Assembly: GCA_964591445.1 (NCBI GenBank)
Contig: CAZQAW010000001.1
Span: 83,010 to 147,009 of the forward strand
Source: an uncultured Candidatus Saccharibacteria bacterium
GTDB lineage: Bacteria > Patescibacteriota > Minisyncoccia > Phycocordibacterales > UBA9973
Reading direction: 5' to 3'
Length of the DNA stretch: 64,000 nucleotides
A program made the position numbers and the translations under genes. Below, in pieces: positions 1-64,000 of this stretch. Under the pieces are notes generated by a model that saw nothing but the letters and a program-made list of their open reading frames with translations, had not been told where the DNA came from and did no database searches. Each line of letters opens with the position of its first letter. Within the stretch, counting starts at the first letter, position 1.

Positions 1-960
1 CGACAAGAAACGCTCGCACACAAGGCAATCGACGCTGGCGCAACGATCATCGCCGGCCATCACCCGCACGTTATCGAAGACGTAGAATACTACAAAGGCG
101 GACTTATTTTGTACAGCTTGGGCAACTACATTTTTGACCAATATTTTTCTCCTGAAACAATGGAAGGCTTGCTTGCATTCGTCACCGTCGACAAAAAAGG
201 CATCGCAAAAACAGAATTCAAAACAAGCGTGATGAATAAAAAGTATCAGCCGGAAATAGTGAAAACCGCAACCGCAAAAGGCATTTCCACACTTCCTGAC
301 TGGAGCAAAGGTTATGTGAACGAAGAAGAACCGATCACCAAAGCGCCGAGCACGTGCGAACCTGGCAACCCGGGCGCAGTTGATCCGTTCTACCTTGACG
401 TCGGACGAGATACCGCGATTCCCGTCAGCACATACGTTCCCGCAGATTTGAAACAAGTACACACAGCTTACACCGGTGGCAAAGTGATTTGCTTGCGTAA
501 AGATGCACAAGAACATATCATCGCGCTTATCGACGCTGCGAAAAAAGACGGGCTTTCGATCGTTGTTTCATCTGGCTTTCGAAGTTACGAAACACAAAAA
601 ACTATTTTGAATTATTGGCTTAACATTTCAGGCGACGACGCATATCGCCGCATCGCAAAACCTGGGCATTCTGAACATCAGCTTGGCACGGCTGTCGACT
701 TGTCTGGCGCAAGTATAAAGAACGAAAGCGCGACAGACAAATTTGAAGGAACTCCAGAAGAAATCTGGCTTGAACAAAATGCATTCAAATACGGCTTCGT
801 TCGCAGCTACCCAGAAGGCAAAGAAAGTACGACCGGCTACGCCTACGAACCATGGCACTATCGCTACGTCGGCACAACTTACGCGGAACGCATCCGCGAC
901 CTCGGCACCACCATCAACCTTTTCCTTCACGATTTGAACGATGATGAGATTGGCGGGTAA
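1..960 (+). CDS. 5'-partial CDS. CapA/PgsA-like metallophosphatase domain (continues upstream of window) fused to a C-terminal VanY/M15 D-Ala-D-Ala carboxypeptidase domain
   Basis: Frame 1 is open from nt 1 (RQETLAHKAIDAGATIIAGHHPHVIEDVEYYKGGLILYSLGNYIF = CapA motif). C-terminal half has SGFRSYETQ, HSEHQLGTAVDL and EPWHYRY (M15/VanY zinc-peptidase motifs). Confidence 0.7.
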   Translation, partial: RQETLAHKAIDAGATIIAGHHPHVIEDVEYYKGGLILYSLGNYIFDQYFSPETMEGLLAFVTVDKKGIAKTEFKTSVMNKKYQPEIVKTATAKGISTLPDWSKGYVNEEEPITKAPSTCEPGNPGAVDPFYLDVGRDTAIPVSTYVPADLKQVHTAYTGGKVICLRKDAQEHIIALIDAAKKDGLSIVVSSGFRSYETQKTILNYWLNISGDDAYRRIAKPGHSEHQLGTAVDLSGASIKNESATDKFEGTPEEIWLEQNAFKYGFVRSYPEGKESTTGYAYEPWHYRYVGTTYAERIRDLGTTINLFLHDLNDDEIGG

Positions 961-1001
961 ATAAAAAAGCGATCCGGATTTCCTGGATCGCTTTTTTATT
1001 T
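961..1001. terminator. Bidirectional rho-independent terminator hairpin (GCGATCCGG...CTGGATCGC, flanked by an A-run and a T-run)
   Basis: aaaaaagcgatccggatttcctggatcgcttttttatttttt seen directly after the stop codon. Confidence 0.7.
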
Positions 1002-1016
1002 TTTGCTTGAATTAAT

Positions 1017-1337
1017 TTAAGATTTTAAATGTACTGGAATAAAAATCCTGTCTTGTCCTGCAACCTTGTTTTTATTAGTAACTTCTTTTAGTTCCCCAAT
1101 ACTAACAAGCCAATCTACGCAAACCATTGCGTCCCACATGTCTGATATACCGCATTTACTTATAGCACAAGCCATAGTAACAGCTCCTGATACCTTGAGG
1201 ATTTTCTTAAGACGATCTCTCATTTTAATGAGTTCTAAGACATTTTCTTCCGACTCTTTAGTAGGAAAGAATTTCTTTTTTTCAGTTTCAAATTTGTACA
1301 TATTTTTATTTTTAAATTTAAATAAAACATATAACAA
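1017..1337 (-). CDS. Hypothetical small protein in an AT-rich patch
   Basis: ORF only; no recognisable motifs. Local AT-richness relative to flanks. Confidence 0.3.
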   Translation of the reverse strand: MLYVLFKFKNKNMYKFETEKKKFFPTKESEENVLELIKMRDRLKKILKVSGAVTMACAISKCGISDMWDAMVCVDWLVSIGELKEVTNKNKVAGQDRIFIPVHLKS

Positions 1338-1392
1338 AAACTATTTTATGTCAAGTGCTTATAGATTACCCATAAACACCCAAAAGTAACAT

Positions 1393-3654
1393 CTATTTCG
1401 CGAAAGCTGTTGCTTCGTCGAACTTTATAGAAAGGAGTTTGGATGCTCCGTCGGCGCCTAGAGTGACACCGTAGAGGACATTTGCTCGAGACATAGTCTC
1501 GCGGTTGTGGGTAACAACTACAAGCTGAGAATACGTTGCAAGCGTCTCGATCATGTCGCCATAGCGGCGAGAGTTTGATTCATCAAGAGCTGCGTCTGTT
1601 TCATCGAGCACCAAAAATGGCGGCGGGTTTACCTGAGAAATTGCAAACAAAAGTGCGATAGAAGTAAGAGAGCGTTCTCCACCAGAGAGCATTGTGAGTT
1701 CTTTCACTTTTTTCTGCGGTAAAGATATATTGATGTCGATACCGTGCTCGAAAGATTCTTCGCCATCTGTTTCTTCAACTTCTTCCTCCTCTTCCTCCAC
1801 CCCGGCGGACAAGCCTTTTTTCTTTTTCTTGGTTTCTACAATCACAGAGAGAAATGCCGTTCCCCCACCAAACATAAGCGCAAAGAATTTCTGGAATTGC
1901 ACGTTAATCTTTTCAATACCAGATTTGAATTCGGTATCAAGCTTGACTTTAAGCTCGCGAATAAGCGTGTCGATATCTTCCATACTTTTCGTCAAATCTT
2001 CAATTTCGCGAGACAAAAACGCATCACGCTCCGTCGCTTCTTGGTATTCTTTCATCACTTCCCCGCCGGAAGTTGCCCCCGCGTCTTCAAGCTTGATCTT
2101 GATGCGTTCAATTTTTTTATGAAGTTCGTCTTGCGAAAGCGCGTCGTCTTTCATTTCGTGCTGTTTGTATTCGAGCACGCGCGGGCCGACAAGCGCGGCA
2201 ATTTCTTTGACATCGTCCACAAAACGCACTTCTTTCTGCTTGAGCGCTTCTTCTTTCACGGCATTCATCGAAAGCGCGTTTGAAAGCTCGTTTTTCTTCA
2301 TCATGTGTTCAAAACGCGACTGATCTTTCTTGCGATTGTCTGCTTCCATATTTCGAAGCGCATCTTTATACGTCTCCACTTGTTTGTAGAGTTTATCTTC
2401 TTCAAGCGCAATCTTCTCAAGCTCGGCCACTATTTCAGCCTGCTTGCCTTTCATCTCGGCAATGAGTTCAGAGTTGATAGCTTCCACCGGTTTTGCTTCT
2501 ATGTCGTGCGGTAAAAGGTCTTGCACAATGCGACGGATATTTTCTAGATGCGGAGCGGCTTCTTTGATAGAGCCCAACCCAAGCACTTGCTCGATTTGAG
2601 AAACAACATCTCTAATGAACATTTCGATTTCTGTCTTTGTTTTTGTAACGCGTTGTATCGTTTCTGCGACAGGAGTATGTGCTTTTGATTCTTCAAATTC
2701 AATCACACCTTCAATGCGCCCAAGTTTGCGAGAAATGTCATCTTTGATCGATCGCAAGTCTCGAAGCGCTTGTTCAGTATTTTTCAAAAGTTCGTTCTTT
2801 TCTTCAACAAGCGGGTCCACACCTTCTTCCTTGTACGAAAGAGTTTCTTCAATATCTTTCAAGCTCAGAGTGAGCTTTTTCTTTTCTGTATCCAAATGTT
2901 CTTTCTCGTGAGCGATATCATGCTCTTCGCGCTTCAAATACGTGAGCGCAAGCATCTCGAGTTCGTTTCGCATTTCTTCGGCTTTCTCTATTTTTTCTAC
3001 CTGCTTTTTTAGGAATGCTATATGTGGCGCGATTTCTCTTCGGAGCGATGTCGCTTCTTTGATATTCTGCTTCGTCTTTTCCATTTTGCGTTCGCTTTCT
3101 TTCAAACGATATTGATACACTTTGAGCCCGAGCGCGTCTTCTACCATACCGCGACGATCTTTGGAAGACGCATTCAAAATGCGGTCCGCTTCGCCTTGCG
3201 AAATGATGTGGTGGCCAGAACTTCCAATATTCACGCTCGAGACAAGTTCGTGAACGTCTTTCAAGCGAACTTCTGTGCCGTTGATCAAATATTTGTTCGT
3301 ACCGTCAGCATACACTTCGCGAGAAATAGTAATTTCATCGTAGTCGAGTTTGATATTCGCGTTTGTGATAGTCGCCAAAGAAAATACTTTTTTTGTATTA
3401 TCAAAAACAATAGACACCGATGCACGCGAAAGTTTCGGCATCGACTTTGAACCTTTGAAAATCATATCTGCTCCAGACTTTCCGCGGAGCGATTTGATGG
3501 ATTGCTCACCCAAAACGAAACGGATCGATTCAACAACGTTTGATTTACCGGAACCATTCGGCCCGACAATAGAAGTAACCGGAGCATTGAAAGAAAGCGT
3601 GCTTTTCTTAGCAAAAGATTTAAATCCAGAAAGTTCAATGCTTTTTAAGTACAT
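1393..3654 (-). CDS. smc: SMC-family chromosome partition ATPase, unusually short (753 aa) with no recognisable hinge domain
   Basis: N-terminus MYLKSIELSGFKSF...GPNGSGKSNVVESIRFVLGEQS (SMC head, Walker A). C-terminus LSGGERSLTSIALLFAISQVNPPPFLVLDETDAALDE (signature + Walker B). Coiled-coil-like Lys/Glu-rich middle and an acidic EEEEEEVEETDGEE insert. Confidence 0.75.
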   Translation of the reverse strand: MYLKSIELSGFKSFAKKSTLSFNAPVTSIVGPNGSGKSNVVESIRFVLGEQSIKSLRGKSGADMIFKGSKSMPKLSRASVSIVFDNTKKVFSLATITNANIKLDYDEITISREVYADGTNKYLINGTEVRLKDVHELVSSVNIGSSGHHIISQGEADRILNASSKDRRGMVEDALGLKVYQYRLKESERKMEKTKQNIKEATSLRREIAPHIAFLKKQVEKIEKAEEMRNELEMLALTYLKREEHDIAHEKEHLDTEKKKLTLSLKDIEETLSYKEEGVDPLVEEKNELLKNTEQALRDLRSIKDDISRKLGRIEGVIEFEESKAHTPVAETIQRVTKTKTEIEMFIRDVVSQIEQVLGLGSIKEAAPHLENIRRIVQDLLPHDIEAKPVEAINSELIAEMKGKQAEIVAELEKIALEEDKLYKQVETYKDALRNMEADNRKKDQSRFEHMMKKNELSNALSMNAVKEEALKQKEVRFVDDVKEIAALVGPRVLEYKQHEMKDDALSQDELHKKIERIKIKLEDAGATSGGEVMKEYQEATERDAFLSREIEDLTKSMEDIDTLIRELKVKLDTEFKSGIEKINVQFQKFFALMFGGGTAFLSVIVETKKKKKGLSAGVEEEEEEVEETDGEESFEHGIDINISLPQKKVKELTMLSGGERSLTSIALLFAISQVNPPPFLVLDETDAALDESNSRRYGDMIETLATYSQLVVVTHNRETMSRANVLYGVTLGADGASKLLSIKFDEATAFAK

Positions 3655-3664
3655 AGTCTATATT

Positions 3665-4360
3665 CTAATCGAACCAGTCACGAGCCACAAGCGCTTTGCG
3701 TGCTGCTTCTTGTTCGGCTTCTTGTTTTGATTTGCCTTTGCCTGTTGCTATTTGTTCTTCGCCAAAGAAAATCGCCACAGTAAAATGTTTGTCGTGGTCA
3801 GGGCCAGACTCGGCAATGACTTTGTACGCCGGAGTTGTGCCTTCATATTCTTGCGCTTTTTCTTGCACTAAACTTTTCGAATCTCGCCACAATTTCTTTT
3901 CAACAATTTCATCGATGCGCGGGAAAAGTGAATCTGCGATGAAAGCGCGCGCGGATTCATACCCTTGATCAAGATAGAGCGCGCCGACATACGCTTCGTA
4001 TGTGTTTGCAAGAATGTATTGCCGAGCTTTACCCATGTCTTTTGCTTCGCCTTTAGACAAAAGCAAATAGTCGTTCATGCCAAGCTCGGATGCGATTTCA
4101 GAAATGATAACCGCATTCACCAGCGCGCTTCGGTACGCAGTAAGCTGGCCTTCGGGGCTATCTTGATATGTGTTGTACAAATAGTCTGTCACGACAAGTT
4201 CCAAAACCGCGTCGCCCAAAAACTCCAAGCGCTCGTTGTGAGCAAGCCCAGATTTTGGATTTTCATTGATATATGAGCGGTGAATAAATGCTTGCGTGAG
4301 AAGTTTTTTATCAGAAAAATAAATCCCTGTCTTCTCTTCAAATGCTGATGTGTCTTTCAT
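3665..4360 (-). CDS. rnc: Ribonuclease III
   Basis: ERLEFLGDAVLELVV RNase III signature. C-terminal dsRBD (KHFTVAIFFGEEQIATGKGKSKQEAEQEAARKAL). Confidence 0.92.
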   Translation of the reverse strand: MKDTSAFEEKTGIYFSDKKLLTQAFIHRSYINENPKSGLAHNERLEFLGDAVLELVVTDYLYNTYQDSPEGQLTAYRSALVNAVIISEIASELGMNDYLLLSKGEAKDMGKARQYILANTYEAYVGALYLDQGYESARAFIADSLFPRIDEIVEKKLWRDSKSLVQEKAQEYEGTTPAYKVIAESGPDHDKHFTVAIFFGEEQIATGKGKSKQEAEQEAARKALVARDWFD

Positions 4361-4440
4361 ATGTTGATATGAAGGAAGGATTATGAATCAACACAAGTTT
4401 CATTCACAATGCTTCATTCGTAAATACTAAATAATAATTG

Positions 4441-5379
4441 CTATTCTTTCACTTCCTGCTGCGACATGATGATCTCGATTGCTTTTGCGAAAAGCGGCAC
4501 AATGTCATCATACATTGTTAAACCAGCAATGTCTTCCATTGGAAACCACTGCGCTCCATCGAGACCTCCTGAACTTACAAGTTCAAGTTCTTGATAATGC
4601 GCTTTCGCCAAATAGTACGAAACCTGCTTGCGGATTTTTCCTTGCACCGGATGCGAAGCAATATATTCATTCTCGCCCAATTTTTCCACGATTTCAACAT
4701 CAAGACCGATCTCTTCTTTGATCTCGCGCTTGGTGCCTTCTTCGGGTGTTGGCGCATCATCGATGCCGCCCTTTGCTAAAGTCCAATATCCGAACACGTC
4801 ATGCACAAGCGCAAATTCGATCTTGCCATTGTGGTCCGCATAGACAATTGCGCTTCCCTTTTTTTCAATCGGAAAAGTTGAAGGATCTGCGTTTGGATCA
4901 AACTTTTTCTTGGTGACTTCGTCTTTGCCTGGCTCGCCGATTTCTTTGTACACAGCGCCAAGCACTCCGTTGACGAAGCGGCCGCTGTTTTCTCCACCAA
5001 AACTTTTTGCAAGTTCGATAGATTCGTTGATCGCAACTTTTGGAGGAACTTGGCTGTGGTCTCCAAACAAAAGCTCGCAAAGCCCCATGCGCAAAATGTT
5101 GCGGTCGATGATATTGATCTTGTCGATCGGCCAGTCCGGCGCAGCCTTCTCGATGATTTCATCCACAATCTTTTTCTTCTTGATAACAAGTTCAAGAAGC
5201 ATTGTGACGAATTCGGTGTCGTTCAAACCAGGGCCGAACTCTGCCATATTGCGATCCAAAATCGGGCCGATATCTGTATCGGGCTTCACATTGAAATCCC
5301 ACTCAAAGAGTGTTTGGAGAACTATTGATCTTGAAAGGTGCCTGTTTGCCATAGAGTGCCCCGTGGGGCGAAAGAACAA
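4441..5379 (-). CDS. nusB: NusB antitermination factor fused to a C-terminal NUDIX hydrolase domain
   Basis: N-terminal ~150 aa NusB-like (RSIVLQTLFEWDF...FVNGVLGAV). C-terminal half has the Nudix box GGIDDAPTPEEGTKREIKEEIGL. The start may be the internal MANRH at about 5352. Confidence 0.7.
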   Translation of the reverse strand: MFFRPTGHSMANRHLSRSIVLQTLFEWDFNVKPDTDIGPILDRNMAEFGPGLNDTEFVTMLLELVIKKKKIVDEIIEKAAPDWPIDKINIIDRNILRMGLCELLFGDHSQVPPKVAINESIELAKSFGGENSGRFVNGVLGAVYKEIGEPGKDEVTKKKFDPNADPSTFPIEKKGSAIVYADHNGKIEFALVHDVFGYWTLAKGGIDDAPTPEEGTKREIKEEIGLDVEIVEKLGENEYIASHPVQGKIRKQVSYYLAKAHYQELELVSSGGLDGAQWFPMEDIAGLTMYDDIVPLFAKAIEIIMSQQEVKE

Positions 5380-5383
5380 ACCA

Positions 5384-5620
5384 CTAAAGAAAACTTACTT
5401 CTTCTTTACTGCTTTTGCCTGCTTTTGCCTGCTTTTTCTCTACTTTCTTTACTACGTCGATAACCTGCTTGCCCTTGTAACGGCCGGTCTTCATGTCGAC
5501 GCGGTGTCGCAAGTGCATAGAACCTGTCTCTTTGTCTGTGCCTACACGAACTGCCGCAAGCGCGTGATGGCTGCGTCGGTTTTTCGTGTGCCCATGTGTA
5601 TGTCGCATTCGTACTGTCAT
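5384..5620 (-). CDS. rpmF: 50S ribosomal protein L32 with C-terminal Lys-rich extension
   Basis: NRRSHHALAAVRVGTDKETGSMHLRHRVDMKTGRYKGKQVI aligns with the bacterial L32 core (RRSHDALT...HLRHHIT..G.YRGRKV). Confidence 0.75.
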   Translation of the reverse strand: MTVRMRHTHGHTKNRRSHHALAAVRVGTDKETGSMHLRHRVDMKTGRYKGKQVIDVVKKVEKKQAKAGKSSKEEVSFL

Positions 5621-5663
5621 AATATGTCTACTCTACCTTATTTTGAAAAATAAATCAAATCTG

Positions 5664-5735
5664 AGCCGTCAATGAGAATCGGACTCATGGTCTCTGTCTT
5701 ACCAAGACAGTGCTTTACCACTAAGCTATGACGGC
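5664..5735 (-). tRNA. tRNA-Thr (anticodon GGU), 72 nt, no encoded CCA, atypical T-loop TCCGATT
   Basis: Hand-folded cloverleaf on minus strand: acceptor GCCGTCA/TGACGGC, D-stem GCTT/AAGC, anticodon stem CTGTC/GACAG, loop TTGGTAA, T-stem ATGAG/CTCAT. Confidence 0.7.
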
Positions 5736-5764
5736 ACATACAGAATGCGAAGCATACGCCCTAC

Positions 5765-5815
5765 CCCTCTCCTTTACAAGGAGAGGGTGCCCGAGGGATA
5801 CGGGCGGGTGAGGTC
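5765..5815 (+). repeat. Two-hairpin palindromic repeat element, copy A (CCCCTCTCCT-loop-AGGAGAGGG, second stem GCCCG..CGGGC, tail GGTGAGGT)
   Basis: Shares first stem, 3' tail and two-hairpin layout with the copies at 16529-16577 and 16930-16976. Confidence 0.6.
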
Positions 5816-5823
5816 TTTCAATC

Positions 5824-7083
5824 TTAAAACAATCCAACAATAACCGCAACTGCGGCCAAGCTCATAAGAAGAAATGTGATCCACCCTATTGCCGATTTCC
5901 ATGGACCACTTGCGTAATTCCCCATCACGTTTTTGTTTGAAGCAATTCTGACAATAAAATATAAAACGAACGGCGCAACAATGCCATTTCCAACAGCAGA
6001 ATAAATAAGCGCGTCGATCGGATCAATGCCAACGAAGTTTAAAATAATTCCAACAACGATCGAAAGCGCAATCACTCCATAAAACGCATATGCTTCACCA
6101 AGTTTTTTATTCAAACCGAAATTCCAGTGCATCATTTCTGAAAGCGCATACGCACTCGATCCGGCAAGCACTGGTATTGCAAGCATGCCCGTACCAATGA
6201 TGCCAACCGCAAAGAGCAGATACGCAAAATCTCCCGCAAAAGGTCGAAGTGCGCTTGCAGCATCAGCCGCAGACGCGATTGTATGGATACCCTGCATATG
6301 TAGCACTGCGCCCGAAACAGCGATGATGAAAAACATTACAACGTTTGAAACGAACATTCCGATCCACACGTCGGCATTCATATTTTTGAGATTTTGATCA
6401 ATCATGTTTTGAGTTCCTTCGCGCTCGTGCAACTCTTCTTCTTCAACTTCTTGCGACGTCTGCCAAAAGAAAAGATACGGAGAAATGGTCGTTCCAAGCA
6501 CAGCGCAGATAAGCAGCAGTTGGTCTTTTGCAAAAGTAATATGCGGAATCAGCGTGTGGCGAAAAATTTCCGACCAGTCAAACTTTATGAAAAACGCCGT
6601 TGCGATATATGACACAAGAACAAGCGCAAGGTACTTCAAATATTTCGCGTAATTTGCGTATGGGATAAACACTTGAAGCATAATACTGAGAACTCCAGCA
6701 AGGATAATAAATACATCCGGATGCACAGATGGAAATACAAGCTTCGCGGCTTCTCCTATCGCACCCAAGTCTGCACCAATGTTAAAAATATTTGTCGCAA
6801 GCAAAAGCACTGTCACTGTCATGAGCACAGGTTTTGGAAAATGTTCACGCATGTTCGCTGCCAACCCTTTTTTTGTAACGATACCAATGCGTGCACACAT
6901 TTCTTGTACCACGCCAGTAAGCGGAAATGTAAAAAGCGCAAGCCACAAAAAGCGAGTACCGTACTGGGCACCCGTTTGAGAATATGTTGCGATGCCTGAA
7001 GGATCATCGTCGGAAGCACCAACCACCAAGCCAGGCCCAAGTGTATGCCAGTATCGCTTCACGCGCTTTTTCATTTCGTCCAT
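5824..7083 (-). CDS. mntH: Nramp-family divalent metal (Mn2+/Fe2+) transporter
   Basis: 419-aa polytopic membrane protein. N-terminal GASDDDPSGIATYSQTGAQYG resembles the Nramp DPGN signature region. About 11 TM segments. Confidence 0.7.
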   Translation of the reverse strand: MDEMKKRVKRYWHTLGPGLVVGASDDDPSGIATYSQTGAQYGTRFLWLALFTFPLTGVVQEMCARIGIVTKKGLAANMREHFPKPVLMTVTVLLLATNIFNIGADLGAIGEAAKLVFPSVHPDVFIILAGVLSIMLQVFIPYANYAKYLKYLALVLVSYIATAFFIKFDWSEIFRHTLIPHITFAKDQLLLICAVLGTTISPYLFFWQTSQEVEEEELHEREGTQNMIDQNLKNMNADVWIGMFVSNVVMFFIIAVSGAVLHMQGIHTIASAADAASALRPFAGDFAYLLFAVGIIGTGMLAIPVLAGSSAYALSEMMHWNFGLNKKLGEAYAFYGVIALSIVVGIILNFVGIDPIDALIYSAVGNGIVAPFVLYFIVRIASNKNVMGNYASGPWKSAIGWITFLLMSLAAVAVIVGLF

Positions 7084-7129
7084 ATTAAGTAGTGTAACCT
7101 ATCACTACACAATTTGAAACGGAAAACTT

Positions 7130-8374
7130 TTAGATAAATGTAAGCGCAGTTCCCGTTCTGTCTCCTCTACCAGTTCGGCCAATGCGGTGAATATATGTAT
7201 CGTATGTTTGTGGAATGTCGTAGTTGATGACGTGCGAAATATCTGGAATGTCGATTCCTCGCGCAGCGACGTCAGTCGCAATGACTACTTGCACGTTTCC
7301 TGTTGCAAGAGCTTTGACCGCTCGCTCACGTTCGCGATTCCGCATATCTCCATGAAGCCCGAGAGCTTTGAACCCGCGTCCAGTCAATTCTTTTTCAAGT
7401 TCGTCCACGCTTCGTTTCATTTCTCGAAAGATCAGCACTTTTTTAGATTCTGGTCGAACCAAAATATCGTGAAGCATGTCGAGTTTTTCAGATTTGTTTT
7501 TAACCCGCACCACGTCTTGGTCGATAGAGCTTGAAGTGTCGCGAGTTTTGACAGAAACGGTTGTTGGATTTTTCAAAAAGTCTGAACACAATTTTTTAAT
7601 GTCTGGAGAAAATGTCGCAGAGAAAAACAAACCTTGCTTGTCCGCTGGCATTCCGCCCAAAATAGTTCGCATGTCATCCACGAACCCCATATCAAGCATT
7701 CGATCTGCTTCGTCAAGCACGATTGAACCATACATAGAAAGTTTAATCTTCCCGCGCTTGATCAAGTCTTTCACGCGGCCAGGAGTGCCGATGACGATAT
7801 GCACACCGAGTTCAAGCTCGCGCATTTGTTTGCCAATCGGCGCGCCTCCAACACACGACACACTAAAAAGTTTCATTCCAATAGTAAAAGCACGGAATTC
7901 TTCTTCGATCTGTTGCGCAAGTTCACGAGTTGGTGCAAGCACCATCACAGAATGCTTTTTGTCAGTCAAAAGTTTGTTGATAAGCGGAAGCAAAAACGCC
8001 GCTGTTTTTCCAGTTCCCGTGTTTGCAATTCCGATCACATCTACGCCAGTCATCACAAGCGGGATAGTTTGATCTTGAATCGGCGAAGGAGTTTTATATC
8101 CTTTTACTTCAATATTTTTCACCAAACGCGCATCCAAATTGAAATCGTTGAATGTATGTTTCGCATTGTAGATTTCTTTTTCTACTTTTTTTGCTTTGTT
8201 GATAAAGAGGTTCGCGTCGATATATTCTCCGCGTCCGCGCTTTTTGGGCGCACTTTTAAAACGAGGTCGTGCCCCGACATTTCCTCTATTCCCCCCAATG
8301 CTTCCTCCACGACCAAATCGCGAAGAACGTGAGCCTCCAGCCGGTTTCGGCGAGAAGCGATTTCGTATATTCAT
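7130..8374 (-). CDS. DEAD-box ATP-dependent RNA helicase with N-terminal RGG/Arg-rich tail
   Basis: Q-motif region KTPSPIQDQTIP, Walker A TGTGKTAAF, VLDEADRMLDMGF, SAT, HRIGRTGRGDRTG. N-terminus GGSRSSRFGRGGSIGGNRGNVGARPRF. Confidence 0.9.
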   Translation of the reverse strand: MNIRNRFSPKPAGGSRSSRFGRGGSIGGNRGNVGARPRFKSAPKKRGRGEYIDANLFINKAKKVEKEIYNAKHTFNDFNLDARLVKNIEVKGYKTPSPIQDQTIPLVMTGVDVIGIANTGTGKTAAFLLPLINKLLTDKKHSVMVLAPTRELAQQIEEEFRAFTIGMKLFSVSCVGGAPIGKQMRELELGVHIVIGTPGRVKDLIKRGKIKLSMYGSIVLDEADRMLDMGFVDDMRTILGGMPADKQGLFFSATFSPDIKKLCSDFLKNPTTVSVKTRDTSSSIDQDVVRVKNKSEKLDMLHDILVRPESKKVLIFREMKRSVDELEKELTGRGFKALGLHGDMRNRERERAVKALATGNVQVVIATDVAARGIDIPDISHVINYDIPQTYDTYIHRIGRTGRGDRTGTALTFI

Positions 8375-8566
8375 GTGTAATTCGTCTCTGTTATATGCAA
8401 ATCATCAGAGTAGAATTGAGCCCATACACAATGACATACATAGTATTTTATTAATGTTCCTATTGTAATATATTCTTACTTTTTTGTCAAGAAACCACAA
8501 TATTCTATTATACTTTTATTATTGACTTTTTATACAAAATAAGTATAGTTAAGAAAAAAAACAAAA

Positions 8567-9112
8567 ATGAAAAAACTACTCAAAAAGACACTGGGGGCAT
8601 TATACCTCTGGCTTATTACAAGAATTAGCTCACGAGTTATAAAAACAATAGGAAAAACTAAAAAATTGTCTAAAGATAATTTTTGTGTAACTCTTAAGAA
8701 CATCAAAAACGAGACTGACGAATTTCTTCTTCAGGTGATTGAATACAATAAAAATGGAACTATACGCAAATCAGGAAAAGAAACACTTATTAATCTAAAT
8801 GAAAATGACTTTAGCACGAATTTTCTCAATAAGGATTTTAAGTACCCTGATATACTAACTGCTTTCATTGGAGGAAAGGGTGGCGATTACATACTTGAGC
8901 ATATTTACTGCAATAAAGAACATGTCTTTACACTTGAATCTTATTTGGAATACGTCAGAAAATCGCACTATGCTGAGAAGCATGAACCCGCGGTATTCAC
9001 ACTAACCAATGTTTCATTACCAAACGCTCAAATGAAAATTCTTGGGTTTAATTATACTCATTTTGATACGCAATATTTAATTAAATGGTTTCCGTTAAAA
9101 AAGACAGCCTGA
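8567..9112 (+). CDS. Hypothetical protein (AT-rich orphan ORF next to the tRNA cluster)
   Basis: ORF with upstream TTGACT-16-TATAGT-like promoter and a downstream terminator; no known motifs. Confidence 0.4.
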   Translation: MKKLLKKTLGALYLWLITRISSRVIKTIGKTKKLSKDNFCVTLKNIKNETDEFLLQVIEYNKNGTIRKSGKETLINLNENDFSTNFLNKDFKYPDILTAFIGGKGGDYILEHIYCNKEHVFTLESYLEYVRKSHYAEKHEPAVFTLTNVSLPNAQMKILGFNYTHFDTQYLIKWFPLKKTA

Positions 9113-9132
9113 GTTAAAAACATTCACAAAAA

Positions 9133-9160
9133 AGTCCTTCACGAATGAAGGACTTTTTTT
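9133..9160 (+). terminator. Rho-independent terminator (GTCCTTCA-CGAA-TGAAGGAC + T7)
   Basis: aaaaagtccttcacgaatgaaggacttttttt. Confidence 0.8.
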
Positions 9161-9163
9161 CTG

Positions 9164-9237
9164 CGCGATCGAGCGGATTTGAACCGCCGACCTCCCGCGT
9201 GACAGGCGGGCGCTCTAACCAGCTGAGCTACGACCGC
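9164..9237 (-). tRNA. tRNA-Asp (anticodon GUC), 74 nt, CCA not encoded
   Basis: Hand-folded: acceptor GCGGTCG/CGATCGC, D-arm TAGCTCAGCTGGTTAGAGC, anticodon loop CTGTCAC, T-arm GGCGG-TTCAAAT-CCGCT. Confidence 0.8.
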
Positions 9238-9303
9238 ATAATTTTTAAAACAAAAACTGTGTCACTATTTCAAACTATCATATCAGGAAGTTATTCCCAA
9301 ATA

Positions 9304-9380
9304 TGGTGTCGGCGGGAGGAATCGAACCTCCGACCTTGGGCTTATGAGTCCCACGCTCTAACCGACTGAGCTACGCCGAC
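9304..9380 (-). tRNA. tRNA with CAU anticodon (elongator Met or Ile2-lysidine type), 3' CCA encoded
   Basis: Acceptor GTCGGCG/CGCCGAC with G1-C72 pair, D-arm TAGCTCAGTCGGTTAGAGC, anticodon loop CTCATAA, T-arm GGAGG-TTCGATT-CCTCC, discriminator A then CCA. Confidence 0.75.
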
Positions 9381-9536
9381 GTAAAGCAAATAGTTTTGCT
9401 TTACGTCGATGGATGCACCACGAACGCAAGCAATGCGACGCTGTGAGGCCAAAGGCCGAACCGTCGCTTTTATTTACTTATCTACTTCTTTTCCCGACAT
9501 AGGCGACGGGTACAAGGCCTGTCACGTGCCGGAATG
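9381..9536. other. 156-nt structured spacer between the two CAU tRNAs. Contains a plus-strand hairpin (GTAAAGCAAA..TTTGCTTTAC) and a terminator-like stem GCGACG..(GGCC-AAA-GGCC)..CGTCGC followed by TTTTATTT.
   Basis: Inverted repeats read directly in sequence; function unknown (possible small RNA or processing signal). Confidence 0.3.
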
Positions 9537-9607
9537 TTGCGGGGTCCGGAATCGAACCGGAGTCCTAAGGTTATGAGCCTTATGAGATGCCACTTCTCCA
9601 CCCCGCG
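9537..9607 (-). tRNA. Initiator-like tRNA-fMet (anticodon CAU) with C1xA72 mismatch, 71 nt, no encoded CCA
   Basis: Acceptor CGCGGGG/CCCCGCA gives the unpaired C1:A72 typical of bacterial initiator tRNA. Anticodon loop CTCATAA. T-arm TCCGG-TTCGATT-CCGGA. Only two G-C pairs at the base of the anticodon stem. Confidence 0.65.
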
Positions 9608-9664
9608 ATCTTTCTATGAACCCTCACATTGTACTAGAAAATCTGAAAAAAGCAAGAAAAAAGC

Positions 9665-10235
9665 CTACGTAGTATCTACGCAGGCTTCTTCACAATGTTT
9701 TTTAATCATCTCTATAACATACTTGTCACCACTTCGATAGATTTCTTGTAAAGTCATAAATGCATCTTTACGTAAATCAAAATTATCTTCGTCTGACATC
9801 AACACTTCCAACGCCCCTTCGAACATTCGTTTGTTCCTTGAAAAAATTGTAGGCAGCTGAAGACGAGTTTTTCTGTAAAAGATTTTTCTGTTCATCGGGA
9901 ATAAGGTTTGGATTAACTAACGTGGTTTCAATTTTGTTTTTTAAATAATAAGGACAATCAGAGCTAATTCTTCGCAAGTCTTTTATAATCTTGAGATAAT
10001 CAGGATGGTTATTGGGAATTTCATCAAGCAACTTAAGCAAACGATTGGCTTTATCAGCCTGACTTTCAAGCATACGATAGTAACACTTTTTAATCAATCG
10101 AATTGAATGGTGATAGATTTGTGAAAATCTTATTTCCCAGGGCAATACATAATGGTAGTATTTATTCATTGTTCTGTTGTTTTTTGTTCTTTCCAATACT
10201 ATACCACAAAATAGTAAAAACACAACCTTTTCCAC
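9665..10235 (-). pseudogene. Two overlapping minus-strand ORFs (9783..10235 and 9665..9895, different frames). Possibly one frameshifted hypothetical gene in an AT-rich patch.
   Basis: Adjacent ORFs in different frames overlap by about 110 nt; no recognisable domains. Confidence 0.25.
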
Positions 10236-10273
10236 CTTTAAAAAACCTCCTCTCTATGGTACTATTTCCCCAT

Positions 10274-12019
10274 ATGGATAAAGAACAACTCGCGCATTAT
10301 CGCCACACTTTGGCGCACCTTTTGGGGGCTTCGGTCATGGAGCTTTTCCCTGGAAGTAAGCTCACTCTCGGCCCGGCGGTGGACGACGGTTTTTACTACG
10401 ATGTAGATTTAAACGGAAAAATTACCGAAGAAGATTTGCCAAAGATCGAAGCGAAGATGCGCGAACTTTTGCCGACTTGGATCAAGTTCGACAAGCAATC
10501 TGTTTCAAAAGATGAAGCCGAAAAACTTTTTACTGGCAATGAATTCAAAAAAGAACTGATTGACGGCATTTCTGAAAAAGGCGAAGAAATTACTTTATAC
10601 ACTTCTGGAAACTTTACAGATCTTTGTCGCGGCGGACACAGCGAACATCCTGCGCAAGAAATAAAACCCGACTCTTTCAAACTCGACAGAATCGCCGGAG
10701 CGTACTGGCGAGGCGATGAAAAAAATAAAATGCTTACGCGCATTTACGGACTTGCATTTGAATCAAAAGAGAAGCTTGAAGAATATATTGCACAACAAGA
10801 AGAAGCAAAAAAACGCGACCACCGAAAACTTGGGGCAGAAATGGATATTTTCGCTTTTGATGATGACGTCGGCCCAGGACTTCCGCTTTGGTTGCCAAAT
10901 GGCGCAGTGATTGCAGAAGAATTGGAACGTCTTGCAAAAGAAACAGAATTCTTGGACGGATACGTGCGCGTGCGCTCTCCGCATATTGCAAAAGAAAGTA
11001 TGTATTTGAAGTCTGGCCACTTGCCATACTACGAAGAATCCATGTACCCTCCGATGGAATACGAGGGCGGTAAATATTATTTGAAAGCGATGAACTGCCC
11101 GCATCATCACAAAGTGTTTGCAGCACGGCCGCATAGCTACCGCGACCTGCCGCTTCGTCTTGCAGAATACGGCACAGTGTATCGACATGAAAAGTCTGGA
11201 GAATTGTTCGGCTTGATGCGCGTGCGAAGCTTGGAAATGAACGATGCGCACATTTATTGCACAGAAGAACAATTCGCCAGTGAGTTCAAGCGCGTGAACG
11301 AAATGTATTTGAAGTATTTCAAAATTTTCGGCATAGAAAAATACGTCATGCGTTTTTCAACCCACGCACCAGACAAGCTTGGCAAAAAATATGTTGATCA
11401 AGCAGAGCTTTGGAAAAAGACAGAAGACATGGTGCGAAATGTTTTGATTGATTCAAAAATCCCTTACGTAGAGATCCCAGACGAAGCTGCGTTCTATGGA
11501 CCAAAGATCGACGTACAAGTATGGAGCGCGATCGGCCGAGAATTTACTCTTGCCACAAACCAAGTCGACTTTGCAGTCCCAGCACGATTTGATCTTACTT
11601 ACACAGGGAAAGATGGGAAAGCAGAAACTCCGCTTTGTATCCATCGCGCGCCGCTTGGAACACATGAAAGATTTATTGGATTCTTGATCGAACACTTTGC
11701 AGGCAAATTCCCAACATGGCTCTCGCCTCTTCAAGTTGCAATCGTGCCAGTAAAGGAAACTCATGAAGTTGGCGCGCAAGATATTGCAAATAAAATGAAA
11801 GAGTTTTTTATCCGCACAGATGTGATTACAAACGGAGACAGCCTCGGCAAGCGCATCCACGCTGCGAAGAAATTACATACTCCATACGTCATCGTACTTG
11901 GAGACAAAGAAATCGCATCAGGGAATCTTACAATCGAAAAACGCGATGGAACGAAAATGGAGATGACTGGAGATGAATTCCAGAAAATGATTGTGGAAGA
12001 AATAAAGAGACGAACCTAA
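10274..12019 (+). CDS. thrS: Threonine--tRNA ligase lacking the N-terminal TGS domain (starts at the N2 editing-like domain)
   Basis: MDKEQLAHYRHTLAHLLGASVMELFPGSKLTLGPAVDDGFYYD (N2 domain). Class II core RVRSLEMNDAHIY (motif 2 region), HRAPLGTHERFIGFLIEH (motif 3). C-terminal anticodon-binding domain. The track ORF extends to 10103 but the likely start is ATG at 10274. Confidence 0.9.
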   Translation: MDKEQLAHYRHTLAHLLGASVMELFPGSKLTLGPAVDDGFYYDVDLNGKITEEDLPKIEAKMRELLPTWIKFDKQSVSKDEAEKLFTGNEFKKELIDGISEKGEEITLYTSGNFTDLCRGGHSEHPAQEIKPDSFKLDRIAGAYWRGDEKNKMLTRIYGLAFESKEKLEEYIAQQEEAKKRDHRKLGAEMDIFAFDDDVGPGLPLWLPNGAVIAEELERLAKETEFLDGYVRVRSPHIAKESMYLKSGHLPYYEESMYPPMEYEGGKYYLKAMNCPHHHKVFAARPHSYRDLPLRLAEYGTVYRHEKSGELFGLMRVRSLEMNDAHIYCTEEQFASEFKRVNEMYLKYFKIFGIEKYVMRFSTHAPDKLGKKYVDQAELWKKTEDMVRNVLIDSKIPYVEIPDEAAFYGPKIDVQVWSAIGREFTLATNQVDFAVPARFDLTYTGKDGKAETPLCIHRAPLGTHERFIGFLIEHFAGKFPTWLSPLQVAIVPVKETHEVGAQDIANKMKEFFIRTDVITNGDSLGKRIHAAKKLHTPYVIVLGDKEIASGNLTIEKRDGTKMEMTGDEFQKMIVEEIKRRT

Positions 12020-12022
12020 ATA

Positions 12023-12054
12023 AAAATCCCTGAATACTATTCAGGGATTTTTTA
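12023..12054 (+). terminator. Rho-independent terminator after thrS
   Basis: aaaaatccctgaatactattcagggatttttt. Confidence 0.8.
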
Positions 12055-12069
12055 ATGAAAAAAATAAAA

Positions 12070-12636
12070 TTAATTCAACTGCGGATCTTCCGGGAAATTT
12101 GCCATCATGGCGTATTCGTCACCCATGCTTTTAAGCACAGCACTCCATAAACGCCTTGGTGTTTCATAGAAAGTGAAGCCTGGTGTGGATTTTGTAACAA
12201 TCCATGCCTGGTCTTCTAATTCATCATTTATTTGCATTGGATCCCAGCCACTATATCCTGCATAAAATCTTATTTGAGCAGGTTTAACCTGCTTGGTATC
12301 CACCATCAATTTAAGTTGATCGTAGTCTCCACCCCAATATACACCTTCACAAATTTTTCTTGCGCCTGTAAGCTTATTGCCTAAAGTATGCACATAAAAT
12401 AATGTTTCGGTATCAACAGGGCCGCCAAAATAAAGTAGTGCATCAAATTCAGGGAAATCTTCGACTGCATTATTGATTTTTAGATCTGTTGGCTTATTTA
12501 ATATAAAACCAATTGTGCCATTTTTGTCATGTTCGGTTAACAAGACCACGGAACGCTTAAAACATGTATCTACAAGGAATGGTTCTGCTAATAGAAGCGA
12601 ACCGGTAGTAGGGAGTGAGGTGGGGAGCTGCTTCAT
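12070..12636 (-). CDS. YqgE/AlgH-family (UPF0301/DUF179) protein
   Basis: GSLLLAEPFLVDTCFKRSVVLLTEHDKNGTIGFILNKP matches the family N-terminal signature. Confidence 0.7.
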   Translation of the reverse strand: MKQLPTSLPTTGSLLLAEPFLVDTCFKRSVVLLTEHDKNGTIGFILNKPTDLKINNAVEDFPEFDALLYFGGPVDTETLFYVHTLGNKLTGARKICEGVYWGGDYDQLKLMVDTKQVKPAQIRFYAGYSGWDPMQINDELEDQAWIVTKSTPGFTFYETPRRLWSAVLKSMGDEYAMMANFPEDPQLN

Positions 12637-12757
12637 AACTAGGGGATTTAATTGTTCGACTTTTTAGAAAAATTTCATAAAGTATGCTCCCCGATAAAGA
12701 AAAAGTCAATACTTTCTCAAGTACTGACTTTTTGCAATAATCCTTTATTTTTTAAGC

Positions 12758-14827
12758 CTAGATATCAAGCTCTGCCATTTTTGCGTTTGATTGAATGAAA
12801 GATTTGCGCGGAGCAACTTCACTACCCATGAGCGTGTCGAAGACTTGGTCTGCAGATACAGCATCATCGATAGACACTTGTTTGAGTGTACGAGTTTCGT
12901 GCTTCATCGTTGTTTCCCACAATTCTTCTGGGTTCATTTCTCCCAAACCTTTGTATCGCTGGATAGAAACTTTTGGAGTTTTCTTCTTTGTTTCTTCTTC
13001 GTCAGCGTTTTCTTCGGCTCCCGCTTCTTCAGCAGATTCTATTTCTTCGATATCGTCCATATCTTTGCCAACGATTTTTATCTTTTCTTCGTCAGTAAAA
13101 GCGTACGTAATTTCTTTTCCTTTTTTAATCTTGTAAAGTGGTGGCTGCGCGATATAGAGATAGCCAGCTTCGATAACTTGCTTGAAGTATCTATAAAACA
13201 ACGTAAGCAAAAGTGTGCGAATGTGCGCTCCGTCAACATCGGCATCGGTCGCAATGATGATCTTATGGTAGCGCATTTTTTCGATATCAAACGTATCTCC
13301 GATCGAAGTCCCAAGCGCAATAACCAAAGACTTTACTTCTTTGGAAGCGAGCATTTTGTCGAGACGTGCACGTTCAACGTTCAAGATTTTTCCCTTAAGC
13401 GGAAGCACGGCTTGAGTTCGGCGGTCGCGACCTTGCTTTGCAGAACCACCCGCAGAATCTCCCTCCACAATGAAGAGTTCTGATTCTGAAGCGTCTTTTG
13501 TTTGACAATCGGCAAGCTTTCCAGGAAGTGTCATGCCTTCGAGCGCGCCTTTTCGCAAGATAGAATCCTTCGCAGCTTTTGCGGCTTTGCGAGCGCGGAG
13601 CGCGAGCACGGACTTGTTGATGATGACTTTTGCAGTATCCGGATTTTCTTCCAAGAAATTATTGAATGCTTCTCCGAATGCTGTTGCAGTTGCACCTTGC
13701 GCTTCTGTCGAACCAAGTTTTGCTTTTGTCTGTCCTTCAAACTGGATTTCGCGAAGCTTTACAGAGATGACCGCAGTCAAACCTTCGAGCACATCTTCGC
13801 CGGTAAAAGCGCCGTCAGACTCTTTAACCATGTTGTTCTTCTTGCTGTATGTGTTGATGAGACGCGTAAGCGCAGTTTTGAAACCTGTCACATGCGTACC
13901 GCCTTCGGGAGTATAAATGTTGTTTGCAAAAGGAGTGATGCGGTCTGCAATGTCGTCTACATATTGCAAAGCGATTTCAACCCCAACTCCGTCTACTTCT
14001 TTTTCAACGTAGAAAATGTTGTCGTGAAGCGGCTTTTGCACGCGATTGTAAAACTTAACAAGAGACATAAGTCCTCCTTCGAAATAAAACGTTGTTGAAG
14101 GCGCTTCGATGCCGAGTTCACTAAAATAGAAAAACCCGTCTTGCGGAAGCTTGCCAGTGAAAAGCATGTCAGTATCCAAAGTACGCGCGTCGATGATGTG
14201 AATGCGCAACCCTTTTACCAAATACGCCTGCTGTCGCAAACGGTTCACGATAGTATTCCAATCAAAATCAATGCCTTCTTTGAAAATTTCTGGATCTGGT
14301 TCAAAGGTAATGATCGTTCCATTCATCTTTGTTTTGCCGATATTTTTTACCTTCGCTTTTGTTTTGCCTTGCGCGTATTCTTGCATGAAAATACCACCGT
14401 CTTTGTGTACTTCTGCTCGAGTGTACGTCGAAAGCGCGTTTACCACAGACGCTCCCACACCGTGAAGACCTCCTGACACTTTGTATCCTTCGCCGCCAAA
14501 CTTTCCTCCGGCGTGAAGCGTCGTCATTATCGTTTCAAGCGCAGATACTTTTGTTTTTGGGTGAATGTCTACCGGAATACCTCGGCCGTTGTCGGTAACA
14601 CGAACACGATTGCCAGGCAGAAGTACGACTTCGATATGATCTGCAAAACCTCCCATCGCTTCGTCGCGAGAGTTGTCGAAAATTTCCCACACCAAGTGGT
14701 GCAAACCATCGATACCAGTGGTACCAATGTACATTCCCGGGCGTCGGCGTACAGGCTCAAGCCCTTCCAATACGGAGATCGATTCGGCCCCGTATTTGCT
14801 TTGTTTCTTTTTATCTTCGAGTGACAT
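12758..14827 (-). CDS. gyrB: DNA gyrase subunit B (type IIA topoisomerase B subunit)
   Basis: YGAESISVLEGLEPVRRRPGMYIGTTG, GHKL ATPase motifs, Toprim EGDSAGGSAKQGRDR, C-terminal GyrB tail. No gyrA adjacent. Confidence 0.9.
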   Translation of the reverse strand: MSLEDKKKQSKYGAESISVLEGLEPVRRRPGMYIGTTGIDGLHHLVWEIFDNSRDEAMGGFADHIEVVLLPGNRVRVTDNGRGIPVDIHPKTKVSALETIMTTLHAGGKFGGEGYKVSGGLHGVGASVVNALSTYTRAEVHKDGGIFMQEYAQGKTKAKVKNIGKTKMNGTIITFEPDPEIFKEGIDFDWNTIVNRLRQQAYLVKGLRIHIIDARTLDTDMLFTGKLPQDGFFYFSELGIEAPSTTFYFEGGLMSLVKFYNRVQKPLHDNIFYVEKEVDGVGVEIALQYVDDIADRITPFANNIYTPEGGTHVTGFKTALTRLINTYSKKNNMVKESDGAFTGEDVLEGLTAVISVKLREIQFEGQTKAKLGSTEAQGATATAFGEAFNNFLEENPDTAKVIINKSVLALRARKAAKAAKDSILRKGALEGMTLPGKLADCQTKDASESELFIVEGDSAGGSAKQGRDRRTQAVLPLKGKILNVERARLDKMLASKEVKSLVIALGTSIGDTFDIEKMRYHKIIIATDADVDGAHIRTLLLTLFYRYFKQVIEAGYLYIAQPPLYKIKKGKEITYAFTDEEKIKIVGKDMDDIEEIESAEEAGAEENADEEETKKKTPKVSIQRYKGLGEMNPEELWETTMKHETRTLKQVSIDDAVSADQVFDTLMGSEVAPRKSFIQSNAKMAELDI

Positions 14828-15016
14828 CCGGTGTTTTGTGGTTATTTTTTATAGCCTTATTATAGCATATTTGAAGCCCTTAAAGCGAGTGATTTATTAA
14901 CAGATTTCCTTGTATTTAGCCTTATTTTGTAAGGTTTTCTTGCTATTGACTTTTAACTATATATATGCTATTATGTATAGGAAATAAGTTAATTCTAACA
15001 ATTTAAAAATATACAT

Positions 15017-15304
15017 ATGAGCTATTTGAAAGTTAACAACCAACAGGAGTCAATTAGAACAACAGGGAGCTATTTGAGTTTCCTTAATTCTATTTCCTCA
15101 AACTCAACAAGTCCGGACTTTTTTAAAGTTACAACAGATGGCAGCAATAAGGCAAATGTTGATGAGTACTTATTAAGTATTCAAGAAATTAAGAAAGAAG
15201 ATGGTTCCGGTAAATCTTTTATGTTCAAAGCAACGGGTTATGCAGTTAAGAACGATAATCGCATACCAATAGCAGGAAACATTGAGGGTTACATACGATT
15301 TTAA
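15017..15304 (+). CDS. Hypothetical small protein (AT-rich)
   Basis: ORF with TTGACT-17-TATTAT promoter about 40 nt upstream and a terminator downstream. Confidence 0.35.
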   Translation: MSYLKVNNQQESIRTTGSYLSFLNSISSNSTSPDFFKVTTDGSNKANVDEYLLSIQEIKKEDGSGKSFMFKATGYAVKNDNRIPIAGNIEGYIRF

Positions 15305-15321
15305 TTATTAAGTTCAACACT

Positions 15322-15352
15322 AAAAACAGCAGGAAATTTCTTGCTGTTTTTT
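15322..15352. terminator. Bidirectional rho-independent terminator (between the small ORF and pheS)
   Basis: aaaaacagcaggaaatttcttgctgtttttt. Confidence 0.8.
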
Positions 15353-15354
15353 AT

Positions 15355-16494
15355 TTATCGAATAGTCGCATTAAAAACTTTTACTGTTTCCTCTTCAAGT
15401 TTTTTGTGCAGGTTGTTTACTTCTTCGTCTGTGAGTGTGCGGTCGAGAGATCGGTAGGTAATGCGGTACGCGTAGCTTTTCTTCCCTTCTCCAAATTTGG
15501 CGGCATTTTCATATTCGTCTACAAGCGCCATTTCTTCGGCCATGTCGCCTATCACGTCTCGAACCAAATCGAAATAATTGTTCGGCATGAAGTTTGCCGT
15601 ATCTACAACAAATGAAATGTCGCGAGTAACGGCTGGATATTTGCTGACTTCTTTAAATTTCTGTCCGAGTACAAGTTGCTTTGTAACGCGCTCGTCGTTA
15701 GACCAGAGCAAGCGAATGTCTGGAAGTTCCATAGAGATGATTGCGAGGCGTTCCAAGCCGAGCCCGAAAGCCCAACCAGTCCATTCGTCTGGGTTTACGC
15801 CAAGTTTTTTAAGCACACTTCCCTTCACAACTCCGGCGCCATTTACTTCAATCCACTTTCCGTCAACTTCAACTTCCATTTCCAAAGATGGATCGGTGTA
15901 CGGGAATGTGTCTGGGTTGAATCGGTATTTTACATCTTCTCCAAAAATTGCTTTTGCTGTATCCGCAAGCACACGTTCGAGTGTGTCGCGAGTAATGTTT
16001 TCTTTGTCTTTGCGCGCCAAATACCAGCCGTCGAGCTGATGAAAGACGTTCATATGACGGCGATCAATTTCGTCTTTTCTATATACTTTTCCGGTTGCAA
16101 ATGCGCCAACGCTTTCGCCCGACGCCATGCGTTTTTTAATTTCTTCGTTATGCAAATAGTAGTACCACATCACCGTCATCTGAGTGCGGAGAATGTGTTG
16201 TTCGTCTACATAGTACGTGTCAGATTTTGAGCGAGAAGGATGGTCGAGCGGAAAGTCGAAAAGATCGAAACCGATTTCAGTTGAAACAATTTCCGGAACT
16301 TCGATCATGTCAAAGTTTGCAAATTCTGCTCGAGAAGTTACTCGCTTTACCATTTCGTGGATCGGGCTGCCGGGAGTTCGAGCAAGGTCTGGCATGGCCA
16401 AATAGCGCTTCATGCGAGTAGCCTCGGCGTCAGAGCGCTCCAAAAGCATACCCATCAAAGCCTCCTTTTCTTCATTTGATATCTTGATTTCCAT
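15355..16494 (-). CDS. pheS: Phenylalanine--tRNA ligase alpha-type catalytic subunit with a C-terminal FDX-ACB (ferredoxin-fold anticodon-binding) domain, i.e. mitochondrial-like single-chain PheRS architecture
   Basis: Catalytic core motifs FPYTDPSLEMEV and GWAFGLGLERLAI. C-terminal about 100 aa SKYPAVTRDISFVVD...KKSYAYRITYRSLDRTLTDEEVN matches the FDX-ACB domain normally found at the PheT C-terminus. Confidence 0.85.
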   Translation of the reverse strand: MEIKISNEEKEALMGMLLERSDAEATRMKRYLAMPDLARTPGSPIHEMVKRVTSRAEFANFDMIEVPEIVSTEIGFDLFDFPLDHPSRSKSDTYYVDEQHILRTQMTVMWYYYLHNEEIKKRMASGESVGAFATGKVYRKDEIDRRHMNVFHQLDGWYLARKDKENITRDTLERVLADTAKAIFGEDVKYRFNPDTFPYTDPSLEMEVEVDGKWIEVNGAGVVKGSVLKKLGVNPDEWTGWAFGLGLERLAIISMELPDIRLLWSNDERVTKQLVLGQKFKEVSKYPAVTRDISFVVDTANFMPNNYFDLVRDVIGDMAEEMALVDEYENAAKFGEGKKSYAYRITYRSLDRTLTDEEVNNLHKKLEEETVKVFNATIR

Positions 16495-16524
16495 AGGGGG
16501 ATTATAGCGTAAAACGTGAGTTTT

Positions 16525-16929
16525 TCATACCTCACCCCGGACCTTCGGCCGACCCTCTCCTACCTCAGGAGAGGGGGAATTCAACTCTCTCATTATTTCC
16601 TGAACTACTACTTCTAAATTATTATTTATATCCTTATTCCAAAACCGCAGAACTTTTATACCAAACTCATTTAGAAATTGAGTACGTAATGTATCATACT
16701 CCTGATTTTCTAAATGCTGAGATCCATCAATTTCTATACATACCATTTTTCTTGGACAATAGAAATCAAGCACATAACCACCGACCGAATACTGTCTTCG
16801 AAATTTATACCCTAACTTATTATCTCGAATTTTTGCCCATAAAATAATCTCTTGCGGTGTTTGATTCTTTCGCAATTCTTTTCGCGCTATAATATTTGAT
16901 TTATCATTTCGTAAAAACATAGTGAGCAT
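16525..16929 (-). CDS. DUF559 (Vsr-like endonuclease fold) protein; ends of the ORF run into the flanking inverted repeats
   Basis: QTPQEIILWAKIRDNKLGYKFRRQYSVGGYVLDFYCPRKMVCIEIDGSQH typical DUF559. Confidence 0.7.
   Translation of the reverse strand: MLTMFLRNDKSNIIARKELRKNQTPQEIILWAKIRDNKLGYKFRRQYSVGGYVLDFYCPRKMVCIEIDGSQHLENQEYDTLRTQFLNEFGIKVLRFWNKDINNNLEVVVQEIMRELNSPSPEVGEGRPKVRGEV
16529..16577 (-). repeat. Two-hairpin palindromic repeat element, copy B (inverted relative to copy C); left terminal inverted repeat of the DUF559 unit
   Basis: Its reverse complement CCCCCTCTCCTGAGGTAGGAGAGGGT...GGGGTGAGGT is near-identical to copy C and related to copy A. Confidence 0.6.
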
Positions 16930-16976
16930 CCCCTTCTCCTGAGGTAGGAGAAGGTGGCCTTTAGGCCGGATGAGGT
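16930..16976 (+). repeat. Two-hairpin palindromic repeat element, copy C; right terminal inverted repeat of the DUF559 unit
   Basis: CCCCTTCTCCTGAGGTAGGAGAAGGTGGCCTTTAGGCCGGATGAGGT. Confidence 0.6.
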
Positions 16977-16979
16977 ATG

Positions 16980-18164
16980 TTAACTCAGCGGTTTCGAGCC
17001 CGTTTTCGCTTTCATACCCGAAAGCGGGATGGTGACGGTAAATGTCGTGCCTTGGTTTTCGCGAGACTCGAAGCTTATCATGCCACCAGATTGTTCAACA
17101 ATATTTTTAATGACGTAGAGGCCGAGGCCATTACCGTCGGTTACTTTGTCTGTGACGTTACTTGCACGATACAGCTTTGTAAACATTTTGCCTTGGTCAG
17201 CTTCCGGAATGCCGTAACCATTATCTTTGACTTTGATAACAAGGTCATTTGATTTTGTTTCAAGCACTACTTCGATAGTCCCTGACTCGGGAGTATATTT
17301 AATGGCGTTCGTTAACAAGTTTTGTATCACCATGCGTGAAAGCGTTGGGTCGGCGGAAACAATAGGAAGATCGGAAGCAATCGTTTTTATAAAATGCTGT
17401 TTCTTGGCATCGATACTTTGCTTGAGTTCGATTTCCAAACTCTCGACCATTTCTTTGAAGCTGGTCGGCGCAGGGTTTACTTGGAAAGTTCCAAGATCAA
17501 CACGAGAAACATTCAACAAATTATTTACAAGCGCAACCATGCGTTTATTGCTTTCATATACGTGAGTAATATATTCTTTCTGGTCTTCATTGAGCACACC
17601 TGCGTCTCCAGAAAGAAGCATTTCCGCGTACCAGCTGATGGTCGAAAGTGGGGTGCGAAGTTGATGGGCGGCAAGCGAAACGAATTCCGTTTTAGATTTG
17701 TCGACGGCTTTTTCGGCGGCAATGTTACGAAACATAACAATACCAGCAATACCAAGCGTCGCGTCGCGCCCAAGAAATGAAGTAACCGAAAGAACGATTG
17801 GGGCTTCTTCCTTTCCTGTATCTTTGATAGAAATATTGTTGTACGGATACATACGCACAATAGTTTGTTCCGATAGAGCTTGAAAAACAGGAGACTCTTC
17901 TTTTGGAAGTTCTTTGCCGTCTTTATAGAGCGGCATGATTTGGAAAATAGGCTTGCCCAACGCGTCGCCTTCGGCGACGCGCAGCATGATCGAAGCCGCC
18001 TGGTTCATAAGCACAATCTGATAGTTCGCATCAATACCAACTAAGCCTTCCGTCATCGAAGAGAAGATGACATTTGTCTTTCTTTGTTCGCGAGCAAGCG
18101 ACTCTTCAAGGGCATGAACACGGCCCGCAAGATCTTCAATTTTCCTGCCGTGATCGTTGTCCAT
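16980..18164 (-). CDS. Cytoplasmic sensor histidine kinase (PAS + HisKA + HATPase_c, no TM segments)
   Basis: H-box LAAHQLRTPLSTISWYAEML. N, G1/G2 boxes NLLTNAIKYT, DNGYGIP, GNGLGL. PAS-like N-terminus. Confidence 0.85.
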   Translation of the reverse strand: MDNDHGRKIEDLAGRVHALEESLAREQRKTNVIFSSMTEGLVGIDANYQIVLMNQAASIMLRVAEGDALGKPIFQIMPLYKDGKELPKEESPVFQALSEQTIVRMYPYNNISIKDTGKEEAPIVLSVTSFLGRDATLGIAGIVMFRNIAAEKAVDKSKTEFVSLAAHQLRTPLSTISWYAEMLLSGDAGVLNEDQKEYITHVYESNKRMVALVNNLLNVSRVDLGTFQVNPAPTSFKEMVESLEIELKQSIDAKKQHFIKTIASDLPIVSADPTLSRMVIQNLLTNAIKYTPESGTIEVVLETKSNDLVIKVKDNGYGIPEADQGKMFTKLYRASNVTDKVTDGNGLGLYVIKNIVEQSGGMISFESRENQGTTFTVTIPLSGMKAKTGSKPLS

Positions 18165-18176
18165 GTTAAAGCTCTG

Positions 18177-18617
18177 TTATCGAGTAACGCTAATGGTCGC
18201 ACTGTTTTCTGCACTTGGAGCAGTGACAGTTACTCGGTTATTTGCGTTCTTAAATATTGCATACTTTGTGGAATTCGAAGTAGCTGTTGAAGGATCACTT
18301 GGTAAAGCTACGAGATATTTTTCATTTGCAGTTAGGACACTCAGATCCACCAACCCTGTACATGTACCACCAGTTGCGCAAATTTCTGTTACTGATGTAG
18401 TAATATTTGCTGGAAGAGTGTTCGTATCAATAGTGTATTGATACACTGCATTCAAAATAGTGTTCACATCTGCTCGACGCTGAGCGTTGCGAGTATCGCC
18501 CAATTGCTTGATCGGGTTGATAGCAAGGATGACGATACCTGCCAAAATAGCGATAGCCGCAACCACAAGCAAAATTTCAATAAGCGTAAAACCTTTGTTT
18601 GTATGTATTTTATTCAT
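18177..18617 (-). CDS. Type IV pilin (prepilin-type N-terminal cleavage/methylation signal)
   Basis: MNKIHTNKGFTLIEILLVVAAIAILAGIV. Confidence 0.85.
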   Translation of the reverse strand: MNKIHTNKGFTLIEILLVVAAIAILAGIVILAINPIKQLGDTRNAQRRADVNTILNAVYQYTIDTNTLPANITTSVTEICATGGTCTGLVDLSVLTANEKYLVALPSDPSTATSNSTKYAIFKNANNRVTVTAPSAENSATISVTR

Positions 18618-18623
18618 ATAAAA

Positions 18624-19070
18624 TTAACTTTCTACTTCTTGCCACGATACGACTTCTATCATGGGATTAATCTTGGTAATGCGCACTTGTTCCTTTCGGA
18701 CGATGGTATTAACGATGCCTGTTGATAAAATATTTCTATCCGTTCCGCCGAGATTCGTAACAGTATATGTGCACGAACCATTTGTAAAGACGAGCGACCC
18801 AGTGCCTGTATATGAAGAGAGGTCGCGTATTTGCTGCAAAGCCTCTTCTGTGCATGCGTGTGAAAGCGCTTGCGCCTGGTTTGATTGAGTAAAGACAATA
18901 CTGTTTTGTGTGGCAATCACACCCGAAAGAAGCAGCGTTGCTGTTACGGCAATACCTACCGCACCAACAATGAGCACGGAAAGTAACGTCACATACCCAT
19001 GCTCTTTATTATACCAAGGATTATTCAACTGTAGGTTCTTTATATTGTGCATAACCACAGATACAATCAT
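18624..19070 (-). CDS. Putative minor pilin/pseudopilin-like protein (hydrophobic N-terminal helix, non-canonical leader)
   Basis: EHGYVTLLSVLIVGAVGIAVTATLLL followed by a Thr/Asn-rich beta region; located inside the pilin gene row. Confidence 0.45.
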   Translation of the reverse strand: MIVSVVMHNIKNLQLNNPWYNKEHGYVTLLSVLIVGAVGIAVTATLLLSGVIATQNSIVFTQSNQAQALSHACTEEALQQIRDLSSYTGTGSLVFTNGSCTYTVTNLGGTDRNILSTGIVNTIVRKEQVRITKINPMIEVVSWQEVES

Positions 19071-19579
19071 CTTAAGGATATCGAAGTCGTGAAGGACCTT
19101 GTAAACGAAGACTCTCCTCGACCAGAAGGGTTGGTAGTACTTATAGTAAATGTAACACGGACAATGCCTGGCGTGCTTGCTCGCGAGAGGTTGGTAAAAG
19201 TGAGTCCACTCACAGTTACTCTACTATTAGTAAGAGGCACTGCGGTGCTTGCGCCTTCTTGTATCTGAAGTACACCAGCAACATCGTTTATGACTGTCGG
19301 AGAAATTGAGGGAGTCAACGATGTAAGAGTAAGCGAAGAAGCGCTTGCACCAGTTGCGGGTGTTGTTACGGTTTCTGCATTTGCAATGGCACGTGAGATG
19401 ACTTCAAGTGCGAGCTGTCCTTGCTGGTCGACTTCGCGTATTGCGCGGTTCTTGATGCGCGCTTCTAACACAAGTTGGATGAAGAGCGATGATGCAGTAA
19501 GGATGATTGCCGAAAGCGCGAGATACAAAATAAGCTCGACAAGCGTAAATCCTTTTTGGTTGCTAGTGAAAGTATTCAT
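19067..19579 (-). CDS. Minor type IV pilin
   Basis: Start at internal MNTFTSNQKGFTLVELILYLALSAII (prepilin signal). The track ORF extends further upstream without support. Confidence 0.75.
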   Translation of the reverse strand: MNTFTSNQKGFTLVELILYLALSAIILTASSLFIQLVLEARIKNRAIREVDQQGQLALEVISRAIANAETVTTPATGASASSLTLTSLTPSISPTVINDVAGVLQIQEGASTAVPLTNSRVTVSGLTFTNLSRASTPGIVRVTFTISTTNPSGRGESSFTRSFTTSISLR

Positions 19580-19580
19580 A

Positions 19581-20996
19581 TTATTGCGAGTTGAAAATAC
19601 TAAATTCGTTTGTATCTGAAGAACCAACACCATATACTTTGTCGTGAGCCGAATCATAACACACACCTAAAAGCTGCGTACCGTTCGGAACATCACCAAG
19701 CGCAAGTACAGACATTGAAAGCGGATTGGAAACATTAACAACACTCAACTCTTTGGAAGTGATTTTTGTACCCACAAATGCAACCGTGTCGAGAAAACCA
19801 AATTGTTTTGAAATATCAGCCACAGTTCCTCCAAGTGTAATAGTTCCTCCAAGTGTCGGAGTGGAAGCAATATTCACACTATGAAATGAGGTGTCTTGAC
19901 CAACATATGCATAACTTCCCGCTACCCCAACTGCAATCGCATCGCTTGTACCAGGCAAATTGAGCGTGCTTGTAACAACAGGCAGAGATGCGCTTGAAAT
20001 ATTGATTTGGTACAACTCAGCGGTATCACTGTCGGTCGTCATATACAAATAACTACCGGAAATAGCAGTATCGTAGCCCGTCGGTGTATCAAGCGAACCT
20101 ACTTGAATAGGCAGAAGTGGATTTGAAACATCATACACAATAAAATCTTTTGAAGTTGTTGCTGAGCGAGAAATGTAAACATACGAACCGTCTTTGCTGA
20201 TACTGAGTGCATTTCCGCTCCCGGCAGCATCAGCAGATGCAACATACTGCGGACTTGCTGGATTGGAAATATTGACAATTTCAAGCTCCGAAGCATTGTC
20301 CGAACTTGAAATATACGCGTAATTACCAGAAACAACAATATCAATCGGCGCAAGAGGAAGTGTAAGCGAACTCACGACAGTTGGGTTGCTGCTGTCTGAA
20401 ATATTGATGATGACCAGATTTGAAGACGGCGGATCACGAAGCACGTACGCATAATCACCTTGATACGCAACTTTGACACTATTGTCGGTACCGCTCAAGT
20501 TGAGCGATGACAAATAGCTCACTCCCGCCCATGTACCAAGACCAGACGCAATCCAGTTCGACAAACGAGAAACCAAACTTACCGAACCAGTGCGCTGGGC
20601 ATTTTGCTGCCAAGAAACATGCGACGTAACAAGTTTGCGTTTTGCATCAACGCTAGCAATAGTAACACTTCGAGTATACAGGCCTTGTGTATCAGAGCTG
20701 CCGGACAAAGACCACTGATTTCCTGTTGTTGAAAGTCCATACGTGCCGTCGGTCAGATTTGCAAAACCAGCGTCACGGATATTTTTCACGGCTTCCAAAC
20801 CTTCTTCGGCAATATAGATAGCTCGGGCACGATTGCCTGAGAGCGCCGTTGATTCTTCTCCGTACAAATACGCGCCAACCATGGCAAGCACAAGCATGGC
20901 AAAAATCGAAGACGCAAGCAGCGCTTCAACGACGGAAAATCCTTTTTTAGTATGTGATAGTTCCTTTTGCATTAAGAGTAATAGTGCGCGTTTCAT
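19581..20996 (-). CDS. Large pilin-like protein: prepilin N-terminus fused to LVIVD-repeat beta-propeller (putative pilus-associated adhesin)
   Basis: KKGFSVVEALLASSIFAMLVLAMVGAY then repeated LVIINISDSSNP / LEIVNISNPASP / FIVYDVSNP / LSVVNVSNP units (LVIVD repeats). Confidence 0.75.
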   Translation of the reverse strand: MKRALLLLMQKELSHTKKGFSVVEALLASSIFAMLVLAMVGAYLYGEESTALSGNRARAIYIAEEGLEAVKNIRDAGFANLTDGTYGLSTTGNQWSLSGSSDTQGLYTRSVTIASVDAKRKLVTSHVSWQQNAQRTGSVSLVSRLSNWIASGLGTWAGVSYLSSLNLSGTDNSVKVAYQGDYAYVLRDPPSSNLVIINISDSSNPTVVSSLTLPLAPIDIVVSGNYAYISSSDNASELEIVNISNPASPQYVASADAAGSGNALSISKDGSYVYISRSATTSKDFIVYDVSNPLLPIQVGSLDTPTGYDTAISGSYLYMTTDSDTAELYQINISSASLPVVTSTLNLPGTSDAIAVGVAGSYAYVGQDTSFHSVNIASTPTLGGTITLGGTVADISKQFGFLDTVAFVGTKITSKELSVVNVSNPLSMSVLALGDVPNGTQLLGVCYDSAHDKVYGVGSSDTNEFSIFNSQ

Positions 20997-21381
20997 TGGA
21001 CGATGAAGTAAGAACGATCGGCGTAAGAGCGGTGGAAGGAAATCCTGTCAATCGGGCAAATGTAACATCAGACATTCCGCTTGGTATAACGTCAGGAGTG
21101 ATGGAAATGACTTCATCGTACGTCGTGTCGCGCGTCGCAAATGTCGAACCTTTATAAAGTATAATCGAACTTGTAGAAATGTTGACACTCCATGTTGAAT
21201 CCTCATAACCCCCTTGGGCAAGTATGCTTGCTCGGCGAAGGCTTTCGACAACATTGGAAGCAGCAATGTCCACATTGTTTCTCACCTGAAACTGCTGGTA
21301 AACAGGGATTGAAATACCGGCAATAAGCGACAGAAGCGCCACCGAAAGAAGTATCTCGACAAGTGTAAATCCGCGAGACAT
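20947..21381 (-). CDS. Type IV pilin/pseudopilin
   Basis: MSRGFTLVEILLSVALLSLIAGI. Confidence 0.85.
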   Translation of the reverse strand: MSRGFTLVEILLSVALLSLIAGISIPVYQQFQVRNNVDIAASNVVESLRRASILAQGGYEDSTWSVNISTSSIILYKGSTFATRDTTYDEVISITPDVIPSGMSDVTFARLTGFPSTALTPIVLTSSSNETRTITLNAKGTITY

Positions 21382-21382
21382 A

Positions 21383-22486
21383 TTATGAAGGAGAAAGCCC
21401 GCCGATCAAGCTGTAGATCGGAAGTATCACCGCAAGCGCAAGCCCGACGACGCCCAGCCATACGATGACCAGCAACACTGGCTCCAAAATCACCGAAAGG
21501 TCTTTGGTAGTTGTTTCAGTTTTTTCTTCATACGTTTTTCCTATTTCAATCAGAGTTTGAGAAAGCGTTCCTGACTGTTCGCTCGTCGTAACCAGCTGCT
21601 GAACGGACGCAGGCATGAGGCGGGATAAGTGTTTGTACGAAGCAAAACTTGCTCGAAATGAATTTCCGTCAGTGATGCTTTCCATCACATGCGTATACAA
21701 CTTTTTGTAATGCGGAAACGTCGTTGCGTCGCGCAAACAGCGAAGCGCTTCCGTCACAGGAAGCCCGGCGGCTAAAAGCGTACCGAGCAAATACCCAAAA
21801 CGAGAAAGCTCGATTTCGCGGATCAAGCGCTTGATAGCCGGTATGCGAAAAAGTATGTATTGGCCGGCAACTTTTGTTTTTTTGAATGCAAAAAGAAAAT
21901 AGAAAAGAAGTATGATGAATATGAGAGCGGCCGGAACGGCGATAGCGCCATGCGCTTCCAGAAAATCTCCTGTACCAATGAGCACTCGAGTAAGGAATGG
22001 TAGTTTCAAATTGAGCTGAGAGAAAATATGTGCGAGCTTGGGTAAGATGAACCATGAAATACCGACGCCGATCACCGCAGCCAAACCAAGCACGAATGCC
22101 GGATACATCATTGCCGAGCGGATCTTGGAATGAAATGCTCTGTTTTTAGATTCTTCCAAGCTGACCACTTTCAAGTTTTCTGACAACTTGCCTGACTCTT
22201 CGCCCACGCGCACAAGCGAAATTACGTGGTCTTGGAACAGACCTGTCTTCGCAAGCGCGTCGGAAAGCGTGGAGCCTGCGTCCACTTCTTCTCCAACAAA
22301 AACAAGAATTTTTTTCATCGCGGAACTTTTGACGTCTTCGCCGATAGTTGCAAGCGCGTCACGAATGCTCATACCCGAATGCACAAGCGTTGCGAGATTT
22401 TCAATAAAAAAATCCCGGTCGCTTCCGATGCCGAAATGTGAGAAGTGCGGCTCTCTTTTTTTTACTTGTGGTAAATCGGATTTCAT
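21383..22486 (-). CDS. pilC: Type IV pilus assembly platform protein PilC (GspF family)
   Basis: Two GspF-like repeats with 3 TM segments; position between pilB and pilins. Confidence 0.85.
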   Translation of the reverse strand: MKSDLPQVKKREPHFSHFGIGSDRDFFIENLATLVHSGMSIRDALATIGEDVKSSAMKKILVFVGEEVDAGSTLSDALAKTGLFQDHVISLVRVGEESGKLSENLKVVSLEESKNRAFHSKIRSAMMYPAFVLGLAAVIGVGISWFILPKLAHIFSQLNLKLPFLTRVLIGTGDFLEAHGAIAVPAALIFIILLFYFLFAFKKTKVAGQYILFRIPAIKRLIREIELSRFGYLLGTLLAAGLPVTEALRCLRDATTFPHYKKLYTHVMESITDGNSFRASFASYKHLSRLMPASVQQLVTTSEQSGTLSQTLIEIGKTYEEKTETTTKDLSVILEPVLLVIVWLGVVGLALAVILPIYSLIGGLSPS

Positions 22487-24153
22487 TTTATTCTAGACTT
22501 TTTTGCTCGAACATCTACAGGCGGCTCAGCAACGCGAAGCAATTCTTCTATCGTTGTTACTCCATTTTTTACTTTATCGATGCCGTCTTCAAACAGCGTT
22601 CGCGCGCCTTCTTTGCGAGCAAGATTCCATACTTCCTGTGTTGAAGGCGAATTCAGTACAAGATCTTTCATGTCAGGCGACATGAGGATGAATTCAAAAA
22701 TTGCAGTGCGGCCTTTATAGCCCGTGCCTCCACAGACGTTACAGCCTTTACCTTTGTATAATGTAAACTTTGTACCTAAAAATTTCTTTGTAAGATCTGC
22801 GTGCGGTGCACCCGGCGGAAGCTTGGACATGCTGTAGCGGCAGTTGTTGCAGATTTTGCGCACAAGTCGCTGAGCAATCACAAGTTCAAGCGTAGATGCA
22901 AGAAGAAACGGCTCGGCGCCCATCGTAAGGAGTCGAGGTACCGCAGTTGCAGCGTCGTTTGCGTGAAAAGTTGAAAAGAGTAAGTGCCCAGTCAACGCAG
23001 CATTCACGGAAATATCGACAGTTTCTTGATCGCGGATTTCTCCAACCAAAATAATATCCGGATCTTGGCGGACAATCGAACGCAAGCCTTTTGCAAATGT
23101 CAGGTTCGTTGCGGGGTTTACTTGTATTTGGTTCACGCCGACAAGTTTGTATTCTACTGGGTCTTCGATGGTAGTGATGTTTGTATCCGGAGTATTGAGC
23201 CGAGAAAGAAGCGCGTAAAGCGTCGTTGTTTTTCCAGAACCTGTCGGACCGGTGACAAGTATCATACCAAATGGCTTGTTCGAAGCTTTTTCAAGCATCG
23301 CTTGATTGACCGCAGAAAGTCCAAGCTCGCTCAAACTCAAGCCTTCGACATACGAAGACAACAGTCGAAGCACGATCTTTTCCCCTTCCACTGTTGGAAC
23401 GATAGAAGTTCGCAAGTCAACGACCATGTTATTTTTTTCGTAGCGCATCGAGCCGTCTTGTGTTGCAAAGTGCTCATCGATGCGAAGCCGGCTTTCAACT
23501 TTGATGCGGTTGGTGATGGTACCATAATATTCTTTTGGAATTCTTCCAGCATCTTGGAGCACGCCGTCTACGCGAAAACGCACAAGCACAGTATTTTTCT
23601 CAGGTTCGAGGTGAATATCGGAAGCGTGGAACATAAGCGCGTCGCCGATGATTTCTTCGATAAGCTCGGGCGCAATACGCTTTTCTGTTTCAATGATTTT
23701 TGAAAAACGTGTATCGAGCTGCTTGTGATACATCTGAAGCGTGTTCGTCACATCGTCAGGCAACGCAAATGCGGCTTCGATTTTGAGTTTTGGGAAAAAT
23801 ATCGCAAGCTCTTTTGCAAGTGTTGCTTGAGTTGGATCATCTGTTGCAACAGTTACCTTTTTCTTATCTTGGCTTACGTATATGACACGAAGTCGCTCTG
23901 CAACGTCTTTTGGAATTTTTTCAAGATCGGCTTGCGCTGGAGGTTTGGAAGCAAGGTCAACGTAGCGGACTTTGAGAAATTCTGCTACAGCTTGACCGAG
24001 AAGCGCATGATTGAGCAACCCTTCACCAAAAAGATATTCGACGATAGTTGCATCGTGTGACTTTGCAAATTCGATCGCGTTCGCCAAATCAGCCTCGGTC
24101 ACATAATGACCGTCTTTCAAAATCTTTTGTATTGTTTGCTCGTCAAATATCAT
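22483..24153 (-). CDS. pilB: Type IV pilus assembly ATPase PilB (GspE family)
   Basis: N-terminal GSPII_E_N-like domain. Walker A VTGPTGSGKTTTLYA. Asp box, His box and CxxC...CxxC tetracysteine motif (CNNC...CNVCGGTG). Confidence 0.9.
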   Translation of the reverse strand: MIFDEQTIQKILKDGHYVTEADLANAIEFAKSHDATIVEYLFGEGLLNHALLGQAVAEFLKVRYVDLASKPPAQADLEKIPKDVAERLRVIYVSQDKKKVTVATDDPTQATLAKELAIFFPKLKIEAAFALPDDVTNTLQMYHKQLDTRFSKIIETEKRIAPELIEEIIGDALMFHASDIHLEPEKNTVLVRFRVDGVLQDAGRIPKEYYGTITNRIKVESRLRIDEHFATQDGSMRYEKNNMVVDLRTSIVPTVEGEKIVLRLLSSYVEGLSLSELGLSAVNQAMLEKASNKPFGMILVTGPTGSGKTTTLYALLSRLNTPDTNITTIEDPVEYKLVGVNQIQVNPATNLTFAKGLRSIVRQDPDIILVGEIRDQETVDISVNAALTGHLLFSTFHANDAATAVPRLLTMGAEPFLLASTLELVIAQRLVRKICNNCRYSMSKLPPGAPHADLTKKFLGTKFTLYKGKGCNVCGGTGYKGRTAIFEFILMSPDMKDLVLNSPSTQEVWNLARKEGARTLFEDGIDKVKNGVTTIEELLRVAEPPVDVRAKKSRIK

Positions 24154-24184
24154 AATGGCGAAACTTCACAATAAGCTGGTATTC

Positions 24185-24556
24185 TTATTTCAAAAATGTG
24201 CGGACGTGCTCTACGATAGTTGCGATCGGCGTATCTGATTTGATATAAAAACCTTTTGCACCAAGTTCTTTGGCGCGCTTTTCATCTTCTTCCTGGCTTA
24301 AATTGGACAAAATAATAACTGGCGCTTTCATTCCTTTTTTCTTCACTGCTTCAAGAAAAGCAAAGCCGTCCATTTTGGGCATAATGAGGTCAGAAAGCAC
24401 AAGGTCGTACTTTTCTTTGCCAAGCATGTCGAGCGCTTCTTCTCCATTGCCAGCTTGATGCGCCTCAAAGCCTTCGTGTGTCAGCTTGAGTTCAAGCGCG
24501 CGCGCCATCGGCTTTTCATCTTCGACGATCAGGATTTTTTTTGGACTTGCAGTCAT
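24185..24556 (-). CDS. Single-domain response regulator (CheY-like receiver only)
   Basis: KKILIVEDEKPMARAL...DLVLSDLIMPKMDGF...KAPVIILSN. Start probably at MTASPKK (the track ORF extends to 24634). Confidence 0.8.
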   Translation of the reverse strand: MTASPKKILIVEDEKPMARALELKLTHEGFEAHQAGNGEEALDMLGKEKYDLVLSDLIMPKMDGFAFLEAVKKKGMKAPVIILSNLSQEEDEKRAKELGAKGFYIKSDTPIATIVEHVRTFLK

Positions 24557-24634
24557 GTATATATAGTATAGCATCAAAATACACGGATACGCTCCGTGTA
24601 TGTGAATAAAGCTTGAGTTATTTTTCAAGATCAA

Positions 24635-25555
24635 CTAAGCACTAACGACTTCTTTGTTATGACGAGAGATAGTGCACGTGCCCGGGCATTTGAGGGCGCC
24701 ACCATTTTCCTCAATACAACTTTCGCACAAAATAAAATGTCTATGACAGCCCTTTATGTCGCAGTTCACATAATGTTCTGATGCGTCTTTGCAGCCTTCG
24801 CATCGGCCAATGACTTCATGTTTTGGATCATCAGTATAAAATCCCATTGTGATGCGTCTATCAAACACGTAGAGCTTGCCTTTGAAATCTTCGTTCGGAT
24901 ATTGTTCCATATATGACACAATTCCTCCGTCGAGTTGGTACACGTCTGTAAAATCTTGCGTCAACAAATAGCCCGATGCTTTTTCGCAACGAACTCCACC
25001 GGTGCACACAGTAAGCACCGTTTTATTTTTCAAATGCGCGATAGATTCCAGGAATTTCGGCATGTCACGAAAGTTGTCCATCGGCGGACAGATAGAACCT
25101 TCAAAATGTCCGACGTTGTGTTCATATGCATTGCGCATATCGACAATGTAAAATTCTTTTTTATCAGCAATCCACTGATGAAGTTCCGCCGGCTTCAGAT
25201 GAATGCCTGTAACTTGGTTTGGGTCAACATCGCACACACCAAGATTGAGCGAGACAATTTCTTTACGCACTTTGACAGAAAGTTTTGGAAAAGCGTCTCC
25301 GGTTCCCATACTTCGCTTGAAATGAATATTCAAAAATCGCGGGTCGGTTTCGAGTTCTTTGATATAGCTTTCTGTGTCTTCCTTTTTCCCTTCTAAAGTA
25401 AAGTTAATACCTTCGTGCGCGACAATAAGCCGGCCTTTGAAACCGTATTTTTCACAAAGCTCACGCTGCCACGCCATAACAGCCGCCGGGTCATCGATGT
25501 GGACGTATTTGTAAAAAAGAAGTATTTGGTAGTTCGGGTCAAGCACGTTGTTCAT
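24635..25555 (-). CDS. trhO: Rhodanese-domain protein of the YceA/TrhO family (tRNA U34 hydroxylase-like)
   Basis: ILLFYKYVHIDDPAAV...AHEGINFTLEG N-terminus. Rhodanese CTGGVRCEKASGYL. C-terminal Cys cluster. Confidence 0.75.
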   Translation of the reverse strand: MNNVLDPNYQILLFYKYVHIDDPAAVMAWQRELCEKYGFKGRLIVAHEGINFTLEGKKEDTESYIKELETDPRFLNIHFKRSMGTGDAFPKLSVKVRKEIVSLNLGVCDVDPNQVTGIHLKPAELHQWIADKKEFYIVDMRNAYEHNVGHFEGSICPPMDNFRDMPKFLESIAHLKNKTVLTVCTGGVRCEKASGYLLTQDFTDVYQLDGGIVSYMEQYPNEDFKGKLYVFDRRITMGFYTDDPKHEVIGRCEGCKDASEHYVNCDIKGCHRHFILCESCIEENGGALKCPGTCTISRHNKEVVSA

Positions 25556-25675
25556 ACCGCTATACTACCCTTTCTCTCGCAGATTTTCAAGATTGGCTCT
25601 TTGTCAAAAGTTGTGCACATTGACACTTGTATTTCAGTGCTACAATAAAGTCAGGTCTATATTATTAGCTTCATT

Positions 25676-25891
25676 TTGTATATGCATATGCGAAAACTTA
25701 CTTGGATCCTCGTGATCGTGGGTGGTCTTAACTGGCTTCTCCTTGCCCTTACAGGTTGGGAAATTGGTATGCTCTTCGGCGGCATGGATGCAATGATCTC
25801 TAAGATCGTTTACATCCTCGTTGGAGTATCTGCAATCTACCAAATCTTTGCTGGAGCAAAATCTTCTGGCGCTATGGGTGGACAGATGTAA
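25676..25891 (+). CDS. DUF378-family small membrane protein
   Basis: LVIVGGLNWLLLAL...SKIVYILVGVSAIYQIF. Confidence 0.65.
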   Translation: MYMHMRKLTWILVIVGGLNWLLLALTGWEIGMLFGGMDAMISKIVYILVGVSAIYQIFAGAKSSGAMGGQM

Positions 25892-25917
25892 TATTGAACT
25901 CGTGTGTTGAACGTTCA

Positions 25918-25950
25918 CAAAACCTCGCTTCGGCGAGGTTTTGCTTTTTG
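25918..25950 (+). terminator. Rho-independent terminator
   Basis: aaaacctcgcttcggcgaggttttgctttttg. Confidence 0.8.
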
Positions 25951-25970
25951 TAACATGCTACAATACTGAT

Positions 25971-26081
25971 ATGAAAAAGATCTACCTCATCCTTATACTT
26001 GCAATTCTTGTCCTCCTCGGCATAGGCTACACCATCGGCTGGACAGACAATGGACCGGGAACTACTTTTACCGATAAGTAA
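25971..26081 (+). CDS. Possible 36-aa hydrophobic peptide (MKKIYLILILAILVLLGIGYTIGWTDNGPGTTFTDK); not in the ORF track (<60 aa)
   Basis: ATG preceded by a tacaat -10-like box; single TM helix; overlaps the 3' end of the convergent ATL gene by about 14 nt. Confidence 0.25.
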   Translation: MKKIYLILILAILVLLGIGYTIGWTDNGPGTTFTDK

Positions 26082-26388
26082 AAAGTACTTCGTCAAAATC
26101 TTGTATCTTTCCGGTTTTCTTGTCCACTCTGATTCCCTCTTTTTTATACAATGCCAAACGCTTGGTGCGATATTCATTGTTAAGCCACACTTTTCCGCCG
26201 GCATATACGATGCGATGAAATGGAATTTTCTTTTCTCCGGCGTCATAAGCTTTAGCCAAAATACCAGTAATACTCTGGCTCGCCATACCTCCCGACCCGC
26301 AAGCGCGAGCGATATGCCCATAAGTCGTCACCCGGCCCTTTGGAATAGCAAGCGCTGCTTCTACCACTCTTTGTGAGAAGGTTTTCAT
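26068..26388 (-). CDS. Alkyltransferase-like (ATL) protein: MGMT DNA-binding fold lacking the active-site cysteine (PFHRIV instead of PCHRV)
   Basis: TYGHIARACG...PFHRIVYAGGKV. Confidence 0.7.
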   Translation of the reverse strand: MKTFSQRVVEAALAIPKGRVTTYGHIARACGSGGMASQSITGILAKAYDAGEKKIPFHRIVYAGGKVWLNNEYRTKRLALYKKEGIRVDKKTGKIQDFDEVLFTYR

Positions 26389-26469
26389 GGTTTTAGTATA
26401 ACAAATCCGGAAGCTTGCTTTTTTATTTTATCTATGTTTTAATAAGGAAAATTAATAAAACACCAAAAT

Positions 26470-26667
26470 ATGGAGGAACAAATAATTTCAGAAACATTCG
26501 CCTACGGGGAAGACTACTACGATGTATTTAAAAAAATTATTGAATACCTCGAACGCAAAATTAAAAAACATCCGGGCAAGATATTGTCACACTCCTATTC
26601 CATTACTAAAACATCGGGATTCAATCAGGAGTACACAGGCTCAATAATTATTATACTAAAATACTAA
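26470..26667 (+). CDS. Hypothetical small protein (AT-rich)
   Basis: ORF followed by a terminator hairpin at 26678-26710. Confidence 0.3.
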   Translation: MEEQIISETFAYGEDYYDVFKKIIEYLERKIKKHPGKILSHSYSITKTSGFNQEYTGSIIIILKY

Positions 26668-26677
26668 CGGTGCTCGT

Positions 26678-26710
26678 GCTGCTAAACAACAAAAAGTTTA
26701 GCAGTTTTTT
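26678..26710 (+). terminator. Rho-independent terminator
   Basis: gctgctaaacaacaaaaagtttagcagtttttt. Confidence 0.75.
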
Positions 26711-26745
26711 ATTTATCCCGAAAAAGAGGCGAGTTGCTACCGCCT

Positions 26746-29700
26746 CTATCGGGACGAGTACATTTCAGCGAGTTTACAATACGGACACTCAGTCGCTCCA
26801 CTTCCCCACGGTTTGAAGTTGCATGTTCTCTCTGTCCATTTTCCATTTTGCATTTCTTGGTCGTAGTCTTGTATATCTTTTACTAACAGTTCAATATGCT
26901 CACCGGAAACGTGCGTTTCGTACACTGCTTTCTTTTCATCTTTTTCTTCCACAAAGTACAAACGTGATTTTGAAACTTCTTGACTGCCTTTTGACGCATT
27001 GTAAATGAGGTACGAATACATTGCGAGCTGGCGAAGGTAACTTGAAAGTCTTCCCTCGTCATCTTCCTTCTCCACATCTTTGCTTGTTCGAGTTTTTCCT
27101 GTTTTGAAATCCGTCACACGCAAGTCAGCACCCGCACTACTTTCGACAAGGTCGATTTTCCCGGTGATAAGTACGTTTGGAATTCGTGGATCTTTATACG
27201 AAAGTGCCTTTTCAGATTGAGATTCTTCCCACAAATCCGGAATAAAGTTTTCAAGAAATCTTTCTGCAACAGCTGTCGCTTCACGAGTAAAACGTGCAAT
27301 GGTTTTTTCTTCGACAAGATGGTTCTTTTTTATTTCATTTGCAATTGCAAGCTCAATCCCCTTTGTATTTCGAGCGTCTTCATATTTGACAAGTTGTTCA
27401 ATCGTTCCATGAACAATACTTCCAAACACCAAGCTCTCGGCCATCGGTTCGGGAACTTGGAGGAATGAACGGAAATACCATTTCCAAGGACATTCGTAGA
27501 AATTGTTAAGAAGTGTAACAGACACTTTTGTTTTGTGATACTGTTCGGCAACGAGTTCTCGAAGTTCATCACGAGAAACGTTCGGTGTTGCGCTTTGTGT
27601 TTTTTCAATATATTTCCCCGCTTGTACTATTTTGTTTTGTGTATCTGCGCCATCAGAAAATTCGAATAATGCTTTTGGCAATTCATCGATGATCATCGCC
27701 AAGCGTTCTTCATTGCCTTTGTGCGACATCCGCGCGTATGACAAAACACAAAACCGCTTTGCACGAGTAAGCGCAACGTAAAGCTCTCGTCTCGCCACGG
27801 CTTCATTTTTTTCTTCAATATGCTCTTTTACTTTTTCTGGAAGAGAAAAGCCAATAGACTTGCTCGACATGAGAGTGCGTTCGTTCATGTGCGCAATCCA
27901 CACGCAGTCGTATTCCAACCCTTTTGAAGCATGAAGTGTCATCACTCGCACGCCATGTTGTGTACCCAAAAGCGCAAGCGGAACGTCTTGGCCGTATTCT
28001 TGCATGCGTTTGATGAATGAAATAAATGTCGCCAAACTTGTATGTGCATCCCCGCCTGCTCCCGTAGAGCGGGCAGGCTTTTCTTCGAGCGTGAGCGCAA
28101 GGTGAAGAAGCGACCGCACGACTTCGACACGGCGAATGTATGATTCGTGTTCTGTAGCGTTTTCGAGCAAAAATGTGTAGCCGACATATTGCACAATATC
28201 GTACAAACTTTTTCCTTTTGACTCTACAATTGTAGTTTCAATTTTCTTGCCCCAACTATATATCGGGTCCGCGTCAGCAAGCAAACCGTGGCTGTGGCCT
28301 TCGTCGAGCAAATGCTGAAGTGAGAGTTCGCGAGTATACACGCGATGCAAAAATGCATGTGCGGCGAGCGGTGGAATGCCAGACATTTCATCAAGCACAC
28401 TTTCCGCAATGGCGACATTTGAAAATGGATCGTTCATGATTTGAAAAACATTGAAAAGCGAGACGAATTCTTTCGTTTCAAAAAGTCGGAGTGACTGACT
28501 CGACGCAACCGGCACGCCCATACCAGAAAGTATATGCATAGCTGTTCGCACGTGTGCATTTTTTGGAACAAGAAGCGCGCAATCGGAAGCATCTGTGCCG
28601 CCGGACATTTTTTCCAAGAAAAAATGTCCGGCTTGCATCACTTCATCTCGCGGATAATCCGCTTCGACAAGCTGTATCGGGTGCCTTTCCCTGCTCTGGC
28701 TTTTCAAACTTTCTTTGGTCAACACACTTTTCAAAAGTGTATCAGCGGCGTCAAGAATGATCTGCGTTGAACGATAATTCTCAGAAAGTGTAATGACTTT
28801 CGTGCCTTTAAACGTGTGTGTAAAATCTTCGAAATGCGAGAGCGACGCACCACCGAAGCCATAAATAAGCTGGCGGTCGTCTCCCACCACAAACACATTT
28901 GGCTTTTCAACGTCACCCCACACCGCACGCAAAAAGGCATTTTGTACGCCAGAAGAATCTTGATGCTCGTCGACAAGCACATACAAATACCGCTCACGCA
29001 AAGTATCACGCGCATTTTCAGAATCTGTAACGAGTTTGAGTAAGTATGAAAGAACGTCATCATAATCCATGACATTGCGCTCTTTTTTTACTTCTTCATA
29101 CAGCTCATAGAACCTGACCACTTCGCGTGTCTTTTCCAAGCTTTCTATTTTTGTAAGAATTTCTTTTTTAAGTTTGCCTTTGCTCACACCCTTGCTTGAA
29201 ATGCTTTCCGGATCGTTTGTAAGACGCTTTATATCTTTTTCTATTTCAGAAAGGAATGCGTCCGGGCTCATATTCTCGCGCTTCAAGAGTGAGATGAGAG
29301 ATTTCAAATCTTGAAAATACATCGCCGCATTTCCTCGCGGCCGCAAATGCGCCCATTCGTGTGAATGCAAAATATCATCCACGATACCAAGAAGTCCTGC
29401 ATCATCAAGAAGTTCCGGGGCGGATGCAAACCCAAGCGCATGATAAAACTCCTCGATTACTTGTATGCCGAACGAATGGAATGTGGTAATGGCAACTCGC
29501 CCGGCTTCGGCACCGATATACGAATGCAAACGTTTGCGCATTGCGTGCACACCCGAGTTCGTAAACGTAAGGCAAAGCACACCGTCTGGAGTCGTATCGG
29601 TTTTTTTCAAAATATTCCCAATGCGTAAAGATATGACCTGAGTCTTGCCAGTTCCCGGCCCAGCCACTACCATGACCGGACCTTCAATAGTATCCACCGC

Positions 29701-29748
29701 TTCTTTCTGTGCAGCATTCAAATTTTTATACGAAACTTCAAAATCCAT
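26746..29748 (-). CDS. UvrD/PcrA-family helicase fused to a C-terminal PD-(D/E)xK (RecB/Cas4-like) nuclease domain with Cys cluster
   Basis: Helicase motifs VVAGPGTGKTQV, LVDEHQDSSGVQ, VVGDDRQLIYGFGG, LSENYRSTQ, LHASKGLEYDCVWI, ALTRAKRF. C-terminus GKIDLVE...VTDFKTGK plus C...CNFKPWGSGATECPYC. A terminator hairpin (gaggcgagttgctaccgcctc) overlaps the 3' end. Confidence 0.85.
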   Translation of the reverse strand: MDFEVSYKNLNAAQKEAVDTIEGPVMVVAGPGTGKTQVISLRIGNILKKTDTTPDGVLCLTFTNSGVHAMRKRLHSYIGAEAGRVAITTFHSFGIQVIEEFYHALGFASAPELLDDAGLLGIVDDILHSHEWAHLRPRGNAAMYFQDLKSLISLLKRENMSPDAFLSEIEKDIKRLTNDPESISSKGVSKGKLKKEILTKIESLEKTREVVRFYELYEEVKKERNVMDYDDVLSYLLKLVTDSENARDTLRERYLYVLVDEHQDSSGVQNAFLRAVWGDVEKPNVFVVGDDRQLIYGFGGASLSHFEDFTHTFKGTKVITLSENYRSTQIILDAADTLLKSVLTKESLKSQSRERHPIQLVEADYPRDEVMQAGHFFLEKMSGGTDASDCALLVPKNAHVRTAMHILSGMGVPVASSQSLRLFETKEFVSLFNVFQIMNDPFSNVAIAESVLDEMSGIPPLAAHAFLHRVYTRELSLQHLLDEGHSHGLLADADPIYSWGKKIETTIVESKGKSLYDIVQYVGYTFLLENATEHESYIRRVEVVRSLLHLALTLEEKPARSTGAGGDAHTSLATFISFIKRMQEYGQDVPLALLGTQHGVRVMTLHASKGLEYDCVWIAHMNERTLMSSKSIGFSLPEKVKEHIEEKNEAVARRELYVALTRAKRFCVLSYARMSHKGNEERLAMIIDELPKALFEFSDGADTQNKIVQAGKYIEKTQSATPNVSRDELRELVAEQYHKTKVSVTLLNNFYECPWKWYFRSFLQVPEPMAESLVFGSIVHGTIEQLVKYEDARNTKGIELAIANEIKKNHLVEEKTIARFTREATAVAERFLENFIPDLWEESQSEKALSYKDPRIPNVLITGKIDLVESSAGADLRVTDFKTGKTRTSKDVEKEDDEGRLSSYLRQLAMYSYLIYNASKGSQEVSKSRLYFVEEKDEKKAVYETHVSGEHIELLVKDIQDYDQEMQNGKWTERTCNFKPWGSGATECPYCKLAEMYSSR

Positions 29749-29866
29749 AGGCTCATTATACCTTTTTCTAAGTTCTAACTCTATTTGACTTTTGATTTGC
29801 CAGAGGTATAATTGAATTCTAATTCTTTTTAATTCAATAATTTCTAACTAAAAAAACCATTTAGCT

Positions 29867-30130
29867 ATGCAACGAAACAAAAAGACTAAACATGCCCACC
29901 GGAACGACAGCAAAAAAAGCGTCCCAACAAACATCACCAACTTTATTAACACTGTCACCTCTTATGTCCAGCGAGGACCACGGGGAGCTAAAGCCCTGGC
30001 CTTTGGTGACAATAAGTTACGACTCACAGGAACGCTCACTAATTTAAAGAGAGAACATAAGAACTTAGGAGAACACCTTCCTGCCGATGTGGTAGTTTTT
30101 GTAAAAAATAAATTAGGTATTGCTGTTTAA
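29867..30130 (+). CDS. Hypothetical small basic protein
   Basis: ORF only; followed by a terminator. Confidence 0.3.
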   Translation: MQRNKKTKHAHRNDSKKSVPTNITNFINTVTSYVQRGPRGAKALAFGDNKLRLTGTLTNLKREHKNLGEHLPADVVVFVKNKLGIAV

Positions 30131-30146
30131 ACATTAAACTATTAAC

Positions 30147-30176
30147 AAAAAACCCCGCACAAAACGGGGCTTTTTT
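30147..30176. terminator. Bidirectional rho-independent terminator
   Basis: aaaaaaccccgcacaaaacggggctttttt. Confidence 0.8.
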
Positions 30177-30184
30177 ATTTCGTA

Positions 30185-31294
30185 TTATTCCACTTCCGCA
30201 GAAGTTTCAGTTTGAGTTTCAACTTCCATATTTCCGTTCAAGATATTTGTGAGCTTTTCAAGCGCTTGTGCGCGAGCTTCGACATTTGTATCTGCTTTGA
30301 CGTTCAAGTTATATTCAGCAATCGCGTTGTTGACTGATTCTTCATCCATGTGAGATTTCTGACTGAAGAGAAACCGGTACCATGGGCGCTTTACTGAAAC
30401 AGAGCCATCTGTGTGAACGACTGCTTTTGAAGTAAGTGCTGAAGAAAAGATGCCAAGGAATTTTGCAGGTTCTTTGTAAGCAATGTTGATGTCTGCACCC
30501 ACTTCTTCTTCGACAGTTGTAGTGCCGCCAAACGCGCTTTTGTGTTCATCCCAAGAAGTGTTTAGAGACACAAGCGCGTCTTTTACATTTTCATAATGCT
30601 CTTTGTTAGAAGGTTCTTCTACAGTTTTTGCTGGCATACAAGAAAGTGCACCAGAAGAAAGCGCGAGAAGATTTTGTACGCGAGTTGCATCAGGGCCACC
30701 ATTTTTCTTTGCTTCCATCGCAACGTCTATCATGCTTGAGCGGACAATCGTAGCAAGTTTTGTAGTGTTTGCGTATTCTGCATCGCCACCTTGCGGAGAG
30801 ATAAGATTGAGACTTGTATTTGCATCGGCGTACGCTTTGATGACATCACCATAAAGTTCTTTCTGATGGCCTTCGAGCGAAGTGTTTGCATCCAAGTTTG
30901 TTGCATAACTTCCCTTGTTCCAAGCGTAGCTTGTGCGGATATTTTCTGGAGCAGCATTGAAAGCTGTGAGAAGTGCGCTACAAAACGCATCGCCTTCTTT
31001 CATATCTTTTTTGATTGTTGCGTCAAGCAAAATATCAACACCTGCTTTCAAAGCGCCACCTGAACGCGGAACAACAGGAGCAGCGCTTGCTTCTGTGGAA
31101 AGCGTTGTCGAAGATGGAGCAGTTGTTTCTAACTGCATGTTTACTTCACTTGTAATGTCTTTGATCACATCACCAGTTACGGGATCGACTGCCTGTACTG
31201 TCAAACCTTGCGCAAGAACTTGAGCACCAAAACCACTGATAAATAAGCCTATAATTGCAATTGCTGCATAGAAACCACGGTTATTCTTGTTCAT
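30185..31294 (-). CDS. Secreted/membrane-anchored hypothetical protein
   Basis: N-terminal signal/TM (FYAAIAIIGLFISGFGAQVLAQG); no recognisable domain. Confidence 0.5.
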   Translation of the reverse strand: MNKNNRGFYAAIAIIGLFISGFGAQVLAQGLTVQAVDPVTGDVIKDITSEVNMQLETTAPSSTTLSTEASAAPVVPRSGGALKAGVDILLDATIKKDMKEGDAFCSALLTAFNAAPENIRTSYAWNKGSYATNLDANTSLEGHQKELYGDVIKAYADANTSLNLISPQGGDAEYANTTKLATIVRSSMIDVAMEAKKNGGPDATRVQNLLALSSGALSCMPAKTVEEPSNKEHYENVKDALVSLNTSWDEHKSAFGGTTTVEEEVGADINIAYKEPAKFLGIFSSALTSKAVVHTDGSVSVKRPWYRFLFSQKSHMDEESVNNAIAEYNLNVKADTNVEARAQALEKLTNILNGNMEVETQTETSAEVE

Positions 31295-31357
31295 ATACTA
31301 AAAGTGTATCACTAAGCCCCTAGGCGTACAACCCTTTACAAAAAGGCGTTTTCGGGC

Positions 31358-31906
31358 TCAAAAACCGAGCTTTTCCAGCACTTCGTCGACCTTTTTATAC
31401 AAACTTTCAAGGTCGCCATCGTTCTCTATCGTATAGTCGGCTTGCTTCATGCATTCAAACAGTCGCATCGGGCTTTTAGGGTCAGTGTTCTCGTGTTCTT
31501 CGTGCGCAAGAAATGCAACGAGCGTTGGAAGTTCGAGAACTGTGCCGCGCGCTTGCACACGAGCGAAGCGCAGTGCGCCATCTGCCGTCACCGCAATCAT
31601 CGTAAAGTCTGAATTCGTTTTCAAATATTCTATTTGCTTGAGCTGGCGGATGCCGGACACAATACCGAGCTCGCCTGCTTGTTCCAGAAACAGTTTTGCC
31701 AAATAGTCTTCACCATGCTCGGCCGCGATTTTGTACCCCATATCCATGACGTTCTCGCGCGACACCACAAGCCCGGCTTCGCGGACTTTGTCTTTAAGCG
31801 GCGCGCTGATCTGCCATACAGAGACACCAAGCTTGTGAGCCATATACTCGGCCGCAGTATCTTTGCCGGACCCAATAGGCCCGGTTATTCCGATGATTCG
31901 TTTCAT
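31358..31906 (-). CDS. P-loop nucleotide kinase (dephospho-CoA kinase / dNMP kinase-like)
   Basis: IIGITGPIGSGKDTAAEY Walker A at N-terminus; 182 aa. Confidence 0.55.
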   Translation of the reverse strand: MKRIIGITGPIGSGKDTAAEYMAHKLGVSVWQISAPLKDKVREAGLVVSRENVMDMGYKIAAEHGEDYLAKLFLEQAGELGIVSGIRQLKQIEYLKTNSDFTMIAVTADGALRFARVQARGTVLELPTLVAFLAHEEHENTDPKSPMRLFECMKQADYTIENDGDLESLYKKVDEVLEKLGF

Positions 31907-31909
31907 TTT

Positions 31910-32344
31910 TTACATCCAAAGCCCGAGAACAATACCGAAGATGACGAAAGTCACAAGTTGGTATCCTGCGGTGATGAGGAACAAATTCCATGCCAACTTT
32001 TTCGGTTTACCACTCCACATCGCGTTCATCGCAGCAAGCGGCATGATGAATCCGAGCCACATGAGAAGTGCGATCTTCACACCTTCGACTGCGTCCATCA
32101 CCATGTATTGACGAAGCACACATGAAAGAACGAGAATAGTAACGATACTTACGATGATATTCAAGACGTAGACCGGACGCATCTGTTTGTCCATCTCTTT
32201 GCATTCCTTGTCAGACATTTCTTCGCGTTTCTTGCCACCGATAACTGCCATGTACGACTTGCCAAATATCGGCCCGTACCACAAAAAGCCGAGCACCTGA
32301 GCCACTACCACACACACTACAACTGCCAATATATTGATTTCCAT
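31910..32344 (-). CDS. DUF1761-family membrane protein
   Basis: LGFLWYGPIFGK and 4 TM helices. Confidence 0.6.
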   Translation of the reverse strand: MEINILAVVVCVVVAQVLGFLWYGPIFGKSYMAVIGGKKREEMSDKECKEMDKQMRPVYVLNIIVSIVTILVLSCVLRQYMVMDAVEGVKIALLMWLGFIMPLAAMNAMWSGKPKKLAWNLFLITAGYQLVTFVIFGIVLGLWM

Positions 32345-32428
32345 ATGATTATTTTCAGCCCGAGGCTGATCCGCCTTGGGCGGAAAAAATTATTTGTTAA
32401 AACAAAACCCCGTGAAGGGGTTTTGGAA

Positions 32429-32917
32429 TTATTTCATTTCATGGCCATTGCAGCCACTTTTGCATGTATCACAATTGTCGCACGTATTTGACTGACCGCA
32501 GACCATGCAATTGTCGCATCCGCACATGCGTCGGCCGAGAGCCCATTTGCCTGGACCAGCAAGCGCAACTGAAAGCGATGCCGCCAAAAGCATAAGGTCG
32601 ATCTCGTATCCGCCAGGAACAATGAAGCCGACTTTCAACTTCACGATAAAAATTGCAACCACCATTGTAACTGCAAGAAGCATACCCATCACTCCGGTAA
32701 AAAATCCGAGGATAAGTGCAACACCTCCGACTGTTTCAACGATAGCAACAACGTATGCCCAGAAAGATGCCAAGCCGAGCATACCAAAGAAAGCGATCGT
32801 GCCTTCCATATTTTGTAATTTCGCAATACCGTGCGCGAGGAACACCGCACCAGCCGCAATGCGGACGAGCATAAGCCCAAACCCAGGATTGCAGCATTTT
32901 GACAACATGTGTTTCAT
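32429..32917 (-). CDS. DoxX-family membrane protein with Cys-rich C-terminal tail
   Basis: DoxX-like 4-TM core, then CGCDNCMVCGQSNTCDNCDTCKSGCNGHEM (10 Cys in about 30 aa). Confidence 0.65.
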   Translation of the reverse strand: MKHMLSKCCNPGFGLMLVRIAAGAVFLAHGIAKLQNMEGTIAFFGMLGLASFWAYVVAIVETVGGVALILGFFTGVMGMLLAVTMVVAIFIVKLKVGFIVPGGYEIDLMLLAASLSVALAGPGKWALGRRMCGCDNCMVCGQSNTCDNCDTCKSGCNGHEMK

Positions 32918-32961
32918 AAAAAGTAAATACTAACTAATAATCGTCCTTACAGTATACCACA

Positions 32962-34209
32962 CTACGCTTTGGTAATGTCACGTGGATAAAAAAGGTCCAC
33001 CGTCCAGTCGACAGCGATTTTGATGCGCTTTGAACCAGAAAGGAATTTGAAAAGATAGATGGTGCGCCAGATGAACCAGGCAACAACACCGGAAAAAGTG
33101 ATCCCAAAAATCCGCGCGACGGCATTGCCGCGGCCAAGCGACACCAGCTCCCCTTTTGATTCGTATCGAAATGTCTCAAGTGCTTTACCGCGAATACTTT
33201 GTGCAATATTGTGCGCAACATACGGCGCTTGTTCGACGGCAACTTGGGCAAGCATTGGGATCGGTTTCCCGTCTTGTAAAAGCAGTGCGCTGTCGCCAAG
33301 CACAAACACATTTTTATAATTGTGCATTTGCAAATATGTGGTAACAGGAATTCTCCCGCTTGGGTCTTTTGCAAAATTTCCCACAAGTTCCGGATACTGC
33401 GCTTTCACGCCAGCTGTCCAGACAACGTGTGGACTTGTAAGCATGTCGCCCGACTCTGTCAGCACGCCTTCTTTTGTTACTTCTTTTACTTTTGTGTTAA
33501 GCATCACTTTGATGCCTTTGTCGCGAATAATACGGAGCGCATTTCTCTGCAAACTTTCGTGAAGCGGAGTCAGAAGTTCCGCGCCTTGAGTCACAAGCGT
33601 AAGGCTGATGTCTTCTTTTTGTATCACACCTTTATATAGTCTTTTGAATGTAATAAAAAAGAAATCAGCCATTTCGGTGACCATTTCTACTCCAGTTGCG
33701 CCGCCTCCGACAACGACAAACGAAAGCATTTTTCTGCGTTCTTCGCGGTCGGACATCATCGAAGCTTTTTCAAAAATATCTATCACATAGTTGCGAAGCT
33801 TGATCGCATCCCGCAGATCTTTGAGTATAAAAGTATGTTCTTGAGCGCCGGGTGTGCCGAAAAAATTTGTCGTTGCGCCTGTAGCAATCACCAAGTAATC
33901 ATACGCAATTTCTTTATCCCCGACTATTACTTTTTTATTTTCTAAATCAACTTTGTCTGCCGCGCCAACAATAAGACGTGTCGTATCGTCTTTCACTATT
34001 TCGCGAAGTGCTTCGACAACTTGATGATGAGCGAGGCCGCCGGTTGCCACTTCGTGGAGCATCGGTGTGAAAAGAAAATAGTTTGTCTTGTTGATGATAG
34101 TGATGCGCGCTTTGTCGCCCAACTCTTCAAGTAGATGCTTGTACGTATAAATACCAGCGAAGCCTGCGCCGATAATGACGATATGTGGTTTATTCTGCGA
34201 AGCGGACAT
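32962..34209 (-). CDS. ndh: Type II NADH:quinone oxidoreductase (NDH-2) with C-terminal membrane anchor
   Basis: KPHIVIIGAGFAGIYTYK (FAD GxGxxG), second dinucleotide fold VVVGGGATGVE, C-terminal amphipathic/TM region. Confidence 0.85.
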   Translation of the reverse strand: MSASQNKPHIVIIGAGFAGIYTYKHLLEELGDKARITIINKTNYFLFTPMLHEVATGGLAHHQVVEALREIVKDDTTRLIVGAADKVDLENKKVIVGDKEIAYDYLVIATGATTNFFGTPGAQEHTFILKDLRDAIKLRNYVIDIFEKASMMSDREERRKMLSFVVVGGGATGVEMVTEMADFFFITFKRLYKGVIQKEDISLTLVTQGAELLTPLHESLQRNALRIIRDKGIKVMLNTKVKEVTKEGVLTESGDMLTSPHVVWTAGVKAQYPELVGNFAKDPSGRIPVTTYLQMHNYKNVFVLGDSALLLQDGKPIPMLAQVAVEQAPYVAHNIAQSIRGKALETFRYESKGELVSLGRGNAVARIFGITFSGVVAWFIWRTIYLFKFLSGSKRIKIAVDWTVDLFYPRDITKA

Positions 34210-35006
34210 TAGTGGTAAGCTTCAGCAAGAAATGGTGCAACTTTTTCCCAAGCGACTGGGGTGCGAACATGGCCAAAGGCGTACGCCGCAACTTGGTAAG
34301 GATTGTACACGACATCGAGACTTTCTTCGGTGACGATAAATACGCCGTAGTTGTCTGCCGTTGGAGCGGAGCCGTCGATAGCAACACTGTCATAATCTGC
34401 GCCACGTTTAACCAATTCTTTTTTCAAAGATTCGCGATACATCGGCACGAGAAGCGACAAACATGTTGAGCTGTCTTTGCATAAATCTGTGAGCGAAAGT
34501 TCAGCGCCTGTTGCAACAGAAAAGTTGAGTGTGCCGACAAAACTGTTCGGATGCGCGGCACCGGCTGCATAGTCGGATACATCAAACGCAACCGTCTCTA
34601 TGCCGTGCGCTGGTGCGTACACTTTGTATCGAATAGTGAGCGTGCTTTTTTCACTGCCGGCAAGCATGTTGTCTGTAGCACCTTCGATAAATTCAGATTT
34701 TGCATGTGCGATATATGAAGAGATGCGCGCATTCATTGCTTTGACTTGCGTGCCGGCATTGGGAGATGAAAGCACTGGGTATTCGATATCGATGTCATAT
34801 GTTTTTTCGCTTACCTTTTGAGTTTTCTTTTCAGAATTGATTGTAACATCGACTTTTGGAGCGGGAATTTCTGCTTCTATATCTTTGACGATTACATCTT
34901 CAGATTTTTCATCTCCCTTGTGCGTTCCCAAATAATACGCACCAGCAATGAGCGCAAGTACAAGCACTATAAGAAAAAACTTTGCTCCTTTTGATTGTGT
35001 AGCCAT
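34209..35006 (-). CDS. DUF3298/DUF4163 domain protein (RsiV-like), membrane anchored
   Basis: N-terminal TM; DVVYNPYQVAAYAFGHV typical of DUF3298. Confidence 0.6.
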   Translation of the reverse strand: MATQSKGAKFFLIVLVLALIAGAYYLGTHKGDEKSEDVIVKDIEAEIPAPKVDVTINSEKKTQKVSEKTYDIDIEYPVLSSPNAGTQVKAMNARISSYIAHAKSEFIEGATDNMLAGSEKSTLTIRYKVYAPAHGIETVAFDVSDYAAGAAHPNSFVGTLNFSVATGAELSLTDLCKDSSTCLSLLVPMYRESLKKELVKRGADYDSVAIDGSAPTADNYGVFIVTEESLDVVYNPYQVAAYAFGHVRTPVAWEKVAPFLAEAYH

Positions 35007-35021
35007 ATAGATAGTATATCA

Positions 35022-38000
35022 CTAAAGTGGGTGGCTATTGAAATATGCACGAGTGATCGCACCAAAGGTGCCAGCCGCCGGGCTTATCTTATGTTCTTTT
35101 TGGAATTCAATGAGTGCAGCTTCGGTACCCTTGCCGAATATGCCATCGACGTCGAGCGTGAGGTCAAGCGCTTTGTTCAAATACTTTTGAATTTCTTTGA
35201 TTTCAGCATTTTTTGCACCACGTTTGAAATACCCCTTAAACGTATAGGTTCCCGTGTTGGCTGGGGTTTCAGATTGTGTGTGTGTTTTCTTCCATTTTTC
35301 TATCGCCGCCTGACTTAGCTTGCCAAACAAACCATCAACCGCAAGACCGGCATTGATTTCTGTATTCAGATACGTTTGCAAAGCTTTGATCTCATCTTTT
35401 GAAATTCCAGCTTTGTAATATCCGGCAAGAATTTTTTGGGCAATCGTATCAACCGATGCTCCAGGATTTTGTGGTGTCTGAATATTTGTCGGTGGTGTTG
35501 GAATAATGATTACAGCTCCGCCAGGCGCTCCACCAGAGACAGGCGCCGAGCTTGTTGTAAATGTCTGATCTGAGCTTGTAGCCAAGTTACTTGAAGCATC
35601 ATTTGATTGTACTCTAAAGTGATAAAGGGTGCTTGAAGTCAGACTGTTGATCGTTACCGAGTGACTTGTGACTCGAGGCGACGTATCGGCTTCTGTTGTT
35701 GAAGTTCCATAGGAAATTGTCGGGCCATAATCAACGACCGATGAGGCAATTTCATCCGTATCCCATGTGATAGTGACGCTATTATACGTCGGCGTTGCAA
35801 CAATGTTTGAAATAACTGGTGGAGTTACGTCTGGCGCAGCAGTTGTTGTAAAGGTTTGATCTGTTGATGTTCCCAAATTACTTGCCGCGTCGTTTGATTT
35901 CACGCGGAAGTGGTACGTTGTTGAAGACGAAAGACTGTTTATCGTAACAGAATGAGAAGTAACTCTCGGCGAAGTATCTGCCTCAGATGTACTTGTACCA
36001 TAGCTTGCTGTTGGTCCGTAGTCGACAATTGAAGATGCTGCCTCATCTGTATCCCATGTAATCTGCACGCTATTGTGCGTCGGAGTTGCAACAATGTTTG
36101 AAATGACCGGAGCAGTTACATCTGGCGCAACAGTTGTTGTAAAGGTTTGATCGCTTGAAATTCCTTCGTTTGGAGTTCCGGCATCATCTTTTGACTTTAC
36201 GCGGAAATGGTATGTTGTAGAACCAGTCAAGCCAGACAGATTGACGGTGTGAGAAATCACGCGAGTTGAAGTATCTGTTTCTGTTGTTGAAGTGCCATAC
36301 GACACAGTCGTACCGTATTCAACCAAAGACGACCCACGTTCATCGCTGTCCCATGTTATCGTTGCGCTCGTAGCGGTAATACTTGATACAACAATATTTG
36401 AAATAGCCGGTGCAGTTGTGTCTGTAACTGTTGATTCGCTGAACGTACCATTTGATCCATTTGAAGACCCGGTTCCGCTTGTGCCAGTACCCGCATTTGC
36501 AACCGGAGCAGTACCTGAATATGTTTTATTCGTATAATCAAAACGGATGCGTCCACCACCACCCGAAGCCGCACCGGCAATTGCGCCCGATCCACCCGCT
36601 CCTCCGTTTGCCGTAATCACACCAGTAGTACCGGCATAATTTTTTACAGCACCCCAGATACTTCCACCGGCAGCACCCACATCACCATTCGCAGACAAAG
36701 TACCGTCAACAGTAAGAGTGTCGGTCACATTTAATTTCATTGCTCCACCACCACGTGCGGTTGCAGTATAAGAACTTGTTGCCGTTGTACCACCCAAGTG
36801 TCCTGCTCCAAGCGTAACCGGTGCAGTCGAAGATCCGTATGACTGACTATCACTTGCAGTAATAGTAGGACACAAAGGTGTAGAAGTTGTCTGTCCTTGT
36901 CCGCCGGCACCACCATGACCTGCTCCGTTAAATCGGTTTGAACTACACGCTGCACCGCGACCAGTTGTCGTCGTATCTGTGTCATGATGCCCCATGGCGT
37001 TTACCGTCAATGTTCCACCACTATTGATCGTAAGGTATGTTGCATTCAAGGTACCGCCGGTTCCCATATTACTTGAAGCAGTTGGATCAGAATCGAGTGT
37101 AAGCGTACCACCGGAAGCGATCGTAAGAGTGCCGAAAGTATAAGAAATATCATTACCAAGCTTAAGAGCATTTGAAAGTGTGAAAGTTGAAGACGGATAT
37201 TGTGTTGGGAAATAGACAGTACCAGTGTAACCAGCATGTCCACCCGTTGTTGAAGTGACAGTTCCCCCGTTTACTTGCAGCGTCCCAGTAAATGAATACG
37301 TCGCTCCGTTAAAAGAGACGCGTCCGCCGCCGCCGGCGCCGCCGCCTTGATTTCCATCACCACCGTTTGCACGAATAGTTCCGCCACCGGCTACAGTGCC
37401 AGAAGAAAACCAAATACTTCCTCCCGAACCACCGCCGCGCTCGGCTAGGCCGGTTGCAATTGATCCATTTGAAGAAATAGTTCCGTCAACAGTTGTCGTT
37501 CCGGACACAACAAACTTGAGTGCGCCACCACCGGCACCGCCTTTTGCACGTCCCGCCCCAGAACCAAGAGACACCGGAGAGGAAGCGGATCCGTATTTTG
37601 CTCCACCAGTTCCTGCATACGAAAGCGCAGTGTTTCCACCACGACCACCGTATCCACCACCTGCTGCTCGGTTGGAACTATTACCTGTTGCACCAACTCC
37701 TGACGCAGAGGTATACCCTCCCGGAAAGCCAAGTCCGTCCCCTACAATACTTCCACCGCTATTTACATTGAGTGTTGTTGCAGTCAAAGTGTAGCCTGTA
37801 CCAGCAACAATGTCGCCATCAAGCGTAAGAGTGTAGCCATTTGGAACAGTGAGTGTACCAAATGTCTGTTGTAAATCATTACCAAGAGTAAGATTGCTTG
37901 TCAGCGTAAAATTGGAAAGCGTAGCTGATGGGAAATACACCGTACCTGCTTGCCCACGACTACCGACTGAAGTTGCAGCAGTATTGACCGTACCACCAGA

Positions 38001-41000
38001 AACATCAACTGTCCCAGTAAATGAATACGTCGCTCCGTTAAAAGAGACGCGTCCGCCGCCGCCGGCGCCTGAAGTTGTGGTATCAGTATGAGAAGGGATA
38101 CTTCCACCTTTTGCTGAGATAGTACCCGAACCAGACACACTACCATTTGAAAACCAAATACTTCCTCCCGAACCACCGCCGTTTCGCGTACCACCCGTAC
38201 CAGAAGAAGCGTCTTCACCATTTGCAGAAAGAGTACCGTTGACAGTGACAGTTGAAGCAACGAGTTTGAGTGCGCCACCACCGGCACCGCCTTGTCCATT
38301 TGCTTGACTAGCACAAGTAACACCCGGATAACATCCAGCACCAAAAGCACCTCCTGACCCAAGAGCAACCGGAGACGCACTTGAACCATATGGTGCACCA
38401 GCTGAATATGTAAAGTTGGAATCAAATCCTCCACGGCCACCGTATGATCCGCCAGGAGAACCAATAGACCCCGGAGAACCTACGTTTGAAATATATGAAC
38501 CAGGGCCGAGAGCTTGCGGAAAACCTTCAGCATTTGTAGTAAGAGTTCCTGATGCGCCTATCGTAATACTCCCCGCGTTGATGACATATCCAGTTCCATC
38601 ATTTGCAACAGTTGAAAGATCGCCATCGATATGCATGTCGTTTTGGAAACGAAGAGTACCTGCCGTCACTGTAATTGCGCCAGTAACAGTCAAAGAACCA
38701 AGCCCGCCCATGACAGCATATGGAGTATAAGTAACAGTATTCGTAAATCCAGTATCAAGCGTGAGCGAAGCAATGTTGTTTGCGCTGTAGTCGACGATGA
38801 CATCTTCACTTCGAGTTGAATCAAAAATAACAGCATGACCAGTATCAGGAACTACCACACCGCTCCAGTTTGATGCATCGCTCCAATAACCGCTTTGTCC
38901 AAGACCTGTCCATACACGAGTTGTCGAACTGACACCGCGAATCGTTTTTGAATCGTTTGCGTCGACACTGCCATCATTGTTTATATCAAGCCCAAGATAC
39001 GTTGCCGAAAACGTTCCGGAAAATGTCGTAAATGAAAGTCCGGAAATAACCAAAGTATCATTTGCAGAGAAACTTGAAGTGACATCGATCACCAATGTTT
39101 TATCAGAATCAGCGTAACTAACTGTCGTACTTGCTTTAGCACTCGCTGTTCCAGAAAATGTCGCGGTCGTATCTGTCGTATCCCACACCATTGCAGCACC
39201 AGCGGGGATCTTTATGCGTATGTCGTTGGTAGAAGTAATAACCGGAGTTTGACCATCCACAACAGTGATCGTCTGGATCGCTTGAGCTGCTTGGCTTTGA
39301 CTGAACACTTGGTTGTACGCACTATATATACCAGCAGCGGCGGCAGACGAAATAGTCATTGTACGGTTGTCGAGTGCATCGCTTCCGCCATCGTTACTTG
39401 TATCAATGCCAAGATTGGTCGGCGCAGAAACTTGAGAGAACGTTGTAAGCGAAAGTCCTGAAACTGTTATGGCATCATTTGCAGAAAAATTACTTGTTAC
39501 GTTAAGCACGAGTACCTTGCCTGACTCTTCATAGCTCACGGTTGTTGAAACTTTTGCGGCAGCTCCCCCGCCGATCGTCACAGTTGTGTCTGTCGTATCC
39601 CACAACATATTGAGTTCAGTCGGAATGCGAACGCGGATATCGTTTGTCGCAGTGATGGTTGCAGTTGAAGCATCGGTAATAGTAAGAGTACTGATTGCAG
39701 TTGTAGAGCCAGACACAGTATATACCTGACTCGCCGCAGAAGACACAGTCGCGGTGCTCGGTGAAAGTGTAGCTACTGTGTATGTTTGATCACATATTAA
39801 AGTATGACTTCCAGCACCAGTGTTTCCAGCATTGACATAAGGCGCAGCCCGATATGATTTTAAGTTCACTTGTGGAGTGCCTGTTGTATCGACACTAATG
39901 ATACCGTAGTGGTTACCGCTAGTAGAGTTACTACACACAAGTTCAGCACCTGCACCGGCCGGCGTAGTAGCTTTGATACTTGAATTCAAAGGGGACGCAC
40001 CAAACTCTGCGTAGTTATGAGATGTTGAAAGAGGGTTCTTATAGGAAACTGTATTGTGTTGATCTGCAGAAAGTACAAAAACATTCTTAAGGTTATTGCG
40101 TTTTAAAAAAGTATATATCTCTTGACGCTCAGTGTTGAAAGTATAAAAGCTATCATTTGCGTTTGCGACAGCATCAGACCATGGAGTTGGAGAAAGGATA
40201 AACTTAAAAGTTGCAGTGCTATTCTTGAGCCAGCTTTTTAGATGCGCCATTTGTGCTGCACCCAACATGCGATTTGAGTTACTTTCATATCCACGATCTT
40301 TACCACGATGTGTACGTGTGTCAAGCATGAAAAATGATGTATCACATACATTGAAACTATAGTAGAGTTCGTTCGGAACTCGAACAGACGGATTGACTTG
40401 TCCTTGGTAATTGTCAAAAGCAAGACGACTCACGCTGTAGCCGCTGGTCTTTCCAGCATCCCAATCGTGGTCATTGAGAGAAAGAGTTACGTGATCGTCT
40501 GGAGTGAGAAGTTCGTGATCATCCCACATAAAAACTGAGCCGATGGCTTTTGTAAAAGTCTTCATGGCAGAGTCTATCCAGTTTGCTTTGTAGTATGTTT
40601 CGATATCGGCTTGTGTTCCAGAACTTGGACCATAAATCTGATCTCCAAGAAACACATTGAAGTTTGGTGTTGCTGTGTTTACAATTTCATCGAAGTTTAA
40701 AGTTTCATTTCCAGCACTCACTGCCCCGGTGTCTATATCGGCAGAAAGCGAGAACACATAACTACATGCAGTACCAGAAGTCTTGAGTGTCACAAATGTT
40801 CCAGACGAGCCATTGCCTGATTGCACCACATCGTCAATGAGCACACGGTAATCATAGGAAGTATCCGGAAGAAGACCAGTGATAGAAATAGTACCTGTAT
40901 AATCTGTGCCTGAGCTGAGCGCAACTCCAGAAGTGATCGTGCCCGGATATGCATCACCTGTGAGCTTGTATTCAACTTTGTATGTTGAAGCAGAATCAGA

Positions 41001-41153
41001 ACGCACCCAGATCTTGATCGAAGTGTCAGTCGGTGCGCCGAGTACCGCTCCATATGAAAGTGTTGCTGCATGTGTCGACGCAGGCACGAACAAAAATGTG
41101 CATAGTATCATGCACACAAAAAGAATATAGGTAATGTATTTCGTGAACTTCAT
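35022..41153 (-). CDS. Giant secreted cell-surface protein (2043 aa): signal peptide, PhoD-like alkaline phosphatase, Gly-rich beta-helix repeats, 3x fibronectin type III, 2x peptidoglycan-binding domain
   Basis: Signal MKFTKYITYILFVCMILCTFLFVPASTHA. PhoD_N-like segment then FMWDDHE metallophosphatase. Repeated GGAGGGGRVSFNGATYSFTGT modules. Three about 95-aa FN3 repeats (PVISNIVATPT...TYHFRVKSND). Tandem LAVDGLFGK / LDVDGIFGK PG_binding_1 repeats at the C-terminus. Confidence 0.85.
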   Translation of the reverse strand: MKFTKYITYILFVCMILCTFLFVPASTHAATLSYGAVLGAPTDTSIKIWVRSDSASTYKVEYKLTGDAYPGTITSGVALSSGTDYTGTISITGLLPDTSYDYRVLIDDVVQSGNGSSGTFVTLKTSGTACSYVFSLSADIDTGAVSAGNETLNFDEIVNTATPNFNVFLGDQIYGPSSGTQADIETYYKANWIDSAMKTFTKAIGSVFMWDDHELLTPDDHVTLSLNDHDWDAGKTSGYSVSRLAFDNYQGQVNPSVRVPNELYYSFNVCDTSFFMLDTRTHRGKDRGYESNSNRMLGAAQMAHLKSWLKNSTATFKFILSPTPWSDAVANANDSFYTFNTERQEIYTFLKRNNLKNVFVLSADQHNTVSYKNPLSTSHNYAEFGASPLNSSIKATTPAGAGAELVCSNSTSGNHYGIISVDTTGTPQVNLKSYRAAPYVNAGNTGAGSHTLICDQTYTVATLSPSTATVSSAASQVYTVSGSTTAISTLTITDASTATITATNDIRVRIPTELNMLWDTTDTTVTIGGGAAAKVSTTVSYEESGKVLVLNVTSNFSANDAITVSGLSLTTFSQVSAPTNLGIDTSNDGGSDALDNRTMTISSAAAAGIYSAYNQVFSQSQAAQAIQTITVVDGQTPVITSTNDIRIKIPAGAAMVWDTTDTTATFSGTASAKASTTVSYADSDKTLVIDVTSSFSANDTLVISGLSFTTFSGTFSATYLGLDINNDGSVDANDSKTIRGVSSTTRVWTGLGQSGYWSDASNWSGVVVPDTGHAVIFDSTRSEDVIVDYSANNIASLTLDTGFTNTVTYTPYAVMGGLGSLTVTGAITVTAGTLRFQNDMHIDGDLSTVANDGTGYVINAGSITIGASGTLTTNAEGFPQALGPGSYISNVGSPGSIGSPGGSYGGRGGFDSNFTYSAGAPYGSSASPVALGSGGAFGAGCYPGVTCASQANGQGGAGGGALKLVASTVTVNGTLSANGEDASSGTGGTRNGGGSGGSIWFSNGSVSGSGTISAKGGSIPSHTDTTTSGAGGGGRVSFNGATYSFTGTVDVSGGTVNTAATSVGSRGQAGTVYFPSATLSNFTLTSNLTLGNDLQQTFGTLTVPNGYTLTLDGDIVAGTGYTLTATTLNVNSGGSIVGDGLGFPGGYTSASGVGATGNSSNRAAGGGYGGRGGNTALSYAGTGGAKYGSASSPVSLGSGAGRAKGGAGGGALKFVVSGTTTVDGTISSNGSIATGLAERGGGSGGSIWFSSGTVAGGGTIRANGGDGNQGGGAGGGGRVSFNGATYSFTGTLQVNGGTVTSTTGGHAGYTGTVYFPTQYPSSTFTLSNALKLGNDISYTFGTLTIASGGTLTLDSDPTASSNMGTGGTLNATYLTINSGGTLTVNAMGHHDTDTTTTGRGAACSSNRFNGAGHGGAGGQGQTTSTPLCPTITASDSQSYGSSTAPVTLGAGHLGGTTATSSYTATARGGGAMKLNVTDTLTVDGTLSANGDVGAAGGSIWGAVKNYAGTTGVITANGGAGGSGAIAGAASGGGGRIRFDYTNKTYSGTAPVANAGTGTSGTGSSNGSNGTFSESTVTDTTAPAISNIVVSSITATSATITWDSDERGSSLVEYGTTVSYGTSTTETDTSTRVISHTVNLSGLTGSTTYHFRVKSKDDAGTPNEGISSDQTFTTTVAPDVTAPVISNIVATPTHNSVQITWDTDEAASSIVDYGPTASYGTSTSEADTSPRVTSHSVTINSLSSSTTYHFRVKSNDAASNLGTSTDQTFTTTAAPDVTPPVISNIVATPTYNSVTITWDTDEIASSVVDYGPTISYGTSTTEADTSPRVTSHSVTINSLTSSTLYHFRVQSNDASSNLATSSDQTFTTSSAPVSGGAPGGAVIIIPTPPTNIQTPQNPGASVDTIAQKILAGYYKAGISKDEIKALQTYLNTEINAGLAVDGLFGKLSQAAIEKWKKTHTQSETPANTGTYTFKGYFKRGAKNAEIKEIQKYLNKALDLTLDVDGIFGKGTEAALIEFQKEHKISPAAGTFGAITRAYFNSHPL

Positions 41154-41248
41154 ACGGCTGCTTCAAAAATGTATTTGTATTATATCACCGAAGATATGAC
41201 ATGCCTATATTGGCAAATACAATAAACAATATATAATGGAAAAATCAA

Positions 41249-42640
41249 ATGATGAGCAGAACAAAGACCTATATTATAGTAGCAATTGCATTCATCCTCA
41301 TTGGCGGCATCGGCTTTTTGTCTGTGAAGAAAAATGCGCATACCGAAGTCGCAACCACAACGACAGAACTTCCTGCAAGCGACACTCTTGATTCAAAAAA
41401 TGAAACGATTGCCTCTGAAAAAACATCCGAGCACACCGAAGGAGAAGCGAAGATATTTTCAGACAACTTGGCAAGCGTCGGCAAAAACGAACACGGTCAG
41501 CGCGGCGAAACAACAAGCACAGAGACAACATCGCTTCTTATGCCGGTTGAAATCGACAAAACATTTACAAAGATCGGCGCAGGAAGAAGCCATGGAGTAG
41601 GCATAACAAGCGACGGAGATGTGTATACATGGGGTCGCAACAACTTGGGACAGCTCGGCTACAAAACTGACGATACGCAGTACAATCCGATTCCCCATCT
41701 TGTCATGTCAGACGCAAGCGACATAGCTGTAGGCCAAGACCACACTCTCGTATTGAAGAAAGACGGCACAGTATGGGGCTTTGGCTCAAACTACACGGGA
41801 GCGCTTGGAGATGGTACAAACACTGACCAGGCGACTCCAGTCAAAGTCAAAGATATGTTAGGTATTGTACATATTTTTACTGGATATAAATTCTCGATGG
41901 CAATTGCAAACGATGGCAAGGTCTATGCATGGGGCGCAACATGTGCACCTTCATCTGTGCGTGTTGCAGCAGATATTGCGGCGCGTATCAACACCCTGGA
42001 TGGAGGATATTACGACCCAGTTCCGTCCATCAACCCGAACGGCTACGACCATAACCAAGATTGCATCAACGAAGCTGTCATTGGTATTCACAGTAAATCT
42101 CCAGTGGAAATGAAGTCACTTTCTGGTGTGACAAAAGATATTTCGATCGGCTACGGACATGCACTTATACTTCAAAAAGACGGGTCAGTCTGGAGCTTCG
42201 GCTGTAACTTGTACGGACAAATGGGCAACCGCACATACAACAACAAAGTTGAAAATGCCAAGCCACAGAAGATCCTCGATATCGCAAACGTAAAAGCTGT
42301 TTCAGCAGGCTTCAGACATTCACTTGCGGTTACCGAAGACGGCAAGGTGTACATGTGGGGCATCAATGCAAAATTGGAAGACGGAAAACGGCTGCTGAAC
42401 AGCTCTTCGCCTGTTGAAATGAAAACACTTGATGTCAAAAATCTAGCAAGCGTCCACGCCGGCTATGATATTTCGTTTGCACTTATGAAAGATGGTGCGG
42501 TGTATGCATGGGGCGCAAACACAAACCATGTTGTGAACAATGCACCAGACCAAATGCTCGCACCAACTCTCATGCAACTTTCTAAGAAAATAAAGGTACT
42601 TGCGCCAGGCATAGACACCGTGCTTTTCCTCACGAAATAA
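41249..42640 (+). CDS. Membrane-anchored RCC1-repeat (beta-propeller) protein
   Basis: N-terminal TM, then repeated GxxHxxxLxxDGxVYxWGxNxxGQLG units. Confidence 0.8.
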   Translation: MMSRTKTYIIVAIAFILIGGIGFLSVKKNAHTEVATTTTELPASDTLDSKNETIASEKTSEHTEGEAKIFSDNLASVGKNEHGQRGETTSTETTSLLMPVEIDKTFTKIGAGRSHGVGITSDGDVYTWGRNNLGQLGYKTDDTQYNPIPHLVMSDASDIAVGQDHTLVLKKDGTVWGFGSNYTGALGDGTNTDQATPVKVKDMLGIVHIFTGYKFSMAIANDGKVYAWGATCAPSSVRVAADIAARINTLDGGYYDPVPSINPNGYDHNQDCINEAVIGIHSKSPVEMKSLSGVTKDISIGYGHALILQKDGSVWSFGCNLYGQMGNRTYNNKVENAKPQKILDIANVKAVSAGFRHSLAVTEDGKVYMWGINAKLEDGKRLLNSSSPVEMKTLDVKNLASVHAGYDISFALMKDGAVYAWGANTNHVVNNAPDQMLAPTLMQLSKKIKVLAPGIDTVLFLTK

Positions 42641-42641
42641 T

Positions 42642-43823
42642 ATGAAAACATTCCTTACGCCAACTCTACTTGTTGTTTCGTTTATTAGTTTCTGTACCGA
42701 CATCGCAACTGAGATGCTCTATCCGGTGCTTCCACTGTATCTTGCATCTGTCGGGTATGGGGTTGTGGTGATCGGTGCGCTCGAAGGATTTTCTGAAGCG
42801 TTTTCCGGACTCAATAAAGTTTTTTTCGGACATATTTCCGACCAGACAGGCAAGCGGAATATTTTTATGAAAATTGGGTACGCGCTTTCTGCCATTTCTC
42901 GCCCGCTCATGGGTGCAACAACTTCAGCGTGGGGAATTTTTGGCGCAAAATTTGCAGACCGAATTGGGAAAGGAATTCGTACTGCTCCGCGTGATGCGAT
43001 CATTGTTTCAGAATCAACTCCCGAAACTCGCGGACGCGCATTTGGTTTTCATCGAACGCTCGATGCATTGGGCGCAGTGATTGGCCCGATACTTGGAGCA
43101 CTAATACTTATAGTGCATCCAGGTAACTATCGCGCAGTATTTTTCTACGCTGTGATTCCCGGCGTTATCGCAGTTGCGCTGACGTTTCTTCTCAAAAAAG
43201 AACCAGCCTTGCCGACCGGTGCTATAAAAAAACGCGGACCAAGCTTGAAAGCATTTGCAACTTTTTGGAAACAATCTTCTAAAACTTACAAACAAATGGT
43301 GGTGGGTTTTACGCTCTTTGCGCTCATCAACAGCTCAAATGTATTTCTGATTCTGCGCGCAAAAGAACTCGGGCTCTCTGACTTGTGGGTGCTTGGCGCA
43401 TACGTGGTGTTCAACATTGTTGCGGCGCTGTTTGCATTTCCACTTGGAATATGGGGAGACAAATATGGCTTCAAATGGATGTATGTTTTTGGACTTTTCG
43501 TCTTTGCGCTTTCGTATGGGTTGTTCGGATTCGGACTTGCTTCAACATGGGCGCTCATCGCTCTGTTTGCTTTGTATGGCATTTTTGCATCTGTAAATGA
43601 CGGAACTGCACATGCTTGGCTTTCGCTCCATGTGCCAGCCGAGTATAAAGCAACCGGGCTCGGTCTTCAGATGACGCTTTCTTCGCTCGCTTTTTTTGCA
43701 GCGTCTTTATTCACAGGAATCTTGTGGAAACAGGTCGGTTCATCACTTACTTTTACCATACTGTCTTTAGCTACAGTAATAATGATCCTATACTTTGCGT
43801 TGCTTCGCTTCGAGAGCAAGTAG
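42642..43823 (+). CDS. MFS transporter
   Basis: 12 predicted TM helices; GKRNIFM / DRIGKG loop motifs. Confidence 0.75.
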   Translation: MKTFLTPTLLVVSFISFCTDIATEMLYPVLPLYLASVGYGVVVIGALEGFSEAFSGLNKVFFGHISDQTGKRNIFMKIGYALSAISRPLMGATTSAWGIFGAKFADRIGKGIRTAPRDAIIVSESTPETRGRAFGFHRTLDALGAVIGPILGALILIVHPGNYRAVFFYAVIPGVIAVALTFLLKKEPALPTGAIKKRGPSLKAFATFWKQSSKTYKQMVVGFTLFALINSSNVFLILRAKELGLSDLWVLGAYVVFNIVAALFAFPLGIWGDKYGFKWMYVFGLFVFALSYGLFGFGLASTWALIALFALYGIFASVNDGTAHAWLSLHVPAEYKATGLGLQMTLSSLAFFAASLFTGILWKQVGSSLTFTILSLATVIMILYFALLRFESK

Positions 43824-44108
43824 TTTTTTCTTTTTCGCAATTCCCCATCGATACCCGCCGAGACTTCCATCTTTGCGGATGACGCGGTGACAAGGAACAA
43901 CAACCGGCAAACTATTTTTTCCAATTGCATGTGCAACCGCGCGAATTGCCGTCGGCTTACCGATTTTCTTTGCAATGTCTTCGTAAGTCCGAGTCTGACC
44001 ATAAGGGATGTTGCAAAGTTCTGCCCAGACTTTTTGCTGAAATGGCGTGCCCGTCTGCGCGGGCACGCCTCTTTTTTTAGTTGTATTTTTTATAGAATTA
44101 CTTTTCAT
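43788..44108 (-). CDS. ogt: Methylated-DNA--protein-cysteine methyltransferase (active PCHRV site)
   Basis: YGQTRTYEDIAKKIGKPTAIRAVAHAIGKNSLPVVVPCHRVI. Confidence 0.85.
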   Translation of the reverse strand: MKSNSIKNTTKKRGVPAQTGTPFQQKVWAELCNIPYGQTRTYEDIAKKIGKPTAIRAVAHAIGKNSLPVVVPCHRVIRKDGSLGGYRWGIAKKKKLLALEAKQRKV

Positions 44109-44176
44109 ATCTGCGCTATAAGCTTCTACTGTAACACGACTTTCCGAGTTATTTCATTGACACAATGTTGTTATTT

Positions 44177-44440
44177 TTATTTCTTCTTCCACCGAGGAGC
44201 AAAGCCCGCCATGAATGCAAAAAGTTTTGCTTTCCATTTTGGTTCGCCTCGCGCAATGATCGCTTCTTTCATCGCTTTTTTGAATTCTTTTACGTCAGTA
44301 CCCTGGTAGCACAAAGCGCCGTTCGTGTAGCAGTACGAGCAGTATTTTTCATGTTCGCGGTTTGCGCCCATAGGGTCTTTTCTAAATGGCATCAAACAAC
44401 TTTCGCAATTCCCTTTCATTGTTTTTGGTTGGGGGTCCAT
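44177..44440 (-). CDS. Small zinc-ribbon domain protein
   Basis: CESCLMPF...CSYCYTNG pattern. Confidence 0.5.
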   Translation of the reverse strand: MDPQPKTMKGNCESCLMPFRKDPMGANREHEKYCSYCYTNGALCYQGTDVKEFKKAMKEAIIARGEPKWKAKLFAFMAGFAPRWKKK

Positions 44441-44464
44441 AAATAATTAAAAATTACTGATAAA

Positions 44465-45397
44465 TTACGCTTTCAATTGTTCTTTTAAGAACCTATTCAT
44501 GATTTCTGAAATTTCTTTTGCGTGAGGACTTTTAGGATTATTGAAACTATGTCCTCCTTCTTTAAATTCGTGATACTCTACATGGTTTCCGTTTGACTCT
44601 AGTAATCCGACAAGCTTTCTTGCCTGATCTACAGAAACTCTTGTATCATCTTCTGTATGCATAATAAGAAGCGGAATATCTTTTGGTATTTCTTTATAAA
44701 ATTCCGTCGCAGACCTTTTTTTCATTTCTTCTTCTCCACCACCAAATGCTTTAGTAAATATTTCTCGCATTTCTGGCCTTTCTTCTGCAGATTGAGCTAT
44801 ATCTGTTGTCCCTGCCAAAGACACAATGGCTTTTACCCAAGGCTCGCGTGCAGCAAGCAAATAGCTCATCATACCACCTCTGCTTCTTCCAACGACAACA
44901 GATTTGCCTGGCTTTGACATTGGCAATTGATCTGCAATTTCTTTTACACGCACAACATCATTCAAATCGTTACCACCCCATTCATCTTTTCCTTCGGAAC
45001 CAATTGCTCCTCTATATTCTGACCCCACAACAATTGCACCATTCTTGACCAACTCACAAGGAATATCTATGTATGCATTTCCAATTTTTTGCCCCGTACT
45101 CCCTATTTCTGAGCTACCTCCTCTATTCCAAACTATTACCGGCAGTTTTTCTTTTATTTCTTTTGGCACCCACAAATAACCGGCAATATTCAAATCGTCC
45201 GACAAGTATTTGTATTTATAAGCATCTATTGATGCATAATTTTCTTCAATTCTTTTATAATCTTCTTTAGAAAAATGTTCCTTTGCCCATGTAAAATACT
45301 CTTCGTCGAGCTCTACTTTTTCAACATCAGAAACAGTGGCAATATTTTCAAGAGATTGCTGAACATTGAATACTGGTTTTCTTTCCGGAGATTCCAT
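44465..45397 (-). CDS. Alpha/beta hydrolase of the prolyl-oligopeptidase (S9)/dienelactone-hydrolase type
   Basis: Nucleophile elbow GRSRGG. Catalytic Asp/His region HTEDDTRVSVDQ ... GGHSF. Confidence 0.7.
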   Translation of the reverse strand: MESPERKPVFNVQQSLENIATVSDVEKVELDEEYFTWAKEHFSKEDYKRIEENYASIDAYKYKYLSDDLNIAGYLWVPKEIKEKLPVIVWNRGGSSEIGSTGQKIGNAYIDIPCELVKNGAIVVGSEYRGAIGSEGKDEWGGNDLNDVVRVKEIADQLPMSKPGKSVVVGRSRGGMMSYLLAAREPWVKAIVSLAGTTDIAQSAEERPEMREIFTKAFGGGEEEMKKRSATEFYKEIPKDIPLLIMHTEDDTRVSVDQARKLVGLLESNGNHVEYHEFKEGGHSFNNPKSPHAKEISEIMNRFLKEQLKA

Positions 45398-45435
45398 GTG
45401 TGCATTTTAGCATACCTTGCAATGTAAATACTTAT

Positions 45436-45464
45436 TTGACTACTCAAATATTATGTGATACAAT
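45436..45464 (+). promoter_or_regulatory. Sigma70-like promoter TTGACT-17-TACAAT with TG extended -10, upstream of the HD-domain gene
   Basis: ttgactactcaaatattatgtgatacaat. Confidence 0.5.
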
Positions 45465-45559
45465 GAGTATAAGAATGGTTGCCCTATTATGAGCAAAAGA
45501 TACATTCCCGAGGCTCGCTGAAAACTCACTAGAGTAGGCAAACTTAAATACATTTACAA

Positions 45560-46465
45560 ATGAATAGAACTCAATTCAAAGCAAGAATGTTACAAACATT
45601 CTCTAAAAAAGACGTAATGTTACTTATGGCAGCTTATGATTTTGGAAAGGCTGCACACAGAACACAAGAAAGAGAGTCCGTCCCCTCTCATGCTTTAAAG
45701 GAAGAAAAAAGGTATTTTAACCACCCTAAACGTATTGCCTTACAAATGTTTGAGGATGGCGTCAGAGATATTGCGACTCTCTGCATTGCTTTTCTTCATG
45801 ACTCATTTGAAGATAGTGGTATATTTGGAAACCAGAAAGTAGATGGGTATGACGAAGCTCTGGAAGATGTATTTTTCCGCTTAGAGAGAATGTTTAGCAA
45901 AGATATTGCATGGGGAGTTATTGACCTTACGATGCCTATTGTTCAACAGGACTTGCAAAACTTGGGCAGGTTTAGCTCAAAGAACAAGTGCTTGGCATTT
46001 TACAAAAACAATCTTAAAAAAGCAGACATACGTTCTTTACTGGTAAAACTGTATGACCGTTTAGACAATCTCGAAACCATCGAGGTTAAACCTCCGAAGG
46101 TTGTGAAGATGAAACTCGAAGAAACAGAAGGATTTTATATTCCTCTATTTTCTAAAAGTTTTTCAACTCATAACAAGGAATACCGTGAACTTGCAGAAAT
46201 TGGATGGAAGAAAAATTCTGAATTAGAGAAGCTGGTTAAGGAGAAGAAGTTAGCACCGCCAGCATTTCAAAACAGGTACGGAATAATAAAAGTTGGCACT
46301 CGTGTATCATTTCTTGTTGAAAACCAGGATTCTTGGGGTGGAGATAACAACGGAATATTGATTTATGAGAAAAATGAGTTTAAAATCAAGACCCAAAATA
46401 GTGGTATTTTAACCATCGACAAAGGTTATGATGCATACTCCGGGACCATACAACCTGTGAGTTAG
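45560..46465 (+). CDS. HD-domain hydrolase of the RelA/SpoT (ppGpp hydrolase-like, small alarmone hydrolase) type with C-terminal extension
   Basis: KAAHRTQER...HPKRIA...IAFLHDSFEDSG. Confidence 0.65.
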   Translation: MNRTQFKARMLQTFSKKDVMLLMAAYDFGKAAHRTQERESVPSHALKEEKRYFNHPKRIALQMFEDGVRDIATLCIAFLHDSFEDSGIFGNQKVDGYDEALEDVFFRLERMFSKDIAWGVIDLTMPIVQQDLQNLGRFSSKNKCLAFYKNNLKKADIRSLLVKLYDRLDNLETIEVKPPKVVKMKLEETEGFYIPLFSKSFSTHNKEYRELAEIGWKKNSELEKLVKEKKLAPPAFQNRYGIIKVGTRVSFLVENQDSWGGDNNGILIYEKNEFKIKTQNSGILTIDKGYDAYSGTIQPVS

Positions 46466-46482
46466 TTAATGAACTTCAGTAA

Positions 46483-46518
46483 TCGCTGTGTTTTTAAAAC
46501 ACAGCGATTTTTTTTATT
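46483..46518 (+). terminator. Rho-independent terminator
   Basis: aatcgctgtgtttttaaaacacagcgatttttttt. Confidence 0.8.
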
Positions 46519-46565
46519 TAACCTCGCTTATTAAATTAACTGCTTGTAAGCCCCACATTGTACCA

Positions 46566-47135
46566 CTACTTCTTCCTCTTGATAAATATCGTCATTAAGG
46601 TATTTGTGCATATCATGGCGATCGAGTGGAAGGTCGTCGCGATGTTGTACGCATTCAGAGAAAACAATGTAAGTACGTGACGCGCAACGTTCATTTCGTA
46701 CAGCAAAGGCTGCTCGGTCTCCGGATGCTGCCATGTTTTTCGCAAAGTAGGAATAAAAGCGATGATGTCGATAATCACCACGATCACAACAGAAATAGTG
46801 GGGTCTTTCGTAAGAGCCCATGGTATAAGCCCGAGAAGCGCAAAAGCAAGAAAGTAGTGGTCGATAGTGCGGATATGTCCTACCCTTTTTTTGAAAAGAT
46901 ATTTGAGCGAGAAAAGAAAAATAATGATCGTAAAACCTTCTGCAACCCCCGTCGGCAAAGCTCCGATACCGGCGCCTTTGGCAAGCCCACCAAAAAAAGT
47001 TGTCATGGAAACGATAGACCAAATAAACCATGTATAAGGATGCGGGTGTACTTTATTACGCACCACATCTTTGAGATAAGAAATGTTTCCAACAAAAGCC
47101 AGCACCGCGGCAATGATAGCAAGAGTTTCTTTCAT
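46566..47135 (-). CDS. Hypothetical polytopic membrane protein
   Basis: About 6 hydrophobic helices; preferred over the overlapping 46531..47031 ORF. Confidence 0.5.
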   Translation of the reverse strand: MKETLAIIAAVLAFVGNISYLKDVVRNKVHPHPYTWFIWSIVSMTTFFGGLAKGAGIGALPTGVAEGFTIIIFLFSLKYLFKKRVGHIRTIDHYFLAFALLGLIPWALTKDPTISVVIVVIIDIIAFIPTLRKTWQHPETEQPLLYEMNVARHVLTLFSLNAYNIATTFHSIAMICTNTLMTIFIKRKK

Positions 47136-47316
47136 GAGTTATAGTGTAGCATTTTAATAGATAATGATTTAGGTTTTCTGCGGTGTACTCGGGTATGGTA
47201 CCCGTGGGTGCAACCCTTGTAAGGACATTTTAGCATCTTTTTAAGAGTAAGACTAAGGTTTGTGGGTCGCTATCTGCAAATGCCAACAAATGCCAATTTT
47301 TTGATATAATGCAAAT

Positions 47317-48012
47317 ATGAAGATGACAGTCGGCGAATTAATAGCAAAAGAAATGAAAGAAGGAAAAAGCTCTGTGACCCTTCCAAATGGGGTTCTTCCG
47401 CCTGGGGCTAAAGAAGCATTTGAATCGCTTGCTAATATGAAGAAAAACATAGAAGAACCACTTAAAAAACAACTTGGTGCGATAAGATCTATAACTGATA
47501 TATATGGACCACAATTACAACGAATGGCTGAAGCTCAAAAGATAATTGAAGAAAATTACATCATTCCAGAAAGAAGAATTCAAAATGTTAGAATAGTTAA
47601 TTCTGAAGACATGATAGTCAGATCAAACAGAAAGGAAAATAATGTAGTTGTTGCATCATATCTGTTGCCTAAAAATGCTAATTGGGAAAGTTTAAGTGTT
47701 CAATTTTTAGATGGACACATTGTTAACGTCTCTTATTCAGGAATGAAATCACAAAAGTTTGATTTTAAAGATATGGGCTTTATGAACATGAAGACGAACA
47801 AGCCAGATTTAAAATGGGAATTACTCCTAGCAATTGCGGAAAATAGTGGAGCATTAACTAAGTCTAAATGGAACAGAAAATTTGGGCGAAACGTTAAATA
47901 TGAACTTAATGAGAGATTAAAGAAATTTTTTGGTATGGATTCAAATCCTATTTCTCACTACACTAAAAAAGGAGGATATCGAGCCACTTTTTCTCTCACA
48001 GAAGTTAAATAG
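47317..48012 (+). CDS. Hypothetical protein (first gene of AT-rich island)
   Basis: ORF; terminator hairpin at 48035-48072 (aaagggactttttcttgtttaagcaaaagtcccttta). Confidence 0.45.
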   Translation: MKMTVGELIAKEMKEGKSSVTLPNGVLPPGAKEAFESLANMKKNIEEPLKKQLGAIRSITDIYGPQLQRMAEAQKIIEENYIIPERRIQNVRIVNSEDMIVRSNRKENNVVVASYLLPKNANWESLSVQFLDGHIVNVSYSGMKSQKFDFKDMGFMNMKTNKPDLKWELLLAIAENSGALTKSKWNRKFGRNVKYELNERLKKFFGMDSNPISHYTKKGGYRATFSLTEVK

Positions 48013-48124
48013 TCATTGGGTATTAAATGACGATAAAGGGACTTTTTCTTGTTTAAGCAAAAGTCCCTTTATATTTGGGTTATTTTTAATATCTATTGAA
48101 TTGAAATAAAAAGAAATTGTCATT

Positions 48125-49483
48125 TTGTCATTCAATGACGAATATGTTTTAGAAGAGCAGCTAAGAACCTCTTCCGAAGAACATATTATGAAAAAGCAAA
48201 AGTTAGTATGGTCAATTACTTCTCGTAAAGTAAGTGATCTAACAAAAAACGGATACAATCCGAGAAAACTAGGTGAGGGCGAAAAAAGAGATTTAGAAAA
48301 GTCTATCAAGGAATTTGGAACAGTAGTTCCTGTTATCCTTAATATTGGTTCCAGAGCCAATATACTTATTGGCGGTGAACAGCGTGTAAAAGTCTACGCC
48401 GATCTCGGTATAGAAGATGTTGAGTGTATGATACCTTCTCGAGAGTTAACACTTGAAGAAGAAAAAGAACTCAATCTTAGACTTAATAAAAACACGGGAT
48501 CATGGGATGAAGAGCTTCTAAAAGAGTTCGAAATGGATATGCTTCTTAATGTTGGTTTTGGAGATGAAGAATTACAAAATCTTTTTGATGACGTGGATCT
48601 TGTAGAAGATGATTTTGATATTGAAAAAGCTATTAAAGAAACCATTACTCCAAAAGTAAAAATTGGCGAGATATGGGAGCTTGGAAAACACAGGTTACTT
48701 GTGGGCGACTCTACTGACATAACCTCTGTACAAAAGTTAATGGATGGTGACCTTGCAGACATAATCTACTGTGATCCCCCATATAACATTGGCTTGGACT
48801 ATTCAAAGGGTGTTGGTAATAAAGAAAAATATCAAGGTTCATATTCTGCTAAAGATGATTCAAAAAAAGATTCTGACTACATGGATTTTTTAGATAAGAG
48901 TATGGAAGTAACTAAAATCATAGCCAAGAAAGATACTCATTTCTTTTATTGGTCTGATTCTTCGTATCTCTGGATGACTCAGGAATTATACAAAAAACAC
49001 GACATTCAAAATAAGAGGGTTTGCCTCTGGTTAAAAAACAATCAAAATTGTACTCCTAAAATTGCCTTCAATAAAGTTTATGAACCGTGTGTCTATGGAA
49101 TCATTGGTAAGCCTTACATAAATCCCAATATGAATAATGCCAACGAAATTCTTAATCAAGAAATAACAACTGGCAATCAAGCTCACGACGAGATACTTGA
49201 AATGATAGATATTTGGATTGAAAAAAGAGATAGTGCTCAATCATATCAACATCCAACACAGAAACCAGTTACCTTAAACGAAAAACCAATTAAACGTTGT
49301 AGTGCCCCATTGCACATTGTATTCAGTGGCTTCGGCGGAAGTGGTAGTGATTTAATTGCTTGTGAAGAACTCGGTAGATGTTGGAGAGGGGTTGAAAAAG
49401 ATCTTATTTTCGCAACCATCATAATCGAAAGATGGGAAAAATTTACCAACCTTAAGGCAAAGAAAATCTATGAAAATAAATAA
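48125..49483 (+). CDS. ParB-like nuclease N-terminal domain fused to a beta-class N4/N6 DNA methyltransferase
   Basis: N-terminus SDLTKNGYNPRKL...LIGGEQRVKVYADLG (ParB/Srx fold). MTase motif IV IIYCDPPYN upstream of motif I region HPTQKPVTL...FSGFGGSGSD. Start likely at MKKQKLV (about 48188). Confidence 0.8.
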   Translation: MSFNDEYVLEEQLRTSSEEHIMKKQKLVWSITSRKVSDLTKNGYNPRKLGEGEKRDLEKSIKEFGTVVPVILNIGSRANILIGGEQRVKVYADLGIEDVECMIPSRELTLEEEKELNLRLNKNTGSWDEELLKEFEMDMLLNVGFGDEELQNLFDDVDLVEDDFDIEKAIKETITPKVKIGEIWELGKHRLLVGDSTDITSVQKLMDGDLADIIYCDPPYNIGLDYSKGVGNKEKYQGSYSAKDDSKKDSDYMDFLDKSMEVTKIIAKKDTHFFYWSDSSYLWMTQELYKKHDIQNKRVCLWLKNNQNCTPKIAFNKVYEPCVYGIIGKPYINPNMNNANEILNQEITTGNQAHDEILEMIDIWIEKRDSAQSYQHPTQKPVTLNEKPIKRCSAPLHIVFSGFGGSGSDLIACEELGRCWRGVEKDLIFATIIIERWEKFTNLKAKKIYENK

Positions 49484-50219
49484 AGGAGAAATCTATAAGG
49501 TTGGAAATCATGTGATCGGTTGTGGCGATTCTACAGATCAAGTGTTTGTGTCTAAAGTAATTGGAAAAAATAAAATACGGGCTATCATTGCCGATCCACC
49601 ATACGGCGTTGCGTATGTAGAAAATAAAAAAGGTTTTGCAAAGCTTGGAGTTAAAGATGAGAAAATAATTGCAGGCGATCATATTCAAAGTGAAGATGAC
49701 TATGAAGAATTCACTAGAAAATATCTGGGGGCAGTTGTTCCATATTTAGAAGAATATAATGCATGCTACATATTTAATGCTGATCCAATGTTTCCATCAC
49801 TTCGTATTGGCATGAAAAATGCAGGTTTTTATTATAGTCAGATGCTCATTTGGATTAAGAACCAACCTGTGATGAGTCGGAAAGATTACCTGTCGCAATA
49901 TGAACTCATAGCATATGGATGGTTTGGTAAACATAAAACAGAAAGATCTAAAGCTAAAAATGTCATCTATTATCCAAGACCAAACAAATCTAAACTTCAC
50001 CCAACTCAAAAACCAATTGGTTTGCTTCGTAAAATTATTCCTGACAATACATCCATAGGAGATATTATTTATGATCCATTTTTAGGAAGTGGTTCTACTG
50101 CTATAAGTGCTGAACATTTAGGTCGAAAATGTATTGGTATAGAAATAGATGAGAAGTATGTGTCTATTGTACTTCAAAGGCTAGAAAAATTGACTGGAGA
50201 AAAACCAGTTAAGATATAA
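49470..50219 (+). CDS. Beta-class N4/N6 DNA methyltransferase (orphan)
   Basis: IIADPPYGV (motif IV) ... HPTQKPIGLLRKII ... DPFLGSGSTAISAEHLGRKCIGIEID (motif I). Confidence 0.85.
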   Translation: MKINKGEIYKVGNHVIGCGDSTDQVFVSKVIGKNKIRAIIADPPYGVAYVENKKGFAKLGVKDEKIIAGDHIQSEDDYEEFTRKYLGAVVPYLEEYNACYIFNADPMFPSLRIGMKNAGFYYSQMLIWIKNQPVMSRKDYLSQYELIAYGWFGKHKTERSKAKNVIYYPRPNKSKLHPTQKPIGLLRKIIPDNTSIGDIIYDPFLGSGSTAISAEHLGRKCIGIEIDEKYVSIVLQRLEKLTGEKPVKI

Positions 50220-50223
50220 ATGT

Positions 50224-50598
50224 ATGAGCGAAGAAGACTTTATTAAGGATCCATACAAAAAACAAACATACGAGACGTATGCTCTTTGGAAGTCTCTTCC
50301 CTCATTTCTTAAGGGTCAACCGAGAGTAGCTCTTGAGAAATTTGGAATCAGTGAAGAAGTAATATTTGAACTTCTATCAATCAAGACTCAAGCTGAATTT
50401 TCAAAGGAATACAATATTGATGTTGGAACACTCACTGATTGGAATAAAAGATTAGAAAAGGATGGTTTAGTCAAAAATATCAATAGTTGGGCTAGAAAGT
50501 TAACTCCAAACGTTATCTTTGCTCTATACAAAAATATTACTAAACATGGCAGAGCTCACGAAGTAAGAGCTTGGTATGAATTAATTGAAAATAATTAA
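50224..50598 (+). CDS. Hypothetical protein
   Basis: ORF only. Confidence 0.4.
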   Translation: MSEEDFIKDPYKKQTYETYALWKSLPSFLKGQPRVALEKFGISEEVIFELLSIKTQAEFSKEYNIDVGTLTDWNKRLEKDGLVKNINSWARKLTPNVIFALYKNITKHGRAHEVRAWYELIENN

Positions 50599-50794
50599 TA
50601 TGGAAAACATTAATTTAGCTGAAATAAATACAATTCTCTCTGATACTCTTCGTAAGGTAGTAGGTAAAGAGATATCACTAAAGCAAGCGAGTATGATAGC
50701 GAAACTTGCCTATACACTTTCAAAGAATATTGTGAATGTGGAATTAAAAGACAGGGTCGAATTCCTTGAACAAGCACTTAAAGTAAGACGATAA
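50585..50794 (+). CDS. Hypothetical small protein
   Basis: ORF only. Confidence 0.3.
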   Translation: MKIINMENINLAEINTILSDTLRKVVGKEISLKQASMIAKLAYTLSKNIVNVELKDRVEFLEQALKVRR

Positions 50795-50797
50795 TAT

Positions 50798-52315
50798 ATG
50801 AAAAATCTAGCAAACATTTTAAGAAAATCTAACCTTTCTCCCAAAGAAAGAATTATTACTATCATTCAAAACGAAGTATATAAAGAAAAGAACGGTAAAG
50901 GAACTCTCACTGATTCAGAAATTTATGCTTTATCACAAGGATGGAGACCCAGAGATTCTCATGAGGCTAAAGAATACAATAGATATTTAGATGCTTCTAA
51001 GTTAGAAAGATCCATGAGATTAGATGCCCGAATGTTTGCGTACCGATCAGAGAATTTCTTATTACGAAGTAATATGTTGATTAATTACACAGCATACCTA
51101 GATGATACCTTAGAGGATTTTAAGAAAAATGACACTGTAAATAAATACATATCACAAGAAGAAATAATAAATTTCATTATAGAAAATACTTATCTCAAAT
51201 ATGAGAAATTAATTCATATAGTTACTTTCAATAATCTTCCCAAAAATATTAAAGATGACCTACTTCTTCTAGATGAATATGCATCTTATGATGGAAAGTA
51301 TTTAGAAGATGAGGTTTTTCTTTATGAGATATTTAAGAAATCAAAAAAATTAAGCGTGCAGGATAAAAATATTCTTATTGATTATATATTTTCTCGTATG
51401 TATAATGACGGTTTTAGAAAAATCAAAAATGGCTCTGAAAAAGATGGCTTTATGATGCTACAATCTTTTGCTGAACTTCCAATGCGGAATGTTTTTGAAA
51501 AATGGACAGAATATGCTCATATTAATCTTGATGAACAAAATATCAGTACTGAAAATTATTTACTTAATAAGTTTGAAGAATATGCAAAAAATAAAAATCA
51601 AACAATGGAGATGGTTATAAAAGAAACCTTATCTAAATGGATAGATGATGGGTTGTTTGTGTCTGAATATATGCCAATATTTTTTAGTAACAAAAAAGAT
51701 ACATGGAATGGAGATACAAGACTTACACACAAAGAAATTTTTATAAAATGGTATACAGAGTTACAAAAGACAAAAATATTTATTGATAAACTTGTTTCAA
51801 AAAATGATATAGAGGTTAAATTTATAGATAGAGAAATTTTTAGTGACACAAAAAAGATTAAAATAGTAACAGGAGAAAGTTTGTATAAATCTAAAATAGA
51901 TATTGATTTTGTGAAAGAATATAGAAATCAGATAACAGTGCTATCACCTGTAGTAGGATTATTTTTGTTTATTAAAAAGAATAATAATCCATTGAGTAGT
52001 TACAAAACACTTAAATCTTTTTGTGAAATGGCACAATTTTTTTCTGATATATTTGATGTTGATATGACAGATAAATACACAGAATCTTTGCATTCTTTTG
52101 AACAAGAATTATCTATGGTCAATCAAACTTTTAGTAAGTTACTTGATAAAGTAAGTGGACTTTTGTATACAAATGACAACATTAAATATGTCTTAGAAAT
52201 AGAAGAAGATAATTTGTCTTTTGATTTAAATAAAGAATCTCTTGAACCAACAGATGAAATGATCGCTGATTACAAGGGTGAGCTTAAAAAGATGGGTTTT
52301 ATAGTTGATATATAA
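50798..52315 (+). CDS. Hypothetical 505-aa protein (no recognisable motif)
   Basis: Long AT-rich ORF with coding-like composition. Confidence 0.45.
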   Translation: MKNLANILRKSNLSPKERIITIIQNEVYKEKNGKGTLTDSEIYALSQGWRPRDSHEAKEYNRYLDASKLERSMRLDARMFAYRSENFLLRSNMLINYTAYLDDTLEDFKKNDTVNKYISQEEIINFIIENTYLKYEKLIHIVTFNNLPKNIKDDLLLLDEYASYDGKYLEDEVFLYEIFKKSKKLSVQDKNILIDYIFSRMYNDGFRKIKNGSEKDGFMMLQSFAELPMRNVFEKWTEYAHINLDEQNISTENYLLNKFEEYAKNKNQTMEMVIKETLSKWIDDGLFVSEYMPIFFSNKKDTWNGDTRLTHKEIFIKWYTELQKTKIFIDKLVSKNDIEVKFIDREIFSDTKKIKIVTGESLYKSKIDIDFVKEYRNQITVLSPVVGLFLFIKKNNNPLSSYKTLKSFCEMAQFFSDIFDVDMTDKYTESLHSFEQELSMVNQTFSKLLDKVSGLLYTNDNIKYVLEIEEDNLSFDLNKESLEPTDEMIADYKGELKKMGFIVDI

Positions 52316-52328
52316 TACAGGGTAGCAG

Positions 52329-52356
52329 TTGACAAAAAGGTTGAATATGATATAAT
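52329..52356 (+). promoter_or_regulatory. Near-consensus sigma70 promoter TTGACA-16-TATAAT with TG extended -10, followed by a structured 5' UTR, driving the DGR target gene
   Basis: ttgacaaaaaggttgaatatgatataat; downstream nested inverted repeats CCCGACCTC...GAGG...GTCGGG; RBS aaaggataag before ATG 52446. Confidence 0.6.
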
Positions 52357-52445
52357 TAGACTTAGTAAACGATACCCGACCTCTATCAAACAATCGAGGA
52401 CTTGGGTGTCGGGACCCAGTTCTTTAAATTTAAAAGGATAAGACA

Positions 52446-53363
52446 ATGACAACAGAAAAGTTGATCACGTCTGAACAAACAGACAAAGTCGCAGATCTTG
52501 GCAGAGAAGCTGTAAAGACTGCAGTTGGTAAAGTAAATCCAACAAGAGTAAACGTTCAAACTGGCATCATCAGCAACGGGCGTGAGTTTAAAAACAGAGT
52601 GGAAGAAGCTGTAAAAGCAATCATTCTGGAAATGACAACTCCCAACCAGTATGCTAACGAGGTGGTTAGCTCAAACTACACCTACCCCAGTGAGTATAAG
52701 ATGAAGCCGATTTCAGAACAGGTACAATCCATTGCTGAAAAGTTTGGACTTGATCCAACATCGGCATTGGAGTTTATCAAAACATTGCCTGCATTACCTG
52801 ACGGTGCCGAAGGATGGTTCGCCATTCCAAAAGTATCATCAGTTGCAAAAAAACATTTTTCTGCGATTACCGATTCTGCCGAACAGTATTGCGAAGCTAC
52901 AAAGTTGGTTCACAGCAAACTTGCTGAAAGCCGTAGCTTCTACAATTACCGTGAAGGTCAGATTACCACCGCACAGATTCGCCAACATCCCCGTACCATC
53001 AGTTTCCTCGAACAATTGGAATCTGAACAACAGGGTGACATTCTGATTCTCGCCGTTCAATACGGAATGAGACATCGTGGCAAATCAGTTCGTCGTGCAA
53101 GAGAAACGTTCTCAGGTAATGAATTCGGACTTGGAGCATTCGCTCTTGGCTGTATGGCATTGGTTCACCCCGATCGTTATGTTCGTTGGGAAGAACTTGA
53201 TACCGATTGTGCAGGTGACGAATTTGCTCCTGATGCTGCTGGCGTGTTCTCGAAGGCTCCGATCTTCTACTTCAGCGATGACGGGCTTGAGTTCGTCGCG
53301 AACGTTGTGTCCTTTGCCTACGTTTACTATGGTTCTGCCTCGGCGTTCGTTCCGCAGAATTGA
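52446..53363 (+). CDS. DGR target protein (variable protein); C-terminal 43 codons are the variable repeat
   Basis: VR occupies the last 131 nt before the stop; see VR/TR features. Confidence 0.8.
   Translation: MTTEKLITSEQTDKVADLGREAVKTAVGKVNPTRVNVQTGIISNGREFKNRVEEAVKAIILEMTTPNQYANEVVSSNYTYPSEYKMKPISEQVQSIAEKFGLDPTSALEFIKTLPALPDGAEGWFAIPKVSSVAKKHFSAITDSAEQYCEATKLVHSKLAESRSFYNYREGQITTAQIRQHPRTISFLEQLESEQQGDILILAVQYGMRHRGKSVRRARETFSGNEFGLGAFALGCMALVHPDRYVRWEELDTDCAGDEFAPDAAGVFSKAPIFYFSDDGLEFVANVVSFAYVYYGSASAFVPQN
53227..53357 (+). repeat. DGR variable repeat (VR)
   Basis: 131-bp ungapped alignment to TR: 116 identities and 15 mismatches, every mismatch at a TR adenine (VR carries C/T/G). The 3' 35 bp (ctatggttctgcctcggcgttcgttccg) is identical (IMH-like). 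Confidence 0.85.
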
Positions 53364-53426
53364 TCCTTGTACTTTGAATTCTTGAATCTTTTGTTTCCTT
53401 GATTCTTGATCTCAAAAATTTTTTTG

Positions 53427-53460
53427 AATAGGGTTATCCACATGGATGACCCTATTTTTG
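53427..53460 (+). terminator. Hairpin + T-run downstream of VR (target-gene terminator and/or DGR cruciform element)
   Basis: aatagggttatccacatggatgaccctatttttg. Confidence 0.6.
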
Positions 53461-53731
53461 CGTTTAATTCAAAAACTGATATAGTAACTATGAGTCTAGG
53501 TTAGTGTATAGTCGTTTACGGATGACTATCACCGAACTCTTTCTCTTATGAGAAATCTCCAACCAGAATCATGAAGATCAAGGTTTTCATGAGAGTGTTG
53601 TTGTGATAAGGGATACTGCTTACTACTTTTTAAGGCAAGCATGTAAATGTGTTGCCAGATAAAATACAGAATTGTGATTCATGTGCAATATCATGTTTCG
53701 TGATTTGTGACTTGGATAGAAAGTAGTAAAA

Positions 53732-53862
53732 CTCCTGATGCTGATGGCGTGTTCTCGAAGGCTCCGATCTTCAACTTCAACGATGACAAGCTTAAGTTCG
53801 ACACGAACGATGTGTCCAATGCCAACGATAACTATGGTTCTGCCTCGGCGTTCGTTCCGAAG
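53732..53862 (+). repeat. DGR template repeat (TR), non-coding
   Basis: See VR. The ORF-track ORF 53707..53964 spanning it is judged spurious. Confidence 0.85.
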
Positions 53863-53908
53863 TATCCAATATACACAAAAGGTATCCTGTTAGGGATACC
53901 TTTTGCTT

Positions 53909-54256
53909 TTATCGTTCAACTGAACGAATCCATCCACCAAGCATTCTACCGATCTCGTCGGTAATATTTTGAAGCAGAGTGTACTTCTTTACATCAAGCG
54001 TTTTACTTTCTTTCATTAATCGAACAAAGAAACGAAAAATGTTTAATTTTACACTAGCTTTTTCAAGTAAAAGTAATTTGCGTTCTTTTGAAGAATAACT
54101 AGCTTCTAGGACATATTCGAGAATATCAATCATTACATTTTCAGATCGTTCATAGATTAAAAATCTTTCATGTTTTGGGACTAATGTTCTGTATTCATGA
54201 AATGTTTTATATAACTCGTGAATTTTTCTTAGAATTGGCACATCATTTTCATTCAT
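53909..54256 (-). CDS. avd: Avd-like accessory variability determinant (four-helix-bundle / 23S rRNA IVS-protein family), encoded antisense between TR and RT
   Basis: VPKHERFLIYERSENVMIDILEYVLEA ... ITDEIGRMLGGWIRSV resembles the family pattern FPKEE.Y.L.SQ.RR...SI..NIAEG ... EIGRML.GLI. Confidence 0.7.
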   Translation of the reverse strand: MNENDVPILRKIHELYKTFHEYRTLVPKHERFLIYERSENVMIDILEYVLEASYSSKERKLLLLEKASVKLNIFRFFVRLMKESKTLDVKKYTLLQNITDEIGRMLGGWIRSVER

Positions 54257-55312
54257 ATGCGTGTATTTATCAATTTATTTAATTCATTAATTCAGCCAGA
54301 ACACCTATTTTATTCATGGGAGGAATTTAAACGTGACAAAGGTTTAAAGGAAGATATCCTCTTATTTGAGAAAAATCTTGAAAGTGAGATATTTAAACTT
54401 CACCGAGAACTAAAAGGAGGAGTGTATAAACATAGTGGATATGAAAGTTTCTTTATTTCAGATCCAAAACGAAGACATATCCATAAAGCAACAGTAAGAG
54501 ACCGTGTAGTACATCATGCAATTATGCATACGTTGTATCCTCTCTACGACAAAACATTTATTAATAATTCATTTTCTTGTCGTGTTGGTAAAGGAACTCA
54601 TAAAGGTGTTCTTGCCCTTAGATCTATGATTGCCAAGGCGAGTAAAAATAATACTCAAACTGTTTACATTCTCAAGTGTGATGTTGAGAAATTTTTTGAT
54701 TCAGTTCATCATATTATTTTAATTGATATACTTAGAAAAAGAATTAGGGACAAAAAACTCATGGATTTACTGATAGAAGTAATTGAGAGTTTTATAAGTG
54801 ATCGTTCTACTTTATTTGATCATGTAGGTTTACCAATTGGAAATCTTACATCTCAACTTTTTGCAAACATATACATGGATAAATTTGACCAATATATGAA
54901 GCATGAATTGAAAGTAAAATACTATGCTCGTTACACAGATGACTTTGTTATTGTGAGTGAAAATAAAGAATACTTGTCTAACCTTAAATTAGATATTTCT
55001 AAATTCCTTAGTGAGTCACTAAGACTTACTATTCACCCAAAGAAAATTACCATTCGTAAGTATACTCATGGTATTGATTTTCTAGGACATGTTTCTTTTC
55101 CACATCATGTATTGATAAGAAAAAGAACCTTAGAAAGAGCTACGAGAAGAATTAATGAGAAGATTGTTTTGTATAAAGCAGGATCTCTTGAGAAAGAGAA
55201 ACTTGAAGCCACTTTATATTCATATCTTGGAGTTCTTTCTCACGCCAATGCTTATAGATTTTCTGAGAAACTGAAGAATGACTATTTTCTTTCGGTTAAT
55301 AATCCTGATTAA
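54257..55312 (+). CDS. DGR reverse transcriptase
   Basis: RT motifs: KRRHIHKATVRDRVVHHAI (motifs 1-2), CRVGKGTH (3), LPIGNLTSQLFANIY (DGR-specific IGxxxSQ motif 4), YARYTDDFVI (YxDD, motif 5). 351 aa. Confidence 0.9.
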   Translation: MRVFINLFNSLIQPEHLFYSWEEFKRDKGLKEDILLFEKNLESEIFKLHRELKGGVYKHSGYESFFISDPKRRHIHKATVRDRVVHHAIMHTLYPLYDKTFINNSFSCRVGKGTHKGVLALRSMIAKASKNNTQTVYILKCDVEKFFDSVHHIILIDILRKRIRDKKLMDLLIEVIESFISDRSTLFDHVGLPIGNLTSQLFANIYMDKFDQYMKHELKVKYYARYTDDFVIVSENKEYLSNLKLDISKFLSESLRLTIHPKKITIRKYTHGIDFLGHVSFPHHVLIRKRTLERATRRINEKIVLYKAGSLEKEKLEATLYSYLGVLSHANAYRFSEKLKNDYFLSVNNPD

Positions 55313-55364
55313 AAAAATTCGACTAGGTTTTATAATCAGCTAATTTGATTAAGACTTTACTGAA

Positions 55365-56456
55365 TTACTGGCATTGAGGGCTTAATGTACGACTAGGAAA
55401 TGAAGAAAGTAACGACTCTAAAGAAGTAAAGGATTTTATATATTTTTCATTTAATGACTTCCAGCCATCACATGTTTCTGGATAATAATATTTAGAAGTT
55501 GAATATGACGATGTGTAATACTTTCCAGTTGAATTGGTGGTACTTGTAGAAGTAGAAGAGGATGTTGGAGTCGCAGTAACAGCAGAAGTTGTAGTATTAC
55601 CATTACATGTATTAATAGACCATAATCCTAAAAGATTTGCTTGAGCATATTTTTGTGCTGTTTTAAATTCAGATTGATATTTATATGGCGAGTTATAAGT
55701 ATACTCATGTGCATATCCCTGTTCAATCATGTATTTATTATAAAATAGACCATCTTCTCTATATACATATGCTAAAGTACGTCCGTATTTATCGAGAGTG
55801 TCTTGAGTTGAATCAGTCTCAATTCTAACTTTTTTCCCTGATAATAATTCTTTTGCTTTATTGGATGCCTCTTTACCAAAGCATTGAACTGGCTTCCTTG
55901 GATCAAGTGTTTCTGGGGTGTCTAATCCAATAAGACGAAGTGTTATGATTGCTCCGTCTTTATTTATTTTAATAGTATCCCCATCAACAACGCTTGAAAC
56001 TGCATAATATTTATATTGAGAATTAGGTGAAGTTGTAGGTGTTTGTGCAGAAGTCACCGATTTAACTTCTTGTACATTTTTTACTTCTTGTTTAACGGGT
56101 ATTATTTCATTATTTATCTGTTGAGCTGAATTTTCTGTTTTTACTTGAGTATTTATATTTTCTAAAACATTATTATTTTGTGGAGCAGGTATTATTTCTG
56201 TTTTCTTTGGAAGAAAAATAGAAGAAACAACTAATAAGACAATTACAGCAACAATTTTTATTGTTCTTGAAAGGGAAAAATTAAATTTCCTTTGAATAAA
56301 TTTAGAAATGGCAGGAATTGTAATTAGTGAAGCAAGAATCATAAATATTCCACCCAGAATACTTTTTTCTAAAGTACTAAGACCAGCTATTAACAACAAT
56401 ATACCTATAGTCCAAGATAGAAAGTTGATTAGATTTAATTTAATATTTTTATTCAT
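55365..56456 (-). CDS. Membrane-anchored thermonuclease (staphylococcal nuclease-like) with Ser/Thr-rich linker and Cys-containing C-terminal domain
   Basis: N-terminal TMs; SNase core VVDGDTIKI...LRLIGLDTPE...KYGRTLAYVY. Confidence 0.75.
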   Translation of the reverse strand: MNKNIKLNLINFLSWTIGILLLIAGLSTLEKSILGGIFMILASLITIPAISKFIQRKFNFSLSRTIKIVAVIVLLVVSSIFLPKKTEIIPAPQNNNVLENINTQVKTENSAQQINNEIIPVKQEVKNVQEVKSVTSAQTPTTSPNSQYKYYAVSSVVDGDTIKINKDGAIITLRLIGLDTPETLDPRKPVQCFGKEASNKAKELLSGKKVRIETDSTQDTLDKYGRTLAYVYREDGLFYNKYMIEQGYAHEYTYNSPYKYQSEFKTAQKYAQANLLGLWSINTCNGNTTTSAVTATPTSSSTSTSTTNSTGKYYTSSYSTSKYYYPETCDGWKSLNEKYIKSFTSLESLLSSFPSRTLSPQCQ

Positions 56457-56471
56457 AATTTATTAAATTAC

Positions 56472-56840
56472 TTAAGAAATAATATTGATTAAAATAATTA
56501 GTCCTATAAAAATGGCTATAGCAATAAGAATCATTTTTCTCTGTTTGATATTTTTTACTTCTGCCTTTTTGTCCTCTGAAACAGCTTTTTCTATTTCTTC
56601 TTTAGACATAACCTCGCTTATTATCTTTTGTGCTCTTGGGGAGTCCATAGGTATTAGACTTGGACTTTTACATTTAGGACATATTTTATGTCTTGATGAA
56701 GACCTCCAGATTGAGTAGATTAGCCCTGGGATAATAAAACAAAGCCAAAGGATTACTTCTATACAACCATTCCCTCCAATCGCACCCTTTGGTTCACCGA
56801 CATAATTACATTGAGTACAAACTAATATTTTTGATGACAT
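56472..56840 (-). CDS. Hypothetical zinc-ribbon membrane protein
   Basis: CTQCNY...CPKCKS with two TM helices. Confidence 0.45.
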   Translation of the reverse strand: MSSKILVCTQCNYVGEPKGAIGGNGCIEVILWLCFIIPGLIYSIWRSSSRHKICPKCKSPSLIPMDSPRAQKIISEVMSKEEIEKAVSEDKKAEVKNIKQRKMILIAIAIFIGLIILINIIS

Positions 56841-56864
56841 ATTTAAAAAATTAATTAATAATAT

Positions 56865-57578
56865 TTATTCATATAAAACAGTTAAAATGCCAGTACCAGA
56901 GAAATCACCTTGGTTTGGGGTATGGATTGTTATTACAGATTTTCCATATTTGTAATCTATGTTAGGATTAACATTTATTTTTTCCTCTGGAATTCGTATC
57001 TTTGGATAAATACCGCCAAAAATAATTTGGTCTGAGTTGAAATGCTGAGTGTAAACAAGTTTATCGTTCTTTGACATTGAATTACTGCCAGCATATAACT
57101 TTACATCGGCGGTAATTAACATTTTTTCTGTTGCGTCACTAGTTATAATATCTCCATTTTTATCTAAATATACTACTTCAAGAACAGGTCCATCATTTTC
57201 AACATCAGCATCCCAATTATCCTGTAGTCCTCCACTAACTCGTATAGCAGATAGTCCGTCTATCTGTAAAGTTTTATTAGATGATATTGGTGTTGTTGGG
57301 ACAACTTGAGTATTTGCGACCACTGGTACAGTTTTTGGAGTGGTAACTATTTTATTTTGAACCACTGTATCTTTTTGTATTACGTTAGTTTCTGCTACCG
57401 CAACAGGACTACTTACTGTTGATTCGACAATTGGAATCTCATCTTGTATTGGAATTTGAGCAATAGGTTCTTTTTTGTTTGAGAATTTAGAACCAACAAA
57501 TAGACCAATAACAAGTATTGCAACTATAACAACAATCTTACCTGTTATAGTTTCCATAAATTGTTTTACATCTTTCAT
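56865..57578 (-). CDS. Hypothetical membrane-anchored secreted protein
   Basis: N-terminal TM (IVVIVAILVIGLFVG); no domain recognised. Confidence 0.45.
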   Translation of the reverse strand: MKDVKQFMETITGKIVVIVAILVIGLFVGSKFSNKKEPIAQIPIQDEIPIVESTVSSPVAVAETNVIQKDTVVQNKIVTTPKTVPVVANTQVVPTTPISSNKTLQIDGLSAIRVSGGLQDNWDADVENDGPVLEVVYLDKNGDIITSDATEKMLITADVKLYAGSNSMSKNDKLVYTQHFNSDQIIFGGIYPKIRIPEEKINVNPNIDYKYGKSVITIHTPNQGDFSGTGILTVLYE

Positions 57579-57878
57579 ATTAGATTTACTTTTGCGTTTT
57601 TAGTGATAAAACCTAGTGATAAGACGCAAAAAGCCCACCACATAGGTAGAGACCGAAGTCTCTCATATCAGTTTCCCGATACGGCATATCACGCGACCCC
57701 ATATGATGGGTTCTTTATGCGTGATATGACTAACTTTCACCATGCCTTTATTTCTAAAGGTTTAGGCTACTTAAACTATTAACTTGTAAAGAAATTATAC
57801 CTTATTTTTTAAGGTTGCACCATATTAGCTCACATTTAAATATTTGTGTAGTCTAGTTATCAACAGGTTAGTAGCATG

Positions 57879-59381
57879 CTATACGAGCATTTCTTTTTCT
57901 TTTGTAAAATTTATAGCAACTTGTCTATTTTTAACCTTTTCTTTTTCTCCTCTATTAAATCCGTCTTTTACAGCATTTATTATAAAACTCATTTTATAGT
58001 AAGATGTTATTGCAAAGAATATCAAAGTTATTGGTATGACAGAATGATAGGTTCCATGATCGTTTGATTTTGATATTTTTAAAAAATCTTCACATGGAAT
58101 TTCACACATAAAATCCTTAATCAACCCAACTCCTGGTCTCTCTATTTTTTTGTTGCTTTCACGGTCTAAATATTCGACTTTCCATCCATCATTTTCAAAT
58201 TTATTTTTAAGAGCATCAACACTAAGGAAAACCTTAATTTCAAGGCATCCCATCATCATACGAATGCAATCCCTTGGAGAGAAAGGCAAAACAGACTGAG
58301 GGGTTAAATTTCTAGGATACTGGTTATCTTCCATATAAAATGATTCAGTGCTAGATAAATCTATGACTTTACTAGTTTTATTTTTTAACCATTCTGGTCT
58401 ATTATTTCTTGCATTTTTCTTCTTCTGCATAATACTATCAGCATTTTTGTTAGAAATAGAAAGACTATCACTAATTTTATCCCAAGCAGTTATTTCTATA
58501 AAATATCCATCTTCTAATTCTTTTTGTTCAAAACCACTTTTATTGGCTTTTTTAATAATCTTTTTAATTTCACGAACATGAGCTTGTATTTTGATATCAG
58601 AGTTAACAATATCAGCTCTTTTAATAAAATCAGGGGTTCCATCTTCTTTAAATATTGGAATCTCAATGGAATTGTTTATTATTCCCATTTGAGCAATTAA
58701 ATGTCTTTGATCTTGACGGCTAACACCACTAGGTCCATGGTTTTTTATTTTTTCAAAAATATCTGATGTTTCAATTATTTTCTTGCCATCCTTTTTTAGT
58801 TCATAAAGTAAAATTTTTTCATCCTTAGTAATATGAGTTATATCGCCTATACGCAAACAATGAGTTAGATCGTTTATAATATTTATACCGTGTCTGGTAC
58901 TTGTAAATTTAGTAAGAATTTTTGCGTAAGAATTAGAGATAAAGCCAGAACCTTGATTTTCTGAAAGTAATCTAATGACTGGGCGGTTGAAATTTAAAAC
59001 ACGCCAAGCTATACCATCCATTATTGTGTGAAAAATTCTAATCCACTCTTGATAAATAATTATTTTATCTTCAAGATCTTTTTTTGTTTTTTCATCTAAA
59101 TCTAATTTTTTATATTCAATTTTAAATTTCTGTAAATCTTCTTGAAATTTTGGTAAATTCCTTAATGCTCCCATTTGTATTACGCCTATCCAAAAACCGT
59201 TCCTTTTTAAAAAAGGTATACGAGTTCTTTTAAGTAATTTTGTAAAATATCTCAAAAGTTGGGTGTAGTTTTTTGATGACACAAGAGAAATTCTTTTACT
59301 TATATAATCAAGAAATTTCTTTGCATCTTTTTCATTATCGGTAGTTTCCACAATCCAATTATAGCAAAAAGTTACCAACAT
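57879..59381 (-). CDS. Hypothetical 500-aa protein next to the serine recombinase
   Basis: Long ORF; no recognisable motif. Confidence 0.45.
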   Translation of the reverse strand: MLVTFCYNWIVETTDNEKDAKKFLDYISKRISLVSSKNYTQLLRYFTKLLKRTRIPFLKRNGFWIGVIQMGALRNLPKFQEDLQKFKIEYKKLDLDEKTKKDLEDKIIIYQEWIRIFHTIMDGIAWRVLNFNRPVIRLLSENQGSGFISNSYAKILTKFTSTRHGINIINDLTHCLRIGDITHITKDEKILLYELKKDGKKIIETSDIFEKIKNHGPSGVSRQDQRHLIAQMGIINNSIEIPIFKEDGTPDFIKRADIVNSDIKIQAHVREIKKIIKKANKSGFEQKELEDGYFIEITAWDKISDSLSISNKNADSIMQKKKNARNNRPEWLKNKTSKVIDLSSTESFYMEDNQYPRNLTPQSVLPFSPRDCIRMMMGCLEIKVFLSVDALKNKFENDGWKVEYLDRESNKKIERPGVGLIKDFMCEIPCEDFLKISKSNDHGTYHSVIPITLIFFAITSYYKMSFIINAVKDGFNRGEKEKVKNRQVAINFTKEKEMLV

Positions 59382-59437
59382 CTAGAACTCGGGACGCTCT
59401 GGACTCCTAGGGACGGTTGCGTCATTAATGTAGGTAT

Positions 59438-60766
59438 ATGAAAATAGATAACCCAAATCAAGATAAAGGTGTCGAGAAAATTAAGGTCGAACCAAAGAAG
59501 ATCAGGTACTGCCTTTATGCAAGAAAATCAACAGAATCAGAGGAAAGACAAGTCCTTTCCATAGACAGCCAAATCAGCGAGATGCTCCAATTAGCCGATC
59601 GTGAGGGGCTTGAGGTGGTCACCATGAAGCGTGAAAGCCATAGTGCTAAAGAGACTGGACAAAGACCTGTATTTAACGAAATTATTGAAGAAATCAAACA
59701 AGACAAATTTAATGCAATCCTCACTTGGGCACCCGATCGTATTTCAAGAAATGCGGGTGATCTTGGAAAAATAGTAGACTTAATGGATTCAGGTAAACTA
59801 CACATGATAAGAACCTTCGGACAAACATTTGGGAATAATCCTAATGAGAAATTTCTTCTTATGATTCTTGGTTCACAAGCAAAACTAGAAAATGATAACA
59901 GAGGAATAAATGTGAAGAGAGGGTTACGAACGAGAGTAGAGATGGGATTATGGCCTGGGATGGCACCACTTGGCTACTTAAATCAAAAGTTAATGGATAG
60001 GAAGTGTCAGATAGTAATTGATCCAGATAGAGCACCTATTATAAAGAAAATGTTTGAGAAAGTGGTATATGAACACTGGAGTGGAAGAAAGGTATACAAC
60101 TGGTTAAGATTTGATTTAAACTTCTATACTCGAGGAAACAAACCCCTGACACTCTCAGGGGTTTATCGTATCTTTAATATGCCAATCTATTATGGACCAT
60201 TTGAATATCCTAGAAATTCTGATAACTGGTATCAAGGAAGTCATACACCAATAATTACTCAAGAGTTATTTGAAAAAGCTCAGGCACAATTAAAGAGAGA
60301 TAGAATTGTAAGAGAAAATAGAGAGTTTACCTTCACTAAATTATTTACATGTGGAATGTGTAGTTCAGGGATATCCGCTCAAGAAAAATATAAAGAACTT
60401 AAAGATGGAACAACTGCTAAATATGTCTACTACTCTTGTTCAAAATCTAGAGATAGGAATTGTAAAAATAAATACATACGAGAAGAAGAATTGATAGATG
60501 AATTATTTAAAGTAATTGATAAGGTAAGTATTAACGAGCTAGGGATGAGAATAAAACTTGAAGAAGAAATCAAACGATTCAATCGACTTCAAAGATTAGC
60601 AACAAAAGGCACACCAAAATACTCAATAAATGAGGACGATGTAAACACTAGAGAATATGCCAAGTATGTACTTAGAGAAGGCACACCGCTCGAAAAAAGA
60701 GAATTGCTTGGACATTTAAGGAGTAGGTTGATACTGAATGATAAAAAAATCACATTAGTAACTTAA
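59438..60766 (+). CDS. Large serine recombinase (resolvase catalytic domain + recombinase domain + zinc ribbon); putative integrase of the AT-rich island
   Basis: YCLYARKSTESEERQVLSIDSQ (catalytic Ser region), TWAPDRISRN; C-terminal CGMCSSG...YYSCSKSRDRNC zinc ribbon. Confidence 0.85.
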   Translation: MKIDNPNQDKGVEKIKVEPKKIRYCLYARKSTESEERQVLSIDSQISEMLQLADREGLEVVTMKRESHSAKETGQRPVFNEIIEEIKQDKFNAILTWAPDRISRNAGDLGKIVDLMDSGKLHMIRTFGQTFGNNPNEKFLLMILGSQAKLENDNRGINVKRGLRTRVEMGLWPGMAPLGYLNQKLMDRKCQIVIDPDRAPIIKKMFEKVVYEHWSGRKVYNWLRFDLNFYTRGNKPLTLSGVYRIFNMPIYYGPFEYPRNSDNWYQGSHTPIITQELFEKAQAQLKRDRIVRENREFTFTKLFTCGMCSSGISAQEKYKELKDGTTAKYVYYSCSKSRDRNCKNKYIREEELIDELFKVIDKVSINELGMRIKLEEEIKRFNRLQRLATKGTPKYSINEDDVNTREYAKYVLREGTPLEKRELLGHLRSRLILNDKKITLVT

Positions 60767-60812
60767 TACTATAATATTTCAAAAAATCATTGAAAATGGT
60801 AATATTTAATAT

Positions 60813-61493
60813 ATGAAAAAAGTAATTATCTTAGGGGCTAGCGATGGACTTGGTAAGGCAATTGCCAGCTTGTGTATTAATGAAAAGATAGAAGTAATTA
60901 ATATAAGTAGAACACCTTGTGACATATCAGGTGTTACTAATTTTGCTTGTGACTTATCAATAGAAAAAGACATCGATAACGCTGTTAATACTATAAAAGA
61001 GAAACATCGTGATTTTGATGCAATTATAAATTGTGTCGCCATTGTGGCAATGGAAAAGATAAATGAAATTACATATCCTAAATTTGAAAAAGCATTTAAA
61101 ATAAACACGATCGCACCTTTATACTTTTTATCCTCCTTATTTGATAACATTGTAAAAAATGAAGCTGATATATTGAATATTGGCACAACAGCAGATTTAA
61201 AAGCTGGATTTGTTGATCAACTAGCATATACCTCAACTAAATACGGATTAAGGGGTGGTTCATATAACCTTGGGTTAGAATTAGCAAAAACAAAAAGCAG
61301 AATGATATATGTCCACTGTGGTGGGATGAATACACAAATGCATGAAAAAGATTACGGAAAGAAAATAGAAGACCCAGAAGAATGGATGAACCCTAGTGAT
61401 GTAGCTGGTATAGTTTTGTATTTATTAAAGCTACCAAAACAAGTAGAAATAACAGAAATTACTATCAGTCGCAAGAAAAGAAGATTAATGTAA
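60813..61493 (+). CDS. Short-chain dehydrogenase/reductase (SDR)
   Basis: KKVIILGASDGLGKAIA (TGxxxGxG) and YTSTKYGLRG (YxxxK). Confidence 0.75.
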   Translation: MKKVIILGASDGLGKAIASLCINEKIEVINISRTPCDISGVTNFACDLSIEKDIDNAVNTIKEKHRDFDAIINCVAIVAMEKINEITYPKFEKAFKINTIAPLYFLSSLFDNIVKNEADILNIGTTADLKAGFVDQLAYTSTKYGLRGGSYNLGLELAKTKSRMIYVHCGGMNTQMHEKDYGKKIEDPEEWMNPSDVAGIVLYLLKLPKQVEITEITISRKKRRLM

Positions 61494-61508
61494 AAAATAT
61501 AAAATTTT

Positions 61509-61907
61509 ATGATAGAAAATATTTATCCAGAAGATTGGCAACAAACAAGAGGTTTCTATTCACCAGCAAAAAAGATTGATATGGGGAGTTTTTATATGAT
61601 CTATGTATCTGGTCAACAGGTTGGTAAGAATGAAAACAACGAAGCTATAACAGATGATATAGAAGAACAAACAGAGCTTGTTTTTCAGTCAATTGAAAGT
61701 ATATTAAAACCTGCTGGTGCCTCAATGAAAGATGTTGTTAAAGCTCAAATATTTTTGACTGATATAAATGACTTTCCAAAAGTTTCTGCTATTAGAGATA
61801 AATGGTTTGCGGAGAGTAAGCCAGTTAGCACTTTACTTGAAGTTAATGCAATGACTCGCAAAGGTGCAAAGATTGAAATTGAAGTGACTGCAATTATCAA
61901 AAAATAA
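61509..61907 (+). CDS. RidA/YjgF/TdcF-family protein
   Basis: 132 aa; GFYSPAKKIDMGSFYMIYVSGQ...IEVTAI pattern. Confidence 0.6.
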   Translation: MIENIYPEDWQQTRGFYSPAKKIDMGSFYMIYVSGQQVGKNENNEAITDDIEEQTELVFQSIESILKPAGASMKDVVKAQIFLTDINDFPKVSAIRDKWFAESKPVSTLLEVNAMTRKGAKIEIEVTAIIKK

Positions 61908-61911
61908 TATT

Positions 61912-62514
61912 ATGAAATACGAATTTATAGCAGTTGATATACAAAATGATTTTGCGACAGAGGGTGGTAAATTTTATACTTATAAACCCTCAATTACTTT
62001 TCTTAAAGAAAATATTTTTCCTTATCTAAAAGAAAAGAATATAAAAGTAAATGAAATTGTTTCTGATTATAGACAACCTAGACCTGGTGATTACGGTGAG
62101 GGGTGTATCCCTGGAGAGTGGAGCTATGAATCAGTAATGCCTAAAGATTTACAGAAATCATTATGGGTAAAATGCATGAATTCTCCAATATGGATAAGAA
62201 AAAACGGAGGAAATCCTAAAAAGAAAGCTGGTTTACCTTATGCAGACTCTAAAAAGTTTGGTAAATGGATAAAGAAGAATATAGGTAATCGAGAAGATAA
62301 AACACCAGTTATTTTTGGTCTAACTATTGATTGTTGTGTATTGTCTACTGTTCAAGAATTTAGATGGAGAGGTTTTAATCCCATTGTTATTAGAGAAGCA
62401 GTTGATACATCAAATGGAATAATAGAAGATAGAGATATTATATTAGAAAAAACGGCACTTCGTTGGTGGGGTAAAACTATGAATTGGGAAGATTTTAAAA
62501 AACTTATAGATTAA
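61912..62514 (+). CDS. Isochorismatase-family cysteine hydrolase
   Basis: EFIAVDIQNDF and VIFGLTIDCCVLST. Confidence 0.65.
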   Translation: MKYEFIAVDIQNDFATEGGKFYTYKPSITFLKENIFPYLKEKNIKVNEIVSDYRQPRPGDYGEGCIPGEWSYESVMPKDLQKSLWVKCMNSPIWIRKNGGNPKKKAGLPYADSKKFGKWIKKNIGNREDKTPVIFGLTIDCCVLSTVQEFRWRGFNPIVIREAVDTSNGIIEDRDIILEKTALRWWGKTMNWEDFKKLID

Positions 62515-62518
62515 ATTT

Positions 62519-62911
62519 ATGGAAAATTATAGAGGTGTAATAATTGAAGAAAGCCTAGAAAATAAAGAAGTGCTTAAAAAGGTGCAGATTTTGGAAACCG
62601 AGATAAGTGTTGTTACAGAAAAACATAAGACTCCTTGGATCAAACAATGGACATTGCATACTGTTTTAATTCCAGAAAACGAAGCTGAGAGCATAGCTAA
62701 GGAGCTGAGCGTTTCTTTGGATACAGAGCATAATTGGTATGCTGATTATAGAAGTAAAACTCATCATTATATTATTTTTAGGGATAAAGTTTTTTATATA
62801 AACAGAAAGAGTATAGAAGAATATAATAAAGCAAAAGAATACGGTCTTTCTTTGGGTATTCCGTCATATCAAGTAGATTTTCATCCAGATATTAAGGATT
62901 GGGAAAAATAA
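62519..62911 (+). CDS. Hypothetical protein
   Basis: ORF only. Confidence 0.35.
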   Translation: MENYRGVIIEESLENKEVLKKVQILETEISVVTEKHKTPWIKQWTLHTVLIPENEAESIAKELSVSLDTEHNWYADYRSKTHHYIIFRDKVFYINRKSIEEYNKAKEYGLSLGIPSYQVDFHPDIKDWEK

Positions 62912-63399
62912 ATAATATGATTAATCAAAAACAACTTTGTGAATTTTTAGTAAAAGCCAAAAAGGCAGGATACGCCAGTGGAAATAATGCTAACAAACTC
63001 AAAGAAAAGAATAGATCCAAAACGATAACTTTTAAAAGTGGTAATTGGTTGTATTACGACAACTACTTTGGCGGTGAACCGTATGGTGGAGAAGAAATAG
63101 TTTTCTTTAAAAATCAACCAGTTTATATGATGGTTTACTATGGTTCTGTCGATAAATCAGTTAAGGATTTTAAGGAAGTATATAAATGCTTACAAGAAGC
63201 TCTTACTCTCATACTTAAAGATAAACCTTTTCGTGGCCCTAAATTTTATAAGAATGGAAACTATGCGTATAGAAATTGGTTTAATGGAAAAATAGATAAT
63301 TTTTCTGGTATAGAGAAAATATATTTCGGAAAAAAGAAAATTTACGAAGCCAGATATGTCGGTGGCTTAGTTGATCAAAGAAAAGAAAAAAATGGATAA
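62899..63399 (+). CDS. Hypothetical protein
   Basis: ORF only. Confidence 0.35.
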   Translation: MGKINNMINQKQLCEFLVKAKKAGYASGNNANKLKEKNRSKTITFKSGNWLYYDNYFGGEPYGGEEIVFFKNQPVYMMVYYGSVDKSVKDFKEVYKCLQEALTLILKDKPFRGPKFYKNGNYAYRNWFNGKIDNFSGIEKIYFGKKKIYEARYVGGLVDQRKEKNG

Positions 63400-63985
63400 A
63401 AAAACTATAGATACGTATAACCAAATGGCAAAAGAATATGATGATGAAACCATTGATTTTTGGGATAGATTTCCACGAACATTTTTTGATGAATTTATTA
63501 ATTCTGTTAATGGAAAAGTAATAGACATAGGAAGCGGACCTGGTCGTGATGGAATGGTACTTAAAGAAAAAGGATTGGAAGTTGTTTGTTTAGATGCTTC
63601 AGAAGCGATGGTACAACTTTCTAAACAAAAAGGATTGGAATCTATTGTTGGGGATCTATTAAATCTTCCTTTCCCTAATGAGACCTTTAGTGGAGCTTGG
63701 GCATATACATCCTTACTGCATGTTTCAAAGAAAGATGTAGATAAAGCTTTTTCTGAAATAAATAGAATTTTAAATAAAGATGGTATTCTGGGTCTAGGAA
63801 TGATAGAAGGAGAAACTGAAGAATATAGAGAAAGTTCTGGAGTAAATATGCCTCGTCTCTTTAGTTTTTACACAAAAGAAGAATTAGAAACATTATTAAA
63901 CAAACATGGCTTTAAAGTTATATACTTTGAAACTTTTAAACCAGGGAGTAAAAATTACTTAAATTTTATTGCAAAGAAAATATAA
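63371..63985 (+). CDS. Class I SAM-dependent methyltransferase
   Basis: KVIDIGSGPGRDG (motif I), VVCLDASEAM, LLHVSKKD. Confidence 0.75.
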   Translation: MIKEKKKMDKKTIDTYNQMAKEYDDETIDFWDRFPRTFFDEFINSVNGKVIDIGSGPGRDGMVLKEKGLEVVCLDASEAMVQLSKQKGLESIVGDLLNLPFPNETFSGAWAYTSLLHVSKKDVDKAFSEINRILNKDGILGLGMIEGETEEYRESSGVNMPRLFSFYTKEELETLLNKHGFKVIYFETFKPGSKNYLNFIAKKI

Positions 63986-64000
63986 AAAATATGCAAACCA

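Follow-up and report, generated by a model that had tools for sequence, protein, structure and literature searches.

Introduction

To our knowledge, no natural system other than diversity-generating retroelements (DGRs) directs hypermutation to particular proteins in prokaryotes. Bacteria of the candidate phyla radiation (CPR) are the richest and least understood hosts of these elements. The accessory variability determinant (Avd) is found in most DGRs, and a GC-rich inverted repeat lies directly downstream of the IMH in about one third of them, without being universal.

The prototype is the DGR of the Bordetella phage BPP-1, with the order mtd-avd-TR-brt (TR, template repeat). A duplex joining the sequences upstream and downstream of the TR, as well as a stem-loop after the TR, have been reported for BPP-1 and 207 other DGRs (bioRxiv 10.1101/2023.10.23.563531). 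The Rfam RT motifs were defined by their nearness to reverse transcriptase (RT) genes (Weinberg et al. 2017, PMC5737381), and one of them, RT-10, is part of the DGR of BPP-1. Among CPR DGRs, architecture B3, that is TR-(avd)-RT with the avd reversed, accounts for 90% of the elements (Wu et al. 2018, PMC5758913), and a DGR clade (clade 2) restricted to Patescibacteria has been described as cellular, with targets devoid of recognisable domains (Roux et al. 2021, PMC8144416).

Here we describe a locus, lying in a stretch of DNA of 64,000 nt analysed as a whole (the window), in which all DGR parts, namely TR, variable repeat (VR), target gene, avd and RT, are present and intact. The locus is almost certainly an intact DGR of the Patescibacteria (CPR) lineage, apparently active in recent times, the reading of its activity being drawn from the comparison of sequences between loci. 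We regard it as a fine instance of a system already known, not as a new kind of element.

Results

The VR/TR pair

A repeat search of the window retrieved a single direct repeat of 134 nt (nt 53227–53360 and nt 53732–53865, both on the + strand; 88% identity, offset 505). The upstream copy is the VR, which forms the 3' end of the target gene (nt 52446–53363, + strand) and spans codons 262–305 of its 305-codon ORF, while the downstream copy is the TR, containing 31 adenines. The initial annotation had reported a gapless pair with 15 mismatches, all at TR adenines, and had suggested tabulating the substitutions by TR base. The recount bore this out: over 131 nt (VR 53227–53357, TR 53732–53862) the alignment has no gaps and 15/15 mismatches fall at TR adenines, replaced in the VR by T (8), G (5) or C (2), with a hypergeometric probability of such confinement of about 1.5e-12. 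When the full 134 nt are considered, 16 mismatches are counted, 15 of them at A (15/31 TR adenines altered); the sixteenth, at nt 53358 (T in the TR, A in the VR), lies just beyond the range originally aligned. The VR changes occur in every case at codon position 1 or 2 of ORF 52446..53363. In DGRs generally, VR/TR differences are confined almost entirely to TR adenines, and the VR usually forms the 3' end of a coding target gene, which it alters at codon positions 1 and 2. An A-to-N scan found no further VR copies in the window.

The identical run at the 3' side had been given as 35 bp, but was found to be of 29 bp (nt 53326–53354). The diversified positions are all located inside nt 53233–53329, followed by a block (nt 53330–53354) that is A-free, GC-rich and invariant between VR and TR. 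Just after this block, the A-to-C difference at nt 53355 (...CCGCAG... in the VR, ...CCGAAG... in the TR) recurs in virtually all of the related loci (about 30), thus representing an IMH/IMH*-type fixed difference and not a product of mutagenesis, so that 14 variable sites remain and the A-to-N signature proposed for 15 sites stands for 14 of them. Both nt 53355 and nt 53358 are fixed VR/TR differences. The IMH (3' end of the VR) and non-identical IMH* (3' end of the TR) that characterise DGRs and delimit their mutagenesis are found here in the 53330–53354 block and in the fixed differences after it; we infer that this IMH-like block functions as an IMH. An ORF running through the TR (53707..53964) is probably spurious, since it crosses the RNA helices and the hairpin described below.

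Target gene and flanking DNA elements

The target gene codes for a variable protein of 305 aa, for which no match was found in Pfam, NCBIfam, PHROG or PADLOC, nor among PDB sequences even at E 10, using both single-sequence and profile searches. By inspection, no signal peptide or TM segment was seen. The protein belongs to an uncharacterised family of at least 1,800 members, widespread in CPR. Residues 84–305 (nt 52695–53360) were modelled with a pTM of 0.88, and the structural matches were C-type-lectin folds, among them the DGR protein TvpA. The C-terminal domain is therefore best described as a predicted divergent C-type-lectin fold, on which the variable residues would be displayed; the initial annotation had left this domain unrecognised. 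Across 83 homologues, a column entropy of 2–3.5 bits was reached only at codons templated by AAC, AAT, AAG, GAT or GAC, the family entropy peaks thus being codons with A at position 1 or 2 of the TR codon. The GC content of the target gene is far above that of its surroundings.

The near-consensus promoter proposed for the target gene turned out to be a perfect TTGACA, followed after 16 nt by a TG-extended TATAAT (TGnTATAAT; nt 52329–52356, + strand; 12/12). It is the sole 12/12 match with TG found in the region, where promoter-like sites are in total number not above chance, and it is promoter-like by consensus match only.

Downstream of the IMH-like block, two elements follow on the + strand. 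Directly 3' of the target stop codon, an array (nt 53364–53409) contains four copies of YCTTG (nt 53365–53369, 53380–53384, 53397–53401 and 53404–53408) and a central CTTTTG (nt 53388–53393). The array is present after the VR and absent after the TR. In 31 VR flanks, YCTTG occurs 2.8 times per 70 nt, the background being 0.17, and the density is 2.4 after members of the target family without a nearby RT or TR. The array is possibly a target-site recognition element. Beyond it, 63 nt past the stop codon, the hairpin with T-run noticed in the initial annotation is indeed present (nt 53426–53457, 14 bp). Its stem sequence (GGGTTATCCAC) recurs in distant loci, and it looks like the terminator of the target gene.

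RNA structures around the TR

Upstream of the TR, a structured and covarying leader of about 170 nt was found on the + strand. It starts with a 5' hairpin (nt 53561–53599; CCAGA.U...UCAAGG...GAGAGUG), kept in 16 loci with compensatory changes in 10/12 pairs, followed by a nearly invariant GGGATAC-TGCTT block (nt 53610–53621). Within the latter, GGATAC (nt 53611–53616) can pair with GTATCC (nt 53862–53867) at the 3' edge of the TR, thus closing the TR into a loop. This putative duplex is paired in 78% of cells, against 35–56% when slid, with a covariation of 0.33 against 0.12–0.18 (0/500 shuffles), and it occurs in the window's own MFE fold; its support is moderate, as the pairing was spotted by eye on the same sequences. 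The remainder of the leader is a three-helix domain (nt 53624–53725) ending 6 nt ahead of the TR and made up of P1 (53624–53631/53718–53725), P2 (53635–53638/53652–53655) and P3 (53669–53677/53698–53706). Fifteen of its 19 pairs are changed on both sides, 98.8% are paired versus 36–53% when slid, and covariation is 0.72 versus 0.14–0.22 (0/500 shuffles).

Downstream, a hairpin of 13 bp flanked by T/A runs (nt 53876–53905, + strand) lies between the convergent TR and avd and looks like a bidirectional terminator. It is the sole consensus helix in the downstream alignment, with stem sequences varying between loci. By its position, it may be the counterpart of the Avd-binding stem-loop of other DGRs (bioRxiv 10.1101/2023.10.23.563531).

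Two further candidates were rejected. A long-range pairing of the antisense avd 3' end (ATCCATCCACCAAG) with the conserved GGTGAC...GATGGA block that immediately precedes the TR was no better than shuffles by RNAduplex (z from -1.7 to +1.7), and no such helix was predicted by RNAalifold on the concatenated alignment. Membership of the leader in Rfam RT-7 (RF03028) was also discarded, the score of 27.4 bits (E 1.4e-4) being far below the gathering threshold of 116.8. Only the 5' hairpin aligns: the first 38 model positions match nt 53561–53599, including CCAGA.U, UCAAGG and GAGAGUG, and 144/191 model positions are skipped. None of eleven related loci gave an RT-7 match at the gathering level.

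Reverse transcriptase and Avd

The RT gene (nt 54257–55312, + strand) encodes a protein of 351 aa with an RVT_1 match. Both hallmarks of a DGR-type RT, the motif-4 [ILV]GxxxSQ and the catalytic YxDD, are present as PIGNLTSQ (aa 193–200, nt 54833–54856) and YTDD (aa 226–229, nt 54932–54943), in agreement with what had been read from the sequence at the outset. The best solved relative was PDB chain 8ub7_A (E 1e-40), the Bordetella phage bRT. E values were 3e-23 for group II intron RTs and about 1e-19 for those of retron type. The catalytic DD of 8ub7_A aligns at residues 215–216, matching the description of bRT in bioRxiv 10.1101/2023.10.23.563531. The phage RT family phrog_1423 scored 377 bits, compared with at most 131 bits for the defence-RT models (PADLOC DRT). 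In NCBIfam, the top model by score was the group II TIGR04416, with 146 bits against a cut-off of 300, and scores were likewise under the cut-offs for Retron St85 (61.7 vs 235), Drt3a (76 vs 200) and Drt2 (67 vs 390). Rfam retrieved neither group II intron RNA nor retron RNA in the window. On these grounds, identification of the gene as a group II intron RT, or as a retron or defence-associated RT (DRT), was rejected. In ten related loci the RT gene is interrupted by a (GA)n tract.

The avd gene (nt 53909–54256, - strand) lies between TR and RT and encodes 115 aa, ending with EIGRMLGGWIRSV. The product matches Pfam bAvd PF22296 (58.2 bits, cut-off 40) and phrog_3206, 'Avd protein of DGR' (E 2e-19), whereas with NCBIfam DivGenRetAVD (NF033474) it scores 77.4 bits, 2.6 short of the cut-off of 80. 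Its assignment to the Avd family in the initial annotation was thus correct, the inversion of the gene having been overlooked. The start codons of avd and RT abut on opposite strands (CAT/ATG, nt 54254–54259), therefore their promoters must sit within each other's coding sequence. The search for sigma-70-type promoters gave no convincing candidate for the TR RNA, avd or RT: matches did not exceed 9–10/12 and occurred at chance frequency.

Genomic setting and related loci

The order of the element, TR (+), avd (-) and RT (+), corresponds to architecture B3, which typifies CPR DGRs, and is the same in about 30 relatives. The cassette sits in an AT-rich chromosomal island that also encodes a large serine recombinase and has ParB/methyltransferase genes matched by PHROG families, and the unit target-TR-(avd)-RT behaves as a mobile one. 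Named homologues of the target and RT come overwhelmingly from Patescibacteria MAGs, which fits the CPR host guessed from the sequence.

A sister element (L001) shares 96.5% identity with the window over 5.5 kb. The two TRs have no differences in 134 nt, while the VRs differ at 16 positions, 16/16 corresponding to TR adenines, and the remainder of the cassette has diverged by 1.7–7%. An identical template, together with VRs that differ at 16 A-sites in a diverged cassette, indicates that diversification went on after the two elements split. In about 30 more Patescibacteria loci, VR and TR align over about 131 nt and differ by 12–26 mismatches, almost all at TR adenines. The TRs of these relatives differ from the window TR at non-A positions only, and elsewhere each VR tracks its own TR. 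Decayed elements were also encountered: in L003 the RT and avd are truncated and the preference for A is gone (8/32), and in L087 and L088 the RT is shortened to 142 aa.

Discussion

The existence of these decayed relatives lends some weight to the idea that the window DGR is complete in sequence but inactive, its VR/TR differences being the fossil of past activity. We regard this as very improbable, because every ORF is intact and the catalytic motifs are kept, no non-A mismatch is found in the homology zone save the fixed terminal one, and the template shared with L001 has remained identical while the rest of the cassette diverged and the VRs came to differ at adenine sites. An ordinary partial gene duplication, leaving a pseudogene fragment beside an unrelated retron, group II intron or defence RT, could be advocated from the source records, in which close RT homologues are annotated as 'retron-type' or 'group II intron' RTs, and from the group II model being the top NCBIfam match. 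Yet chance would place all mismatches on A with a probability of about 1e-12 and the pattern is repeated in about 30 loci; moreover, the RT scores under the NCBIfam cut-offs of all group II, retron and Drt models, the corresponding RNAs are missing from the Rfam results for the window, the DGR RT bRT comes closest among solved structures, and a DGR Avd adjoins. The probability left to this duplication is negligible, the recount and the comparative pattern having effectively refuted it.

The island itself, with its serine recombinase and its PHROG-matching ParB/methyltransferase genes, might instead point to a phage-borne DGR diversifying a receptor-binding (tail fibre) protein, as in BPP-1. 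This origin appears most unlikely, slightly more so than loss of activity, since no phage structural, terminase or portal genes were found among the island ORFs tested, the target has no PHROG family match, close cassettes are surrounded by housekeeping genes, for instance SecE/NusG and RNR, and a cellular location has been described for the published CPR clade (PMC8144416). An intact, chromosomal DGR of the CPR lineage is thus the reading that we retain.

Indeed, no difference in kind was found between the window element and the CPR DGRs already described. The gene order and the inverted avd are those of B3 (PMC5758913). The likeness to clade 2 (PMC8144416) consists of Patescibacteria relatives and a chromosomal location. 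The C-terminal VR, the adenine-specific diversification and a target without recognisable TM or conserved domain are also common to both. The modelled target domain further recalls Treponema denticola TvpA, one of its fold matches, and the FGE-type C-type-lectin-fold variable proteins.

With BPP-1, the element has in common an RT with IGxxxSQ and YxDD, the presence of Avd and a TR/VR of about 130 nt whose A-to-N changes affect the first two positions of codons. Both also have an IMH-like 3' block, GC-rich and free of A, along with fixed differences of the IMH/IMH* type, and a variable domain of C-type-lectin fold (predicted in our case). In the RNA of both, a duplex (putative in our case) joins the two sides of the TR, and a stem-loop directly follows the TR. 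Unlike in BPP-1, the avd is inverted between TR and RT, hence nothing in our element corresponds in sequence to the BPP-1 spacer (Sp, Rfam RT-10), and a structured leader of about 170 nt before the TR stands in place of that spacer. The post-VR hairpin is 63 nt off with the YCTTG array ahead, whereas that of BPP-1 is adjacent. Finally, the target is no phage tail fibre and has no export signal, and the element is chromosomal and not phage-borne.

By analogy with the Bordetella phage paradigm, the structured TR-bearing RNA (about nt 53560–53910) would be bound by an RT-Avd complex and reverse-transcribed, random nucleotides being placed opposite the template adenines, and the cDNA would then replace the VR at the 3' end of the target, as far as the A-free IMH-like block. 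The priming of cDNA, the role of Avd and the homing into the VR would follow the same paradigm, as would the roles that may be assigned to the leader:TR-3' duplex, the post-TR hairpin and the YCTTG array.

The leader, the array and a possible action in trans may also be read jointly as a cis-architecture of the CPR DGR clade that is mechanistically unlike BPP-1, a reading that we consider rather unlikely. Under it, the leader of about 170 nt, its invariant GAUAC-UGCUU block paired with the first bases past the TR, would replace the 3' spacer as a scaffold, and possibly in priming; the YCTTG array 3' of the VR would recognise the target, replacing the adjacent cruciform; and, since the array also follows family members without a local DGR, one RT/TR module could diversify in trans dispersed, GC-rich and horizontally spreading copies of the target.

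The locus adds no new principle to the biology of DGRs, of which it is a clean, intact exemplar, with a sister element that reveals how an identical template has given rise to different VRs. The set of loci compared here defines a large, conserved and cytoplasmic-looking target family whose variable domain is a predicted divergent C-type-lectin fold, a covarying leader and closing duplex around the TR that can be compared directly with the BPP-1 cryo-EM model, and a conserved repeat array at the homing site. The target family, the leader with its duplex and the array provide handles on template and target recognition in CPR DGRs and on the ligand of the target protein.

Variable and template repeats

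The repeat search returned a single long direct repeat in the DGR region of the window, namely the pair formed by the variable repeat (VR, 53227-53360, + strand) and the template repeat (TR, 53732-53865, + strand), 134 nt in length, 88% identical and offset by 505 nt. The VR copy constitutes the 3' end of the target gene (ORF 52446..53363), and the downstream TR copy is non-coding. The initial annotation had counted 15 mismatches over 131 nt, every one at an adenine of TR; on recount all were recovered (15/15), with adenine replaced in VR by T (8), G (5) or C (2), and tabulation by TR base upheld the bias to adenines. A 16th mismatch, not at an adenine, lies at 53358, outside those 131 nt. With 31 adenines in the 134 nt of TR, the probability that all mismatches fall on A is ~1.5e-12, and the changes are confined to codon position 1 or 2 of the target ORF. 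The identical 3' run, originally put at 35 bp, measures instead 29 bp (53326-53354). The A-to-C difference at 53355 is common to essentially all related loci (VR ...CCGCAG..., TR ...CCGAAG...) and is thus a fixed difference of the IMH/IMH* type, so that the proposed A-to-N mutagenesis signature holds for 14 sites and not for this one. An A-to-N degenerate scan found no further VR in the 64-kb window. A GTG-initiated ORF of 85 codons (53707-53964, +) spans TR, which it reads in the same frame as VR, and extends through the hairpin beyond it; as it coincides in part with conserved RNA helices, it is unlikely to be a real gene.

Accessory protein, reverse transcriptase and DGR type

The ORF assigned to the Avd family (53909..54256, - strand) matches Pfam bAvd (58 bits, cut-off 40) and phrog_3206 'Avd protein of DGR' (E 2e-19), and scores 77.4 bits with NCBIfam DivGenRetAVD, slightly below the cut-off of 80. 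As originally described, the reverse transcriptase (RT, 54257..55312, +) carries the DGR motifs PIGNLTSQ (aa 193-200) and YTDD (aa 226-229). Its nearest solved relative is chain 8ub7_A (E 1e-40), in which the aligned DD occupies residues 215-216, the positions given as catalytic in Bordetella phage bRT (bioRxiv 10.1101/2023.10.23.563531). An RT of the group II intron or retron kind was weighed as the alternative: solved RTs of these types were also matched, at E 3e-23 (group II intron) and ~1e-19 (retron-type), but the protein reached 377 bits with phrog_1423 as against at most 131 bits with any PADLOC defence-RT model, fell under all NCBIfam cut-offs for the group II, retron and Drt families, and no group II intron or retron RNA was found by Rfam. 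Closest structure and model scores thus favour a DGR RT.

The avd gene lies between TR and RT on the strand opposite to the latter, the two start codons (CAT and ATG) abutting at 54254-54259. This TR-(avd)-RT module recurs in relatives, and in five loci it is inverted as a whole and placed upstream of the target. The same order was defined as architecture B3, found in 90% of the CPR DGRs surveyed and almost nowhere else (Wu et al. 2018, PMC5758913), and DGR clade 2 was described as cellular and limited to Patescibacteria, with targets lacking recognisable transmembrane or conserved domains, which were predicted to conceal new C-type-lectin variants (Roux et al. 2021, PMC8144416). The element agrees with both descriptions, and we regard it as almost certainly an intact, recently active CPR-type DGR.

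Diversification among related loci

At least 1,837 homologues of the target were retrieved; none bears a Pfam domain, and those with a named source are from Patescibacteria. Among 83 aligned members, the columns had low entropy except at codons with a TR adenine at position 1 or 2: those templated by AAC, AAT, AAG, GAT, GAC, ACG and ATC reached 2-3.5 bits, and the interleaved A-free codons (P272, F274, F276, F283, G296, S299, F301) were nearly invariant. A locus scan, with one genome per species, returned 80 loci, mainly in MAGs labelled Patescibacteria and in a few with other or generic taxon labels. RT and Avd adjoin the target in about 30 of the 80, where VR/TR pairs of ~131 nt display 12-26 mismatches, nearly all at TR adenines. 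Of the 32 mismatches in L003, a locus with truncated RT and avd, just 8 are at A, and this locus serves as an internal negative control.

The sister element L001 (JAVHRS010000035, Paceibacterota) has in common with the window a 5.5-kb block of 96.5% identity (window 52322-57864, L001 3822-9361). Between the two, TR and the next 43 nt are identical, divergence is 1.8% in RT and 1.7% in avd, and VR carries 16 differences, all of them (16/16) at TR-adenine positions. The TRs of L005, L007, L008, L015, L016 and L087 differ from that of the window at 4-20 positions, none of them an A, and each VR tracks its own TR except at the adenines. Across L001 and the other relatives, the pattern, as read from sequence comparison, is the one predicted by mutagenic retrohoming. 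Within the coding part of the shared block, the target outside VR is the most divergent portion (7.4% vs 1.8% for RT), with differences clustering in nt 100-500 of the gene. Two tandem target paralogues were seen in L041, L047 and L081, and also in L028, L033 and L035; in L041 and L047 the only TR matches the VR of either paralogue, with mismatches confined to A, indicating a single template for two targets.

Target protein

Sequence methods, like the initial annotation, recognise no domain in the 305-aa target, and no signal peptide or membrane segment was found by inspection. The full-length AlphaFold model was mediocre (pLDDT 66), with no fold match found. Residues 84-305, re-modelled from 91 aligned sequences of greater diversity, gave a model (pLDDT 85.6, pTM 0.88) whose matches suggest a C-type-lectin fold, namely the FGE paralogue 1y4j, PvdO, EgtB and OvoA, and further CLEC12A, Dectin-1, CD72, intimin and invasin. 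The promoter, previously termed near-consensus, proved to be a perfect TTGACA-16-TGnTATAAT (52329-52356).

RNA structures around TR and the homing site

The 170 nt located 5' of TR are conserved and structured. The 5' hairpin of the leader (53561-53599) recurs in all loci, shows compensatory changes at 10/12 pairs and matches the first hairpin of Rfam RT-7 at a sub-threshold 27.4 bits (gathering score 116.8). RT-7 comes from a set of RT-associated motifs described by Weinberg et al. 2017, in which RT-10 was shown to lie within the BPP-1 DGR and further motifs were suggested to serve other DGRs (PMC5737381). A three-helix domain follows (53624-53725): both partners have changed at 15 of its 19 pairs, pairing holds in 98.8% of cells vs 36-53% with slid partners, and its covariation of 0.72 (0.14-0.22 when slid) was reached by 0/500 shuffles.

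The stretch separating hairpin and domain, GGGAUAC-UGCUU (53610-53621), hardly varies among loci, and its GGAUAC forms a helix with GUAUCC where TR ends on the 3' side (53862-53867). Over 20 loci this helix is 78% paired vs 35-56% slid, with covariation of 0.33 vs 0.12-0.18 (0/500 shuffles), and it also appears in the MFE fold of the window; support for such a closing duplex is nevertheless moderate, since the pairing was spotted by eye in the same sequences. TR and the convergent avd are separated by a hairpin of 13 bp flanked by T/A runs (53876-53905), its stem sequences varying among loci with pairing always kept. In BPP-1, the Bordetella phage prototype, RNA 3' of TR pairs with an upstream segment to form the 'cPRT Stop' duplex, and Avd binds a stem-loop that directly follows TR; comparable elements have been predicted for 207 DGRs (bioRxiv 10.1101/2023.10.23.563531). 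In position, the closing duplex and post-TR hairpin of the window correspond to them.

Directly 3' of the target stop codon, four YCTTG motifs are arranged around a central CTTTTG (53364-53409), followed by the hairpin and T-run already reported after VR (14 bp, 53426-53457). Nearly all loci carry the array 3' of VR, at a density of 2.8 motifs per 70 nt (background 0.17), and it is lacking 3' of TR. Since family members without RT or TR within at least 3 kb also have 2.4 such motifs downstream, the array may be a homing-site element retained by copies diversified in trans, or else a regulatory element linked to the gene.

A dinucleotide tract in related RT genes

A (GA)n tract of 13-35 nt, not present in the RT of the window, occurs in ten related RT genes (L035, L044, L046, L047, L050, L053, L054, L055, L065 and L069; e.g., about 8378-8440 in L044), a few codons 5' of the G-IPIGNLTSQ motif. 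The RT halves are out of frame in 9/10 of them, each by one repeat unit, and in frame in L046, and three full-length homologues (P0284, P0388, P0390) bear an in-frame (RE)4-5 at the same position. Judged on these sequences, the tract resembles slipped-strand phase variation that would switch the mutator itself ON and OFF, with misassembly of the simple repeat as another possible source of the frame breaks; VR/TR pairs of the out-of-frame loci are still almost purely A-specific. Among the papers in the collection searched, none combines DGRs with phase variation by dinucleotide repeats.

Genomic context

The window is part of a 158-kb contig. Its first 44,000 nt (about 44% GC) carry housekeeping genes (SMC, GyrB, a class II tRNA synthetase, a PilB-type ATPase, an AddA-type helicase); this chromosomal part also holds a 2,043-aa ORF (35022-41153, -) adjoining an RCC1-repeat protein (41249..42640). 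From ~44.5 kb to the window end GC drops to about 31%, and this AT-rich island encodes a large serine recombinase (59438..60766), ParB/N6_N4 DNA methyltransferases (48125..49483 and 49470..50219), an HD-domain protein, an S9-family hydrolase and a membrane-anchored staphylococcal-nuclease homologue (55365..56456, -; PADLOC 'SNc+LTD', E 3e-44) that lies in the block shared with L001. The island (about 44500-64000) is probably an integrated mobile element with its right end beyond the window; the island ORFs tested included no phage structural genes. A LOOT RNA (Rfam RF03000, 57648-57768, -; 73.6 bits, gathering score 46.4) sits 2.3 kb 3' of RT, and the shared block holds it together with two small membrane or unknown proteins. 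At least three relatives likewise have LOOT or LOOT-like sequences close to the DGR: in L001 (3508-3720 and about 9145-9265) two LOOT-like copies flank the shared block, in L060 (7035-7159) the match is directly 3' of the target gene, and another lies in L055 (10342-10463).

Close cassettes occur in unrelated surroundings, beside RNR and DsbB, SecE and NusG, or an HD_3 gene, so that target-TR-(avd)-RT travels as one unit. Within the 27-31% GC of the island, the target (46%) and TR (49%) stand out, and the excess reaches synonymous positions (GC3 0.41 in the target vs 0.21 in RT). The target homologue is richer in GC than its surroundings in 80/81 loci, with or without a nearby DGR, with family means of 57% vs 42% and a correlation of r = 0.64 between target and flank GC. 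The target family may have spread horizontally from a GC-rich source and partly ameliorated since, which would agree with these values; strong expression bias might also account for them.

The element belongs to an already known kind of DGR, and its value lies chiefly in the comparative features that could be defined around it.
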